A DNA stretch of 64,000 nucleotides from Octopus sinensis (GCF_006345805.1 NC_042999.1:56792001-56856000); one strand, 5' to 3'; shown: positions 1 to 64,000, counted from the stretch's first letter. The notes: a model not told the origin generated them from the letters alone. Translations and numbers: made by a program.

Positions 1-221
1 GGGAGTAATAGGCAGAGTAAAGGCTTCAAAGTGAAAGAGTGAAATGTTAAAATATTGAGTTTTCTCGAATTTTGTCTTAATTGGGGGTGAAATTGAAAGA
101 AATTTTGTATGGCATGACCGAATGGAAGTACTTGTAAAAATCATGGGTAAACTGTAATTGAAGAAATGTGGGTGAGGAGTAAATCGTTATGTATTTATTT
201 GTTTCTGTTTGCTGTTTTTTT

Positions 222-321
222 NNNNNNNNNNNNNNNNNNNNNNNNNNNNNNNNNNNNNNNNNNNNNNNNNNNNNNNNNNNNNNNNNNNNNNNNNNNNNNN
301 NNNNNNNNNNNNNNNNNNNNN
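222..321. other. Assembly gap (100 N)
   Basis: Run of exactly 100 N. Confidence 0.99.
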
Positions 322-3300
322 TCCATCTACTAAATTTACTCACAAGGCATTGGTTGACTTGGGGCTACAGTAGATGACGCTTACTCAAGGTGCCGTGTAG
401 TGGGACTGAACCTGAAAACACATGGTTGCAAAGCAATCTTCTTAATCACACAGCCATGTCTCCCCCTATTTAAACAGTTTTAAGGAATAATTTCCAAGTA
501 GATTGAAATAGAAAGAATTGTAAAGAAATAGTCATAGTTTAAGTTGAATGTAGCAGCAACTAGCTACAACAATCTGTGCAAAATGTCCTAAGATATAATA
601 TTGTTTAGTGTAATGCCATGCAGTTCAAGGGCCAACCTAACATTTTATACCTTGATGACAAGAGTGATAAAAATATCAGTTACATATAGCAGTTGATTAT
701 AGTGACTGTACTGTCTGTGTGCTTGGTAAATTTTTATTGTAGGTTACTGTGAAATGAAACTTATCTATTTTAAAATACTTATACCTGGGTCAGCCTTGGT
801 TCTGCAGACTTATTGAACAAAACCTTTCCAGTTCTCACCATCTTGTCTTTCCTTTTTACACAATGTATTTTTAGATACATTGTGTCCTTCATTTTTTTAG
901 TAGAGTAAGGTGTGGAATCTCTAGCAACTCCAGTGATAGTGTGGATGTGTCCCTCATCATTAAATGTGAAGTTTATTGAGAGGTTATTGAAGTGAATGTT
1001 TGTTAACAGTGTTATTTTAATTCAAGTAGTTTATATGATATTTTATAATAAAAACAATAATAAAAAATTGCAATAATGAAGCTTGTTATTTTATTGTTGT
1101 AAATGTCTACAAGTTTACAATAATGTTGAATTCTTTGCCATGAAACCACCTCAATTCTGGGAAGAGGGTATTTTCAAGTTAAAGGAGAGATGGAGACGCA
1201 TTGTCCAACAAAATTTGGTTGATTAAAAATGTAATGGCAAGTATTTATTGACATTTTTCTTTCTTTTAAAAATCGACACAAACTTTCTGGACAACCCAAT
1301 ATAACAATGTTTATGTCTGACAGACATAAACACTGTTATAGTATACATTTTGTCAGCCTGTTATAGCATTCTACCAACCATTAACAGATATAATATGCAT
1401 TCTGTCAAACATCAACATAAATATAGCATTCTGTTACACTGAATGCTGCTATAACATACATTCTGTCCAAACATCAACACTGTCATAATACTTATTCTGT
1501 CAATGTTATTAACAATCATATACATCACCATCATAACGACAATCCAAGATGGATTTGTTGTTATATATTCCTTCAGACTCACTCTCCAGTGCATGCTACC
1601 ATTCAATTTTTGATGTATTTGGATTTCAGACTTACTTCCCTTAACTATCCTTTACAATAATCATCATTAATATTAATATCGTCCATTTTTTTTTTTTGTT
1701 TTTCATTATAGGTGTAATTCATTAAAAAATATTTGGATGCTGACTATGAAGTCTATTAGATCCTATAGGTTAATCCTGCAGAAGGTATTGGAAATTTTCA
1801 CAAATTATTTTTCTATGATATCGTAGGCAAGAAGCCAGATTTTGTTGGAGCAATTGTTTTTACAACTAAATATATATATATATTATGCAGGCATACCTGT
1901 GTGGATAGTCGCAGGCATGGCTGTGTGATAAGAAGTTTGCTTCCCAACCACATCGTTCCAAGTTCAGTCCCACTGTGTAGCATCTTGCGCTAGTGTCTTC
2001 TACTATAGCCACAGGCTGACCAAAGCCTTGTGAAAGAAGCCCATCATGTGTATATGTGTGTAGCTCACAAAAAGTATATACAATCAATATATAATAAGTA
2101 AAAAAAAACTATGTTAATGATATGTTTTTGAGAGATAAGTAAACTTTTTTATTTAAGAAATATTATTGTACTCTATATAAATATTGATTGTTAAATATGA
2201 ATTTATAATTTTTTATTTGTTAAATGATAATTTAGATATTATGTACATTTATCTAATTATTATATCTGAACGCAAATTTTAAGATATTAGTTAGTCACTT
2301 TGCGATCTAGATCGTAAAAATGTTTCAATTTAACTATAAGTTTCGTATTATATTTCTAGTCATCTTATATTACATTTAGTAATAATAAGTATTTTATAAA
2401 GATAGTTTATTATGTTTTTAATTTGGTATTTTTCAATACTTAATATGTATAAATATTTTCTAAAGATATCTATAATACTTATGTAAGTAATAATGGACTA
2501 ATTTATATATTGGTTATATGTTTATTGAGAGAAAAAATATAGATTTTTAAATACTATATTTGTTGATTATAATTTAGATACTTATTTTTATGTATTTATT
2601 ATTTTATAATTATTATACGCGAACTAAAATCTAAAAATATTAATAGTTATTGTTTTGTTAACTAGTTTGGTAATTAAATATTAGAGTATAACTAGGTTAA
2701 AGATATTCTATAGTTTATTAATGTTTTTTAAAGCTAAATTATATTTTCACAGATAAATACATTTTTCTATCTATTTTTTCTATCTATTTACTCTATTTTT
2801 TTACCTTAAATATTTAATATAATAAATGTATTGTAGGAAACTTATCCTAATGTTTTAAGTTTTAAATTTAGTTAATGGAGTTTCTTCTATAATAAAAATC
2901 ATTATTTTATTTATTTAAGAAACACACAAAAAACGTTAGATTCACTTCAACATTTAAATTTAATTTGTCAAAATATTTTCATTGCTTTGAGACTGCGACC
3001 TGTTCACTGACAAAATGTCGTGCAGGTGGTGCTTTTTATGCATCACCTGCACAGGAGCCAGTCGGGTGGGCCTGGTATCGATCATGTCACCAGCACTGAC
3101 AGGATCACCAGCTACCTTGTAAGGTAACAGCCCCTCAACTGTACTATCATACATTCCACATTTAAGGTGGTGAGCTGGCAGAATTGTTAGTGGCATTTTA
3201 TTTGTCCTAATGTTCCAAGTTCAAATTCCACCAATGTCGACTTCACCCTTCATCCTTTCAGGGTTGATAAAATAAGTACTAGTTGAGCACTGGGGTCATG

Positions 3301-4507
3301 CTTACCCTCTTCCCTGAAATTGCTGGCCTTGTGTCAAATTATGAAACTAATATATTTCAGATTTGCATCACTCAATCATATTTGTATACTTTTGTTTGTT
3401 TGGTACTGTTTAGCCCCAGGTCAACTCTGAGCAGACACATCATCAAAGCCATTCTAGCTGTGATCAATCAGTCTTTTTAAAGGTATCTAGGACTACATTT
3501 TCTAACTTATTCTTTCCTTGTTTAAGGCAGTACAGTATCATTTGAAGAAGTTTTGGTTGCTATTTCTAGCAAGTTGAGCAACAACATAATTGCTCCTCTC
3601 TGGCTTCTGTTTCTTTACAAGCTGACTATTGTCAGCAAGTTACCACTTTCTGGCCCTCTCATTGAAATAGAAAGTTTTGACTAGTTTTTTTACCATTTAT
3701 CTTTAGTTTCCGTTATAGGACTGTGGTCATGCTGGAGCACCACCTTGAAGGGCTTTAGTCAAATGAATTGATCCCAGAGCTTATTAATTCTTGAAGCCTA
3801 GTACTTATGCCATTGATCACTTATGCTGAACAACTAAATCAATTGCTAAGTGGTGGTGGAGGACAAACAAAGGCACATACAATAGGCTTCATTCGGTTTT
3901 CATTTACCAAATCCACTCACAAAGCTTTAGTCAGCCAAAGGCGCCGAGCAGTGGGACTGAACACAGAACCATGTGGTTGAGGAGGCAAACTTCTTATCAC
4001 ACAAGCACTGCTGTGCTTGTAAGTATCTCTTGACCAGACAGGGCCCTGGGATGATGGGACCTCAGAGCCATAATGTGCATTTGAGGTGTTAATGTTTACT
4101 GAGTCCTGCGATTCACTTCATGCAGATAGCTGTGCTCTTCATCTACAATCAAGCCATGTTGTTGCTTGTCCTAAACACTTACTTGCAACACTTTTACAAC
4201 CAATAAACACAATTTTAATTCCTTACATTTAAATAATTTTCTTAAAAAAAAGTTTACATCCGATTTGAAAACAAATCAATGAAGTTAAAATATTTATCAA
4301 AATGATACTTAATATTAATTTTATTTATTTATTTCATTTGTTGATTAATCGATAATTTATGAGATCATTAGTGTAATATGTTTATATCAAATGATATTGT
4401 CAGAAGCATAGTTTAGCAAGCTGTTTGTCGGATGTAGCTTTGAACAGAGGCTACCAAACTTTTCTGGAAGGTAGGCTGGATTGGAAATGTTTATGTATTT
4501 AGCAAAT

Positions 4508-4662
4508 AGGAGTGGCTGTGTGGTAAGTAGCTTGCTTACCAACCACATGGTTCCGGGTTCAGTCCCACTGTGAGGCACCTTGGGCAAGTGTCTTTTGCTA
4601 CAGCCTCGGGCCGACCAAAGTCTTGTGAGTGGATTTGGTAGACGGAAACTGAAAGAAGCCCG

Positions 4663-4710
<48 letters not shown>

Positions 4711-4915
4711 ATTTGTATGTCTGTGTTTCTCCCCGCAACATCGTTTGACAACCGATGCTGGTTTGTTTACATCCCCATAACTTAGCAGTTCGGCAAAAGA
4801 GACCGATAGAATAAGTACTAGGCTTACAAAGAATAAACCCTGGGATCGATTTGCTCAACTGAAGACGGTGCTCCAGCATGGCCACAGTCAAATGACTGAA
4901 ACAAGTAAAAGAGTA
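4508..4915 (+). mobile_element. tRNA-derived SINE family A (internal (TA)n(TG)n)
   Basis: Head ggagtggctgtgtggtaag...ggttcagtccc; tail aaacaagtaaaagag. Confidence 0.85.
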
Positions 4916-5903
4916 ATTCAAAATTAGTAAAAATATTATCATTATATAATGCAATAGAAATGGCTTATTTTTATGAGTTTGTTTTAAAAGTCACCTGTTG
5001 TAATGAAGGGGCCAGTATACATTTAATGACAGATTGCAGTGACAAGTTAAATATTTCTTATGGCAATTGTGCATTGGGGTACATGTGGTACCAGTCAGTT
5101 TACTTGCATTTCTCAGTAGACAGGTAAACATTTTTGGTCCCTCATCCTTTCTTAGAATCAATTATTCATGTAAACTATATTGTGACAGTGTCATGAAGAA
5201 GAAAACATTTATCAAATCCATGTCCAAAGTGCCGCACAATGAGATTGAACCCAAGACCACAGGGTTGGGAAATAAACTTAACCACAGAGCCATACCTGTG
5301 TATGTGTGCGCATGTATATATATAGTGTATGTGTATTATGTTGCCATGTCTTGACATCATACAACAGTTGTAAATGAGCAACACTATCATATAAGGGATA
5401 TCTCTCATTTCCAATCTTCAATGAAAGCATGGCTAGACATGGGGACATATTCCTTGCTGGGCACAGAAAATCTGCCACAGTGAATTCTGCCTGGCCCATG
5501 CAAACATGGAAAATGGATGTTGATGATGATGCTAACCAAATATAGATTAGAAAAAGTTAAAAAATTTTGCCTACAGGGTCACATATTTAATACAGATGGC
5601 TAGTTGGGTTTGGTCTGTAGGTCATAGTTTGCTGAATCTTGGCTTAAAATAGCAAATTTATTAACAGATAGTTTCAGACTTGAGTATTTGTCTCACATGA
5701 CTCTTTTGAATTTCTTATAGAACATAGTAAGAAATGACAAGTTGCTTATGAATACCTTCAAAGATACCAAAAAACAGTAATTATGGTTGTGTATATAATT
5801 ACTGGTACAAATCAACTGGTCTCAAAGAACTTGATTATTTCTATTAGAAAAAAAAAAACAAAGATAAATCTGAAAAGACAGTAAGCAGGAGCGTGTAGCT
5901 TAT

Positions 5904-6226
5904 TCATCATCATCATCATCGTTTAATGTCCGCTTTCCATGCTAGCATGGGTTGGACGGTTCAACTGGGGTCTGGGAAGCCAGAAGGCTGCACCAAGCCT
6001 AGTCTGATCTGGCAGTGTTTCTACAGCTGGATGCTCTTCCTAACGCCAACCACTCCGTGAGTGTAGTGGGTGATTTTTACATGCCAGACGAGGCTGGCAA
6101 ACGGCCATGATCGGATGGTGCTTTTTACATGCCACCGGCACGGAGGCCAGACGAGGCTGGCAATGGCCACGATCGGATGGTGCTTTTTACATGCCACCGG
6201 CACAGAGGCCAGTCGGGGCGGCGCTC
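5904..6226 (-). mobile_element. RTE 3'-UTR-related repeat (family C) with (GAT)n tail
   Basis: Matches the RTE 3' UTR at 34280-34528. Other copies: 11683-11970 (+), 29327-29640 (-), 37226-37412 (-), 48455-48875 (-), 54982-55324 (-). Confidence 0.8.
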
Positions 6227-6505
6227 ACCATCATTTAATATCCACTTTTCCATGTTTGCATGAGTCGGACAGAACTTGCTGAGACATTTTCTGCAGCTAG
6301 ATGTTCTTCCTGTCACGAACCCTATGGTCAGACATGTTTTTGTAGAACATTAGAAAGAAAAGAAGCAAGCAGCATTGCTTGTATGATACTAATACTCATT
6401 TACAACCATTATGTGATGCCAAGACAAGAGTACACACAAAAACACACAAATCATCATCATATATACATATGTGCATACACAGGTGCACACACATACATAT
6501 ATATA

Positions 6506-6848
6506 TACTCTTTTACTTGTTTCAGTCATGTGACTGTGGCTATGCTGGAGCACCACCACCCCAGGACTTATTCTTTGTAAGCCTAGTACTTATTCTTTTG
6601 GTCTCTTTTGCCGAACTGCTAAGTTACGGGGATGTAAACACAATACCATCAGTTGTCAAGTGATGTTGGGGGAACAAACACAGACACACACACATGATGG
6701 GCTTCTTTCAGTTTCCGTCTACCAAATCTCCTCACAAGGCTTTGGTATTGATAGAAAACACTTACCCAAAGTGCCACGTGGTGGGATTGAACCCGGAACC
6801 ATGTGGTTCGTAAGCAAGCTACTTACCACACAGCCACTCCTATGCCTA
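6506..6848 (-). mobile_element. SINE family A
   Basis: Reverse complement of 4508-4915. Confidence 0.85.
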
Positions 6849-7147
6849 CAAAAAAAAAATGGACTTTATTAAATTTCCACCAACCAAATCTACTCAGGGC
6901 TATAATAGAAAACACATGTTCAAGGTACCATAGAGAGGGATTGAACCCAAGATCCCATGTACCTTGCCCTACCTGTGACAAAATAAGAGTAAGAGAAAGC
7001 TATTTTAGTCTGTGCATTAGAAATCTAACCATGACCATGATTTGGAATTACAAGAGTATGAGACACAAGGTGGCGTTAGATGAAATGATTGGAACGTTAT
7101 TAGTAGAAGTATACCTTTGGAATTAACTCTACCCTGTGAATGACCAT

Positions 7148-7240
7148 CTAAGCCGCTCGCTTTCTTACTTTGGAACCTCTCTTCTTTTTGTCTAGGAGTA
7201 GTCGCTGTCGGAGTTCCTTTCTTCTTGCATCTTCCTTTTC
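7148..7240 (-). CDS. NHEJ1: NHEJ1 terminal coding exon (EKEDARRKELRQRLLLDKKKRGSKVRKRAA*)
   Basis: Acceptor ctgtttttctag|GAA, phase 0; basic C-terminus as expected for XLF; TAG at 7150-7148. Confidence 0.75.
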   Translation of the reverse strand, partial: EKEDARRKELRQRLLLDKKKRGSKVRKRAA

Positions 7241-10200
7241 CTAGAAAAACAGTGAAATAGAATTTGTACTTATTTCTTTTCTTTTTTTTTTTTTCATATT
7301 CTTCATCATTATTTTTATCATGAATACCAACAGCATCAACAAAAAAACAACAGTAACAAGAAAAATCTGAAATCTGCCAACATTCCTTCCTCCATATGGC
7401 GCCACATGGAAGGACTTATCTCCTGTTAATCAAATTATATACATATATATATCACCATAATCACTGTGACCGACCAGGCTATCAGATGTTGCTACACATC
7501 GCTGGTCACAATGCACTTCGCATTGCTTTAGCCTTCAAATGATGCCACCCCGCTGGCAAAGCGAGCAGGCCAACAGAAGAAAGAGTGAGAGAAAGTTGTT
7601 GCGAAAGAGTACAGGAGGAATCGCCACCATCCCCTGCGGCAGCCTCATGGAGTGTTAGGTGTTTTCGCTCAATAAACACTCACAACGCCCAGTCTGGGAA
7701 TCGAAACCGCGATGGTATCTACATCAGTATGGCTTGTTCTAACAGAACATTCACATTTAAGAGGACATAAATATTACCTCGCAGTATTAATATTGTTTCT
7801 TGCTAGTATACATTTTTCAAAACATTTAATATTTTTATATTTTTGCCTTCCAATTCTAGTCTTTTTTCCAATAAAATTCTACTGGTATTGATAGTTATTC
7901 CAAAAATCTGTGGGTCAACTATTACATACAACTATTACATACATCTCACAATATAATTTATTCACTAATCCTTTAGCAAATAACAAACTAGCTGTCAGTA
8001 ATAGAAAAATACCGATAGGATACTTGTATAATGTAGAGACCCCTTCAAAGCCAGATGCACTGTGTAACTAAGTGGTCTGCTTAGAAACATAAAGTGACAG
8101 CAGCAGCAGATTTTGAACTCATGACCCATGAGTTGGGATATTTGTAATTCATCCACTAAGCCTTCCACAGACATCAATATGATAGTCTAGATCAGTGTTC
8201 CTCAAAGTGAGTTCTGTGAAACAGCTTTAAAAGATCCCATATCCATAAGATAAGGGGTCTTCAAAGCTGATTCTACTGGTGTTGTATGAGCCACCAAGAA
8301 AGGCTACACAGTCGTTTAATCTGCTAGAAATAACATTCAAATATTCCTACTGTTTTAAAAATGATCAATACATTAACCCTTTAGCATTTAAACTGGCCAT
8401 ATCTGGCCCAAATATTCTATCTATTCTATGTTCAAACTGAGCAGATCTAGCCTCTCACACCTACCCTACAATGTTATTCTAAAAATAAACAATCACATCA
8501 TTGAAATCTCAAAGCTACAAGATAATGCATTATTAACTCAAAATAATAAAGTAATCTGTATGTTGAAGGGTTAAACAACATCTTCCAAGATAGGCGCAAT
8601 AGTGGCTGTGTGGTAAGTAGCTTGCTTATCAACCACATGGTTCCAGGTTCAGTCCCACAGCGTGGCACCTTGGGCAAGTGTCTTCTACTATAGCTTCGGG
8701 CTGACCAAAGCCTTGTGAGTGGATTTGGTAGACAGAAACTGAAAGAAGCCCATTGTATATATGTATATATGTATGTGTGTGTATGTTTGTGTGTCTGTGT
8801 TTGTCCCCCAACATCGCTTGACAACCAATGTTGGTGTGTTTACGTCCCCGTAACTTAGCAGTTTGGCAAAAGAGACAGATAGAATAAGTACCAGGCTTAC
8901 AAAGAATAAGTCCTGGGGGTCGATTTGCTCGACTAAAGGCAGTGCTTCAACATGGCCACAGTCAAATGACTGAAACAAGTAAAAGAAAGAAGGACAAAGG
9001 GGAAAAAGATATACATGCCTTCTCTAGAATTTCTGTCATGGATGGCGAAGTCACAAGAGGACATATTTCTACCTCATTCTTTACTGGCTCCTTTTTATCC
9101 AGGTATGAAGTACCATTCAACCAAGAAGGGCCACCTGCTTTGTAAGCACATTGAGAACTTTCATTGTCATCACTAGTATCACCTGAAAATAAATTAAAAT
9201 GATTAAATTAAATAAATTAAAACAATTTTATCAATTGCAAAGAGAGTAAATTGCCTGGAATGTTAAAATTGTAGTTTAAGGATGATGTATTCAAATATAT
9301 TGCAAGAATTTTGTTGGGTCTTGGAATAGGGTTCTTATGTGCTTCACTGCAATGATAATGTAGCCAATATAGGATTGGCAGAACCCATGGAATAGCAGGA
9401 AAAAATGCCATGCAGCGTTTAGTTATGGTTCTTTGCATTCTGTGTTCAAATCTTTCCAGAGTAACTTTTCTTTTCACCATCATCATTGTTTAACATCTAC
9501 TTTCTATGCTGGTATGGGTTGGACAGTGATAAGTCCAGCAAGCTAGAGGACTGCATCAAACTCTACTGTCTGCTTTAGCATGGTTTTTATGGCTGGATGC
9601 CCTTCTTAATGTCAGTGTCCTTCCTAATGCCAAAACTCCACAGGATTTGATTACAGCCATTGCCCAAATGCAAAGCCTTTAATTTAAAATCCAGTGTTAT
9701 GTTTGCTGTTATTTAACTCCAAGTCAGCTCTGATTGAGTAAACCTATGATTAACCCTTTCATTACCGTATTTCTGTTGAGATGCTCTGTGTTTCGTTCAG
9801 TTAAATTTAAATATAACAGAGTACTATAAATCCTCGAGTATAATCCGCATTTTCCCCCCAAAATTTAGAGGTCAAAATCCCTAGTGTGTATTATGCACGA
9901 GGTTAAAAATGAAACTTATTTTCTAAGCAATGTCCATGTCTCTATTTGCTGTCCGGCAATGCTTATTCCGATGCATTTTGTGATGTTGGACGCGAAAATA
10001 CCTTAAACTAAGCCTGAAAGCAATGAAGTCATAAAAGAATCGTCCATAACATGCAGTAAGCAACATTTATTAAATATTATTACTGTTATTTCTTTATTTT
10101 TTGCTAACAAAATGCACAAAAATGCTACATGTTTGTATTATGTTATATATACAATAATAATAAAGGACGTTACCATACACATTTTTACAAACCAAGGTTT

Positions 10201-12809
10201 AGGTTTTTCAGAGGTACAGCCCCCTAAAAATCCTCTGCGCATTATACTCAAGGGCGGACTATACTCGAGGATTTATGGTATTTAGTAAAATAACTTAGTT
10301 ATCATTAAGCTAGTGTTAGGAACATAAATTGTGACTAAGGTTTGGTGGAAGATTTTAATTCAAAATTTATGAAAACAAGATGTTTGTACTACAAAGCCAG
10401 AGGCAGTTTCAGCCAGGTTGGTATAGAAAGGTATTTCATCACTGACCATCTTATCTTTTACCTAAGCATAATACACATTATCCTATATTACATTTTTTAA
10501 GATGGTAGAGTTGATATGAGAAAGTTTTTAAAGGATTTAATACTTAACACCTGACCTCTAAGATACAGTAGAGGTCAAGTGACCATGTAGAAGCTTCCTC
10601 ATTAGCTTGTTAACCCTGTCTATGTCACTGTTTAGCCCGAGATCAGATAAGTTCTACGATCAAAGCATTCCAAATATGAAAATTCTGCCTTTTCTTTATA
10701 TGCACAAAACCAGGACCACATTATCCAAGTATCCTTTAAAATACTAATGTTGGAGTTGAGGGAAATTTTGCAACTATTTCTAGCAGCTCAAGCGAACACA
10801 TACTGGCTCAATTATTGGGTTATAGGCATTATTATTGTTAAGGTGGCAAGCTAGCAGAATTGTTAGCATGTTAAACGAAATGCTTAGCAGTATTTTATCT
10901 GCTGCTATTTTCTGAGTTCTAATTCTGCCGAGGTTGACTTTGCCTTTCATCGTTTTGGGGTCGATAAATTAAGTACCAGTGATACACTGGTGTCAATTAA
11001 ATCAATTAGTCTCCTCCCCAAGAATTCCAAGCCTTGTACCTATAGTAGAAAAGATTATTATTAGTATTATTATTAAGGTGGCGAGCTGGCAGAATCATTA
11101 TCACTCTAGGCAAAAAATGTTTAGCAGAATTTCATTTGTCTTTACGTTCCAAGTTCAAATTTTGCTGAGGTTGGCTTTGCCTTCCCCACGAATTTCAGGC
11201 CATGTGCCTATAGTAGAAAGGGATATAACTAAGAGTTTTCCATTAAGATTTGTGATTGATTTAATGAGTAAGGTCAATATTTATAATGAATTTGCTATTT
11301 TCAACAAGTGAGCAGTGCACACCAATCACACTCGGAATATAGGCCACCCTAATAGGTACTCACTTCGACCAGCATATGAGAGTCAATGACAATATAGATG
11401 AGCTGGCCACATCGAGTGACTGAAGAATGATAGATGGACAGAGATATGGAAGAGATCAGGGACAAGATCAAGAAGTCAATCAAAGACAAGATAGTTTTTG
11501 TTACTTAGATGATCTAATTAATGCTGAAGACTACATGAGAACCTATAAACAGCTGTTCATTAGCTACAATTTAATAAACAGGAAGAACACATTGGATAAT
11601 GTAGTACTGGATACATACAAAACAAGAAAAACAAAACAAAAAGAAAGGATGGTCGTGGCTGTGATATCTTTAGTCATGTGGCCGATGCCAGCGCCGCCTC
11701 GACTGGCTTCTGTGCCGGTGGCACGTAATATGCACCAATCCGACTGTGGCTGTTGCCAGCCTCGCCTGGCACCTGTGCAGGTGGCACGTAAAAAGCACCC
11801 ACTACACTCACGGAGTGGTTGGCGTTAGGAAGGGCATCCAGCTGTAGAAACATTGCCAGATAAGACTGGAGCCTGGTGCAGCCTTCTGGCTTCCCAGATC
11901 CCCGGTCGAACTGTCCAACCCATGCTAGCATGGAGAACGGACGTTAAACGATGATGATGATGATGATGATACATCTCTAAGATCAAAGCTGGCCTGGAAC
12001 TAAGCAACAATTAGTGCTTGAGGTGGTGTTAGTGAAAGTGAAGTAGCGAAAGGGATGAAGTTCAGGAAGATGTTGCTTTTGTTGACAACAAATGACTTTT
12101 TTCTATATGTAGAAGGCAGATTGCATGAAGCATGTTTAAGTATGGTATTAAGACGCGGGTCAGTGAATGTTGAAGATCTAAGGAGGCTGGAGAGAAATAC
12201 TGTAAGACTGATTAGTATGTGTGAAATGTTAACGTTTATGAGAAACAGAGAATAAGTGAGCTTAGAGGAAGGGTAGGTGCTACCAGCATCAGTTGATGTA
12301 TGAAGGGAAGATAAATTTCCTAATATAGACAAATAAGAATATATGATAGGTATTGGGTGAATAGGTACAAGTGGCATATTGTTGTCATTGGGTGTGCTGC
12401 CACATTGACCATACTATGACTAACATTAGTATTACTCAAATTAGGCAATACAATCTGTGTATTTCCGATACAGCGCCAGAATATGAGCTCACTTAAGTTT
12501 TGCTTCTGACTTCTGAAAGCATATTATTAGTTTTGAAAACAGATTAAGATCAAAGTTATATGATGATATTGGAAGAAAAAAAATTGTAAAATAAATTAAT
12601 TTTAGTTTAGGAATTTTAAATTAATTTAAGTGTAGGCGTAGGAATGGCAGTGTGGTAAGTAGCTTGCTTACGAACCACATGGTTCTGGGTTCAGTCCCAC
12701 TGTGTGGCACCTTGGGCAAGTGTCTTCTACTATAGCCTCGGGCCAACCAAAGCCTTGTGAGTGGATTTGGTAGATGGAAACTGAAAGAAACCTGTCGTGT
12801 ATGTATATG

Positions 12810-12842
<33 letters not shown>

Positions 12843-15800
12843 GTATGTGTGTCTGTGTTTACATCCCCATAATTTAGCAGTTCAGCAAAAGAGACTGATA
12901 GAATAAGTACCAGGCTTACAAAGAATAAGTCCTGGGGTTGATTTGCTTGACTACAGGCGGTGCTCCAGCATGGCCACAGTCAAATGACTGAAACAAGTAA
13001 AAGAGTATAACTTCTCACCAAGAAAACGACCATGTGACTGTGCTGTCAAAGCTGGCACACCCTTCACCATTGATTTTTTGCCATTCCCCCATTATCCTAT
13101 GATGTGTCTGGTACCATATTATGATACAATGCGCTGTGAAGTGTGCAGTGTTATTTCAGGACACCTGCTGCCAAATTTCAAGCAGGGATATAACTAAGAG
13201 TTTTCCATTAAGATTTATGATTAAATTATAAATGTTTTTGCCATTTTTGACCAGTGAGCAGTGCACACCTGGAATATAGGCCACCCTGATAAGTACTCAC
13301 TTTAACAGTATATGAGAGTCAATGACAACATAAGGACCATCAAGGAGAACAAATATAGATGAGCTGGCCACATTGCGTGACTGAAGAATGATAGATGGAC
13401 AATCAGAGATATCCAGAAGTGGAAGGAGTCCAGGGACGGATTCCTCCATCAGGAGTAATGAAGCCCTGACCTGGGTGAAACATGCTGTATACTGTCAATA
13501 GAACATACCCCTAGAAACAGCGAAAGAAATAGTGGAATTATGTGACTCAGGACTAAGGAGTGATGTGATGCTGAATGACAATAGTACATAGCAATGATAA
13601 ATACATCCAAGCCATGTGGAAGAGTGATGACAGTGATAGTGTTGATGATGATACGGAACTTAGTACTTGATACTCTCTCTTTTACTCTTTTACTTGTTTC
13701 AGTCATTTGACTGTGGCCATGCTGGAGCACCGCCTTTAGTCAAGCAAATCGACCCCAGGACTTATTCTTTGTAAGCCTAGAACTTATTCTATCGGTGTCT
13801 TTTGCCGAACTGCTAAGTTACGGGGACGTAAACACAGTAGCATCGGTTGTCAAGCGATGTTGGGGGGGGGGAGAAACATATACACACATATACATATATA
13901 CGAATGGCTTCTTTCAGTTTCTGTCTACCAAATCTACTCACAAGGCTTTGGTCAGCCCAAGGCTATAGAAGACACTTGCCAAAGGTGCCACGCAGTGGGA
14001 CTGAACCCGGAACTATGTGGTTCGTAAGCAAGCTACTTACCACACAGTCACTCCTACACCAATAGGTATATATTTCAGAATGACTGACTTTGTCGATCAC
14101 CCCAGAAGAGTGAAAGAAAAAAAAAATTAGTTCTGGCAAAATTCGAACTCAGAGAATAAAGGTTTGTAAGTAAAACTTGCAATGCATTTTGACCACCAAT
14201 GTACAGTGATTGAGAATAAATAATGACATTGACTTAATTGCAAGACTACAAAATCTTTTGAGGTGGGATGGTTCATAGGTAATCATATCTACTTCAGTAC
14301 CTGACTGGAATTTTATCAACCTTGCTATTTCCACAAAATGAGAAGCAATTAAACTATTAAACATTAACTTTCAGAACAATACCTCTCAGAGGTCCAGTCT
14401 ACCAATCATCTACCCTCACAAAAATACAAGACATCCAACAATGTATCACTCTTACTCTTACACTTCTTTCAGTCATTTCACTGCGGCCATGCTGGAGCAC
14501 CGCATTTTAGTCGAGCAAATCGACCCCAGGACTTATTCTTTGTAAGCCTAGTACTTATTCTATTGGTCTCTTTTGCTAAACCACTAAGTTACAGGGATGT
14601 AAACACACCAGCATCGATTGTCAAGTGATGTTGGGGGGGGGGACAGACACACAAACATATATATATATATATACATATATATATACATATATACAACGGG
14701 CTTCTTTTCAGTTTTCATCAACCAAATCCACTCACAAGGCTTTGGTCGGCCCGAGGTTATAATAGAAGACACAGTGGAACTGAACCTAGAACCATGTGGT
14801 TGGTAAGCAAGCTACTTACCACACAGCCACTCCTGTGCCTAAAATTTCTAACAGACACAAAATTACAAATTCACTGGTACACTTATTTTTTGTCCTCGAG
14901 AGGACAAATAACAAAACTGTGAGATATAAAACTAGAATGTAAAGATGGGTAATTAAATATAGCAAACTATTTTGTCCATCAATCTACTCTGTGAATTTGT
15001 GAATCATAACACTTAAGAAATAAATAACTTTAAAATAATTATATACCACATGTTGTATTTTGTGGAGGCACATGGCCTAGTGGTTAGAGCAGCAGACTCG
15101 CAGTCGAGGGATAGTGGGTTCGAATCTCAGACCAGGCGATGTGTGTGTTTATGAGCAAAACACCTAAGCTCCATGCGCTCCAGCAGAAGGTAATGGCGAA
15201 CTTCTGCTGACTCTTTTGCCACAACTTTCTCTCACTCTTTCCTCCTGCATCTTGCAGCTCACCTGCGACGGACCGGCGTCCCATCCAGGTGGGGAACCTA
15301 TACGCCAAGGAAACCTGGAAACTGGCCCTTATGAGCCAGGCATGGCTCACAGTAGATTTGATAGATGTTTCCTCTGCTACCTTTTCTTCCTGTGATTTAT
15401 CATTTCTTGATTAATTAGCATCCTTCTCCAATGCTGTAGCTATCATCTGTTAAGAAATCAAGGAAACAACACCAGAGCAACTTCACAAACAACTTAATTC
15501 TGAATCATAAAATATTTGTTAAAATCTTTCCATAGGTGAAGGCATGGCTGTGTGGTAAGAAGCTTGCTTCCCAACCACATGGTTCCAGGTTCAGTCCCAC
15601 TCATTGGCACCTTGGACAAATGTCTTCTTTGCTAGCCACAGACCAACTAAAGCCTTGTGAGTGGACTTGGTAGATGGAAACTAAAAGAAGCCTGTTGTGT
15701 ATATATATCTATATGTATATATATATATCTGTGTGTGTGTGTCTTTGTGTCTGTATTTGCCCCCGCCCCCACAATTGCTTGAAAACTAATGCTGATGTAT

Positions 15801-18800
15801 TTATGCCCCTTAACTTAGCAGTTCATCAGAAGAAACCAATAGAATATGTACTAGGCTTATAAAGAATAAGTCCTGGGTCAATTTCTTTGACTAAAACCTT
15901 CAAGATGCCCCAGCATAGTCACAGGTAAAAGAATAAGCCAATGAAGAGAGGATGGGTAGAGCTTATATCATTTTTGGATGCTCTCAGACTACTGATAAAT
16001 ATATATATATATACACACATATACATACACATATATATACATACATATATTTATACATACACACACACATATATACATACATTTTAAAACATGTCCAGTA
16101 GTGTAGTGGAGGATGTGGGGGCATAGAGGATATGCTTTAAATGGGGATGGTACTTTTGGGTCTGCTGTATAAGCCAGTACAAGGGGCAGCAAACTCAAGG
16201 GGCCCTACGCCACACACACTCTAAATACACCAATAAATGTATCAAATATACATGAAAAGTTAGCAGTAAGGACACTGACTAAATGAAAAACTAAGATTGC
16301 CCAGGTGCCTTGCTGGAAAGAGTAGAAAGAAACTGTTACTACCTTGTGAAATGATTAGTAAAATTATAAGAGTCCAGTGTGGGAAATGAAATCGAAGTTC
16401 AGGGGAGCATGTTTTGCTGGTAACAAAGATTATTCTTTCTGTATAAAATATATTCTTTTATTATTTTACTTGTTTCAGTCATTTGACTGCAGCCATGCTG
16501 GAGCACTGACTTAGAGGGTTTTTTTTTTTTAGTCAAAGTAACTGACCCCAGGACTTATTCTGCTGGTCTCTTTTGCTGAACCACTAAGTTATGGGGATGT
16601 AAACACACCAGCATTGGTTGTCAAGTGATGGTGGGGGGACAAACACATACATACATACATATACGACTGTCTTCTTTCAGTTTCCACCTACCAGATCCAC
16701 TCACAAAGCTTTAGTCAGCCTGTGGCTACAATAGAAGACACTTGCCCAAAGCATCATGCAGTGGGACTGAACCTGGAATCATGTATTTCGGAAGCAAGCT
16801 TCTTTTATTCATTCAATTGGCCACAAGGGCCTTACAAAGAAAGGAAGCTGCGGGCTGGAAACAGACATAAGAGATGGAATGATTGATGATATGATAATAA
16901 CGAGGACAACAGCAACACCCATCGATTACTGTTTACCTGAGCACATTGTTCTTTATAAAACATTGAGGCAACCAAAAAACCTTACATAATAACACATTAA
17001 GGAGGCAATAGACCTCTTACATTTATGGCATACAAAGCCATTGTGAGGCAATAAACCTCTTACACAAGTCCATTTAGGAATCGATGAAACAATCTTCCTG
17101 CCCGACCAGACTTCTCGCCTCAGCTAAACACCTAGACAGCTCCAAGTGGGACCAATTTAGCATAAATCTGTAGGTATCCCCAGGGAAGGAGTCCCTTATC
17201 CTGAACAGGTCGTTCTCCCTCATGACCTTCAGAGCCACCTGCGAAGGCCAGTCAGGGTCCCCCATGCAGGACAGAATCCCTTCCCTTCGGCCTTTCATTT
17301 TAAGCTTCTTGACAAAGCCCTCTACTGTCCCTTATGGAAGAGGACCACAAATTCCTCCTCCGTATCACGAGGGGAGGGATGTAAAATTTCCATCTTTGGT
17401 GACAGATCCCACCCAAGATGCTTTAGGACACACCGGCAATGATCCATTTTTCTTTTTTTTACCTTTGAGCCACGGGAGGATGGAGTTCCTCCGCCTTGTC
17501 CAGCAGATCCTCCCTCCCTCCCGCAGCTCTTGGATCCTTTGGTGGGCAACAATGGTTGCCCACCTTTTGTTTTTTTCCCCTTTTTCGAGGAGGTTTCCAC
17601 CTCATCAACTTTCTCCTTCTCTCCCTCCAATGAGGGAGTAGGGGGCGGTATTTTTATCAACTGCTCCAGGATCCTATTTTGGTCCTTAGGGCAGTTCTTT
17701 TTGATATAGCCCGGTTCCAGGCATAGGTGACACTTGGAGGGGGGCATCCTTTCAGCATCACTGGATACCTAGACCCGGCCTTTCTCAAAATATCTGGAAA
17801 AACAAGATTTTTGGTTGATTGGGTCCATAGGGTCAAAACAGCTTTTGACCCCTCCCAATCAGCCACAGGCAAAATGTTCACATTGAGTAACTTGGTACTG
17901 CTGCCACTCAGACTCCAGCAGATAGTATCCTCTATCCACTCGAACTCAATTCCGGGTGGCAAACCGCAGACCCAAGCCCTCGTCAACTTCTTCCCACAAT
18001 AAGTGGGAAGGAACAAAATTTCCTTGCCCTCCAGGGGCTGGCTTGCAAATTCACAAGCTTCTTCAGGGGATTCAAACAGCAACCACACCGTTGCATAAGA
18101 AACAAGCTTCTTACCACACAGCCATGCCTGTGCCTGTATAAAACACATATTGTATGGCAGGGCAATGTGGAAGTCTTCTACAATAGCTTCAGGTTGATCT
18201 AGATCCCATAAAAGAAACAGCTGAATAAAAATTGTGGAGTTTCATCGGATGGACTGAGCAGTACATTAATCTCTGAGCTAATAATAATTACTCCTCTTTT
18301 TATCACCAACATAAAAACCCTGAAAAAGTGCTAAGGGCTCTGCCTTTCTTCCTATGATTAAACCATATAAAATCTGGTTGTTGACATAGTTTCATTGCTC
18401 CTCAGAAACCGGGATCCAGTTGTGGTTCTTGCACAATATAACTGCTCTCTTTCATTAGTGCTACTGTTATTATCAAGGCATTAATATTATGGCAACGAAC
18501 TGCTTCACTGCAAACTTTTGAAATGATAATAATAATAATAATGATAATAAATGCCCTGATGCAGTACCAGGCAGTGGCTCTCATGGCTTCTGATCTTAAC
18601 TGACTGGAAGTGTTATCTTGTACATTATTTTGTCTTGGTACAAAAGAAGGGCTACAGCAAATATTCTGCTCAATACCACGGATTTGCTTGTCAGTTGTTT
18701 GACCATAACTAGTTGAGTATGTCTCTTAATAGCTGACAATATGTGCATCTCTGATCACGAGCAGTAGTTGGGGAGCATCATAGCCATGTGTTGAGAGGGA

Positions 18801-21800
18801 TTCTTTGGGGTTTGAATAATTCACCTCTGGAAACATCCTTAAACAACCCTATTCAACAACCTTATTCATGGACCTTTTGGGCGGAATGGGCTACTCGACC
18901 AGAAGAAATTTTCAACTGGGCCCCACCTGCAAGGTCATGTGCTGTTTATCTTGATATGAGATCACCATATCGCGCACATATGCTTGTAATGCATGCGCCT
19001 AGTGTACCCTTATCAGACGCGTAGTCATGATGGGTATACTGGGCTTCGTATATTTTACCCCAGTGTCATTTTGATGGCATGCACTGCTCTCTCACTTTGA
19101 TATATTTGACAAATGTCCATTTTCAATGTAATGATTTTTTGGCATTGATGGTGGGTCATCGACAAAACATTTGATTCTCAATACTTAACTAGTAATTTTT
19201 TCTTATCAACTCAAGGAAGATGAAATGCAAGGCTGACATTGGAGTACAAAGGGACATAACTATATATTGTCAGTCATCTTGGTTCATTGACCTGACTGAT
19301 TCTGAGTTGGCATTGAGTAATCAAGTTAATAGAAGTGAATAAAGAAAAAAATGCAGTGTTAATAAAACTAAACTTTATCTCAGAACAGTTAGCTACAAAA
19401 CAAGTTGCATAGTTAACAGCATATTTCAGTTTTATAAGAATAACATACAACTGAGTCAGAAATATATATGAGCTCATATAACAATCAAGGAATGTTTAAA
19501 TAATGAAAAGTTACGTAAAATATCCTCTTTGTTCAACAAGAAAAACATTATCTCTAAAAATTTACCACAATAGGCAGAAAGAAACTTAGTTTAGGACATG
19601 TCATGTTCCTTACAAACACACAAATTTACGTAGATAAATCTCAGACAATCAAAGTATTTACAATCATTGCTAATCAAAATGACTATGTTGACAAAACTCC
19701 CTTTTGATACCAATCTGCCGGTGTTCCTGGTCAGATAAAAAAAAATTTTCTATTTCAAAGTGATCTAAACAAAATCTCGTGTTAGTGCGGGCACCAAACA
19801 GCAGCTTAATAATGACAAAGTTATGTTACGCAATCCATTATTTAAAAAAGTTATTGAAAAAAAAAAGGTTAAGTATTTCAATAAAAGTATGGTATCAAAA
19901 GAGTTACATAAAACTGAATGTTGTTGTTGTTTAGCCCCAGGACAGACCTGACTGAACAGATTTATGATCAAAGGCATTCCTGCAGTGATCATGTCCCTTT
20001 TTTTGCATAAATTCCTTACCCAAAACATCCTGCATTTTTCTTTATGACAATAGGGTGTGATTCAGGGAGGAAATTTGGCTACTGTTTTTAAAGATGGGCT
20101 TGATAAAATTGATTGACATCGATACAAACCTCAGATTTATAGGGAGTGGGTGAGTAATATTGTGTTATGATATTCAAACCTTTAGTAATATTTACTTTTT
20201 TTTATAGCAAATAGTCTCATAGGAGAGGGGCAGTACCAAGACCTTTCTAGTTCTTCTCTGACATCTTCAGGAAACATGTTGGCTGCCAGGATACAGTGAG
20301 TGTTAGTCTGGTTCAAATGCTTACAAAAGAGTGAGAGTGAACCTCATTAAAGGTACACAAAGACCAAATGGTGGTTTTAGGCCTTCCGGTGAAGGAAGAA
20401 AACTTGGAGATTCTAATCTGAATACTTGAAACACAGTTAACTTTGCTGAAGGCATATAAAGACCAAGTGGTAGTGGTGTTACTGAAGGGAGAAAACTGGA
20501 GGTCTGCTCCAAGTGTTTACAAGAGAGTGAATCTTGTTAGAGGCACCCACTGAAAGACCAGGTGGAAGTGTTAGTTTGGGAAACATGTGACAATATCAAC
20601 AACTAGGCTCGTGGATTTAGCAGAGCAGAAAACTAATGAAACCTAGGTTTATATATTATTGACAATGGATCAGTATTTAGAAGGATATCATGACTGCTAT
20701 GATGATATAGTTAGTCACAAGTTGTGAGAGATCGAGAATTATATCGACCATTATTAAGGTGGCAACAGGATGGTGAGCGGACACAATCGTTAGCATGCTG
20801 GACGAAATGCTTAGCAGTATTTTGCCCATCACTATGTTCTGTGTTAAAATTCTGCCAAGGTCAACCTTGCCTTTCACAGTCAATAAATTAAATAACAGTG
20901 AATCAGTGGGGTCGAAGCAAACCAATAGTTCCCCCCTCAAAATTTCAAGCCTTGTGCTTTCAGTAGAAAGGATTATTAAGGTGGCAAGCTGGTAGAATTG
21001 CTACTGTGCCAGACAAAATTCTTAGCAGTATTTCTTCCGGCTCTTTTTCTCTGAATGCAAATACTACCAAAGTTGATTGCCTTTCATCATTTGGGGGTAA
21101 AAAAGTACTAGTAGAGCACTGGGGGAGTCAATGTAATTGACATCCTGCACTCCTTAATAAAATTTCTGATGCTGTACCAAAATTAGAAAGAATTATTATT
21201 TGTATATCAAAACATTTTAAATAATCCAAACAAGGGAAATCCCATAATGGTTTAGCCAGCAGGTAACTCATGGTTTAGGCTGACCACTCTGTTATAGCAC
21301 AACAAACACATAAGTGTCTTTGGCACATCAGAAAAATAGTTATTCTTTTACTTATATTGGTTTTAGTGATTGGACTGTATCTAGGCTGGGGCCCTACCTT
21401 CAAGTCGATTATGATATCAACCCAGAGCTTTCGCTAGTGTTTCCTCTATCATTCTCATAAAATATGAAATGTAAAGTAGGCAATGTAATAATGGTAATTA
21501 ACAATTGTCACAAGATATTTCAGTGAGTATGTACCAGTTTGCTCCCAATGTTGATATAACCACATACAACAGTCTTCCACACTTTCCTTCTACCAAATTC
21601 TACCATTGACAAACACAAGGCTAAGAAAGAAAACACTTGCCCTAAGTGCCATGTGATGAGATTGAACCCAACACCTTGTAGTTGCAAAGTTAACTTCTTA
21701 ACCATAGTCATACTTATTTCCATTCTGCAGAAAATATCTTGGTATTTGAATTAAATAATTCCACATAGAATTTCACTTCCATAAATATTTACATACTTTT

Positions 21801-24800
21801 TTTCTTCTTTTGACTTCAGTAAATACTATTGACAGTGTTGTTGTTTAGCCTGAGCTCAGATCAACCTTGACTGAGCAGTCATGATTAGAAGCACTCCAGC
21901 CATGATTATTCCATGATTTGGTATATTTAAGTACTACATCGTCAAAAATATGCTTTCTCTTTTTAAAATGCTTGGGTGTAATTTGGCTGCTTTTTCTAAC
22001 AGGTCAGGTGACCACACAGAGGTTCATTGTTGCTGCCGGTACTATTGCAACACCAAATAGCAACTTATAAGTGTCTTTTCTGTAACAAGTTATCTAATTC
22101 ATTTTCTTTGGAAGTAGTTAATTTTAATATGGAAATAAAAAAATGCAAGAAATTTCAACATTATCAATAAATACCCAACAAATATATTAACTATAAGCAA
22201 CAACATAAGATGTGAAGATAACTGCCAAGGCACAATTGTTTAGAGAAAGAAAATAGATTTTTTTTTAACAAAACAACACTAAAATCAGTTATAAAATATA
22301 TATTTAACTTAGAATGGAAAAAGATTTTTTTAATATTAAGTCAAATCATTTTCCTAAGGAAAAATAAGTAATAACATTTATCTTGAATAAATAATCTATA
22401 AAGTTAATAAGTCTAATTGACGTTAAGATTAGATTTATATAAGAAATAGGATTTATTTAAAAGCTTTAGGAGGCATTGACTGATTTAAGAGGGTCATTGT
22501 GGTAGTTGGCTGGGATTTGTAGGTGTAGGAGATGTAATTGTTGAAAATGTTTTTATGTAAGAGAGGAATTTCAGAAAAGACAATTCCTTTTTCAGCAGAA
22601 TGAAAGGTAAACTGAATATTAAGAATGAGTTTAACCCTTTAGCATTCAGACTACTCTGTCAAACGTCATGTTTATTGATTCACATTGTTTTGAATAATCA
22701 TGCATTACCTTGTAGCTTCATGATTCTGAGGATGAGATTGTTTATTTTTAGAATGATATTGTGTAGGGTAGGTGTGAGAGGCTGGATCTGACCTGTCTGA
22801 ACATAAAACAGGTAGAATATTTTGGCCTGATATGACCAGTTTACATGCTAAAGGATTAAGGTAATGAGAAACAGATGGTGTGTAAAGCAAAGAAAAAAAA
22901 AATAGCAGTATGAGATCCAGCCCCAATTTTGTCCTTTAACTAATAATGATATCTTTGGCACAAATCCACAAATTTGTAGGCAACTGGGAAAATAATGAAT
23001 TAAACTGAAGCCCCAGCTATTTGTCTGGTACTTGTTTATATAAGACTCGAGGTGAAAGGTAAAAATCAAATCTAATTCTGATAGGATTTGAACTCAGATG
23101 TAACTTCTCATAACTATTGATGCAATACAGAATTATTTCAAATCCTCAACCTTCAGCCTGCTAATGTGTCTTTTTCCTTTTTCTTTTGTTTTTTTTCTTG
23201 TAGCAAAAATACATTTTGAAGCCTAGTTGTGAAAACACCTACAAATTATTAAGAGCAGCAATGTATTTGGTATTGTTGCTGTCCCTTTCTCACCCAGTAC
23301 ACCTAATACTACAGACTGTCAGAAGCAAAACAACTCCTTGATAGAAAATATAATATATACATAAATTTGACCTATATATTGTTGTATAGTTAAACAGCCA
23401 TCGGCAACAAAGATTGTGATTTGGTATTTCTGTGTTGAGAATAACTGGCTGATTAAAACATTTCCCAGTATGGCACCGCAATGATGAACCAACCAGGCTA
23501 TCAGATATTGCTACACATCGCTGGTCACAATGCGCTTCGCATTGTTATAGCCTTCAAATGACGCCACCCTGCTGGCTAAGCGAGCAGGCCAACCGAATTA
23601 AGAGTGAGAGAAATTTGTGGCGAAAGAGTACAGCAGGGGTCGCCACCACCCCCTTCCGCAGCCTCGTGGAGCTTTAGGTGTTTTTGCTCAATAAACACTC
23701 ACAACGCCCGGTCTGGGAATCGAAACCGCAATCCTACAACCGCAAGTCCACTGCCCTATCCACTGGGCCATTGCACCTCCACATATTGTTGAATAGTTAA
23801 ACAGCCATCAGCAACAAATATTGTGATTTTCTATTTCTGTGTTGAGAATAACTGGCTGATTAAAACATTTCTCAGTATGGTACCGCAAAGATGAACGCCA
23901 TTTATAAATCTTATTGCAGCGTCGACATCGATAATGTTGACTGCCATGCTGACCACGCATGTGAGTGGAAAGAGAGTCTTTTGACGAACAAGTCTGCTCA
24001 CAGATGTTACATCGAAACAACTCACCACCATGGTGCTTTGTACGACCACAGAAACGTTTATGGGACAACAAACTTTTTTTGAAACGAAATGTTAAATTAC
24101 ATCGGTCACATTTTTCTTCTAGTATGTGATGTTTGTCAATGTGAGCTTTGTATGTCCAGAAACTATCAAAACCACGACCGCATATTGAGCAGTTAAATAG
24201 AAATTTTCCAAGGTGTTTAGAATTCATGTGACTCTGCAATCCATATTGAGTTTTATAGTGCTGACCACATTGTGGACAAGATATATTCCCAGCATTAAAC
24301 AATGGCAATGGATCAGCCAGAACTGTTTGCTGAAGTTGACCATCAAAGTTGGCATTGATATTTAGAGCAGAGTCTCTGTGGTACATGCTGACATGATGAA
24401 GCAGAAGTTCTTGAGAACTGGTTGAAAATATGCACTGGTTGCAATCATAGATGTCAGGGCCAATGTTAACCTTCTGCTCATGTTCTTCTACAGCAGTTGA
24501 CAGTTCTGCAAGCTCTGTGAACACATTGGAAGATTCTTCTATGGGTTTTGTAATTTCAAAGGTTTCTGGAAGTGGAAATGAAATGTAAGATGGAATATAA
24601 ATATTAGTTATCCAAATATTAGTTACCTAAAAATTACAAGATTTTAGTAAAAATTTACAAACAATTAACTATTAATCAAAAAATATTTTCTTTTATCATA
24701 AAAAACTCTTGTAGGTAAGTAGTGAGAGCACTGTCACTTGAATTAACACCAGAATATTATTACTATTTCACTGACTATTTTGAGCGATTAAAGCAAAGCT

Positions 24801-27800
24801 GAGACTGACAACAGTTCGGTCAACTAAAAATTTAAAAAGTACATTAGTCACGGGAACACAACAAGGGATTTTACCTGTTCCACACTCATCTTTTTCAGTC
24901 ATTACCCAACCTCATCTTGCTAAACAACCCTCATGGATCACAACTCTTACTTTTTCAGAATAAAGTGATATGAATCTTAATTATACTGTATGATCTTTAG
25001 TCTGATGCTCTTTTATTCTCAATCTGCCACTCTCAAATACCTTATTGTTTTTGGTAAAGGGCTTTAGTCTAAAAAGCCCTTTATCTTATGGCACACTTAA
25101 TTTTGTGAACTTTATCAATTGATTTTTTTGCCACGGCAAATGTGATGTCAAATTAATAAAATGATGGCTTTGCTTATTTCCAAAGTCTTTCCATATCACT
25201 AATATTCATAGTAAGGTTAAATATGGTGGTAAGAAAAAAAAATCAGAGGAAACCTTTTTTGAGTATTTCATATGCTATATGCACCTCAATTTTGGCAGGC
25301 TTTTCCATTGTTTCAACATCCAATTCAGAGAGAATTTATTGAGGCAGAATTTCTGTGGTTGGATTCTATTTCTATCGTCAACCACACCTCAGTCCAAGCA
25401 AGGTAATATTTTCTCATGACCAGACATGCTTTTGCAAAATATTGGTAATGAATGACACTGCTTGTATGTCAGTGACACTCATTTACAACTACCACGCAAT
25501 ATTAACACAGAAACATAGTCATACACACATGACAGGATTCTTACAGTTTCCATCTACCAAATCCACTCACAAGTCTTTGGGGCTATAGTAGAAGATACTT
25601 ACCTAAGGTGCCATGTTGTGAGACAGAACCCAAAAACAAATGGATAAAAGGCAAACTTCTTAACCACACAGCCATGCATGAACCTTAACCATACCTTCAC
25701 TTTGTGCAACATAGTCGCACAATATATAAACAATATATAAACAGGCACAGGAGTGGCTGTGTGGTAAGTAGCTTGCTTCCGGGTTCAGTTCCACTGCGTA
25801 GCACCTTGGGCAAGTGTCTTCTACTATAGCCTCGGGCCGACCAAAGCCTTATGAGTGGATTTGGTGGACGGAAACTGAAAGAAGCCCTTCGCATATATAT
25901 ATATGTATGTGTGTGTGTGTGTATATGTTTGTGTGTGTGTTTGTCCCCCCAACATTGCTTGACAACTGATGTTGGTGTGTTTACGTCCCCATAACTTAGC
26001 GGTTCAGCAAAGAGACCGATAGAGTAAGTACTAGGCTTACAAAGAATAAGTCTTGGGGTCGATTTGCTTGACTAAAGGCGGTGCTGCAGCATGGCCGCAG
26101 TCAAATGACTCAAGTAAAAGTGTAAAAGAGAATGTATTTGTATACATGTACAAAGTATATGTATATACACATAGTTGTATAACACATATACAGACTGTAC
26201 AGTTACACACTTTGTAACTTAATATATATATTACAAACTAAAAAAAAATCATTACACTAGGCATTGAAAATATCAAAACGAAATAACACTTAGATACACA
26301 TATACATACACTCCATATACAAACAAATGCCAGAATTTTTCAAAAATTCTGAACTGCTATATAAAAAAAATTCAAGTGTCTTTCATCCTTGTGAACTTAA
26401 TGAAGTAACTACTGAACAAATACTGGATTGATATTAGTTATACTATTGAAGGTGGTGCCCTCTAGCATGGCTACAATCCAATAACTGAGGAAACCAGTAA
26501 AAATATAAAAGAAATAAGTACTTAGCACAGATCAAATTGCAGTTCTAGTTGACCAAACACATGGCACGAATGCAGGTAGTCAGTCAAACAACTAGGTAGG
26601 TTAAACACACGTCTGCTGTTCTCATTTAGGGATCAGTAAATTTCATATATAATAAACCCCTTCATTGTATTGTTGATAGCTTATTGTAACCCCAATCATG
26701 AAGATTTCTTAAATAAAATAATATACAATGATTTGAGAGGAATAGACAAAAAAATTAAAATGCTTATGTCATCATAGTAAGAGTTCTGGTCTACTGACTG
26801 ATCTGATACTCCTAGATGATAGAGAATTGGTATGACTTTTTAGGGATGACATCTGAAAGGATTCCAAAAATCCTTGAAATTGGAGTAAGCAAGGCAGACT
26901 CATCAAACACACTTCTGTGAGCACTTCATACCAAAACTTATATTGCTGTTGTCATAAGTGCAAGCAGCAGAGACAAAGTTTTCAGACACCAAATTTGTCT
27001 GGTCAACAATAAATATTTTGCCTCGCTTACTGCAACTATAAGGATTTTAAAAAATCCTTCCAAATTCCATCCCTAAAGAATCTTACAAATTCTCTATCAT
27101 CTCAGGGCATCAGAGCAGTCAGTAGACCTGTCAGTTTTCTTGCTAAGTTAACCTTGAGGCCCTTAAATTCCAGGTTTTGCTTCCACAACTGAAATTTTTC
27201 ATCTAGCTCTGATATGGAATTCACTATGATGGCAAGATCATCAGCATATAGTCATTCCCATGATGAAAAGGAGGGGACTAAGGTCCAAACCTTAATAAAC
27301 CCTTACCTGTACACCAAATTCTTCCCTTTTACTTGTGGTTAACTCTCACCTTACAGTATCTTCGTACATGGCTTGTACAGCTCTCACCAGCCACTTGTCT
27401 ATACCTAGACTTCTCACAGCCCATCATATCACACAGCAGGGCACTCTACAGAAGGCTTCCTCTAGATCAACAAATGCCAATTATAATGGCTTATTCTTAG
27501 CTAAGTACTTATCTTGCAGTTGCCTGACTATGAAAATAATGTCAGTAGTGTTTCTTCCCCGGACAAAGCAGAACTGCATTTTGTCTAGCCTAATTCTGCT
27601 CCTAACTAACTGGGCAATAACTCTCTAATTTTCATCACCTGGTTCAGCAGATTGATGCCTTTAAAGTTGCTACCCTGTTAGCAGCTAACAATTGTGCTGC
27701 TAAGCCAGTCACCGGGTATCACACCTTGAATGACCTGATTAAACTATGTAGGGTGACCAGCCTGTATCCTATCTTACCGGATAGTTGAAGAAATTGACTC

Positions 27801-30800
27801 TAGTACTTATTTTTGAGGTCTGGTAGTTATCAGTCTCTTTATGTGAACTGCTAAGTTATGATAACTTAAACCAATACCGGTTATCAGCTGTGACTATATC
27901 ATTTTTAAAATTAGTAACCAAATCTCATATCTCACTCTATCATCGTAAAAAGGGGACACACTGGATAGTAATAATGATGATGATGATACAAAAATGATCA
28001 TTGCTTGGAATTGCAAGGGTCCTCTGCAGAGTTCGTGAAGTATGATTAGTAAACAGGTGTCACCTTAGTTAACTGGCTGTGGGTAGCTGACACTTTCCAC
28101 CACATCCAGCAAAATAAAGCTGAGATTTTTCATGAAATAATAATAATAATAATAAATGCCCTGATGCAATACCAGACAGTGGCTCTCATGGTTTCTGATC
28201 TTAACTGATAGGAAGTGTTATCATGTACATTGTTTTATCTTGGTATAAAAGATGGGCGTCAGCAAATATTCTGCTCAATACCACAGATTTGCTTGTCAGT
28301 TGTTTGACCATAACCAGTTGAGCATGTCCCTTAGTGGCTGACGATACGTGCATCTCTGATCACGAGCAGAAGTAGTGGAAGAGCATCATAGCTGTGTGTT
28401 GAAAGGAATTCTTAGAGGTTTGGATAATTCACCTTTGGAAACATGGGTGGATCATTCAATATCCTTAAACAATCCTTATTCAGGGACATCTTGAGCTGGA
28501 TGGGCTACTTGACCAGAAGAAAATTCTAACCGGGCCCCACCTGCAAGGTCATGTGCTGTTTATCTTGAAATGAGATCACCATGTCCCACACATATGGTTA
28601 TGATGCATGTGCCTAGTGTACCTTTATCAGACGGGTAGTCATGATGGATATACTGGGCTTGGTATATTTTACCCCAGTGTCACTTTGATGGCTTGCACTA
28701 CTCTCTCACTCAATAATAATATTAATAATAATAAAAACTACAGTTTTCAAGACTGAGGTACCCTTGATCGAAACGTTTGAACACCAACAACAGCAGTAGC
28801 AGTAATATGAATTTTACATTTCTGAATGAAATAAGCAAACAAACATTTACAAGAACATAACGATAAATAATGTAAATATATACACAATAATTACCATACA
28901 AGTAAATAATGGCAAACGTGCGTGTATGTATAAATATGTGTGAGTGTGTGCGTATACATACACATATACATTATATTTAAGGAGGTGAGCTGGCAGAATC
29001 GTTAGCATGTCAGGTAAAGTGATTAGTGACATTTCATCTGTATTTGCACTCTCGGTTCAAATGCCGCCAGGGTCATTCTACCTGGTCAGCTCCTGTCAAC
29101 CATCCTCCCCATGCATGCATGGAAGATGGATATTAAATGATGAGGATGACAATGACAAGCTTCTTTCAGTTTCTGTCTACCAAATCCACTTACAAGGTTT
29201 TGGTCAACCTGAGGCCATAGCAGAAGACACTTGCACAAAGTGCTATGCAATGGGATTGAAACCAAAACAGTGTGGTTGGGAAGCAAGAATCTTACCACAC
29301 AGACAATATATATATATATATATATACATCATCGTTTAATGCCTGTTTTCCATGCTAGCATGGGTTGGACGGTTCGACCGGGATCTGGGAAGCCAGGAGG
29401 CTACACCAGGCTCCAGTCTGATCTGGCAGTGTTTCTACAGCTGGATGCCCTTCCTAACGCCAACCACTCCGTGAGTATAGTGGGTGTTTTTTGTACGTGC
29501 TACCGGCACAGGGGCCAGAGGAGGCTGGCAAACGGCCACGATCGGTTGGTGCTTTTATGTGTTACCGACATGGACGCCAGTCAGGCGGCACTGGCATCTG
29601 TCACGTTCAGACAATGCTTTTTATGTGTCACCGGCACAGATATATATATATATAGGAGATGACAAATGACTGCAACAAACTCAAAGTATTATGCTGAAGA
29701 AGACCAATCCAAATCAGGTAGCATGGAGGGATGTGGCTACTGAGTTGGTGGTGGTGACGAGGGATGGGTTGGGTGGTGATGTTTTGTTATGAAAACTCAA
29801 ACATAAATGCTAAGATATACAAACACACATTGAGAGACTACAACATTCAAGAAATACAGATATACTCATAGACAGACAACTATATATACACATTATGCAT
29901 ACTCACACATAGATATATACATAGAGCTGTACACTCATGAAACACATACAATACAGTTATACTCACAGTCAGACCTCTATGCATGTTACATACACACACA
30001 CACACGAGGTCAGTTACACCAAATAAGGACTGACCTGGGATATGATGATTCATTCAACCTATACCAGTATGGAAAAAATTGTGGTAAAAATGGTGATGAT
30101 ATTTTATATTATACTAGCACTATGACCCGGCATTTTGCCGTTTATATATAGAGAGATATAAGGAGGTGAGTTGGCAGAATCATTAGCATGCTGGGTAAAA
30201 TGATTAGTGACATTTTTTCTGTCATTATGTTTTGGGTTCAAATGCTGCCAGGGTTGACTTTGCCTTTCATCCTTCCCAGGTTGATAAAATAAGTACCAGT
30301 TGAGCACTGGGGTCAATGGGATCTACTTAGCCCCTCTCCCAAAATTGCTGGCTTTGTGTCAAAATTTGAAGCCAATATCCTATGTCCTCCATCTTCCACC
30401 AGATCATCCTGTCAGGGCTTTACTCTCATTTGAGGTAGCAGCTACAGGCTGCTGGAGGTATCATGGCAGGCCCCGCACCAGATGGGTGGACATGATTGGG
30501 GAAGATCTCCAGAGGCTCGACATCACTGTGGAGGATGCAGGAGAGCTGGCACAGGGACCACCAGTGATGGAAAGCACTAGTGGATCTAGTTGGCTCTACA
30601 CATGATGATGTCTGAGTCTGAGACCACCAACTTGGAATGACCCCAGCCCAATCAAGCAAGACCAGGACCTACCTAGTAGTCAAAAGAAAACAGAACACTA
30701 CTAATCGGAAAGTGGCCATCTTTAATATAGAGAGAGAAAGTAAAAAAGATGTAGGAGGATTGCTAGCAGGCTGACAAAGGATTTCCTATCTTAAAAATGC

Positions 30801-33800
30801 ATAGGAATAGTTAGTTGATGGCAAGAGCGGAGGTAAGTGTCGCAAAAGCATAGTAATCAAGGTAAGGATGAAGTGAAGAATGTTCAGGGAATTTATCTAC
30901 TTTGTCAGTAACAAAGAACTTCTTTCTGCAAATGAAGAGTAGACTGTACAACACTTTTATACAAAGTGTGGTACAATATATGGTAGTGCTCATGGGCACT
31001 GTGCATGGGGATATATTAAAAGCTGAAAAGAAATGGAGTATGCTCCACTAGGTGTGTGAGAGTAATGTGCAAGAACAGCAGAGCACCAGTGTGTTGGGTG
31101 AAAAACTCCAGCTTTAGAGGTATCAGAATAAATGATTCAGAGACAGTTAATTCTTGTATTATATCAACCTGCTTGAGGCTACTTCTGTTTTAAATTAAAA
31201 TATTCCACCATGACTTATAAATAAAAACCTCTTTTATGTTCCAAACACCACCATAATAATGAAAAAGTTATTTGACTAAATTCCCATCAATTTCTTGATT
31301 ATTTAAAAAAAATTAATTGAAACACAAAATAGTCACAAAAGGGTTCAGTAAGTATTGAACGACAGAGACCGTCTCTTTGTGGCTGGTGACTTCAATGGGC
31401 ATGTTGGACAACATGCTGGAGGCTTCTATGGCGTACATGGAGGCTACGGTTATGGTTCCCGCAATGAGGAGGGAGCCAGGCTGCTGGAGTTCTGTGATGC
31501 AAATGATCTTATGGTTTACAACACTAACATCAGGAAACCTACCAGCCACCTAGTCACCTACCGATCGAGCCGACATACTAGCCAAATTGACTACATCCTT
31601 GCCAGAAAAAGGGAAAGATGGCTGCTTATAAATACCAAAACCTTCCCAGATGAAGAATGTACCCAACAACATAGACTGGTTGTTAGTGACTTTAGGATCA
31701 GGACTAAGAGGACAACCAGAAGACGACCAGCATGGAGAAGAAGGGTCTGGAAGCTAAAAGATCTTGCAAATGGACAGAGATTTAGAGACATATTACTTGA
31801 AGCCTTTGACGAAATAGAAGGGGATATAGTTTCACATGGAGTAGAAGACAACTGGAGGTTTCTAAGGGACAACCTGCTGAGAGCCACTGACCAGATCTGT
31901 AGATGGTGCAAAGTCCCATATAAACCCAAAATAACGTGGTTGTGGAACAACATTGTAGACAGGGCTATCAGAGAAAAGAGACAGGCTTGGAAGGGCTGGA
32001 AGAATGGTGGTAGCAGGGAATCATATCAGACTGCCAGAAGAGAAGCTAGGAGACAGGTCTATTTAGCCAGAGGGGAAGCAGATAAGAAAAAATTTGCCAA
32101 TGTTCTGCGCTGTGAGGACCAAAGACTTGAGGTATTTCGTGTTGCAAGGCAGTGTGTGAGAGAGAATCGTGATGTGGTAGGAGAGAAATGTGTTCACATG
32201 GATGATGGTTCACTTGCGCTAAATGAGGCTGCAAAGAGAGAGGTTTGGAGACGCCACTATGAAAGGTTGCTGAACAAAGAAAATGAATGTGAGAAAGAGA
32301 GTCTGCCGATTGTCGACCCAACAGAGGGATCAGCTATCCAATTTGACAGTACCTTGATAGTTAAAGCAATTAAAAGTATGAAGACAGGGAAAGCCCCCGG
32401 CCCATCAGGAATTACTGCAGAGATGCTCAAAATAACTGGCAGTGTCGGCATTAGCCTGGTCACCCATATAGTTAACCAGGTGAGTCATACCCAATGACTC
32501 GTGTAGCAGCACTATAGTCAACTGCTACAAAGGAAAAGGTGACGCTTTAGATACAAATAATTACAGAGGTATCAAGCTCTTGGATCAGGTAATGAAGACC
32601 ACGGTGAGGGTCATAGCCCAACTAATTAGGGAGAGAGTCAGTTTAGATGAGATGCAGTTTGGTTTCATACCAGGGAAAAGCACCACTGATGCTATATTTC
32701 TGGTTAGACAGTTGCAGGAGAAATACCTAGCCATAGATAAGCCCCTGTACCTGGCTTTCGTTGACATGGACAAAGCCATTGAAAGGGTCCCCTGATCCCT
32801 TATCTGGTGGTCAATGAGAAAACTAGGGATAGATGAATGGTTAGTGAGAGCCGTGCAAGCCATGTACAGGGACGCTGTCAGTAAGGTGAGGGCTGGTAAC
32901 AAGTACAGTGAAGAATTCTGGGTAGAGGTAGGGGTCCACCAAGGTTCAGTCCTAAGCCCCCTCCTATTTATCATAGTCCTCCAGGCAATAACAGAGGAAT
33001 TCAAGACAGGATGCCCCTGGGAGCTCCTCTATGCTGATGACCTTGCTCTAATTGCTGAGTCACTAACAGAACTAGAAGAGAAGTTTCAAGTGTGGAAAGA
33101 AGGATTAGAATTGAAGGGCCTTAGTGTCAACCTAGCTAAAACCAAAGTCCTAATATGTAGGAAAGCAGGCAAACCACAAATTCCTTCAGGTAAATGGCCC
33201 TGCTCGATCTGTAGAAAAGGTGTAGATAGAAACTCTATAAGATGTACCCTGTGTAAGCTATGGACACATAAGTGCAGCAATATCAAAGGAAGGCTAACTG
33301 GGAGGATAGTTTCTGTATGTGGTAGATGCTTGAGAGCTATATATAACACTGAAAATGTGCAGAGAACAACTTCCGCCACATTCCAGGGAGAAAAACTAGA
33401 AGTAGTTGATAGCTTCCGTTACCTAGGTGACCAAATCAGTAGCAGAGGAGGGGGCACTGAAAGTGTAGCTGCTAGAATAAGAATAGCCTGGGCTAAGTTC
33501 AGAGAGCTCTTACCTCTGCTGGTGACAAAGGGCCTCTTGCTCAGAGTAAAAGGTAGACTGTAAGATGCATGTGTACGAACAGCCATGCTACATGGCAGTG
33601 AAACATGGGCTGTGACTGCTGAGGATATGCGTAAGCTCGCAAGGAATGAAGCCAGCATGCTCCGATGGATGTTTAAGTACCCTGAGAGAAAGGTTGGACC
33701 TAAGAAGCATCAGATGTGGTGTGCAAAAGAGACGACTGCGCTGGTATGGTCATGTGTCGAGAATGGATGTAGATAGCTGTGTGCAAAAGTGCCACACCCT

Positions 33801-36800
33801 AGCAGTTGAGGGAACCTATGGAAGAGGTAGACCCAGGAAGACCTGGGATGAGGTGGTGAAGCATGACCTGCAAACATTGGGCCTCAGTGAGGCAATGACT
33901 AGTGACCGGGACCTCTGGAAATATGCTGTGCTGCAGAAGACTCGGCAAGCGCAAGTGTGACCATAACCTTGTGGCCTATGCTAGGGGGTAACCAGTCCAC
34001 TTATGCATGCCTTCTCTTCATTGGACACTAAACTCTGCTTGTGAAGACCAGTTGAGGCAAGTGAAATTGAAGTCGAAATCAAACTCGGTGACTGGCATCC
34101 GTTGCTAGTGGAGCGCTAAGAGTACCATATGAGTGAGATCGTTGTCTGAGCAACAAACTGGCCTTCGTGCCGGTGGCACATTAAGCACACCATTCGAGCG
34201 TGATCGTTACCGCGTCGCCTTACTAGCACTTGTGCTGGTGGCACATGAAGCATTCGAGCGAGGACGTCACCAGTGCCGCTGGACTGGCTCCTGTGCAGGT
34301 GGCACGTAAAAAGCACCATTTGGATGTGGCCGTTGCCAGTACCACCAAACTGGCCCCCGTGCCGGTGGCACGTAAAAGCACCCGCTACACTCTCGGAGTG
34401 GTTGGCGTTAGGAAGGGTATCCAGCTGTAGAAACTGCCAGATCAGATTGGAGTCTGGTTCGCTAGACCTCAGTCAAATCGTCCAACCCATGCTAGCATGG
34501 AAAGCGGATGTTAAATGATGATGATGATATTCAATGCAGAGAGCCAAGACTGTGAGATAGTGAAACACATAAGGCTAACAAGTGACAAAAATATCTTGGG
34601 CCTAAAAGAAACCATCTGAATTTCAGTCAGATGTAGATGTGATTTCCATATAGAGGAGGAAAGATCTGTCTTGGTATAGTTTTATACACAAGATTTTATG
34701 GGAATTAGCAGAAAAAAAACAAAACAACTTTGGTCTATAATGATATGAAGTTTTATGAAATTTATGAAACTATAATGAACAAAGTTATAAGAATTGTGTA
34801 AACAGTAAAATAATAATGGAGAAACACAAATGATGGCAGCAAGGGAAAATAAATAATAATGAGAACAGTAATTCTTTTAGGCTGAGTAAACCAAATTTTA
34901 TAAAACAGACACATCTCTCAATTTCAGTGGCATGTGTTCCTGTCATTGAATCAATGGAACTGTTTATTCATTGATTATAATGCAAATGGCAAAGTATTTT
35001 AGACACTGGTACCATTGACTTAATACCAGAGTAGGATCAGTGACACATTATATGATATGACTGGCTGATTATTTAATATCCTTCACAAGATTCAGGCTGA
35101 CTCAAGGCCATGAAATAAAAGACTTGTTCAAGGTACTTTGCAGCAAAATCAAAACTTTTTGATTCAGAAAATTCTTAACTGTATTCTGCTCTTGAAGCAT
35201 AATACAGAAAGGACATGACAAGACAAAACTCACAAAAGTGACCACTGTAAACCTGAAAAACAGATTGTTGACTATGGTGGTGGTGATGATGATGATGATG
35301 ACAGCAATAACAGGTGACAATGACAAAATTTTACAAAAGAATTAGGTCAACTACCTGGATCTGCTTTGCTACATTTGTGCAACCATGTGTATTTTGTCAT
35401 AATTTGCCGATAAAGATCCTGACCATAACTTTCAAAAGCAGTTGTCCCCAACAGTTTCACATTATCTTCAAATTCCTACATTTTTCAAAGAAAAAAAAAC
35501 AAGAAATAACAATAAAACAAAATAATTAAGCTTCATCAATTAATCAAAGACAAAACAAAAAGAGGCAATGCAGTTGGAACATTAAACATCAATAACAATA
35601 ACAAACATAAGGACTATTACCTTGGAAATATTTAATAAGACTTTATATTACATGTAAAATGATCCTTTCCAATGGTGTTAAAGCAACTGGAAGGAAACAT
35701 GACTGGTTGACATATGGGTTCTGCATAACTATAACCAAAAGATCTCATATGCAGAGATGAAGAATTTTCGGCTGTGGATTATGTTCCATGGACTGTGATG
35801 AATGCAAGAAACTGGACCAGGTATTGTCAGATACAGTGACTGAAAGAAGTGGCTATAGTAGCCACTGCAGCTCATTCAATTTCAACCAGTCCTGGAAGGT
35901 TGATTTATGTCTTTTGATCAGAATGGCTTCTTTAATCTGTAGGTTACCAACTATACTGACTGTGGTTTTGAGTGACTGCCCTATCTTTATTTATGTTCCT
36001 AAATTTATCAAAGTGTTTCATGAACAATGATGTCCATCTAGAGATGTTTGTTGATTCAGATATTACATAGCACTGGCTATGTAATATTCATGACTGAACC
36101 TGGTACACACATAGCAGATGGGGTAGTTGGCCACAATGTATAGGTTTGTCATTGGAGAGTTACTTCTGAGATGAACATTTCCATAGGTGAAAGTCAGTGA
36201 ACAGTTGCATTTCCAGCTCTTCTTTATGGATAGCCTTGTAGGAAACAGCAGTTATACTATCACTAAAGAGTAGAAAACAGGTGTTGGAAGAGGTTTTCCA
36301 TTTCTTGCTTGAGAACTCTGAAGATGACTAACAACAGATGCTAAGAATTCATTTTTGACTTTCAGCATCTTCTGGAACCGTGTGATATGGAAAGCCCATT
36401 CTTTTGTCTCACTGCATTCAAGGCAGATATAATGAAGTTCTTTGTATATACCTAGTCAAACACTGATAGGAAGAACTGGTCTGTAGCAGACAGATAGATT
36501 TCTGATGATGGCTTTTTTGTAGATGTCTGCTCTATCTGTAATTGCAAGTTAGCTTTTCTGAATTAAATTGTACATTAAAAAATATACATGGTTGAATGAT
36601 GAAATTAATAATTCTTTGCAAGTTTGGCAGAAGGCCAGGAAAAAATTAATAAATAATAACATTCAAGAAGTGCTTATGAGGTACCCTATTTCTTTATATT
36701 TTTCCTCGTATGTTTTCATTGGTTCCAGTCATTAGACTCTGACAGTATTGGAGCACTGTCTTGAAAGATAGAGTTGTTTAAAACAACCATGGTACTTGAC

Positions 36801-38103
36801 TGGCATTTATTTTATTAATTATGAGAAGATGACCAGCAAAGTCAACCTGGACAGTTCCTTTTTTTTAATTATTATTTAGAGCATAGAGGAAGGTATTTAG
36901 AGCATAAATACCATGAACAGCTACCACGGGCTACTTTGTGAGGTGTTCTACCAATCATGACATACCATTTCAATATTATGAATGAGAGCCAACAAAGCAA
37001 CATAATACGGTTACTAAACCTGTAAGAAATAGTTGCCATATTTCCCTCAAATTCTACCCCACTGTGTGGTGGCCTGTGAGCCTCAATGACTGAGACATAG
37101 AGCTATTCCAGTGGAGCACAAGCCCCTGGTAGAGCTTCTCTTGCTGGACAGGAGAACAGAAACAGGCCGGACAAATATAGACCACTTCTTCCAGAGGTAA
37201 AAAATGGGTCTGCATAGGGCTGATACATCATCATCATCGTTTAACGTCCGTTTTCCATGCTAGCATGAGTTGGACGGTTCAACTGGGGGTCTGGGAAGCC
37301 AGAAGGCTGCACCAGGCCCAGTCTGATCTGGCAGTGTTTCTAAAGCTGGATGCCCTTCCTAACGCCAACCACTCTGAGAGTGTAGTGGGTACTTTTTATG
37401 TGCCACCTGCACATACACTGTCTAGAAAAAAAAAACAGTTACAGAAGCACTGATGACAATTCAAAACCAGCAACACCTGGGAGAAGGCCTCTCAGAGAAA
37501 TGATGTGATGCAACAAAATCTGAATGGAAACCAATATCCGGTATTATACATCAGGCTCTGACCTGGAACTTACAAGGAAGGTGGAAGAGAAGACACCCTA
37601 AATCTAGATGGAGGGGGGATACGGAGGTAGAAATCAAAAAGGAGGGATCCTAATGGATAAAAACAGAAGAGATAGTCCAGAGTCAAGAAAAGTGGAGAAA
37701 ATTGTCTATGGGCTATATTCAATTGGGAATGATGGGCTTAAGTAAGAAACTCTATATCTTGGCAAAAAAAGACAGGGTTGTAACAACTGGAATGTTTCTG
37801 ATCATAGGGTTAGCTTGATCAGGACTCCTTGGGTTAAAATAATAATCCACTCACCTTTGATAGCACCATATTGTTTCCAAAGGATGTTTCATCAAAGTAA
37901 ACAGTTGCTAATTGCTCTGAAATGATGATATAAAAATATTAAGGTTAGAAGATTTACTTTTTGCCTTTTATATTACAAATAGTGAAGAATAACAGATCAC
38001 ACTTTCTCAATGGATCAATCTATGCAGGAACTTTGTTCAAAAAGAACAATTTCAGAAATATTTCTTGTTGATGTGTACAACTTTTGCCTATGTATATTGG
38101 TGA

Positions 38104-38157
<54 letters not shown>

Positions 38158-41100
38158 CTAGTTGTTGAGGGAACCTGTGGAAGAGGTAGACCAAGGAAGA
38201 CCAGGGATGAGGTGGTCAAGCATGACCTTCGAACATTGGACCTCACTGATGCAATGACTAGTGACCAGGACCTTTGGAAATATGTTGTGCTTGAGAAGAC
38301 TCGGCAAGCCAAGTGAGACCATAACCTCGTGGCCTATGCCAGGGGTGTAACCAGCCCACTTGTGCATACCTTTTCCTTCTTTGGACACTAAACTCTGCTT
38401 GCAAAGACCTGTTGAGGTAAGTGAAATCGAAATCAAATTCAATGACTGGCATCCATGTTAGTGGAGCGCTAAGAATACAATCTGAGCGTGATCGTTGCCA
38501 GAGCAACAAACTGGCTTCCGTGCCAGTGACATGTAAAAAGCACCATTCGAGTGTGATCGTTACCCGCGTCGCCTTACTGGCACTTGTGCTGGTGGCATGC
38601 AAAAAAACATTCAAGCAAGGTTGTTGCCAGTGCCGCTGGACTGGCTCCTGTGCAGGTGGCACATAAAAAGCACCATTGAGCGTGGTCGTTGCCAGTGGCA
38701 CGTAAAAGCACCCACTACACTCTTGGAGAGGTTGGCGTTAAGGGCACCCAGCTGTAGAAACTCTGCAGGATCAGATTGGAGCCTGGTGCAGCCATCTGGT
38801 TCGTCAGACCTCAGTCAAATTGTCCAACCCAGCTATCCCTAGTTTCCAAACTGACCATCAGATAAGGAATTGGGGGACCCTGTCAAAGGCTTTCTCCATG
38901 TCAACGAAAGCTAGGTACAGAGGTTTATCTTTGGCTAGGTATTTCTCCTGCAGCTGTCTTACCAGAAATATAGCATCAGTAGTGATTTTCCCTGGCACAA
39001 ACCCAAACTGCATCTCGTCTAAACTGACTCTCTCCCTAATTAGTTGGGCTATGACCCTCTCCAGGACTTTCATTACCTGATCCAACAATCTGATATCACT
39101 GTAATTATTTGTATCTAATGCATCACCTTTACCTTTGTAGCAGTTGACTGTGGTGATGCTACACCAGCCATTGGGTATGATTTCTTCATGCATCACCTGA
39201 TTGACTATATAGGTGACTAGACTGTAGCCGACACCGCCAGATATCTTAAGCATTTCTGCGGTGATTCCTGATGAGCTGGGGGCTTTCCCTGTCTTCATAC
39301 CCTAAATTGATTTATCTACCAAGGTACTGTCAATTCAGATAGCTGGTCCCTCTGTTGGCTCAACATTTAGCAACCTTTCATAGTGGTGTCTCCAAGTCTC
39401 TCTCCTTGCAGCCTCATTAAATGCAAGTGAGCTGTCATCCATGCAGACACATTTCTCTCCTATGACATCATGATTCTCTCTCACACTGTCTTGCAACAAG
39501 AACCAGCTCAAGTCTTTGGTCCTCACCACACAGAACATTTGCAAACTTTTTCTTATCTGCTTCCCCTCTGGCTAAGTAAACCTGTCACATAGTTTTCCTT
39601 CTGGCAATCTGATACAATTCTCTCCTCCCGCCATTCTTCCAGTCCTCCCAAGCTGGTTTCTTTTCCCTAATGGACCTGTCAATTACACTGTTCCACCACC
39701 ATGTTACCTTGGGTTGAGAGGGGACTTTGCACCATCTACAGATCTGGTCAGTAGCACTCAACAGGTTCTCCTGTACAAACCTCCAGTTGTCTTCCACATC
39801 ATATCTCCCTGTATTTTGTCAAAAGCTTTGAGTAATACATTTCTAAATCTCTGTCCATTTGCAGGATCCTTAAGCTTCTAAACCCTTCTTCTCCATGTTG
39901 GTCGTCTTCTGGGCATCCATTTAGCCCTGATCCTGAAGTTGCTAACTACTAATCCATGTTGTGGGGTGCATTCTTCACCTGGGAAGGTTTTGGCATTTAT
40001 AAGTAGACATCTTTCCCGTTTCCTGGTGAGGATGTAATCAATTTGACTAGTGTGTCTACTAGATCGGTAGGTGAATAGGTGGCTGGCAGGTTTCCTGAAG
40101 TTAGTATTAAAAACCATAAGATCACTTGCACCACAGAATCCAACAGCCTGGTTCCCTCCCCATTGCAGGAACCAAAACTATAGCCTCCATGTATGCCATG
40201 ATAGACTACTGCATGTTGTCTAACATGCCCATTGAAGTCGCCAGCTACAAAGCGAAGGTCCCTGTCATTCGTCGTCGAGGTAATCTGCAAGAGGGTGTCA
40301 TAAAATCAGTCTTTCTGTTCATCAGGTAGCCTCAGCTGAGGGGCATAGGACGAGATAATGATTGCTAAACCATGTTGCAGCACTAATCTAATCTGAAGTA
40401 TTTTATCACAGATTCTGACAAGAAACTTATTTAATTACAAATAAAGTATGAATTAATATCAAAGTTTACAGCATGAAATTACTCTTGCACAGTTTGAGAA
40501 GCATATAATTACTGACATGTTCAAGGAGCCTGTGGCTCCTTGCTTTCTCAGTTTGGTGTAAGATATAGCAGTTAAAATGACAAAAAATATCAAAAATGAT
40601 TTACTTTGATTAAGTTTAACAGACTGAGCTCTGTAATCCTCAATTTCTAAATCCTTTTTGGAAATAATATGAATAAGTTCTCTCTGGCGACGATTCAACT
40701 CGGACACCATCATTAAAAGTGGAATAGTCATGTTCTCAGAGACCTGATGACAAAGGAAAAATAGAAAGAAAACTAAAATAACAATATAGTTGAAAAATTC
40801 TAAAATCAAAATTATTTTATATACTTTCAGAATATTTTTCATCACAAATATATAAGAAGGCTTAGAAGCAGACTTAGACTAAAATACACACAAGAAAGTC
40901 TGCAGTTCTGATAAATGAATTCTTTATTAACTCATCCAAGAAAAATAAATAAATAAATAACTGTAACAAAGAAAATTGATAAAAATTACCATTTCTTCAT
41001 GTGCTGGTTCTCCAACCAATTGCCAGGTGAAAGGGAACCTAGAAAGTTTGGAATTAATCCATATATGCATAGTTCCTTTGTCATCTTTGGAAATTCTCAA

Positions 41101-44100
41101 ATTGTCAGACGGATTTTTATCAATATTCAGTTTAATATGCTCAAGAATTTTAGAAATTGGAGCTTCTAGATTGGGATTAAGTTCCTAAAACAAAGTAAAA
41201 TAAATTAGAAATTATAGCATCATTTTATAATAAATAAAACTGAGATAAAATTATAGCTGCATCAATAAATCAGAGTGAAGCATGAATTTATATTAAAGTT
41301 CCTAGGCATGTTTCACCATTATGGTTGTTTGGAGCCCTGCAATAGAATGAAACATACTAAGAATACATGGTTAATAAGTTCAGTTTGAATCTCTATGGAA
41401 ACCTTTTCTTACAACAGTCATCTAAATTTCTCAGTCAATAAAAAAACAAAAAAAAAGCGAAACAGCCAACTGTGAAGATAATTCTTTCTGCTTTTATTTT
41501 TTTATATTCTTTTATTTGTTCCAGCCACTTGATTGTGGCCATGCTGGAGCAATACCTTTGGTCAAACAAATCAACCCCAGAACTTATTCTTTGTAAGCCT
41601 AGTACTTATTCTACCAGTTTCTTTGCCGAACCGCTAAGTTCCGGGGATGAAAACACACCAGCATCAGTTGTCAAGTGATGGTGGGGGGGGGGACAAACAC
41701 AGATACACAAACAAATACACACAAACACACACATATATACGACGGGCTTCTTTCAGTTTCCGTCTACCAAATCCACTCACAAGGCTTTGGTCGGCCCGAG
41801 GCTATAGTAGAAGACACTTGCCCAAGGTGCCACGCAGTGGGACTGAACCCAGAACCATGTGGTTGGTAAGCAAGCTACATACCACACAGCCACGCCTGCA
41901 GTACTTCTTTCGAGTAACCCATCATTGCTTGCTCCACTTTTCTCCTATGGAACCAGAGTTATCATGAAGTCTGTCATTTGAATGCTGATTTATGATGTGA
42001 TGGATATTTACTTCCATTGATCTATAAGTATTTCTTCATTCAGTTATTCACTTAACATTCAATTTTTTTTTTAACTCATGGATTAGATGGTGAGTTATTA
42101 GGGGCAAGATTTTATAGCCTAATGCACTTTTCAAATAAAAGGGTTTTTTTCTATTAGCACTCTTTTAAAGAGCAGAACAATAGGTCATAATGTCGACATC
42201 ATAATTTCACTTGAGTGGCAACAAGAATGGAATATCAACAATATTAACAATGCGCACGCGCGCGCACACACACACGTCTATAGGGTGTCCATAAATTGTG
42301 TTTACAACTTCCACAATTTATCATCAAGCTATGTTGCGTACAACCACTGGAGTTGTTTTGTGTGCCTGTGCTTTTTACATGGCACCAGCACAGGTAAAAA
42401 AAGATTCAATATAAAATGTATCAGTCACTGTCTGCATTAGAATAACCTGTTACTGCTGCTAGTTAAAATTGTGAAAAAAATAATATAAATACACTGTAGA
42501 TCAGCTGCAACAGTGGCTAGATCTCTTGACCCACACTGTACTTTATAAGCAACTTGCTGACACTCTCACACTGTACCTTGTATCTACAAAAACTACAATG
42601 GTGGGTGCAGTATATTTCTACATATAAATGAAGTATATTCTCCTGCATGTTATTGTTGTTTAGCCTATTCTGTCACGGCCATCACATTCATTTAATGTAT
42701 GTCAAGGAATACATTTCTCACTGAGTTGTACGTTTATTTATGATGGCAGTAGCTGCTGCTTTTCGCAGGTTGAGCAACCCTATAAAAGTTGGTTTGTGTC
42801 CCTTGCATGTTATATCTGTAGGCTCCTGCTCATAAATCAGTCAAAAGTTTCTATGCTGTTGATGTCACTGCTTGATGGAAGCTACACAGTAATTAGTTCA
42901 GATTAAGCATGACTGTTTGGTTAGGTGTGTTTCACATCCACGGGCTGTGGATTCAATTCCATTACATAACACTTATTATAGCCTTGGGTTGACAAATTAA
43001 TTGTGGGTAGAACAGAGTAGATGTAAACTGTAGATGGAAGCTCATCCGGGGGATTGTTTCTTTTCATAGGTGGTAAATGTCGTCTATCATTCAGTTTAAC
43101 ATCCCCATTTGGCCCCTGATTGCCTTTAGTGGAGTCTATTCTGTTACAAGTATTCAAGCTAGCTTTCTGCTCTGTGCATAACTTCCTGCCACCATTCAGA
43201 GAACCTGAAAAAAGGTCAAGATCACTACTCTAGGTATAGGCATGTGGTTAAAAAGTTTGCCAAGCAACCATATAGTTTTGGGTTCAGTCCCATTGCATTC
43301 TACTTTGGATAAGTGTCTGCTATTATAACATTGGGATGATTGTGAATTTGATGGATGGAAACTGCAGGAAGCCTTTGTGTGTGTGTGTAGAATATCCATA
43401 GATTACCATTACAATTTCAAAAATTCAGAGAAATAAGAAAAGTAAGGATAACTTAGAGTTTATTGCAAAACACAGGCACACAAAACAACTTTTATTAGAA
43501 AAATCAGAATATTTCCATGTAAGCTCCAGTGGTTGTGTGCAACATAGCTTGATGATAAATTGTGGAAGTTGTAAACACAATTTATGGACACCCTATAGAC
43601 GTGTGTGTGTGTGTGCGCGTGTGCATTGTTAATATTGTTGATATTCCATTCTTGTTGCCACTCAAGTGAAATTATGATGTCGACATTATGACCTATTGTT
43701 CTGCTCTTTAAAAGAGTGCTAATAGAAAAAAACCCTTTTATTTGAAAAACAGGTGAGGGCTGATGACAAGAAGTGCATTAGGCTATAAAATCTTGCCCCT
43801 AATAACTCACCATCTAATCCATGGGGTAAAAAAAAATTGAATGTTAAGTGAATAACTGAATGAAGAAATACTTATAGATCAATGGAAGTAAATATCCATC
43901 ACATCATAAATCAGCATTCAGATGACAGACTTCATGATAACTCTGGTTCCATAGGAGAAAAGTGGAGCAAGCAATGATGAGCTACTCGAAAGAAGTACTG
44001 CATTTTATATTGAATCTTTATTTACCTGTGCTGGTGCCATGTAAAAAGCACTCAGCACACTCTGTAAAATGGTTGGCATTAGGAAGGGCATCCAGCAATA

Positions 44101-44768
44101 AAGATCATGCCAAAACAGATAATGGGAGACTGGTGCATGCCTTTGGCTTGCTAGCTCCTCCAGTCAAACCATCCAACCGATGCCAGCATGGAAAACGGAT
44201 GTTAAATGATGATAATGATGGTCAAAGGGCTGGGATTATAGAATTAGTAGAGTGCATTAGTACTTTAAGCTCTGAAATCACATTCCACTAGGGTTGACTA
44301 TCTTTTATCCTTGTAAGTTCAGTAGATTAAATATCAACTGACTGGGATTATTGGATTTACTACAAAAATGGCTGTTTGCATTACAACCATGTATTTCTCA
44401 GTTTGCTCTCACCATACAACACAGTCTTCTACTATAACCTTGTGCTGACCAATATTTTGTGTGTAAATTCTCTGCTCTTTACTTTCTGAGTTCAAAATCC
44501 ACTGAAGTTAACTTTATCACCACCCGACACTTGAGGGTCGATAAAATAAAGTATCAGTTGAGTACTAAAATTGATTCCTCTTTCATTTTCTCTCTATGAA
44601 TTAGCTATCTCCAACTAGTTATTGTCATTCAAACAAAGATGCTAGCTAGTCCCAAAAGAGGATTAAGCTACGGATCAGCAACCTGTTATTACAGTAATAA
44701 ACCAAAGGAAACATTTGCAGCCCCGAGGCAGAAATGGTGGCTGTGGATGGACAAAAGGTGTGTGTATG

Positions 44769-44835
<67 letters not shown>

Positions 44836-46077
44836 CAATAATTAAGGGTTTAGCAACAAGTTGCTTCACCACATACCGAAAATTTAGAAATAGTAGCCAA
44901 AAGACTTATTTCTTTTCACTACTTTTGTAGTGAAAAGAAATTTCTAAATTTTCAGTATGTGGTGAAGCAACTTGTTGCTAAACCCTTAATTATTGGTATA
45001 ATTATATATAAAAAACTTCTTGTATAAGTTTTTACCGAATATGGTTCTTTTCCATACTGAAACTACTTGGTAAAATTTATTAATTAATTTTTTACCCTAT
45101 ATATATATATATACATATATATATACATGGGGGTGAGTCAAAAGTAGTGCTCAATTCCTGTTTTAGGGTTAATATGTATAACTTCCCAATTGGGAGATAA
45201 TTTTGACTCTTAATTCTTGTTTTATGGGTTGGGATATCAAAGAGTATTAACAACATGATCCAAATTTAGTAACTTTCAAAACTGTCAGTAAAAACCTGCA
45301 GAGCAACAGAGAAAGGCATGACTTCTCAGAGACCAGGTGCTACTTTTGACTCACCCTGTATATGAAGTAAAACCAGTAAATTAAACACAAATACTTAGTA
45401 GTATTCATATCCAAACTAGCTATCTATTTTTAAGGGCCACTTTGCTAGTCATTCTTATGGTGTTGATAAAGTACCAAAATATTGGGGATCAATATTATCA
45501 ACTAAAGGAGTAATCGAATACTTGTTCCTGATAAATTTGTGATTGTGGCTCTACATAGTCACTTGACTAGCTAAGCATGGCAACCAAATCTCTTAAATTA
45601 CACATTACTGTCTTGAAAAGAGAGGGTCTTACTGTGTCATGCAGTCTAGATACTGGAGGGAAATATGGAATGGTCATAGATCTCAGTCAGTGTTGACTTG
45701 GATCTAAACAACCATTAGGTCTTGCATCTCATTTATGTAACTCTGGCAATTTGAAATAGTTTCTGTGAGTTTAGGTAGAAACAAAACAAAAGGTTCCAAA
45801 TGTATTATAAGTCTAGAGGGACTGGACATGTGTTGTTGTGTCGAGTATACCAGACAAGTTACTCCTTTCAGTCTTCTATTAGAATTCTGTTCACTTTTAT
45901 GATGCAACATAAGAATATGTATGGCATTCCTTCGGTATTAGTCTACAGAGTGTCGGTGTAAGGAGATGACGTCATTCACTCCCTTTTTCAGTTTAGCCTC
46001 TTTATCTATGTCACGAGGGGAGGTTTATGGGTGAATTAAGTTCTGTAACATTATTAAAGGATTACACACACACACAC

Positions 46078-46117
<40 letters not shown>

Positions 46118-47828
46118 ACCCCTTAAGGTGGCGAGCAGGCAGAATCATTAGCAAGTCAGGCAATAGCAACATTTCGTCCGTCTTTATGCTCTGAGTTCAA
46201 ATTCTGGCAAGGACGACTTTGCTTTTCATCCCTTTCAATAACATTAGCACCAGCTGAGCACTGGGGTCGATGTAATCGGTTTACATCCTTCCCCCAAATT
46301 GCTGGCCTTGTACCAGAATTTGAAACCAATTCATAAATGGATCCTGGAAGGATGAAAGGCAAACTTGGATTCCCGAACAGGCAAGGTTTGAACCTCTGAT
46401 CGCAAAGGGCAATAACTAAATAATGCTACGTATTTTGTTCGACACTGACGATTCTGCCAAAGCACAAAATATTCATGGCTATTCGAAATAAACTCTGAAA
46501 CGACGATTACGAAAATAGTCAGAGCAATATGACAATAAACTGGGTATTCCGTTATATTGAATAAATATAATGATGGCCATTACTAAAATGTGACGTCCGT
46601 TAGTTTTATCTCACGAAGAACACTTCCCCCAAAATTTGGAAACTTTCAATTGGTCCAACGACCCTATATCTTAGAAAAAATCGCATTTTGGCCGTTAACT
46701 CCGTATTATTCCTTGTGTCAATGTTAGAAAATCAATATAAACGTAGAATAAGATTGGTGACTAAGTAATTTCCTGCTGAAAGCGGCGTGATAAAATAAGG
46801 TAGAACTACTTGAAGAAGAAGATATATATATACCGTAAATGGTCCTTTTACATACTGAACACAGCTTGGTAAAATTATTAATTACTAATTAATTAATTTT
46901 ACCCTTATTATTATTGACTATATATATATACATATAATGGAGAAATTGTACAAAATGTATCAACAGATGATGAGTAAAGCGCCGGCAGTTTCGATTACCT
47001 GTTGTTATCCGTAGATTTATTGCAGGAACTTCGTAGTGGCGGTTAGGATAACAGTATTAATAAAGTTGGAGGTGGAATTTGTAATAGACTTCATTGGGTA
47101 CAACACATGTTTCGACCCACATGTATTGTACCCACTAAAGTCTATTACATATTGCATCTCCTATTTTATTAATACTGTTATACATATATATATATATAAC
47201 AATTGTCGACCATTCAGTCTTTATACATCTCTATGTAAGTATTACAACGTTATTTCGTTTTGGGATTTGGTTTGCAAGATTCTTTATATGAGTTCGTGTG
47301 TTGAAGCATATTCTGTTGTGTCTGGGGAGTCATTTTCTTTTTGTGCCTTACAATGTAACACACTCACCGGTAAAATTTCCACTTATTTTTATTTTCCTAA
47401 AATTTTCGTTGCGTCGACTCTTCAAAAAGGTTGCAAGACGCAACAAAAATTTTAGGAGAATAAAAATAAGAAATAAGTGGAAATTTTGCCAGTGGGTGTG
47501 TTACATTATAAGGCACAAAAAGAAAATGACTCTCCCCAGACACAAAACAGAATATTACAACGTTGTTTCTTGGCAATATATAAATATAAACAAACAAGAG
47601 ATTAAGTAAATATCTGCAGAATATCTTTACCTGTAAACGTTGGCAACATTCTCTTTCTGTTAATGATTCGCACCAATAATTAGTGAGGTCTGTAATCATG
47701 CATTCGTAACAATTCTCTCCGAAGCGAGTTTTAATCAAGTAGACATACTCGTCAGCTTGCAGGATACGCCAGGGACAACATTTCAAATCCGGTTTCCATA
47801 AACTTCGCCATTTCGTCTCTAGATCCAT
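7148..47828 (-). CDS. NHEJ1: Non-homologous end-joining factor 1 (XLF/Cernunnos), whole spliced gene, 7 coding exons, 323 aa (305 aa with the alternative exon-6 donor)
   Basis: Hand-spliced translation aligns with human XLF as recalled: CPWRILQ ~ QPWAWLQ, ELNPNLEAP ~ ELNKRLTAP, SKLSRFPFTW ~ SELSGLPFYW, VSENMTIPL...KKDLEIEDY ~ VSQHLIRPL...MKDLEIQDY. Intron phases 0,0,1,0,1,0 are mutually consistent. Confidence 0.92.
7470..7713 (-). mobile_element. B-related SINE, head truncated
   Basis: Matches 23490-23730. Confidence 0.75.
8377..8570. mobile_element. piggyBac-like MITE with TTAA TSD
   Basis: ttaa|CCCTT...AAGGG|ttaa; a related copy lies at 22635-22855 in opposite orientation. Confidence 0.7.
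8592..8990 (+). mobile_element. SINE family A
   Basis: Same consensus. Confidence 0.85.
9019..9182 (-). CDS. NHEJ1: NHEJ1 coding exon 6 (GDTSDDNESS...AGGPSW...TEILEK); donor at 9019 (GC) or 9073 (GT)
   Basis: Acceptor tttattttcag|GT in phase 1; open frame; two phase-0 donors, AAG|GCATGT and GAG|GTAGAA; low-complexity tail composition. Confidence 0.72.
9754..10432. mobile_element. piggyBac-like MITE containing a nested TA-flanked MITE (9824-10278)
   Basis: Outer element starts ttaaCCCTTTC. Inner terminal inverted repeats: ta-CTATAAATCCTCGAGTATAATCCGC / GCGGACTATACTCGAGGATTTATGG-ta. Confidence 0.65.
10838..11210 (+). mobile_element. CORE/MIR-like SINE fragments (aaggtggcgagctggcagaa...ttgcctttcatcc)
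   Basis: Same motif also at about 3160-3340, 20755-21190, 30160-30370, 46125-46330 and 48270-48450. Confidence 0.6.
12010..12290 (+). mobile_element. Old RTE RT C-terminal fragment
   Basis: KFRKMLLLLTT...GRLHEAC...EDLRRLERN resembles KFRELLPLLVTK...GRL(Y)DAC...EDMRKLARN. Confidence 0.65.
12634..13006 (+). mobile_element. SINE family A
   Basis: Same consensus. Confidence 0.85.
13672..14060 (-). mobile_element. SINE family A
   Basis: Same consensus, reversed. Confidence 0.85.
14450..14840 (-). mobile_element. SINE family A
   Basis: Same consensus, reversed. Confidence 0.85.
15064..15348 (+). mobile_element. tRNA-derived SINE family B
   Basis: Head ggaggcacatggcctagtggttagagcagcagactcgc...ggttcgaatc with A- and B-box-like motifs. 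Confidence 0.8.
15533..15935 (+). mobile_element. SINE family A (older, diverged)
   Basis: Same consensus with more substitutions. Confidence 0.75.
16462..16804 (-). mobile_element. SINE family A, split by the 16805-18102 insertion (rest of head at 18103-18136)
   Basis: Head sequence resumes exactly after the TSD. Confidence 0.8.
16805..18102 (-). mobile_element. 5'-truncated non-LTR element with only a gag-like ORF1 (zinc knuckle) and a 3' UTR; 10-bp TSD
   Basis: CAAGCTTCTT at 16795-16804 and 18103-18112; CHLCLEPGYIKKNC knuckle; GC-rich; splits a SINE head. Confidence 0.75.
18546..19097. repeat. Dispersed ~550-bp repeat family D, with (AAT)n at its left end
   Basis: Second copy at 28151-28715. 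Confidence 0.8.
22635..22855. mobile_element. piggyBac-like MITE with TTAA TSD
   Basis: ttaa|CCCTTTAGCA...TGCTAAAGGA|ttaa. Confidence 0.7.
23490..23782 (-). mobile_element. tRNA-derived SINE (B-related) flanked by 114-bp direct repeats
   Basis: Reverse complement of a tRNA-like head at 23705-23782; related copy at 7470-7713. Confidence 0.8.
23808..24565 (-). CDS. Terminal exon encoding six zinc fingers (4 C2H2 + 2 C2HC), phase-1 acceptor, inside NHEJ1 intron 5
   Basis: Uninterrupted 758-nt frame with six C-x2-C-x12-H-x3/4-(H/C) motifs. Acceptor catttccacttccag|AA. In-frame TAG about 60 nt upstream of the acceptor, and no ATG until inside finger 1. Confidence 0.88.
25743..26130 (+). mobile_element. 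SINE family A
   Basis: Same consensus. Confidence 0.85.
26786..27130. mobile_element. MITE with imperfect ~110-bp terminal inverted repeats
   Basis: ctggtctactgactgatctgata...gagtaagcaaggca is the reverse complement of tgcctcgcttac...cagtcagtagacctg, with mismatches. Confidence 0.6.
27130..27760 (-). mobile_element. Degenerate RTE reverse-transcriptase fragment
   Basis: Reverse complement resembles 32500-33150 (KYLAKNKPL, YADDLA). Confidence 0.8.
28151..28715. repeat. Dispersed repeat family D
   Basis: Aligns with 18546-19097. Confidence 0.8.
30375..30610 (+). mobile_element. 3' end of another RTE-like LINE
   Basis: LHLPPDHPVRALL...GRPRTRWVDMIGEDL motif. Confidence 0.6.
31355..34528 (+). 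mobile_element. RTE-clade LINE, 5'-truncated and degenerate: AP endonuclease, reverse transcriptase, 3' UTR with (GAT)n tail
   Basis: Motifs GDFNGHVG, SQIDYIL, YLAFVDM, QGSVLSPLLF, LYADDLAL, GRGRPRKTW; several stops and frameshifts (about 32497, 32795, 33563, 33670). Confidence 0.93.
35355..35475 (-). CDS. NHEJ1: NHEJ1 coding exon 5 (EFEDNVKLLG...SKADP)
   Basis: Acceptor tgtag|GAA; donor CCAG|GTAGTT; 121 nt, phase 0 to 1; contains GQDLYRQIM, similar to XLF LQDLYMAVT. Confidence 0.82.
35860..36550 (-). mobile_element. Degenerate Penelope-like element remnant (RT thumb and GIY-YIG C-terminus)
   Basis: Broken frames give YVCTRFSHEYYI (GIY-YIG-like) and LQIKEAILIKRHK (typical Penelope endonuclease end). 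Confidence 0.5.
37855..37916 (-). CDS. NHEJ1: NHEJ1 coding exon 4 (KQLATVYFDETSFGNNMVLSK)
   Basis: Acceptor atcatttcag|AG; donor AAG|GTGAGT; 62 nt, phase 1 to 0; resembles human DRLKTEPFEENSF. Confidence 0.85.
38158..38832 (+). mobile_element. RTE LINE 3' fragment (RT C-terminus and 3' UTR)
   Basis: Closely matches 33800-34490 (VEGTCGRGRPRKT...LEKTRQAK* plus UTR). Confidence 0.88.
38832..40400 (-). mobile_element. RTE LINE fragment (endonuclease and N-terminal half of RT), same family, degenerate
   Basis: GDFNGHV, SQIDYIL, MKTGKAP, YLAFVDMEKAFDRVP on the minus strand. Confidence 0.9.
40605..40743 (-). CDS. NHEJ1: NHEJ1 coding exon 3 (VSENMTIPL...KLNQ, coiled coil)
   Basis: Acceptor tcatcag|GTC; donor CAAA|GTAAAT; 139 nt, phase 0 to 1; contains KKDLEIEDY motif. 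Confidence 0.93.
40990..41184 (-). CDS. NHEJ1: NHEJ1 coding exon 2 (ELNPNLEAP...PAHEEM, 65 codons)
   Basis: Acceptor ttttactttgttttag|GAA; donor ATG|GTAATT; 195 nt open frame. Confidence 0.92.
41505..41899 (-). mobile_element. SINE family A
   Basis: Same consensus, reversed; head end abuts the inverted duplication. Confidence 0.85.
44773..44830. repeat. (TA)n microsatellite
   Basis: Direct read. Confidence 0.95.
45126..45358. mobile_element. Tc1/mariner-like MITE with TA TSD
   Basis: Terminal inverted repeats gggtgagtcaaaagtag / ctacttttgactcaccc, flanked by TA. Confidence 0.7.
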
Positions 47829-48200
47829 TTGGGAACTAGTAGTATACAAAGCTTTCTTTCGTTTTATTGAGCTACTAATTCCTGCGAGAAAGCAAATATT
47901 CAACGAAGAACCTTCCCCCAAAATCTGTAAACAATCACAAACGACGACTGAACCGTATTAAAATTGATTTTTCATTAATAAACTCTATTATATTTCTCTT
48001 AGAGTTATCGAACTTGTACGCTACTTGTGATGACGTTTATGTCGTTTCTCGTGACGTCATAACAAAGTATTTTCACAAAGTGTTAACATTTATCAATTTC
48101 AAAATTCCAAATCGAGGAATTCTTGAAACGGTGATTCTCACTCATAATAAACAAGTTTGCATTGTTTTTCCCGCAGAATATGTTTACAATTTATTACAAT
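46430..48200. promoter_or_regulatory. CpG-enriched region around NHEJ1 exon 1 (probable promoter), with CRE-like TGACGTCA at 48052-48059
   Basis: Non-repeat sequence with visibly more CpG than the flanks; TGACGT also at 48031 and 46591; spans the start codon. Confidence 0.5.
47631..47828 (-). CDS. NHEJ1: NHEJ1 coding exon 1 (MDLETKW...CCQRLQ, 66 codons)
   Basis: ATG at 47828; donor CAG|GTAAAG, phase 0; XLF head-domain N-terminus. Confidence 0.9.
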
Positions 48201-48454
48201 TTTAAAATGAATTTGTGACATCTACTTAGCTTATTCAACTAAACTGATATTTAAACAAAATTGTTACTGCACCAGACAACATGCTATGTGGCATATTGTC
48301 CATTTTTGTGTTCTGAGATCAAATTCCGCTAAGCTTGACTTTACTTTTCATCCTTTCAGGGTCGATAAAATAAGTTCTAGCTTAGTTCTGGGGTCAATGT
48401 AATCAACTAGCCCCCTATCCCCAAAATTCAGGCCTTATGCTTATAGTACAAGGG

Positions 48455-48875
48455 ATCATCATCATAATCGTTTACCGTCCGTATTCCATGCTAGCATGGG
48501 TTGGACGGTTCGACTGGGGATCTGAGAAGCCAGAAGGCTGCACCAGGCTCCAGTCTTATCTGGCAGTGTTTCTACAGCTGGATGCCCTTCCTAACGCCAA
48601 CCACTCTGTGAGTGTAGTGGGTGCTTTTTACGTGCCACCTGCACAGGTGCCAGGCGAGGCTGGCATCGGCCACGGTCGGATTGGTGCATTTTACGTGCCA
48701 CCGGCACGGAAGCCAGTCGAGGCGGCACTGGCATCGGCCGCAATTCAGATGGTGCTTTTTACGTGCCACCGGCACGGAAGCCAGTCAAGGCGGCACTGGC
48801 ATTGGCCACAATTCGGATAGTGCTTTTTACGTACCACCAGTCCAAGGGTCCTGGCATCTGCCAGGTGCCAGTCAT
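48455..48875 (-). mobile_element. Family C repeat with internal tgcttttacgtgccaccggcac subrepeats
   Basis: Same consensus as 5904-6226. Confidence 0.8.
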
Positions 48876-49399
48876 AGGATTGGTTCAATTTCGATAAATC
48901 AAACCCTACCTTCTCTTAAAAGAAGAAGTAAACACTATTTTAAAAAATTTTCTATTTTTTAAAAATTATACCATTTAACTGCTAAGGTTTTCAGCATAAA
49001 GTCATATTTGACAGAAGTACCAATTTGAGAAAGACAAAAGTTACAGGCCACTCACAGGATTCAAACCACACATCAGTTTAAAATTTTGGCACAATGCCAG
49101 CAATTTCTGGAGATGGGTAGGTTCATTACATTCACTCTAGTGATCAACTGGTCCTTATTTTATTGACTCTGAAAGGATGAAAAGTAAAGTTAACTTTGGC
49201 AGAATTTGAACTCAGAACATAAAGATGACTGAAATGCTGCTAAACATATTACCCAGTGCAGTAGCATTTCTGCCAATTTGCCACCCTAAACCACATATCA
49301 TTTACCAGATGTCCACACAACCAATATACTACAAAAGGTCTGCCAGCCCATCCTCTCAATAATTACACTTGTTTATTTTGTATCACTGCTCATAGCATT

Positions 49400-50165
49400 T
49401 TGCTTTGAAATGTACCATTTAGCCTTCCACTGTTCCATGTAATCTGGTATCATACCAGCTAGCATACCACTGTACCATTTAGCCTGCCACAGTTATATTT
49501 AGTTTAGTTCTGTCCTATTTGGCCTTCATCTGTGCCATTTGATGTACCACTGTACTATCTAATTTTGTACCATACCATTTAGTACTGTGCCATCTGGTCT
49601 GCTACAGTACCATTTACTTTGCTACAGTACAATTTAGTCACTATTGCAACATATCACCTTCTACTGTATTATTTGATCTATCACAATACCTATTTCTTTA
49701 CTACCTACAAGAGGCTTAACACAGCGGGGACAAACAAACGGATTAAGTCAATTACATTGACCCCAGTGCATAACTGGTACTTAATTTATCGACCCCGAAA
49801 GGATGAAAGGCAAAGTCGACCTCGAATGATCTATCACAATACCATTTAGTTTGTTGTTGTAGCATTTAGTCAAGTACTGTGCCATTTAATCTGCTACTTT
49901 ACCATTTAGTATGGCACTGTACCATTTAGGTGGCCTCTATGCCATTTAGATTGATACTTTCTACCAGTGTACTGTATATCCTGTTAATATAGTATTTACT
50001 CTACCACTGTACCTTTTTTATCTGCTACTGCACGATTTAACCTGTTTCAGTATTGTTTAGTCTGCCACTATACTAGTAAATCTCTCGTATCATTTTATTT
50101 GCCACTGTACAATTTAATCTAGTACTGTACCATTTAGTCTAACAGTATACCATTTAGCCTACCAC
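49400..50165. repeat. Degenerate minisatellite (gtaccatttagt/ctgccact), interrupted by a SINE fragment with a 17-bp TSD
   Basis: Recurrent taccatttag units; tgatctatcacaatacc at 49674-49690 and 49827-49843. Confidence 0.7.
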
Positions 50166-50334
50166 TAACTTTAGTTTTACAAGAATAGGAAAAGCTGTAA
50201 TAAAGTGTTCAAACTTCTCTTAAGTGTGTAAGTGTGGTATAGAAAATCAAATGGTCACAGCCCCTTAATAAAATTGAGCAGTTGATTTATTGTTATAACA
50301 CAGGAAACACACTAAGTATTGGTTCCCTACTATA

Positions 50335-50480
50335 TACATACTCCATACACACGCATGTATCTGACTCATACACTGTTTGCTTTCCAGACATTTGTACATT
50401 ACTGCATATACTTTATATGCACTTTTTGACAAGTTGTGGTGCACCTGAGCACTGTATACAATAATTTCATATTATTATTA
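50335..50480 (+). mobile_element. CR1 3' UTR fragment
   Basis: Reverse complement of the 62430-62570 UTR; ends in tattattatta. Confidence 0.7.
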
Positions 50481-52614
50481 TATATATATGTATGTATGTA
50501 GATGAGGAGGAGCATAAATATGTTATGGGTCATTCATGTTTTTCCAAATAACATTGAAGTTGTTGGGTGTTCATTTAAAAAGTTACTGAAAGGGTTAATG
50601 ACTAAATTCAATTCATAAAAATTCAATTAATATACAGGTAACTCCTGCACCACAGATTCTCTGATTATGGAATTCTGCTCTTATAAAATTTGTAAATTAT
50701 TACCACTAGTTTCAGGATATGGTCTAAAATTCAAATCTCAGGGAAATTTAGATTTTTTAACAGTTTAAAAGGAAAATCAACAATGTTTACAGGTATAAAA
50801 AGTGCTATTTTGAGAAATTATATTCTCTGTGTAATACATTTATAAACCTTGCTCTCTTCTCATTTCTTGCCTATATTGTCTGTACACTTTTGTTGCTTAC
50901 AATCCTACTATTCAATTATTTAAATTTATTCATGCTTTCTCTGACTAGCATTTTCTTAAAGTTTTTCTGACTCTTAACATCTGTTTGCTTGCATAACCAC
51001 TCCATATCTTGTTTCTTGTTGTTTGCGACAATTTTACCAATACTTACCCACCACTCCTTTCTTCTTCACATTATTTGTGATGCATAAATTCAACTGGTCT
51101 GAGTCTTATTACTAACTTTTATTATTCAGTAATTCTCCCCACATTGTACAGCTCCCACTGTTCAACATCAATTCTTCAACCTTTTCAACTTCTAATTTAC
51201 ACTCTTGCTTCTGAAGTAATAAAACGATTATTTTTGTTTAAAAAGAATATCATCACTTTTCTCAGATTCTGCTGTTTTATTATTTGGTGAGTATTTGTTC
51301 TCTATAGTCACCACTGCTGGACTTAACTACTACTGTGTCCAATACAGTGCATTATCCTTATCTGAAATGACTGAAAATAGACTACCAAATAGAAATAAAA
51401 GCAGTAGGGGGGGGGGAGCAAAAGGAATTATAAAGGATGTAAGATGTTAAATCTGATGTCTTATGAAAGTTTGATTTTGGGCAAAATCAGTAAAGCTTGC
51501 AATTTCCACATTTTGACAATAATGACAAACTTTGACCAACTGCTGAATCAGCTACTCTGTGAAACGGCTGGATATTGCTTTTTTTTTCATAGATTTGAAA
51601 TGCTAATTAATATGGCATGGCTCCTGATTGTGTGAAGTGATGATCAGACATGTTGAAATTGACTGATAAACACATTGTGAAAACCAAAGTTTGTATGATG
51701 ATTTGCTGGAAGAAGTACAATTTCTGATACAAAATGTTTTCTAATAATGTCTAGTTTGAAAGGTTTAGCAGGTACCTTAAATTGTTCAACATTAAAATGA
51801 TCAGTGAAGTTGCCAGTGGTGATTTAAAGGCTGCTACAGGTGGGTCTATATCAGAACAAATGGAATTTTTGAAAGTGCATGACTGCCAAGACTTTTATAT
51901 GTATAAAAGTCCATAGGTGTGATCGTAGCTGTGTGGTAAGAAGCTTGCTTCTCAATCACATGGTTCCAGGTTAAGTCCCAGCATGGCACCTTGGGCAAAT
52001 GTTTTCTACTATAGTTTCAGGCAGACTGACCAAAGCCTTGTGAGTAGATTTGGTAGACAGAAACTGAAAGAAGCCCGTAGTATAGATATATATTCTTTTA
52101 TTCTTTTACTTGTTTCAGTCATTTGACTATGGCCATGCTGGATCACTGCCTTTAGTTGAGCAAATCGACCCCAGGAATTATTCTTTGTAAGCCTAGTACT
52201 TATTCTATCAGTTGTCAAGTGATGTTGGGGGGACAAGCACAGACACACAAAGATACACACACACATATATATACATACATATATAGGAGGGTATTGTAGT
52301 TCGCTTGAAGCATTGTGTATTGTTTGTAATGAAAAGTTTTGAATGATATAACAATGCACTATAATACAAGCAATGGGCTATTTACCTGCTGTAATTTAGT
52401 CATCCATAGTATGATATGATATTTCGGAAAGAAATGACTAAAACAAATAAAAGAATATATATATGCCACGGGCTTCTTTCAGTTTCCATCTACCAAATAG
52501 AATATCTGAAGAAGGAATATTATTCCGAAATATGATATCAGACTATGGATGACTAAATTACAACAAGTATATAGCCCACTGTTAGTATTATAGTGCATTG
52601 TTGTACCATTCAAA

Positions 52615-52653
<39 letters not shown>

Positions 52654-52812
52654 GACGGGCTTCTTTCAGTTTCCATCTACCAAATCCCCTCACAAGGCTT
52701 TGGTTGGCCCGAGGCTATAGTGGAAGACACTTACCCAAGGTGTCACAGTGGGACTGAACCCAGAACCATGTGGTTGGTAAACAAGCCACTTACCACATAC
52801 CAACTCCTTTGG

Positions 52813-52852
<40 letters not shown>

Positions 52853-53489
52853 ATAAGATATTTTCATCTATAAAAGTGATTTTATTGTTTTTTCCCCCCT
52901 GTTTTTAAAATATTCCAGCAGAATGCATCTCATTATTTTATATAAAATGGAAGATAATACAAAAATAGGTTTCACATATATTTATTTGTGTTTGTGTGTC
53001 TGTTTGTCTTTGTCCCCTGCCATTGGTTGACAACCGATGCTGGTGTACTTATATCCCTGTAACTTAGTAGTTCGGCAAAAGAGACTGGTAGAATAAGTAC
53101 TAGGCTTACAAAGAATAACTCCTGGGGTCGAGTTCTTTAACTGAAAACCCTTTAAGGCAGTGCTCTAGCATGGCCACAGTCAAATGACTGAAACAAGTAA
53201 AAGAATATATATATGTATTATATTATACAATAGGCTTCGTTGCAGTTTCCAACTCCTAAGTTCACTCACAAGATAATGGTCAACCTAAGGCTATAGTAGA
53301 AGATACATGCCCAAGATGCTGTACAATGGGACTGAACCTGAAACCAATTGGTGGTGCAGCGAGCTTCTTAACCACACGGCCATTCCTGTTATTTACATAT
53401 AGGATAAAATTTAATTAATTAAAATTTCAGAATTAAGTCCCTTGTGTTTTTTAACCAAAAATTTGTAATTTAGATAATGATTGTAATCA

Positions 53490-53935
53490 TCCTGGAATCT
53501 GTCCAGAGACGTGCAACCAAACGCATACCCTCCATCAGACATCTACCATATTCTGAGCGCCTTGTTTCCCTGGGCATGGATTCACTGAAGCTCCGGCGTC
53601 TGGCGACGGACTTGGTAAACACCCACAAGGTTATCAACCACCTCACCAACAACAACACTGAACACCTTTTTGATCTCCATGTGTCTAACACACGTGGACA
53701 TGCCTACAAAGTCAGAAAACAGCACAGCTCCCATGACTTTCGGAAACATTTTTTCACGCTCAGGGTTGCTGAAGCGTGGAATAAACTGCCTGCATCAGTT
53801 GTTGACTGCCATGACACTGCATCCTTTAAGGCCCTCATGCTTCCCGAAATCCGTCGAAACTACACCTGATTATATATACACTTTAGATGAGTTGTAGTGC
53901 ACCTGAGCACTGTACACAATTATTATTATTATTAT
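53490..53935 (+). mobile_element. CR1-clade LINE 3' end
   Basis: LESVQRRATK...NTRGHAYK...FFTLRVAEAWNKLP; 3' UTR ends in (ATT)n. Confidence 0.9.
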
Positions 53936-54633
53936 CATTAAAATTAAATGGTTTTCTAAATCAAGTATGCTAGCATCCACTTTACAGTTAAGATACCTTC
54001 AGAAGGTGACCTTGAAAAGTTATAATCCCACCCCATTCTCCAGTCATTCTTTTAAGACAATCTAACAGAATATTCTCTGAGAAGCTGTCCAACTATTTGG
54101 CATAAACATTGTCTATTCAACCCATTATTAACTTTTCAATATTTATATGAAATTTTTTGTTATCATTTGCATTATTTAATGTAAGTACAGACATCCTGTA
54201 CATTAGAGAAAAAACTGCATTCCAGAAAATCCTGATGCAATCTGGAATTCCATTCTGTGAAACCTATTTTTATATTGACCTCCATTAAAATAATGAGATG
54301 CATTCTGATGGAATTTTTTAAAAACAGGTGGGGGAAAAAAAAAAGAATATAATCACTTTTATAGATGAAAATAACTTTTAAACACACACACACATGCACA
54401 ACCAAAGGCCCAAGTGTGGTTGTGTGATTAAGAAGCTAGCTTTCCAACCACGAGGTCTTGGGTTCAATTCCACTGTGTGGCACCTTGGGTAGGTGTCTTC
54501 TACTATAGCCCCAGGCTGACCAAAGCTTTGAGTGTAGATTTGGTAGATAGAAACTGAAAGAAAACTGTCATTATATACATATATATATATATATATAAAA
54601 TGACAGTTTTCTTTCAATTTCTATCTACCAAGT

Positions 54634-54938
54634 GGAGGCACATGACCTAGTGGTTAGAGCAGCAGACTTGCGGTCGAGGGATTGTGGGTTCAAATCTCAG
54701 ACTGGGCGATGTGTGTGTTTATGAGTGAAACACCAAAGCTTCACACGGTTCCAGCAGAAGGTAATGGCGAACTTCTGCTGACTCTTTCGCCACAACTTTC
54801 TCTCACTCTTTCCTCCTGCATCTTGCAGCACGCCTGCGACAGACTGGTGTCCCATCCAGGTGGGGAACCTTTATGCCAAGGAAACCAGAAACTGGCCCTT
54901 ATGAGCCAGGCATGGCTCGAGAAGGAACAAACAAAGCA

Positions 54939-54940
<2 letters not shown>
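54634..54940 (+). mobile_element. SINE family B
   Basis: Near-identical to 15064-15348. Confidence 0.8.
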
Positions 54941-54975
<35 letters not shown>

Positions 54976-56830
54976 ATATATATCATCATCATCATCATTT
55001 AATGTCCATTTTCCATGCTAGCATGGGTTGGACAGTTCGACTGGGGTCTGGAAGCCATGGAGGCTGCACCAGGCTCTAGTCTGATTTGGCAGTGTTTCTA
55101 CAGCTGGATGCCCTTCCTAACACCAACCACTCCGGGAGTGTAGTGGGTGCTTTTCACGTGCCACTGGCACAGGGGCCAGAGGAGGCTGGCAAACGGCCAC
55201 GATCGGTTGGTGCTTTTATGTGTCACCGACACGGACGCCAGTCAGGCAGCACTGGCATCTACCATGTTCGGATGGTGCTTTTTACATGCCACCGGCACAG
55301 GTATCACAACTACAATTTCCATTTGATTTTTTGATGTTGATGTACTTGACTCAATATCAAAAAAAAAACAAACTAAAAAATGGAAATTGTAGTTGTGATA
55401 CCTGTGCCGGTGGTACATATTAATTTCCCACTTTGACACAAGGTCAAAGCATAGCCGGGAAGGAATATAGTATTTTACCATGGGGTCAAAAATTTCTAGG
55501 TGTAGGGTATTGTCTTTACAATTGTCCTCCGAAAGATAATGACAAAGTTCACCCTGGCATGATTTGAACTCAGATTATTGAGAGACGAAGCTAAATATTG
55601 TTTGTCATTTGTTCCAGCAGTCTATTATTTCAGCCATTCTATCCTTTCTTGTTTATGAAACATAGATCCTTATTGTTAGCACAGGGATACATTTTTTTGT
55701 TGGGAGAACATAATTATTTAAATATGCCTCAATACATTACATGACTGTTATAGATTTTATTGTCCCAAGGAAGATGAAAGGCCAAATTGACCTTGTCTGG
55801 ACTTGAATCTTGAACAGAAAAGATATCTACAATCGTTTATAGAAAAATGTTGCCAACGATGAGTTATTCAATAGAGTAAATTTATACAGAGATGAGCCAA
55901 TATGAACAATGGAAACAAAGCACACATATACTCTTTCTCTTCACCCATGTAAGCTATTTTATCAAATACTCTGTTGTTCCTATAATTTGTTAATTAAGTA
56001 TTGAAATTATCGTAAAACGAGTGTGTGGCCCAATATAACTCCTGATTTAACACCACTGGTTCTTGGGTGCATTTATTAGAGTTCTTTCTGTTGCAAGCAG
56101 CAGTGAACCTAATCCACATATTTAGTGTACCACCACCACTGCCAACTGCTGCTTCTAGACATGCTTCCAACTTATTATAATTGCATTAGCAAAACATAGA
56201 CTTCACTGTACTTACTGAAGATGTGATAAAAGAATTCATTAGTAAGTATATAAGATTATTGATAGAATTGGTAAAGGAGAAAAATAACTAAGAGCACATG
56301 ACTAAAACCTTTTCAGTTTTTAATCCTATACTTTAACAGCAAATTTTGTCTCAGTCAACTTTGTCTTTCATCTCTTCAAGTGCTTCATTGATTAAATATC
56401 AGTAACATAGTCATTTATTTCAACTAATCATACTCTACTTCTGAGGAAAAACTGTTCCTCTGCAAAGAATAGAGTAATTTCATCAAAATCTTTCTTTTAA
56501 ACTATTCCTTTTTTGTATTTGTTTGCTAAGATTTATAACATGATATTCAATACTGAAACAGATACTTTTGTACTTTCAAAGGGTCATACTGCAAATAAAA
56601 GCATTTACATTTCTTTATTGTCAGTGTTAATTAATCAATAATTAATAAATTATTGATTTAGTCCCTTTTGGTTTATCAAATAATGTTTTGTCATACATCT
56701 GTGACCTTCTTAATTGATGTGCATCCTGAAACTGATGGCTCTTTTTCTTGTCTATGTTGCTGCCAGGCATCATTTATACAAAAACATAAATTTATATCGA
56801 GATTAGCCTACATGAACAATGAAAACAAAG

Positions 56831-56937
56831 CTCTCTCTCTCTGTCTTTCTCTCTCTCTGTCTTCTCTCTCTCTGTCTTTCTCTCTCTGTGTCTTTCTCTC
56901 TCTCTCTCACACACACACACACCACACACACACACAA
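56831..56937. repeat. Compound (CT)n/(CA)n microsatellite
   Basis: Direct read. Confidence 0.9.
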
Positions 56938-57100
56938 CAATACAAACTACACTCACACACATACATGCAAGCACATACTAACACAATAAAGAGCACATAC
57001 TAGGCAACATATAAATTGCAAACATCAAATAGAAAAGTCAGTTGCAAAATCAAGATCATTTGAGAAGGTCACAGATGTGTGATGAAAAATTCTCTAACAA

Positions 57101-57540
57101 AGGCGTAGGAGTGGCTGTGTGGTAAGTATAGGTGTAGGAGTGGCTGCGAGGTAAGTAGCTTGCTTACGAACCACATGGTTCTGGGTTCAATCCCACTGTG
57201 TGGCACACTTGGGCAAGTGTCTTCTACTTTAGCCTCGGGCCGACCAAAACCTCTGAGTGGATTTGGTAGACAGAAACTGAAAGAAGCCTGTCGTATATAT
57301 GTATGTGTATGTATATATGTGTGTGTGTATAGGTTTGTGTGTCTGTGCTTGTCCCCCGCAACATCGCTTGACAACCGATGCTGGTGTTTACGTCCCTGTA
57401 ACTTAGTAGTTTGGCAAAAGAGACCAATAGAATAAGTACTAGGCTTACAAAGTATAAGTCCTGGGGTCGATTTGTTCTACTAAAGGCAGTGCTCCAGTAT
57501 GGCCACAGTCAAATAACTGAAACAAGTAAAAGAGAGTAAA
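57101..57540 (+). mobile_element. SINE family A with tandemly duplicated head
   Basis: aggcgtaggagtggctgtgtggtaagta followed by a near-identical repeat. Confidence 0.85.
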
Positions 57541-59389
57541 AGAAACTCCAAAAGAAAAATAAAGAATTAGTTCATAAATTATTTAACAGTAAAGATAAAA
57601 AAAGTAAACTACAACTAGTGTGTGTGTATGTGTGTGTTTATTCAAAGAATGACCCTCCCAAAGTACAATATGTTTCTATAACAGAAACCCATAAATGTTA
57701 GGATGTCTTCTGACTATATAAATATGATACAGTCATTTTTATCACACAGCTTAATGTAATGATAACTTTTGTCATCAAATGGTTGGTGGTGGGGTTTATG
57801 TGAGGTTTAAAAAAGAATGTCATCTTCTATGATGATGATTATGATTGATTAGAGATATTAAGATAATGTTAAAAAATATTAGTGTCATAGAGTTTGGGTG
57901 GTAGTGATGATGATGAAAATGATGGTGAAGATGATGATGATAATGTTGGTGATGTCATTGATGATGGACATGTCTTAACTATGCTACTCCAACAAAAAAA
58001 AAGAATTTTTTAATTTTTTTACTTTTTTTGATTATTGGATTGCAATCATGCTGAAACACTGCCTTGTAGTATTTAGTTGAACAAATTGACCCCAGTATAA
58101 ATCTGGTACTTATTCTGTTTCTTTTTGCTGAACTGCTAAGTCACAGGAACATAAACAAACCAACACTGGTTGTCAAGCAATGCTGGCATAACAAGCTCAA
58201 ACACACACAGACATATGCACACATATAATATGGGCTTCCACACAGTTTCTATTTATCAGATTCATTTTCAAGGCATTAATCAACCCGGGCCTATAGCCGG
58301 AGATGCTGGCACAACGTGCTATGTGGTGGAACTGAACCTGAAACTATGTGGTAGCAAAGTGAGTTTCTTAACCACAGACACACTGAATAAAAAAAAAAGG
58401 ATAAAGAAGTTTGGTCATATTTTCAATGCTTTTTGATCAGTCTGCTGGATCAGAGCTTGCCTTGGTAGACTCAATCCTTCAATTAACATTACCATCTGGC
58501 TGGTCTTTGAGTTTTAATAGAATCCATCAATTTAGTAGGCATTCAGTCTAGATTTCTAATCTGAGAAGATCATTAAAAGACAAAAGCATGGGGTGAATAC
58601 TTATCCGTGATTCCATTATGATACATAGATGAGAGATTGAGCTCCTCTTGGACAGAAAACAACTCTAGTGATTTAAAAAAATATTTTTTCTACTGCTGAG
58701 TCAGGGAGGGAAGGGCAGTGTTCATCATTATCATCACCACGATCATCAGTTGACGTCCAGTTTTCTATGCTTGCATGGTCAGACAGAATTCAATGATGCA
58801 GATTTTCTATGTCCAGATGCCTTTCCTGTTGCCAACCATTAACTTTCTAAGCAAGGTGATATTTCCCATAGCCAGACTTGTTTTTCATGCTTGTTTACAA
58901 TCATCACATATACAAAACACACACACAGTAAAAGTTACATGTCTAAGGTACCATACTGTGGGATGGAAACCAAGACCACATTGTTCAGAAGTAAGCACCT
59001 TAACTACACATCCATGCCTGCATCTTATGATTCTACTTCCTTCTTGAGCTTTCGAGAATGGTGGGATGGAAGGAATAATGAACTAGAAAACAGAATATTT
59101 ATCACATGCAGATTTCATAACTCTGCTAGTGTGTTCACATGTCTATGATACAGGATATTTCTTCTAAATCTTGGGCTATCTTTATTATGAAAACCAGTTT
59201 TCTGAAATCTGGCCCCACTGTTCCTTCTTATCTCTTTCTTAGTTTTATTCAGTAACAGATACTTAATTTTTACTGATAGCACATGGGATATTTTTACCCA
59301 GAAAGAATCACTCATTTTGTATCAAATTTCTATATCAGAGCAGTTGCCTCTCCTGACTATGTTATCTGATCTCTTTAATTGCTCAGGCA

Positions 59390-60270
59390 AATGCCTGAGT
59401 TATTTCTCCTGCATATATTAACTAGCATACACTCATCATCGACACAATGTGAGTGGCCTCTCCTGCATACATTAACTGACACTTAATCGTTTTGTAAGCA
59501 TGACTCTAGGAATAAGAAGTTTCTTTCACAATTACATGCTCAAGTGTTTGATCACTCTGCACACACTCATTAAGTGAGTGCCTTCTGTCACAGTCTTGGA
59601 CTAACCAATGCATTGTAACTGAAATTTGTATGGAAGTCTACTGGAGGGTCCTTTCCTCTTTTTGGAAGATGCTCAATATCTGTCACCAGTTTAACTCTAC
59701 CACTTGGGGCTTGGGTACATTTAGCAGAGTTCACTGTTAAAAGCAGGTTCTTAAAAGCCCTGTAAAAGGTCATGCAATGCACCCCCCCTCTTTGATTTAT
59801 TTGTTAAAAGAATACATTGACATCCACTCATTTCAAGCGAGGAAATCTTTATCCGATCCCCTTGAATATGTCAACATATGACTTTACACAATTTGATTGC
59901 TTCTTCTGCATACATTAGCAAAAAACCATTAACTTCTAGACATGAACTAACATACAGCCTTTTCTACTTAAGTTGACCCATGTCTCTGTCCAGCACATTA
60001 ACTAACATACACACACCTCTACATAATTCAATTATTTCACCAGCATGGATTAACCACAGCTTCCATACAATTTGATTCCATTTCTGCTGTATACATTAAC
60101 TTACAGCCACTCTCTTATATTAATTTGATCTGTCCTAGGTTCATACATTAAGTAAAGGCCACTCACCTCTATATGATTTGATCTGCTTCTCCTGCATGCA
60201 TTAACTAAAATATGTTCATATCTAGACATTTTCATATAACTCTCTTCTACACATTAATTAAGATGCATTC
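59390..60270. repeat. Degenerate ~55-bp tandem repeat (ctcctgcatacattaact...)
   Basis: About 8 recognisable units with an interruption at about 59500-59880. Confidence 0.6.
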
Positions 60271-60859
60271 CCCTTTACACTATTGGACTGTTTTTAATCA
60301 AACAAAAATCAACATAAAGGCAAGAAATAAAGATAAAAGTCATGTGCCATGACATATGAAACATTTCCAAGAGGGATTACTCCAATACGAAGCGCTGTCC
60401 ATGATATTTGCTGATGGTAGTGATATAGTAGTGACAATCGAGTGGAGATGGTACAGTAAAAGGTTGATAATGTCATGGTGATGATAGAGTGATGATGGTA
60501 TAGCAATGATAGTGTAGTGGGATGGTAGGATGGAAACTGGTGATGGTAGAATCACCAGAACAAAAGATGCACAGTTGTAACAACGATTACTTAATCAAAA
60601 ACCTGTCTCCTCATATTGGTAGTTTCTTCATGTAATGACCATTTGGTACCAGTAAGGCTATGTGTATTGAGCACCTTCATTCACATTGTTACTTCTTAAT
60701 TGGAAGAGATTCCTTTAGTCTTTTATATGTTCCAGCCAAATGGCTGTGGCTATGTTGGAGTACTGCCATTTTCATCACCTTTTCAATGTCCATTCTTATG
60801 TGATTGGCTTTTGTTGAATGAGGGAGTTCGATATTGCTGCCCTCATTTATATTTCTTAC

Positions 60860-61075
60860 CTTGATAGAGGCTCATCGGAGATCTTAGACACCAGAAAGTA
60901 AAGGTTCTTCTTGAAAACATCTACCCATACTCCCTGTAGTTCCCCCAGGCTTTTCAGCAAGATACTAAACAGATTTGGGCCCATATTTTATTTATATCAT
61001 AACTGTTGATCAATAATGTCACTTGTTATAGTTTTCCAATAGGACAACTTCAGATTTACTGCATTTTGGATGATG
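60860..61075 (-). mobile_element. Degenerate CR1/L2-like 3' coding fragment
   Basis: GPNLFSILLKSLGELQGVWVDVFKKNL...DEP resembles CR1-type C-termini. Confidence 0.45.
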
Positions 61076-61180
61076 TGAATGACAAGAGAGTATTTGTCAC
61101 AATACAGAATAAATATTACTAGTGACTTTGTTTAAAAGGCTCTTGGTTCTTTGGTTTTCTCATTAATATTTACATATTTA

Positions 61181-61355
61181 TACAGGAGTGGCTGTGTGGT
61201 AAATAGCTTGCTTACCAACTACATGGTTCTGGCTTCAGTCCAGCTGCGTGACACCTTGGGCAAGTGTCTTCTACTATAGCCTTGGGCCAACCAAAGCCTT
61301 GTGAGTGGATGTGGTAGACGGAAACTGAAAGAAGCTCATTGTATATATGTATGTA

Positions 61356-61408
<53 letters not shown>

Positions 61409-61630
61409 ATATGTTTGTGTGTCTGTGTTTGTCCCCCCAACATCGCTTGACAACCGATGCTGGTGTGTTTACAACCCCGTAACTTAGCGGTTCGGCAAAA
61501 GAGACCGATAGAATAAGTACTAGGCTTACAAAGAATAAGACCTGGGGTCGATTTGCTCGACTAAAGGCGGTGCTTCAGCGTGGCTACAGTCAAATGACTG
61601 AAACAAGTAAAAGAGTAAAAGAGAGTAGAG
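61181..61630 (+). mobile_element. SINE family A
   Basis: Same consensus. Confidence 0.85.
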
Positions 61631-62424
61631 AGTATCTTTTGATGTAAGAGCACACACACATTTTTATATAAAACAAGCTTCTGCTCAGTTTCCATCTAAC
61701 AAGTTCCAACCCCCAAAATATCAGCCAACCTAAAGCTGTTCTTAACTCCTGATGTATTTTATCTGTCACCTGATTTTACACAATCACTTGGCTCTTGGTT
61801 GTTCTTCATAGAATTGACTCTGTTGCAAGTATTCAGTTCAGTTGTCTGGTGTAAGCATAGCTTCATCCCTTCTGCCCTTTAATCTCTGAGAAAAAATCCT
61901 GTACACTACCCTTCCTCCATTGAATAAATCTTTTACAAAATGCTGGACCAATTGTCGTGTTAACAAAATTTGCTCAATCTGCTTTTAATTTTTAAACCAT
62001 TTGAACTTATAAAAACAAATGATCTACGAAAGAGCCTCAGATTGTGAAACTATTACTATAGCACGCTAACACCTGTCAATACATTAATCAAATCACCTGT
62101 TTTGACTATTAATAATCTGGTTAGTCGATATTGAGAAACAAGGTAGATAACAAATATTTCAAGTCGCTATTTTAACTTCCAGTGCTCTCCCTTGTGCATT
62201 TTTTTTTTTAAACTTCAGCAAGTATTTCCCAAACAATAATTATTGTTGGTTGTAGGATTTCAATGTACCGAACATTGGGACCCCGAATTTCTGAGTGGCA
62301 TAAGGGACAAGGTAGTATCAATTCAAACCAGATAAAATAAAATTTCACTAGGCTTTTTTTTTTTCTTATTTGAATGTTGCAGTTTATCGAACTGTTTTGC
62401 CAACGTGTTCACCTTCGCTGATAT

Positions 62425-62900
62425 AATTATAATATTAATGAAATTATTGTATACAGTGCTCAGGTGCACCACAACTTGTCAAATGTGCGTATAAAGCACA
62501 TACAGTTTTATGTACAAATGTCTGGGAAGTGAACAGTGTATGAGTCAGATACATGCTTGCGTGTGTATGGAGGGGAGAAAATCAGGTGTAGTGTTGGCGA
62601 ATCTCAGGAAGCAGGGAAATTTTTAAGGATGCAGAGCTCCGACAACTAACAACTGATGCTGGCAGTTTGTTCCATACTTCAACAACTCTTAGAGTGAAAA
62701 AAATGTTTCTGTGCTGCTTTCTGACTTTGTAAACCTGTCCACGTGTGTTAGACAGGTGGAGTTTGAAAAGGTGTTCAGAGTTATTGTTATTAAGATGCTT
62801 ATTGTTCAGAGTTATTGTTAGTAAGATGCTTAATAATTTTATGGGTGTCTGCCAGACGTCGGAGTTACATACATCTGCAAAGGAAAAATATATGCAGACA
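62425..62900 (-). mobile_element. CR1-clade LINE 3' end
   Basis: SNTRGQVYKVRKQH...FFTLRVVEVWNKLP plus 3' UTR. Confidence 0.85.
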
Positions 62901-63039
62901 CAACGTGCATCCACGGAGCTTCAATCTTTCAAATTTCTCTCACAAGTTATTGTCAAATCGATGCTACAATAGAAGACACTTACTTAAGATGCTGTTCAGG
63001 GGAACCAAAACCAAAACGATAAAGTTGCGATTGCAGGTA

Positions 63040-63436
63040 CTATTTAAGAAGAGTGGCCCCCAGTGCGCGCACTCGCGCATCCGCGCACTCGCGCATCCGC
63101 GCTAGCTAGTCGTGACTAGTCGATCCTACAACGACTAAAATAAAAATAACACACTACCTGTTTTTGGTACCCCCATCATACTCTGAAAACGTCATTTTAC
63201 GTTATTCTAACTTTCAACCGAATTTGTACGAACATTTGTTATAGGAGCGACAAAATTTTCGGAATGGCTCACCTTGAAATGGGTGTATTTTGGTATCACA
63301 TCTATTTGTTTAAAAAAAAACCTATTTGTTAAAAAAAAAAAATCTAATACTTTGCATACGCGCACACGCGCTAGGTAGTCATAGTAAGATCGACTAGCTA
63401 GCGCGGATGCGCACCGGGACCACTCTTCTTAAATAG
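63040..63436. mobile_element. CpG-rich MITE with TA TSD
   Basis: ta-CTATTTAAGAAGAGTGG / CCACTCTTCTTAAATAG-ta. Confidence 0.75.
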
Positions 63437-64000
63437 TACTGCGATTGCAAATGTCTTAGCTATGACTGTCGGCCGGTCTTGGTTAAATTTCTTCCAATCA
63501 CTTGAAGTATCTCAGATTTTCACCTGATTATATATATATTTTTAATGTAGTTTTGATGTTGTTTTGTGGGCTGAGGACGAAAATTGAGACTTATTTATTA
63601 TTGAGTTCTAGCAATTAATAATAGAAATTATAGTAGAAATCATTAATTTCTAGTAAAAAAAAAAAGGAAAGAAAAAACGAATGCACTTTTCGTCATCAGC
63701 GTGCAAAGCCACATCAAAATCAAACTTTTTGAAAATATATCTGGTGAAATTTGAAATACTTTGGTTGGTTTGAAGAAATGTAGCAAGATTTGTGTTGGTA
63801 TCTGGTAGATACAGTTGTCATCTTTTAATGTCTAAAAGATGTGGAATTTTGGAGAATACAAAAGGAGATTGGCAGACAATCGAGGAATGTATGAGACAAA
63901 CAAGTTGCTCAGTGGGGTGAATTTTAAGAAATACAGTGAACTGGTGAATTAAGGGATTTGTTAAATATCAAGAAATCTTTTTGCAATAGAAATACATGTT

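What the first reader, a model, noticed from the sequence alone, without database searches (positions are those of the whole stretch)
23808..35475. Candidate XLF-zinc-finger fusion: a six-finger exon positioned as an alternative last exon of NHEJ1
Seen: the zinc-finger frame (24565-23808) is intact, on the same strand, and inside NHEJ1 intron 5. It has no ATG before finger 1 and an in-frame stop just upstream of a strong acceptor. That acceptor is phase 1, the same as the exon-5 donor (35355). Splicing gives an open protein of about 490 aa (...SKADP|ETFEITKPIEE...). I saw no non-repeat CpG-rich promoter-like stretch between 24566 and 35354. Established: the XLF head binds XRCC4, the coiled coil homodimerises, and the C-tail carries DNA- and Ku-binding functions. 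Drosophila lola and mod(mdg4) join a constant dimerisation domain to alternative zinc-finger exons. Inference: this isoform would replace the XLF tail with a putative sequence-specific DNA-binding array, possibly targeting or modulating NHEJ, or using XLF as a dimerisation scaffold for a transcription factor. I do not know of this architecture being described. One matching phase has about a 1-in-3 chance of coincidence, so transcript evidence is essential.
Basis: partly seen in the sequence, partly recalled or inferred. Interest (0 to 1): 0.8.

Follow-up and report, generated by a model that had tools for sequence, protein, structure and literature searches.

The report
Cephalopod XLF isoform with zinc-finger tail
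In octopus, cuttlefish and a third ten-armed cephalopod, the DNA-break-repair gene NHEJ1 (XLF) has a conserved, transcribed alternative last exon that replaces the Ku-binding tail with six C2H2 zinc fingers; this form is in automatic annotations but I found no paper on it.

Summary
The window is Octopus vulgaris NHEJ1 on the minus strand. An intact six-finger C2H2 exon (24565-23808) lies in the 26-kb intron between exon 5 (35475-35355) and exon 6 (9182-9019). Its acceptor is phase 1, like the exon-5 donor.

Splicing exon 5 to it gives exactly 490 aa, identical to RefSeq XP_029633395.1 (O. sinensis). A near-identical model is XP_014769226.1 (O. bimaculoides), so the fusion already exists as computed models, misnamed 'zinc finger protein 112'.

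I found transcript evidence in the ten-armed cephalopods (Decapodiformes):
- An intronless Sepia esculenta RNA-seq contig encodes XLF plus six fingers (586 aa).
- In a second decapodiform species, five independent runs give a 552-aa fusion.
- That fusion mRNA is 100% identical to the canonical mRNA for 1,010 nt, diverges exactly at the exon-5 donor, and ends in its own AATAAA and A-run.

The exon is under purifying selection (dN/dS 0.10-0.22). Abalone and scallop NHEJ1 loci lack it.

The isoform keeps the whole folded XLF dimer core but loses the Ku-binding tail. Its function is untested. I did not examine octopus junction reads. I found no paper describing it.

The parts
46251..48500 (-). Only CpG-rich stretch on the gene (observed/expected 0.9-1.4 against a window median of 0.26). 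It overlaps coding exon 1 and is the presumed shared NHEJ1 promoter.
47631..47828 (-). NHEJ1 coding exon 1 (ATG at 47828), start of the XLF head domain.
   Evidence: Pfam XLF E=2.7e-24
40990..41184 (-). NHEJ1 exon 2 (XLF head domain).
40605..40743 (-). NHEJ1 exon 3 (end of head domain, coiled coil).
   Evidence: Pfam XLF_CC E=2.7e-9
37855..37916 (-). NHEJ1 exon 4.
35355..35475 (-). NHEJ1 exon 5, the last exon shared by both isoforms. Donor GATCCAG|GTAGTT, phase 1. Its end matches the end of the crystallised human XLF core (about residue 238).
23808..24565 (-). Alternative last exon: acidic linker, finger 1, spacer, fingers 2-6, stop TGA at 23810-23808. Phase-1 acceptor CCACTTCCAG|AAACC. Fingers at 24443-24378, 24278-24213, 24191-24126, 24110-24048, 24011-23946 and 23927-23865.
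24020..24025 (-). Internal donor GTGAGT inside the zinc-finger exon (after HHG). The O. vulgaris model CAI9719355.1 uses it to make a 540-nt in-frame cassette (24565-24026) joined to exon 6. Present in three Octopus species, absent in decapodiforms.
9019..9182 (-). Canonical exon 6 (start of the disordered XLF tail). Phase-1 acceptor. Followed by a GC-AG intron (GAAG|GCATGT).
7148..7240 (-). Canonical exon 7 with stop. Basic C-terminus ...DKKKRGSKVRKRAA at the position of the human Ku-binding motif. Absent from the 490-aa isoform.
   Evidence: position of the human motif from PMC9237100
23376..23896 (-). 114-nt direct duplication of the exon's 3' end (23783-23896 and 23376-23489, 93% identical) flanking a 293-bp SINE-like insert (23490-23782). 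O. bimaculoides has one copy and no insert.

Best explanation
The exon at 24565-23808 is a real, conserved alternative terminal exon of cephalopod NHEJ1.

How it works. Transcription starts at the one promoter, over exon 1. After exon 5 the transcript takes one of two routes. It either splices to exons 6-7, giving canonical 323-aa XLF with a basic Ku-binding-type tail. Or it splices to the zinc-finger exon and is polyadenylated just after it, giving a 490-aa protein.

What the long isoform keeps and loses. It keeps the whole folded XLF core: the head domain that contacts XRCC4, the coiled coil, and the fold-back helices that make the homodimer. The disordered tail is replaced by an acidic linker and six tandem C2H2/C2HC fingers.

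Most likely function (inferred). It forms a dimer, or a heterodimer with canonical XLF, that binds nucleic acid through the fingers instead of through Ku. That would place XLF, and perhaps XRCC4-ligase IV, on specific sequences independently of Ku.

Origin. The exon was probably captured from a pre-existing six-finger module family before octopods and decapodiforms split.

Confidence, by part: about 0.9 that the isoform is real, conserved and selected; about 0.35 for the specific Ku-independent DNA-tethering role.
For: Shown:
- The exon, its phase and the 490-aa product are exact.
- Identical or near-identical isoform models exist in O. sinensis and O. bimaculoides beside the canonical 323-aa isoform of the same gene.
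- A Sepia esculenta larval RNA-seq contig is intronless and encodes XLF plus six fingers in one 586-aa ORF. The run is SRR25097168, with its origin given in PMC10571815. The junction GAACCAG|AGCTGTCG matches the genomic acceptor CCACTGTAG|AGCTATCC in a cuttlefish-like contig.
- A second decapodiform species gives a 552-aa fusion on five independently assembled contigs from five runs.
- That fusion mRNA and the canonical mRNA are 100% identical for 1,010 nt, including the 5' UTR. They diverge exactly at the exon-5 donor, and the fusion mRNA ends 58 nt after its stop with AATAAA and an A-run.
- Purifying selection: dN/dS is 0.165 (O. vulgaris vs O. bimaculoides), 0.15 and 0.22 (each against a third Octopus species), and 0.096 (two cuttlefish-type sequences). 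Between octopus and cuttlefish, synonymous sites are saturated (pS 0.83-0.90) while fingers 2-6 have pN 0.14.
- Fingers 2-6 are 79% identical between octopus and cuttlefish, against 66% for the XLF core. Their zinc ligands are invariant in four sequences. By my reading of the alignment, 18 of 20 canonical base-contact positions are invariant too.
- No Met codon precedes finger 1 in any species.
- There is no CpG island in intron 5.
- Exons 1-5 align to human XLF residues 9-238 (E=5e-18), the crystallised homodimer core (PMC2104711 abstract).
- The human Ku-binding motif is at 287-299, in the part that is replaced (PMC9237100).
- The finger array aligns in register with DNA-binding arrays of ZNF568, CTCF and PRDM9.
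- The abalone and scallop NHEJ1 loci have the same seven-exon layout but no finger anywhere in the gene or within 10 kb either side.
Against: - No octopus RNA reads were examined. For Octopus the junction rests on gene models whose supporting evidence I could not see.
- The O. vulgaris annotation gives a different use of the exon: a cassette joined to exon 6.
- One cuttlefish contig joins exon 4 directly to the zinc-finger exon, out of frame, so some splicing into this exon is unproductive.
- The window has no AATAAA or ATTAAA within 1,062 nt of the stop.
- The residue at human L115, the leucine lock for XRCC4, is Phe in cephalopods, and R64 is Asn. XRCC4 binding is therefore assumed, not shown.
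- Nothing here tests DNA binding, dimerisation or a role in repair.
- The AlphaFold2 model was too poor to use (mean pLDDT 43).
Confidence: 0.82

Rival explanations
1. The zinc-finger exon is a separate nested gene with its own promoter and first exon inside NHEJ1 intron 5. On this view the fused models are annotation or assembly chimeras.
For: - Nested genes are common in long introns.
- RefSeq named the long isoforms 'zinc finger protein 112'.
- Contigs L003-L006 carry the exon with 1.6-2.5 kb of upstream intron.
Against: - No Met codon precedes finger 1 in any of the species.
- The acceptor and its phase are conserved between octopus and cuttlefish.
- Six intronless contigs from six runs in two species carry exons 1-5 joined to it in frame.
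- Fusion and canonical mRNAs share an identical 5' UTR and 1,010 nt.
- There is no CpG island in the intron.
- L003-L005 are collinear with genomic DNA and end in an (AT)n run, so they say nothing about transcripts.
Confidence: 0.04
2. Splicing into the exon is noise. On this view the exon is a decaying zinc-finger relic that happens to have a usable acceptor, and the fusion protein has no function.
For: - One phase match has a 1-in-3 chance.
- Cephalopod genomes hold very many C2H2 genes (background knowledge).
- An out-of-frame exon 4 to zinc-finger transcript exists.
Against: - The frame is open and the zinc ligands of fingers 2-6 are invariant in octopods and decapodiforms, with dN/dS 0.10-0.22 and saturated synonymous sites between the two groups.
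- The fingers are more conserved than XLF itself.
- Full-length fusion contigs were recovered from six runs.
Confidence: 0.05
3. In Octopus the main use of the exon is as an in-frame cassette (24565-24026). This inserts the linker and four fingers between the XLF core and the normal Ku-binding tail (503 aa, CAI9719355.1). It is not used as a terminal exon.
For: - A consensus donor G|GTGAGT lies in phase 1, so the 540-nt cassette keeps the frame.
- The translation equals the deposited O. vulgaris protein exactly.
- The donor is present in three Octopus species.
Against: - The donor is absent in all three decapodiform sequences.
- Fingers 5-6, which the cassette would discard, are the most conserved part of the exon and remain under constraint within Octopus.
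- RefSeq models of two Octopus species use the terminal form.
- The two forms can coexist.
Confidence: 0.15
4. Functional rival: the fingers do not target repair. Either the isoform is a transcription or chromatin factor that uses the XLF core only as a dimerisation module. Or it is a dominant-negative form that soaks up XRCC4 or canonical XLF, because it cannot bind Ku.
For: - The isoform lacks the Ku-binding tail.
- It keeps the dimer core.
- A conserved acidic, helix-prone linker precedes the fingers.
- The lola-type precedent: a dimerisation domain joined to fingers (background knowledge).
Against: Nothing here separates these roles from Ku-independent tethering of repair factors. If the core were only a scaffold, its XRCC4-contact surface would be expected to be free to drift, but both isoforms share those exons, so sequence cannot tell.
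Confidence: 0.3

Closest known systems
Canonical XLF / Cernunnos (NHEJ1), e.g. human XLF (PDB 2R9A, 2QM4)
   Same: Exons 1-5 encode the XLF N-terminal head and coiled coil. Pfam PF09302 scores E=2.7e-24 and PF21928 E=2.7e-9. Phmmer to human XLF residues 9-238 gives E=5e-18. The same gene also makes an ordinary 323-aa XLF with a basic C-terminus.
   Different: The long isoform replaces the whole disordered tail, including the region of the Ku-binding motif, with six zinc fingers. The 19 XLF proteins retrieved from other molluscs (255-349 aa) have no fingers. The abalone and scallop loci have no such exon.
Existing computed models: XP_014769226.1 (O. bimaculoides), XP_029633395.1, XP_036356896.1 and XP_036356897.1 (O. 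sinensis), CAI9719355.1 (O. vulgaris), CAE1323626.1 (Acanthosepion pharaonis)
   Same: They carry the same fusion. The window's 490-aa product is identical to XP_029633395.1.
   Different: They are uncharacterised predictions. They have inconsistent names ('zinc finger protein 112', 'NHEJ1'), inconsistent 3' ends (490, 527 and 503 aa), and one is a truncated cuttlefish model.
Drosophila lola, mod(mdg4) and other BTB-zinc-finger loci with alternative 3' exons
   Same: Constant 5' exons encode a dimerisation domain, and an alternative 3' exon supplies the zinc-finger DNA-binding part (background knowledge, not tested here).
   Different: - Here there is one zinc-finger alternative against a non-finger tail, not a battery of exons.
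- The constant part is an XLF repair-factor core, not a BTB domain.
- There is no sign of trans-splicing: the fusion and canonical mRNAs are collinear with one locus.
APLF
   Same: An end-joining accessory factor that carries zinc fingers and interacts with Ku and XRCC4 (background knowledge).
   Different: APLF has PBZ fingers that bind poly(ADP-ribose), an FHA domain, and keeps a Ku-binding motif. The cephalopod isoform has classical tandem C2H2/C2HC fingers and lacks the Ku-binding tail. There is no sequence relationship.
Six-finger 'KWRSSL' module family (P0121, P0150, P0151, P0153, P0155, P0120, P0161; C-terminus of P0144 and P0047)
   Same: Same order of parts: finger 1, spacer, five tandem fingers. 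Same signature ...F/Y-K/R-W-R-S-S-L-x-Y-H... in the last finger, always 17-54 residues from the protein end. Single-stretch scores are about 105-115 bits.
   Different: These are anonymous proteins from unnamed eukaryotic contigs. None carries an XLF domain. Identity is about 35-40% by eye. The family has no curated name that I could find.

Membership tests
XLF / NHEJ1 family | XLF N-terminal head domain (Pfam PF09302) above the curated cut-off | tested here: met
   86.1 bits against a cut-off of 24.6, E=2.7e-24, residues 19-121 of the 490-aa product.
XLF / NHEJ1 family | XLF coiled-coil region (PF21928), and alignment to the solved human XLF homodimer core | tested here: met
   37.2 bits against a cut-off of 27. 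Phmmer to 2R9A, 7LSY and 2QM4 gives E about 5e-18, query 16-241 against human 9-238.
XLF / NHEJ1 family | Residues of the XRCC4 interface (human R64, L65, L115) | tested here: inconclusive
   L65 is kept, R64 is Asn, and L115 is Phe, conserved in all cephalopod sequences. Binding was not tested.
XLF / NHEJ1 family | C-terminal Ku-binding motif (basic cluster at the extreme C-terminus) | tested here: not met
   This holds for the 490-aa isoform only, which ends ...NHNICC after finger 6. The canonical isoform from the same gene ends ...KKKRGSKVRKRAA. Human motif residues 287-299 are from PMC9237100.
Classical tandem C2H2 zinc-finger array | Repeated C-x2-4-C-x12-H-x3-5-H(C) units with short linkers; Pfam zf-C2H2 above the cut-off | tested here: met
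   Six units. PF00096 scores 58.8 bits against 25.2. The array aligns in register to ZNF568, CTCF, Aart and PRDM9 arrays. Fingers 4 and 6 are C2HC.
Classical tandem C2H2 zinc-finger array | Sequence-specific nucleic-acid binding | not testable with these tools
   Only indirect support: 18 of 20 canonical contact positions in fingers 2-6 are invariant between octopus and decapodiforms, by my reading of the alignment.
Alternative last exon (splicing coupled to alternative polyadenylation) | Shared upstream exons, divergence exactly at a donor, own stop codon and own poly(A) site | tested here: met
   Shown in a decapodiform orthologue. L011 and L016 are identical for 1,010 nt and then diverge at the exon-5 donor. 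L011 ends with AATAAA and an A-run 58 nt after its stop. For the window itself the poly(A) site is not identified; the first AATAAA is 1,062 nt downstream.
lola / mod(mdg4)-type locus | Many mutually exclusive 3' exons, each encoding a different finger module | tested here: not met
   These six are the only credible C2H2 fingers in the 64-kb window, which covers the whole gene.
lola / mod(mdg4)-type locus | Constant N-terminal BTB/POZ dimerisation domain | tested here: not met
   The constant part is XLF head plus coiled coil. There is no BTB hit.
lola / mod(mdg4)-type locus | Trans-splicing of the 3' exons | not tested
   Nothing suggests it: the exon is on the same strand, inside the gene, with an ordinary acceptor.

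The most novel reading that the evidence does not exclude
Coleoid cephalopods have a sequence-directed end-joining factor. On this reading, a dimeric XLF core is delivered by a conserved six-finger array to defined genomic sequences, independently of Ku. There it recruits or sequesters XRCC4-ligase IV. That would couple break repair, or its suppression, to particular loci or repeats, in a lineage known for large, repeat-rich and heavily rearranged genomes.
Probability: 0.15. Interest if true: 0.85.

Novelty: new variant of a known kind. Interest (0 to 1): 0.62.

Why it matters
XLF is a core factor of classical end joining, and its domain layout (head, coiled coil, disordered Ku-binding tail) is usually treated as fixed across animals.

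Here one gene makes both the ordinary protein and a form in which the tail is replaced by a classical zinc-finger array. The switch point is exactly at the end of the folded core. The fingers have been kept under stronger constraint than XLF itself since octopods and decapodiforms diverged, which background knowledge puts in the late Palaeozoic.

If the fingers bind DNA, this would be a natural repair scaffold with a built-in address, something so far built only artificially. It would allow a direct test of what XLF can do without Ku.

If instead the XLF core is only a dimerisation handle, it is a new partner domain for zinc-finger transcription factors, and a clear case of exon capture creating a new architecture.

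Practically, the RefSeq names ('zinc finger protein 112') hide the relationship, and the 527-aa and 503-aa models need checking.

Tried and rejected
- Upstream exon 5 in the cuttlefish-like genomic contig L002: not within the 10 kb that could be fetched. Linkage in decapodiforms therefore rests on transcripts and the A. pharaonis model.
- Contigs L003-L006: first considered as possible octopus transcripts. They are collinear with intron plus exon at 83-87% identity, and three of the four end in an (AT)n run. I treated them as genomic and used them only for conservation.
- Exact-sequence look-up of the 490-aa protein in assemblies found nothing. No octopus transcript contig for either isoform turned up, so absence is uninformative.
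- The whole-library profile search with the finger exon was dominated by giant generic poly-zinc-finger proteins scoring by accumulation. Only the short single-module hits were informative, and their source organisms are unknown.
- The AlphaFold2 model from a 4-sequence alignment had mean pLDDT 43 and pTM 0.24. I did not use it and ran no fold search.
- ARAGORN and Rfam do not recognise the 293-bp insert as tRNA-derived. 'SINE-like' is my reading of its sequence, plus a second partial copy at 7686-7710.
- I looked for GT-AG boundaries that would turn the 407-nt repeat unit into the intron implied by the 527-aa O. sinensis models. By inspecting the sequence I found none, so those models stay unexplained.
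- Literature searches combining XLF or NHEJ1 with cephalopod, octopus, zinc finger or C2H2 found nothing relevant.

Full report
**What is in the window.** The window is Octopus vulgaris DNA. The deposited protein CAI9719355.1, from a 182-Mb O. vulgaris contig, is encoded here exactly; splicing its exons from the window reproduces it. NHEJ1 (XLF) lies on the minus strand. I fixed the coding exons by requiring an exact translation to the database proteins:
- exon 1: 47828-47631
- exon 2: 41184-40990
- exon 3: 40743-40605
- exon 4: 37916-37855
- exon 5: 35475-35355
- exon 6: 9182-9019
- exon 7: 7240-7148

. The zinc-finger frame at 24565-23808 therefore sits in the 26-kb intron between exons 5 and 6, on the same strand.

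**Check of the observation.**
- The frame is open for 252 codons. The chance of that at this base composition is about 2.6e-8.
- It contains six C2H2/C2HC fingers, the only credible ones in the window. It passes Pfam zf-C2H2 well above the cut-off.
- No Met codon precedes finger 1, and an in-frame stop lies 20 codons above the acceptor.
- The acceptor (TTCATTTCCACTTCCAG|AA) and the exon-5 donor (CCAG|GTAGTT) are both phase 1.
- The spliced product is exactly 490 aa.
- The genome is CpG-poor (median observed/expected 0.26). The only CpG-rich stretch lies over exon 1. Intron 5 holds only one borderline 500-bp segment, and that segment is a repeat.

**The fusion is already in databases.** The 490-aa product is identical to XP_029633395.1 (O. 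sinensis 'zinc finger protein 112-like isoform X3'). It is nearly identical to XP_014769226.1 (O. bimaculoides 'zinc finger protein 112 isoform X1'). Both are isoforms of the gene that also gives the 323-aa 'non-homologous end-joining factor 1' isoforms XP_029633396.1 and XP_014769227.1. The cuttlefish model CAE1323626.1 (Acanthosepion pharaonis NHEJ1) also runs from exon 5 into the orthologous exon. The O. vulgaris model CAI9719355.1 (503 aa) is different. It leaves the exon at an internal G|GTGAGT donor after finger 4 (cassette 24565-24026, 540 nt, frame-preserving) and continues into exons 6-7.

**Transcript evidence.**
- Contig L001 comes from run SRR25097168, which PMC10571815 lists among its Sepia esculenta larval transcriptome runs. 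It is 2,214 nt and intronless. It encodes a single 586-aa ORF with XLF head, coiled coil and six fingers.
- Its junction GAACCAG|AGCTGTCG matches the acceptor CCACTGTAG|AGCTATCC in a cuttlefish-like genomic contig, again in phase 1.
- A second decapodiform species gives a 552-aa fusion (P0183) on five separately assembled contigs from five runs. The contigs are 99.5-99.8% identical to one another.
- The canonical 377-aa isoform of that species is on L016. L011 and L016 are 100% identical for 1,010 nt, from the 5' UTR to the last base of exon 5, and unrelated afterwards. L011 ends 58 nt after its stop with AATAAA and an A-run. This is the signature of one promoter and an alternative last exon with its own poly(A) site.
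- A further cuttlefish contig (L007, SRR9970006) joins exon 4 directly to the finger exon. It skips the 121-nt exon 5 and so breaks the frame, which makes it an unproductive by-product.
- I did not see octopus reads. For Octopus the junction rests on gene models.

**Conservation.**
- The acceptor is identical in three Octopus species.
- Within Octopus the exon has dN/dS of 0.165, 0.15 and 0.22. Between two cuttlefish-type sequences it is 0.096.
- Between octopus and cuttlefish, synonymous sites are saturated (pS 0.83-0.90), while fingers 2-6 have pN 0.14 and 79% amino-acid identity. The XLF core is 66% identical.
- In the four-species alignment the zinc ligands of fingers 2-6 are invariant. 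Taking positions -1, 2, 3 and 6 of each helix, 18 of the 20 positions in fingers 2-6 are invariant (my reading). This suggests a conserved target.
- The internal cassette donor is present in three Octopus species and absent in three decapodiform sequences.

**Taxonomic range.**
- The 19 XLF proteins recovered with the octopus core include bivalves and gastropods of 255-349 aa with XLF domains only.
- I fetched the whole NHEJ1 loci of Haliotis cracherodii and Mizuhopecten yessoensis. They have the same seven coding exons, with intron 5 of about 1.8 kb and 0.5 kb. There is no finger-like sequence in the gene or in 10 kb either side.
- The exon is therefore an innovation on the cephalopod branch, present by the octopod-decapodiform split. 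Nautilus could not be examined.

**Where the exon came from.** A profile search of 1.8 billion representatives was dominated by giant generic zinc-finger proteins. It also found short proteins with the same layout: finger 1, spacer, five tandem fingers, and a last finger reading ...KWRSSLxYH... close to the C-terminus (P0121, P0150, P0151, P0153, P0155, P0120, P0161, and the C-termini of P0144 and P0047). None has an XLF domain. Their organisms are unknown. The simplest reading is that NHEJ1 captured a pre-existing six-finger module. This is inference.

**How it most likely works.**
- Shown: exons 1-5 align to human XLF residues 9-238. That is the crystallised homodimer core (XLF 1-233, PMC2104711 abstract; aa 1-227 in 2R9A, PMC9237100). 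The alternative splice therefore cuts precisely between the folded core and the disordered tail.
- Established for human XLF: L115 locks onto XRCC4, and residues 287-299, with four lysines, bind Ku (PMC9237100).
- In octopus, the canonical tail ends in a basic cluster (KKKRGSKVRKRAA), and the 490-aa form lacks it.
- Inferred: the long form still dimerises and may still bind XRCC4. The L115 position is Phe in all cephalopods, so this needs testing. It cannot be recruited by Ku, and it gains two six-finger arrays per dimer that resemble DNA-binding arrays.
- My preferred reading is Ku-independent tethering of the XLF core to specific sequences (about 0.35).
- The main alternatives are a transcription or chromatin factor that borrows XLF as a dimerisation module, and a dominant-negative regulator of end joining.

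**Comparison with known systems.** As a protein it is a member of the XLF family by its head and coiled coil, and it carries a classical C2H2 array. It fails the family's C-terminal Ku-motif feature by design. As a gene arrangement it works like lola-type loci: a constant dimerisation part plus an alternative finger exon. It is not one of them, because it has a single finger alternative and no BTB domain, and nothing suggests trans-splicing. APLF is another end-joining factor with zinc fingers, but its fingers are of a different type and it keeps its Ku motif.

**Verdict.**
- Observation: confirmed.
- Interpretation: supported for structure, open for function.
- Novelty: not a new sequence, since it is in RefSeq and UniProt as predictions. 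I found no description in the searchable literature, and the conservation and transcript evidence assembled here make it a credible new XLF variant.
- Interest: 0.62.

Noticed in passing
window 23376-23896 (minus strand): The last 114 nt of the finger exon and its immediate downstream sequence are duplicated (23783-23896 and 23376-23489, 93% identical) around a 293-bp SINE-like insert. O. bimaculoides has one copy and no insert. The downstream copy reads CGA where the exon has its TGA stop. The 527-aa O. sinensis models (XP_036356896.1 and XP_036356897.1) read from copy 1 into copy 2, yet I found no GT-AG boundaries for such an intron. A polymorphic insertion or an alignment artefact is possible.
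   Followed up: partly
window 23808-23850; L003 3200-3259: The exon's C-terminus differs by a frameshift among Octopus species. A third species ends ...NTDNTESRSMLLMAV, like decapodiforms (...QSMLLVQA / ...SLLLVQV). O. vulgaris and O. bimaculoides end earlier, at ...NHNICC / ...NHNLCC. The ancestral tail was probably ...SMLLxxV.
   Followed up: partly
window 9013-9019: The intron after canonical exon 6 has a GC donor (GAAG|GCATGT). It is a GC-AG intron, required for the exact translation of the 323-aa isoform.
   Followed up: yes
L007 (SRR9970006) 330-350: A cuttlefish transcript contig joins exon 4 directly to the finger exon (TCTCTCAG|AGCTGTCG). It skips exon 5 and shifts the frame, so it is probably an unproductive splice form.
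   Followed up: partly
window 31355-33960 (+), 38858-39298 (-): Fragments of non-LTR retrotransposons (endonuclease and reverse-transcriptase ORFs; Pfam RVT_1 E=2.5e-14 and 4e-8) lie inside NHEJ1: the first in intron 5, the second between exons 3 and 4. The first is antisense to the gene.
   Followed up: partly
P0121, P0150, P0151, P0153, P0155, P0120, P0161, P0144, P0047 (loci L009, L010): An unnamed family of roughly 200-aa six-finger modules with the signature KWRSSLxYH in the last finger, always near the C-terminus. They come from anonymous eukaryotic contigs. In L010 an acceptor-like TTTTGTTTTACAG lies just upstream of the module. They may be terminal-exon modules in other genes.
   Followed up: partly
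window 46251-48500: In a genome with CpG observed/expected of about 0.26, a 2-kb stretch over exon 1 has values of 0.9-1.4 at only 31-38% GC. This is an AT-rich, CpG-preserved promoter region.
   Followed up: no
window 7686-7710: A second partial copy (1 mismatch in 25 nt) of the box-B-like core of the SINE-like element, in the intron between exons 6 and 7.
   Followed up: no
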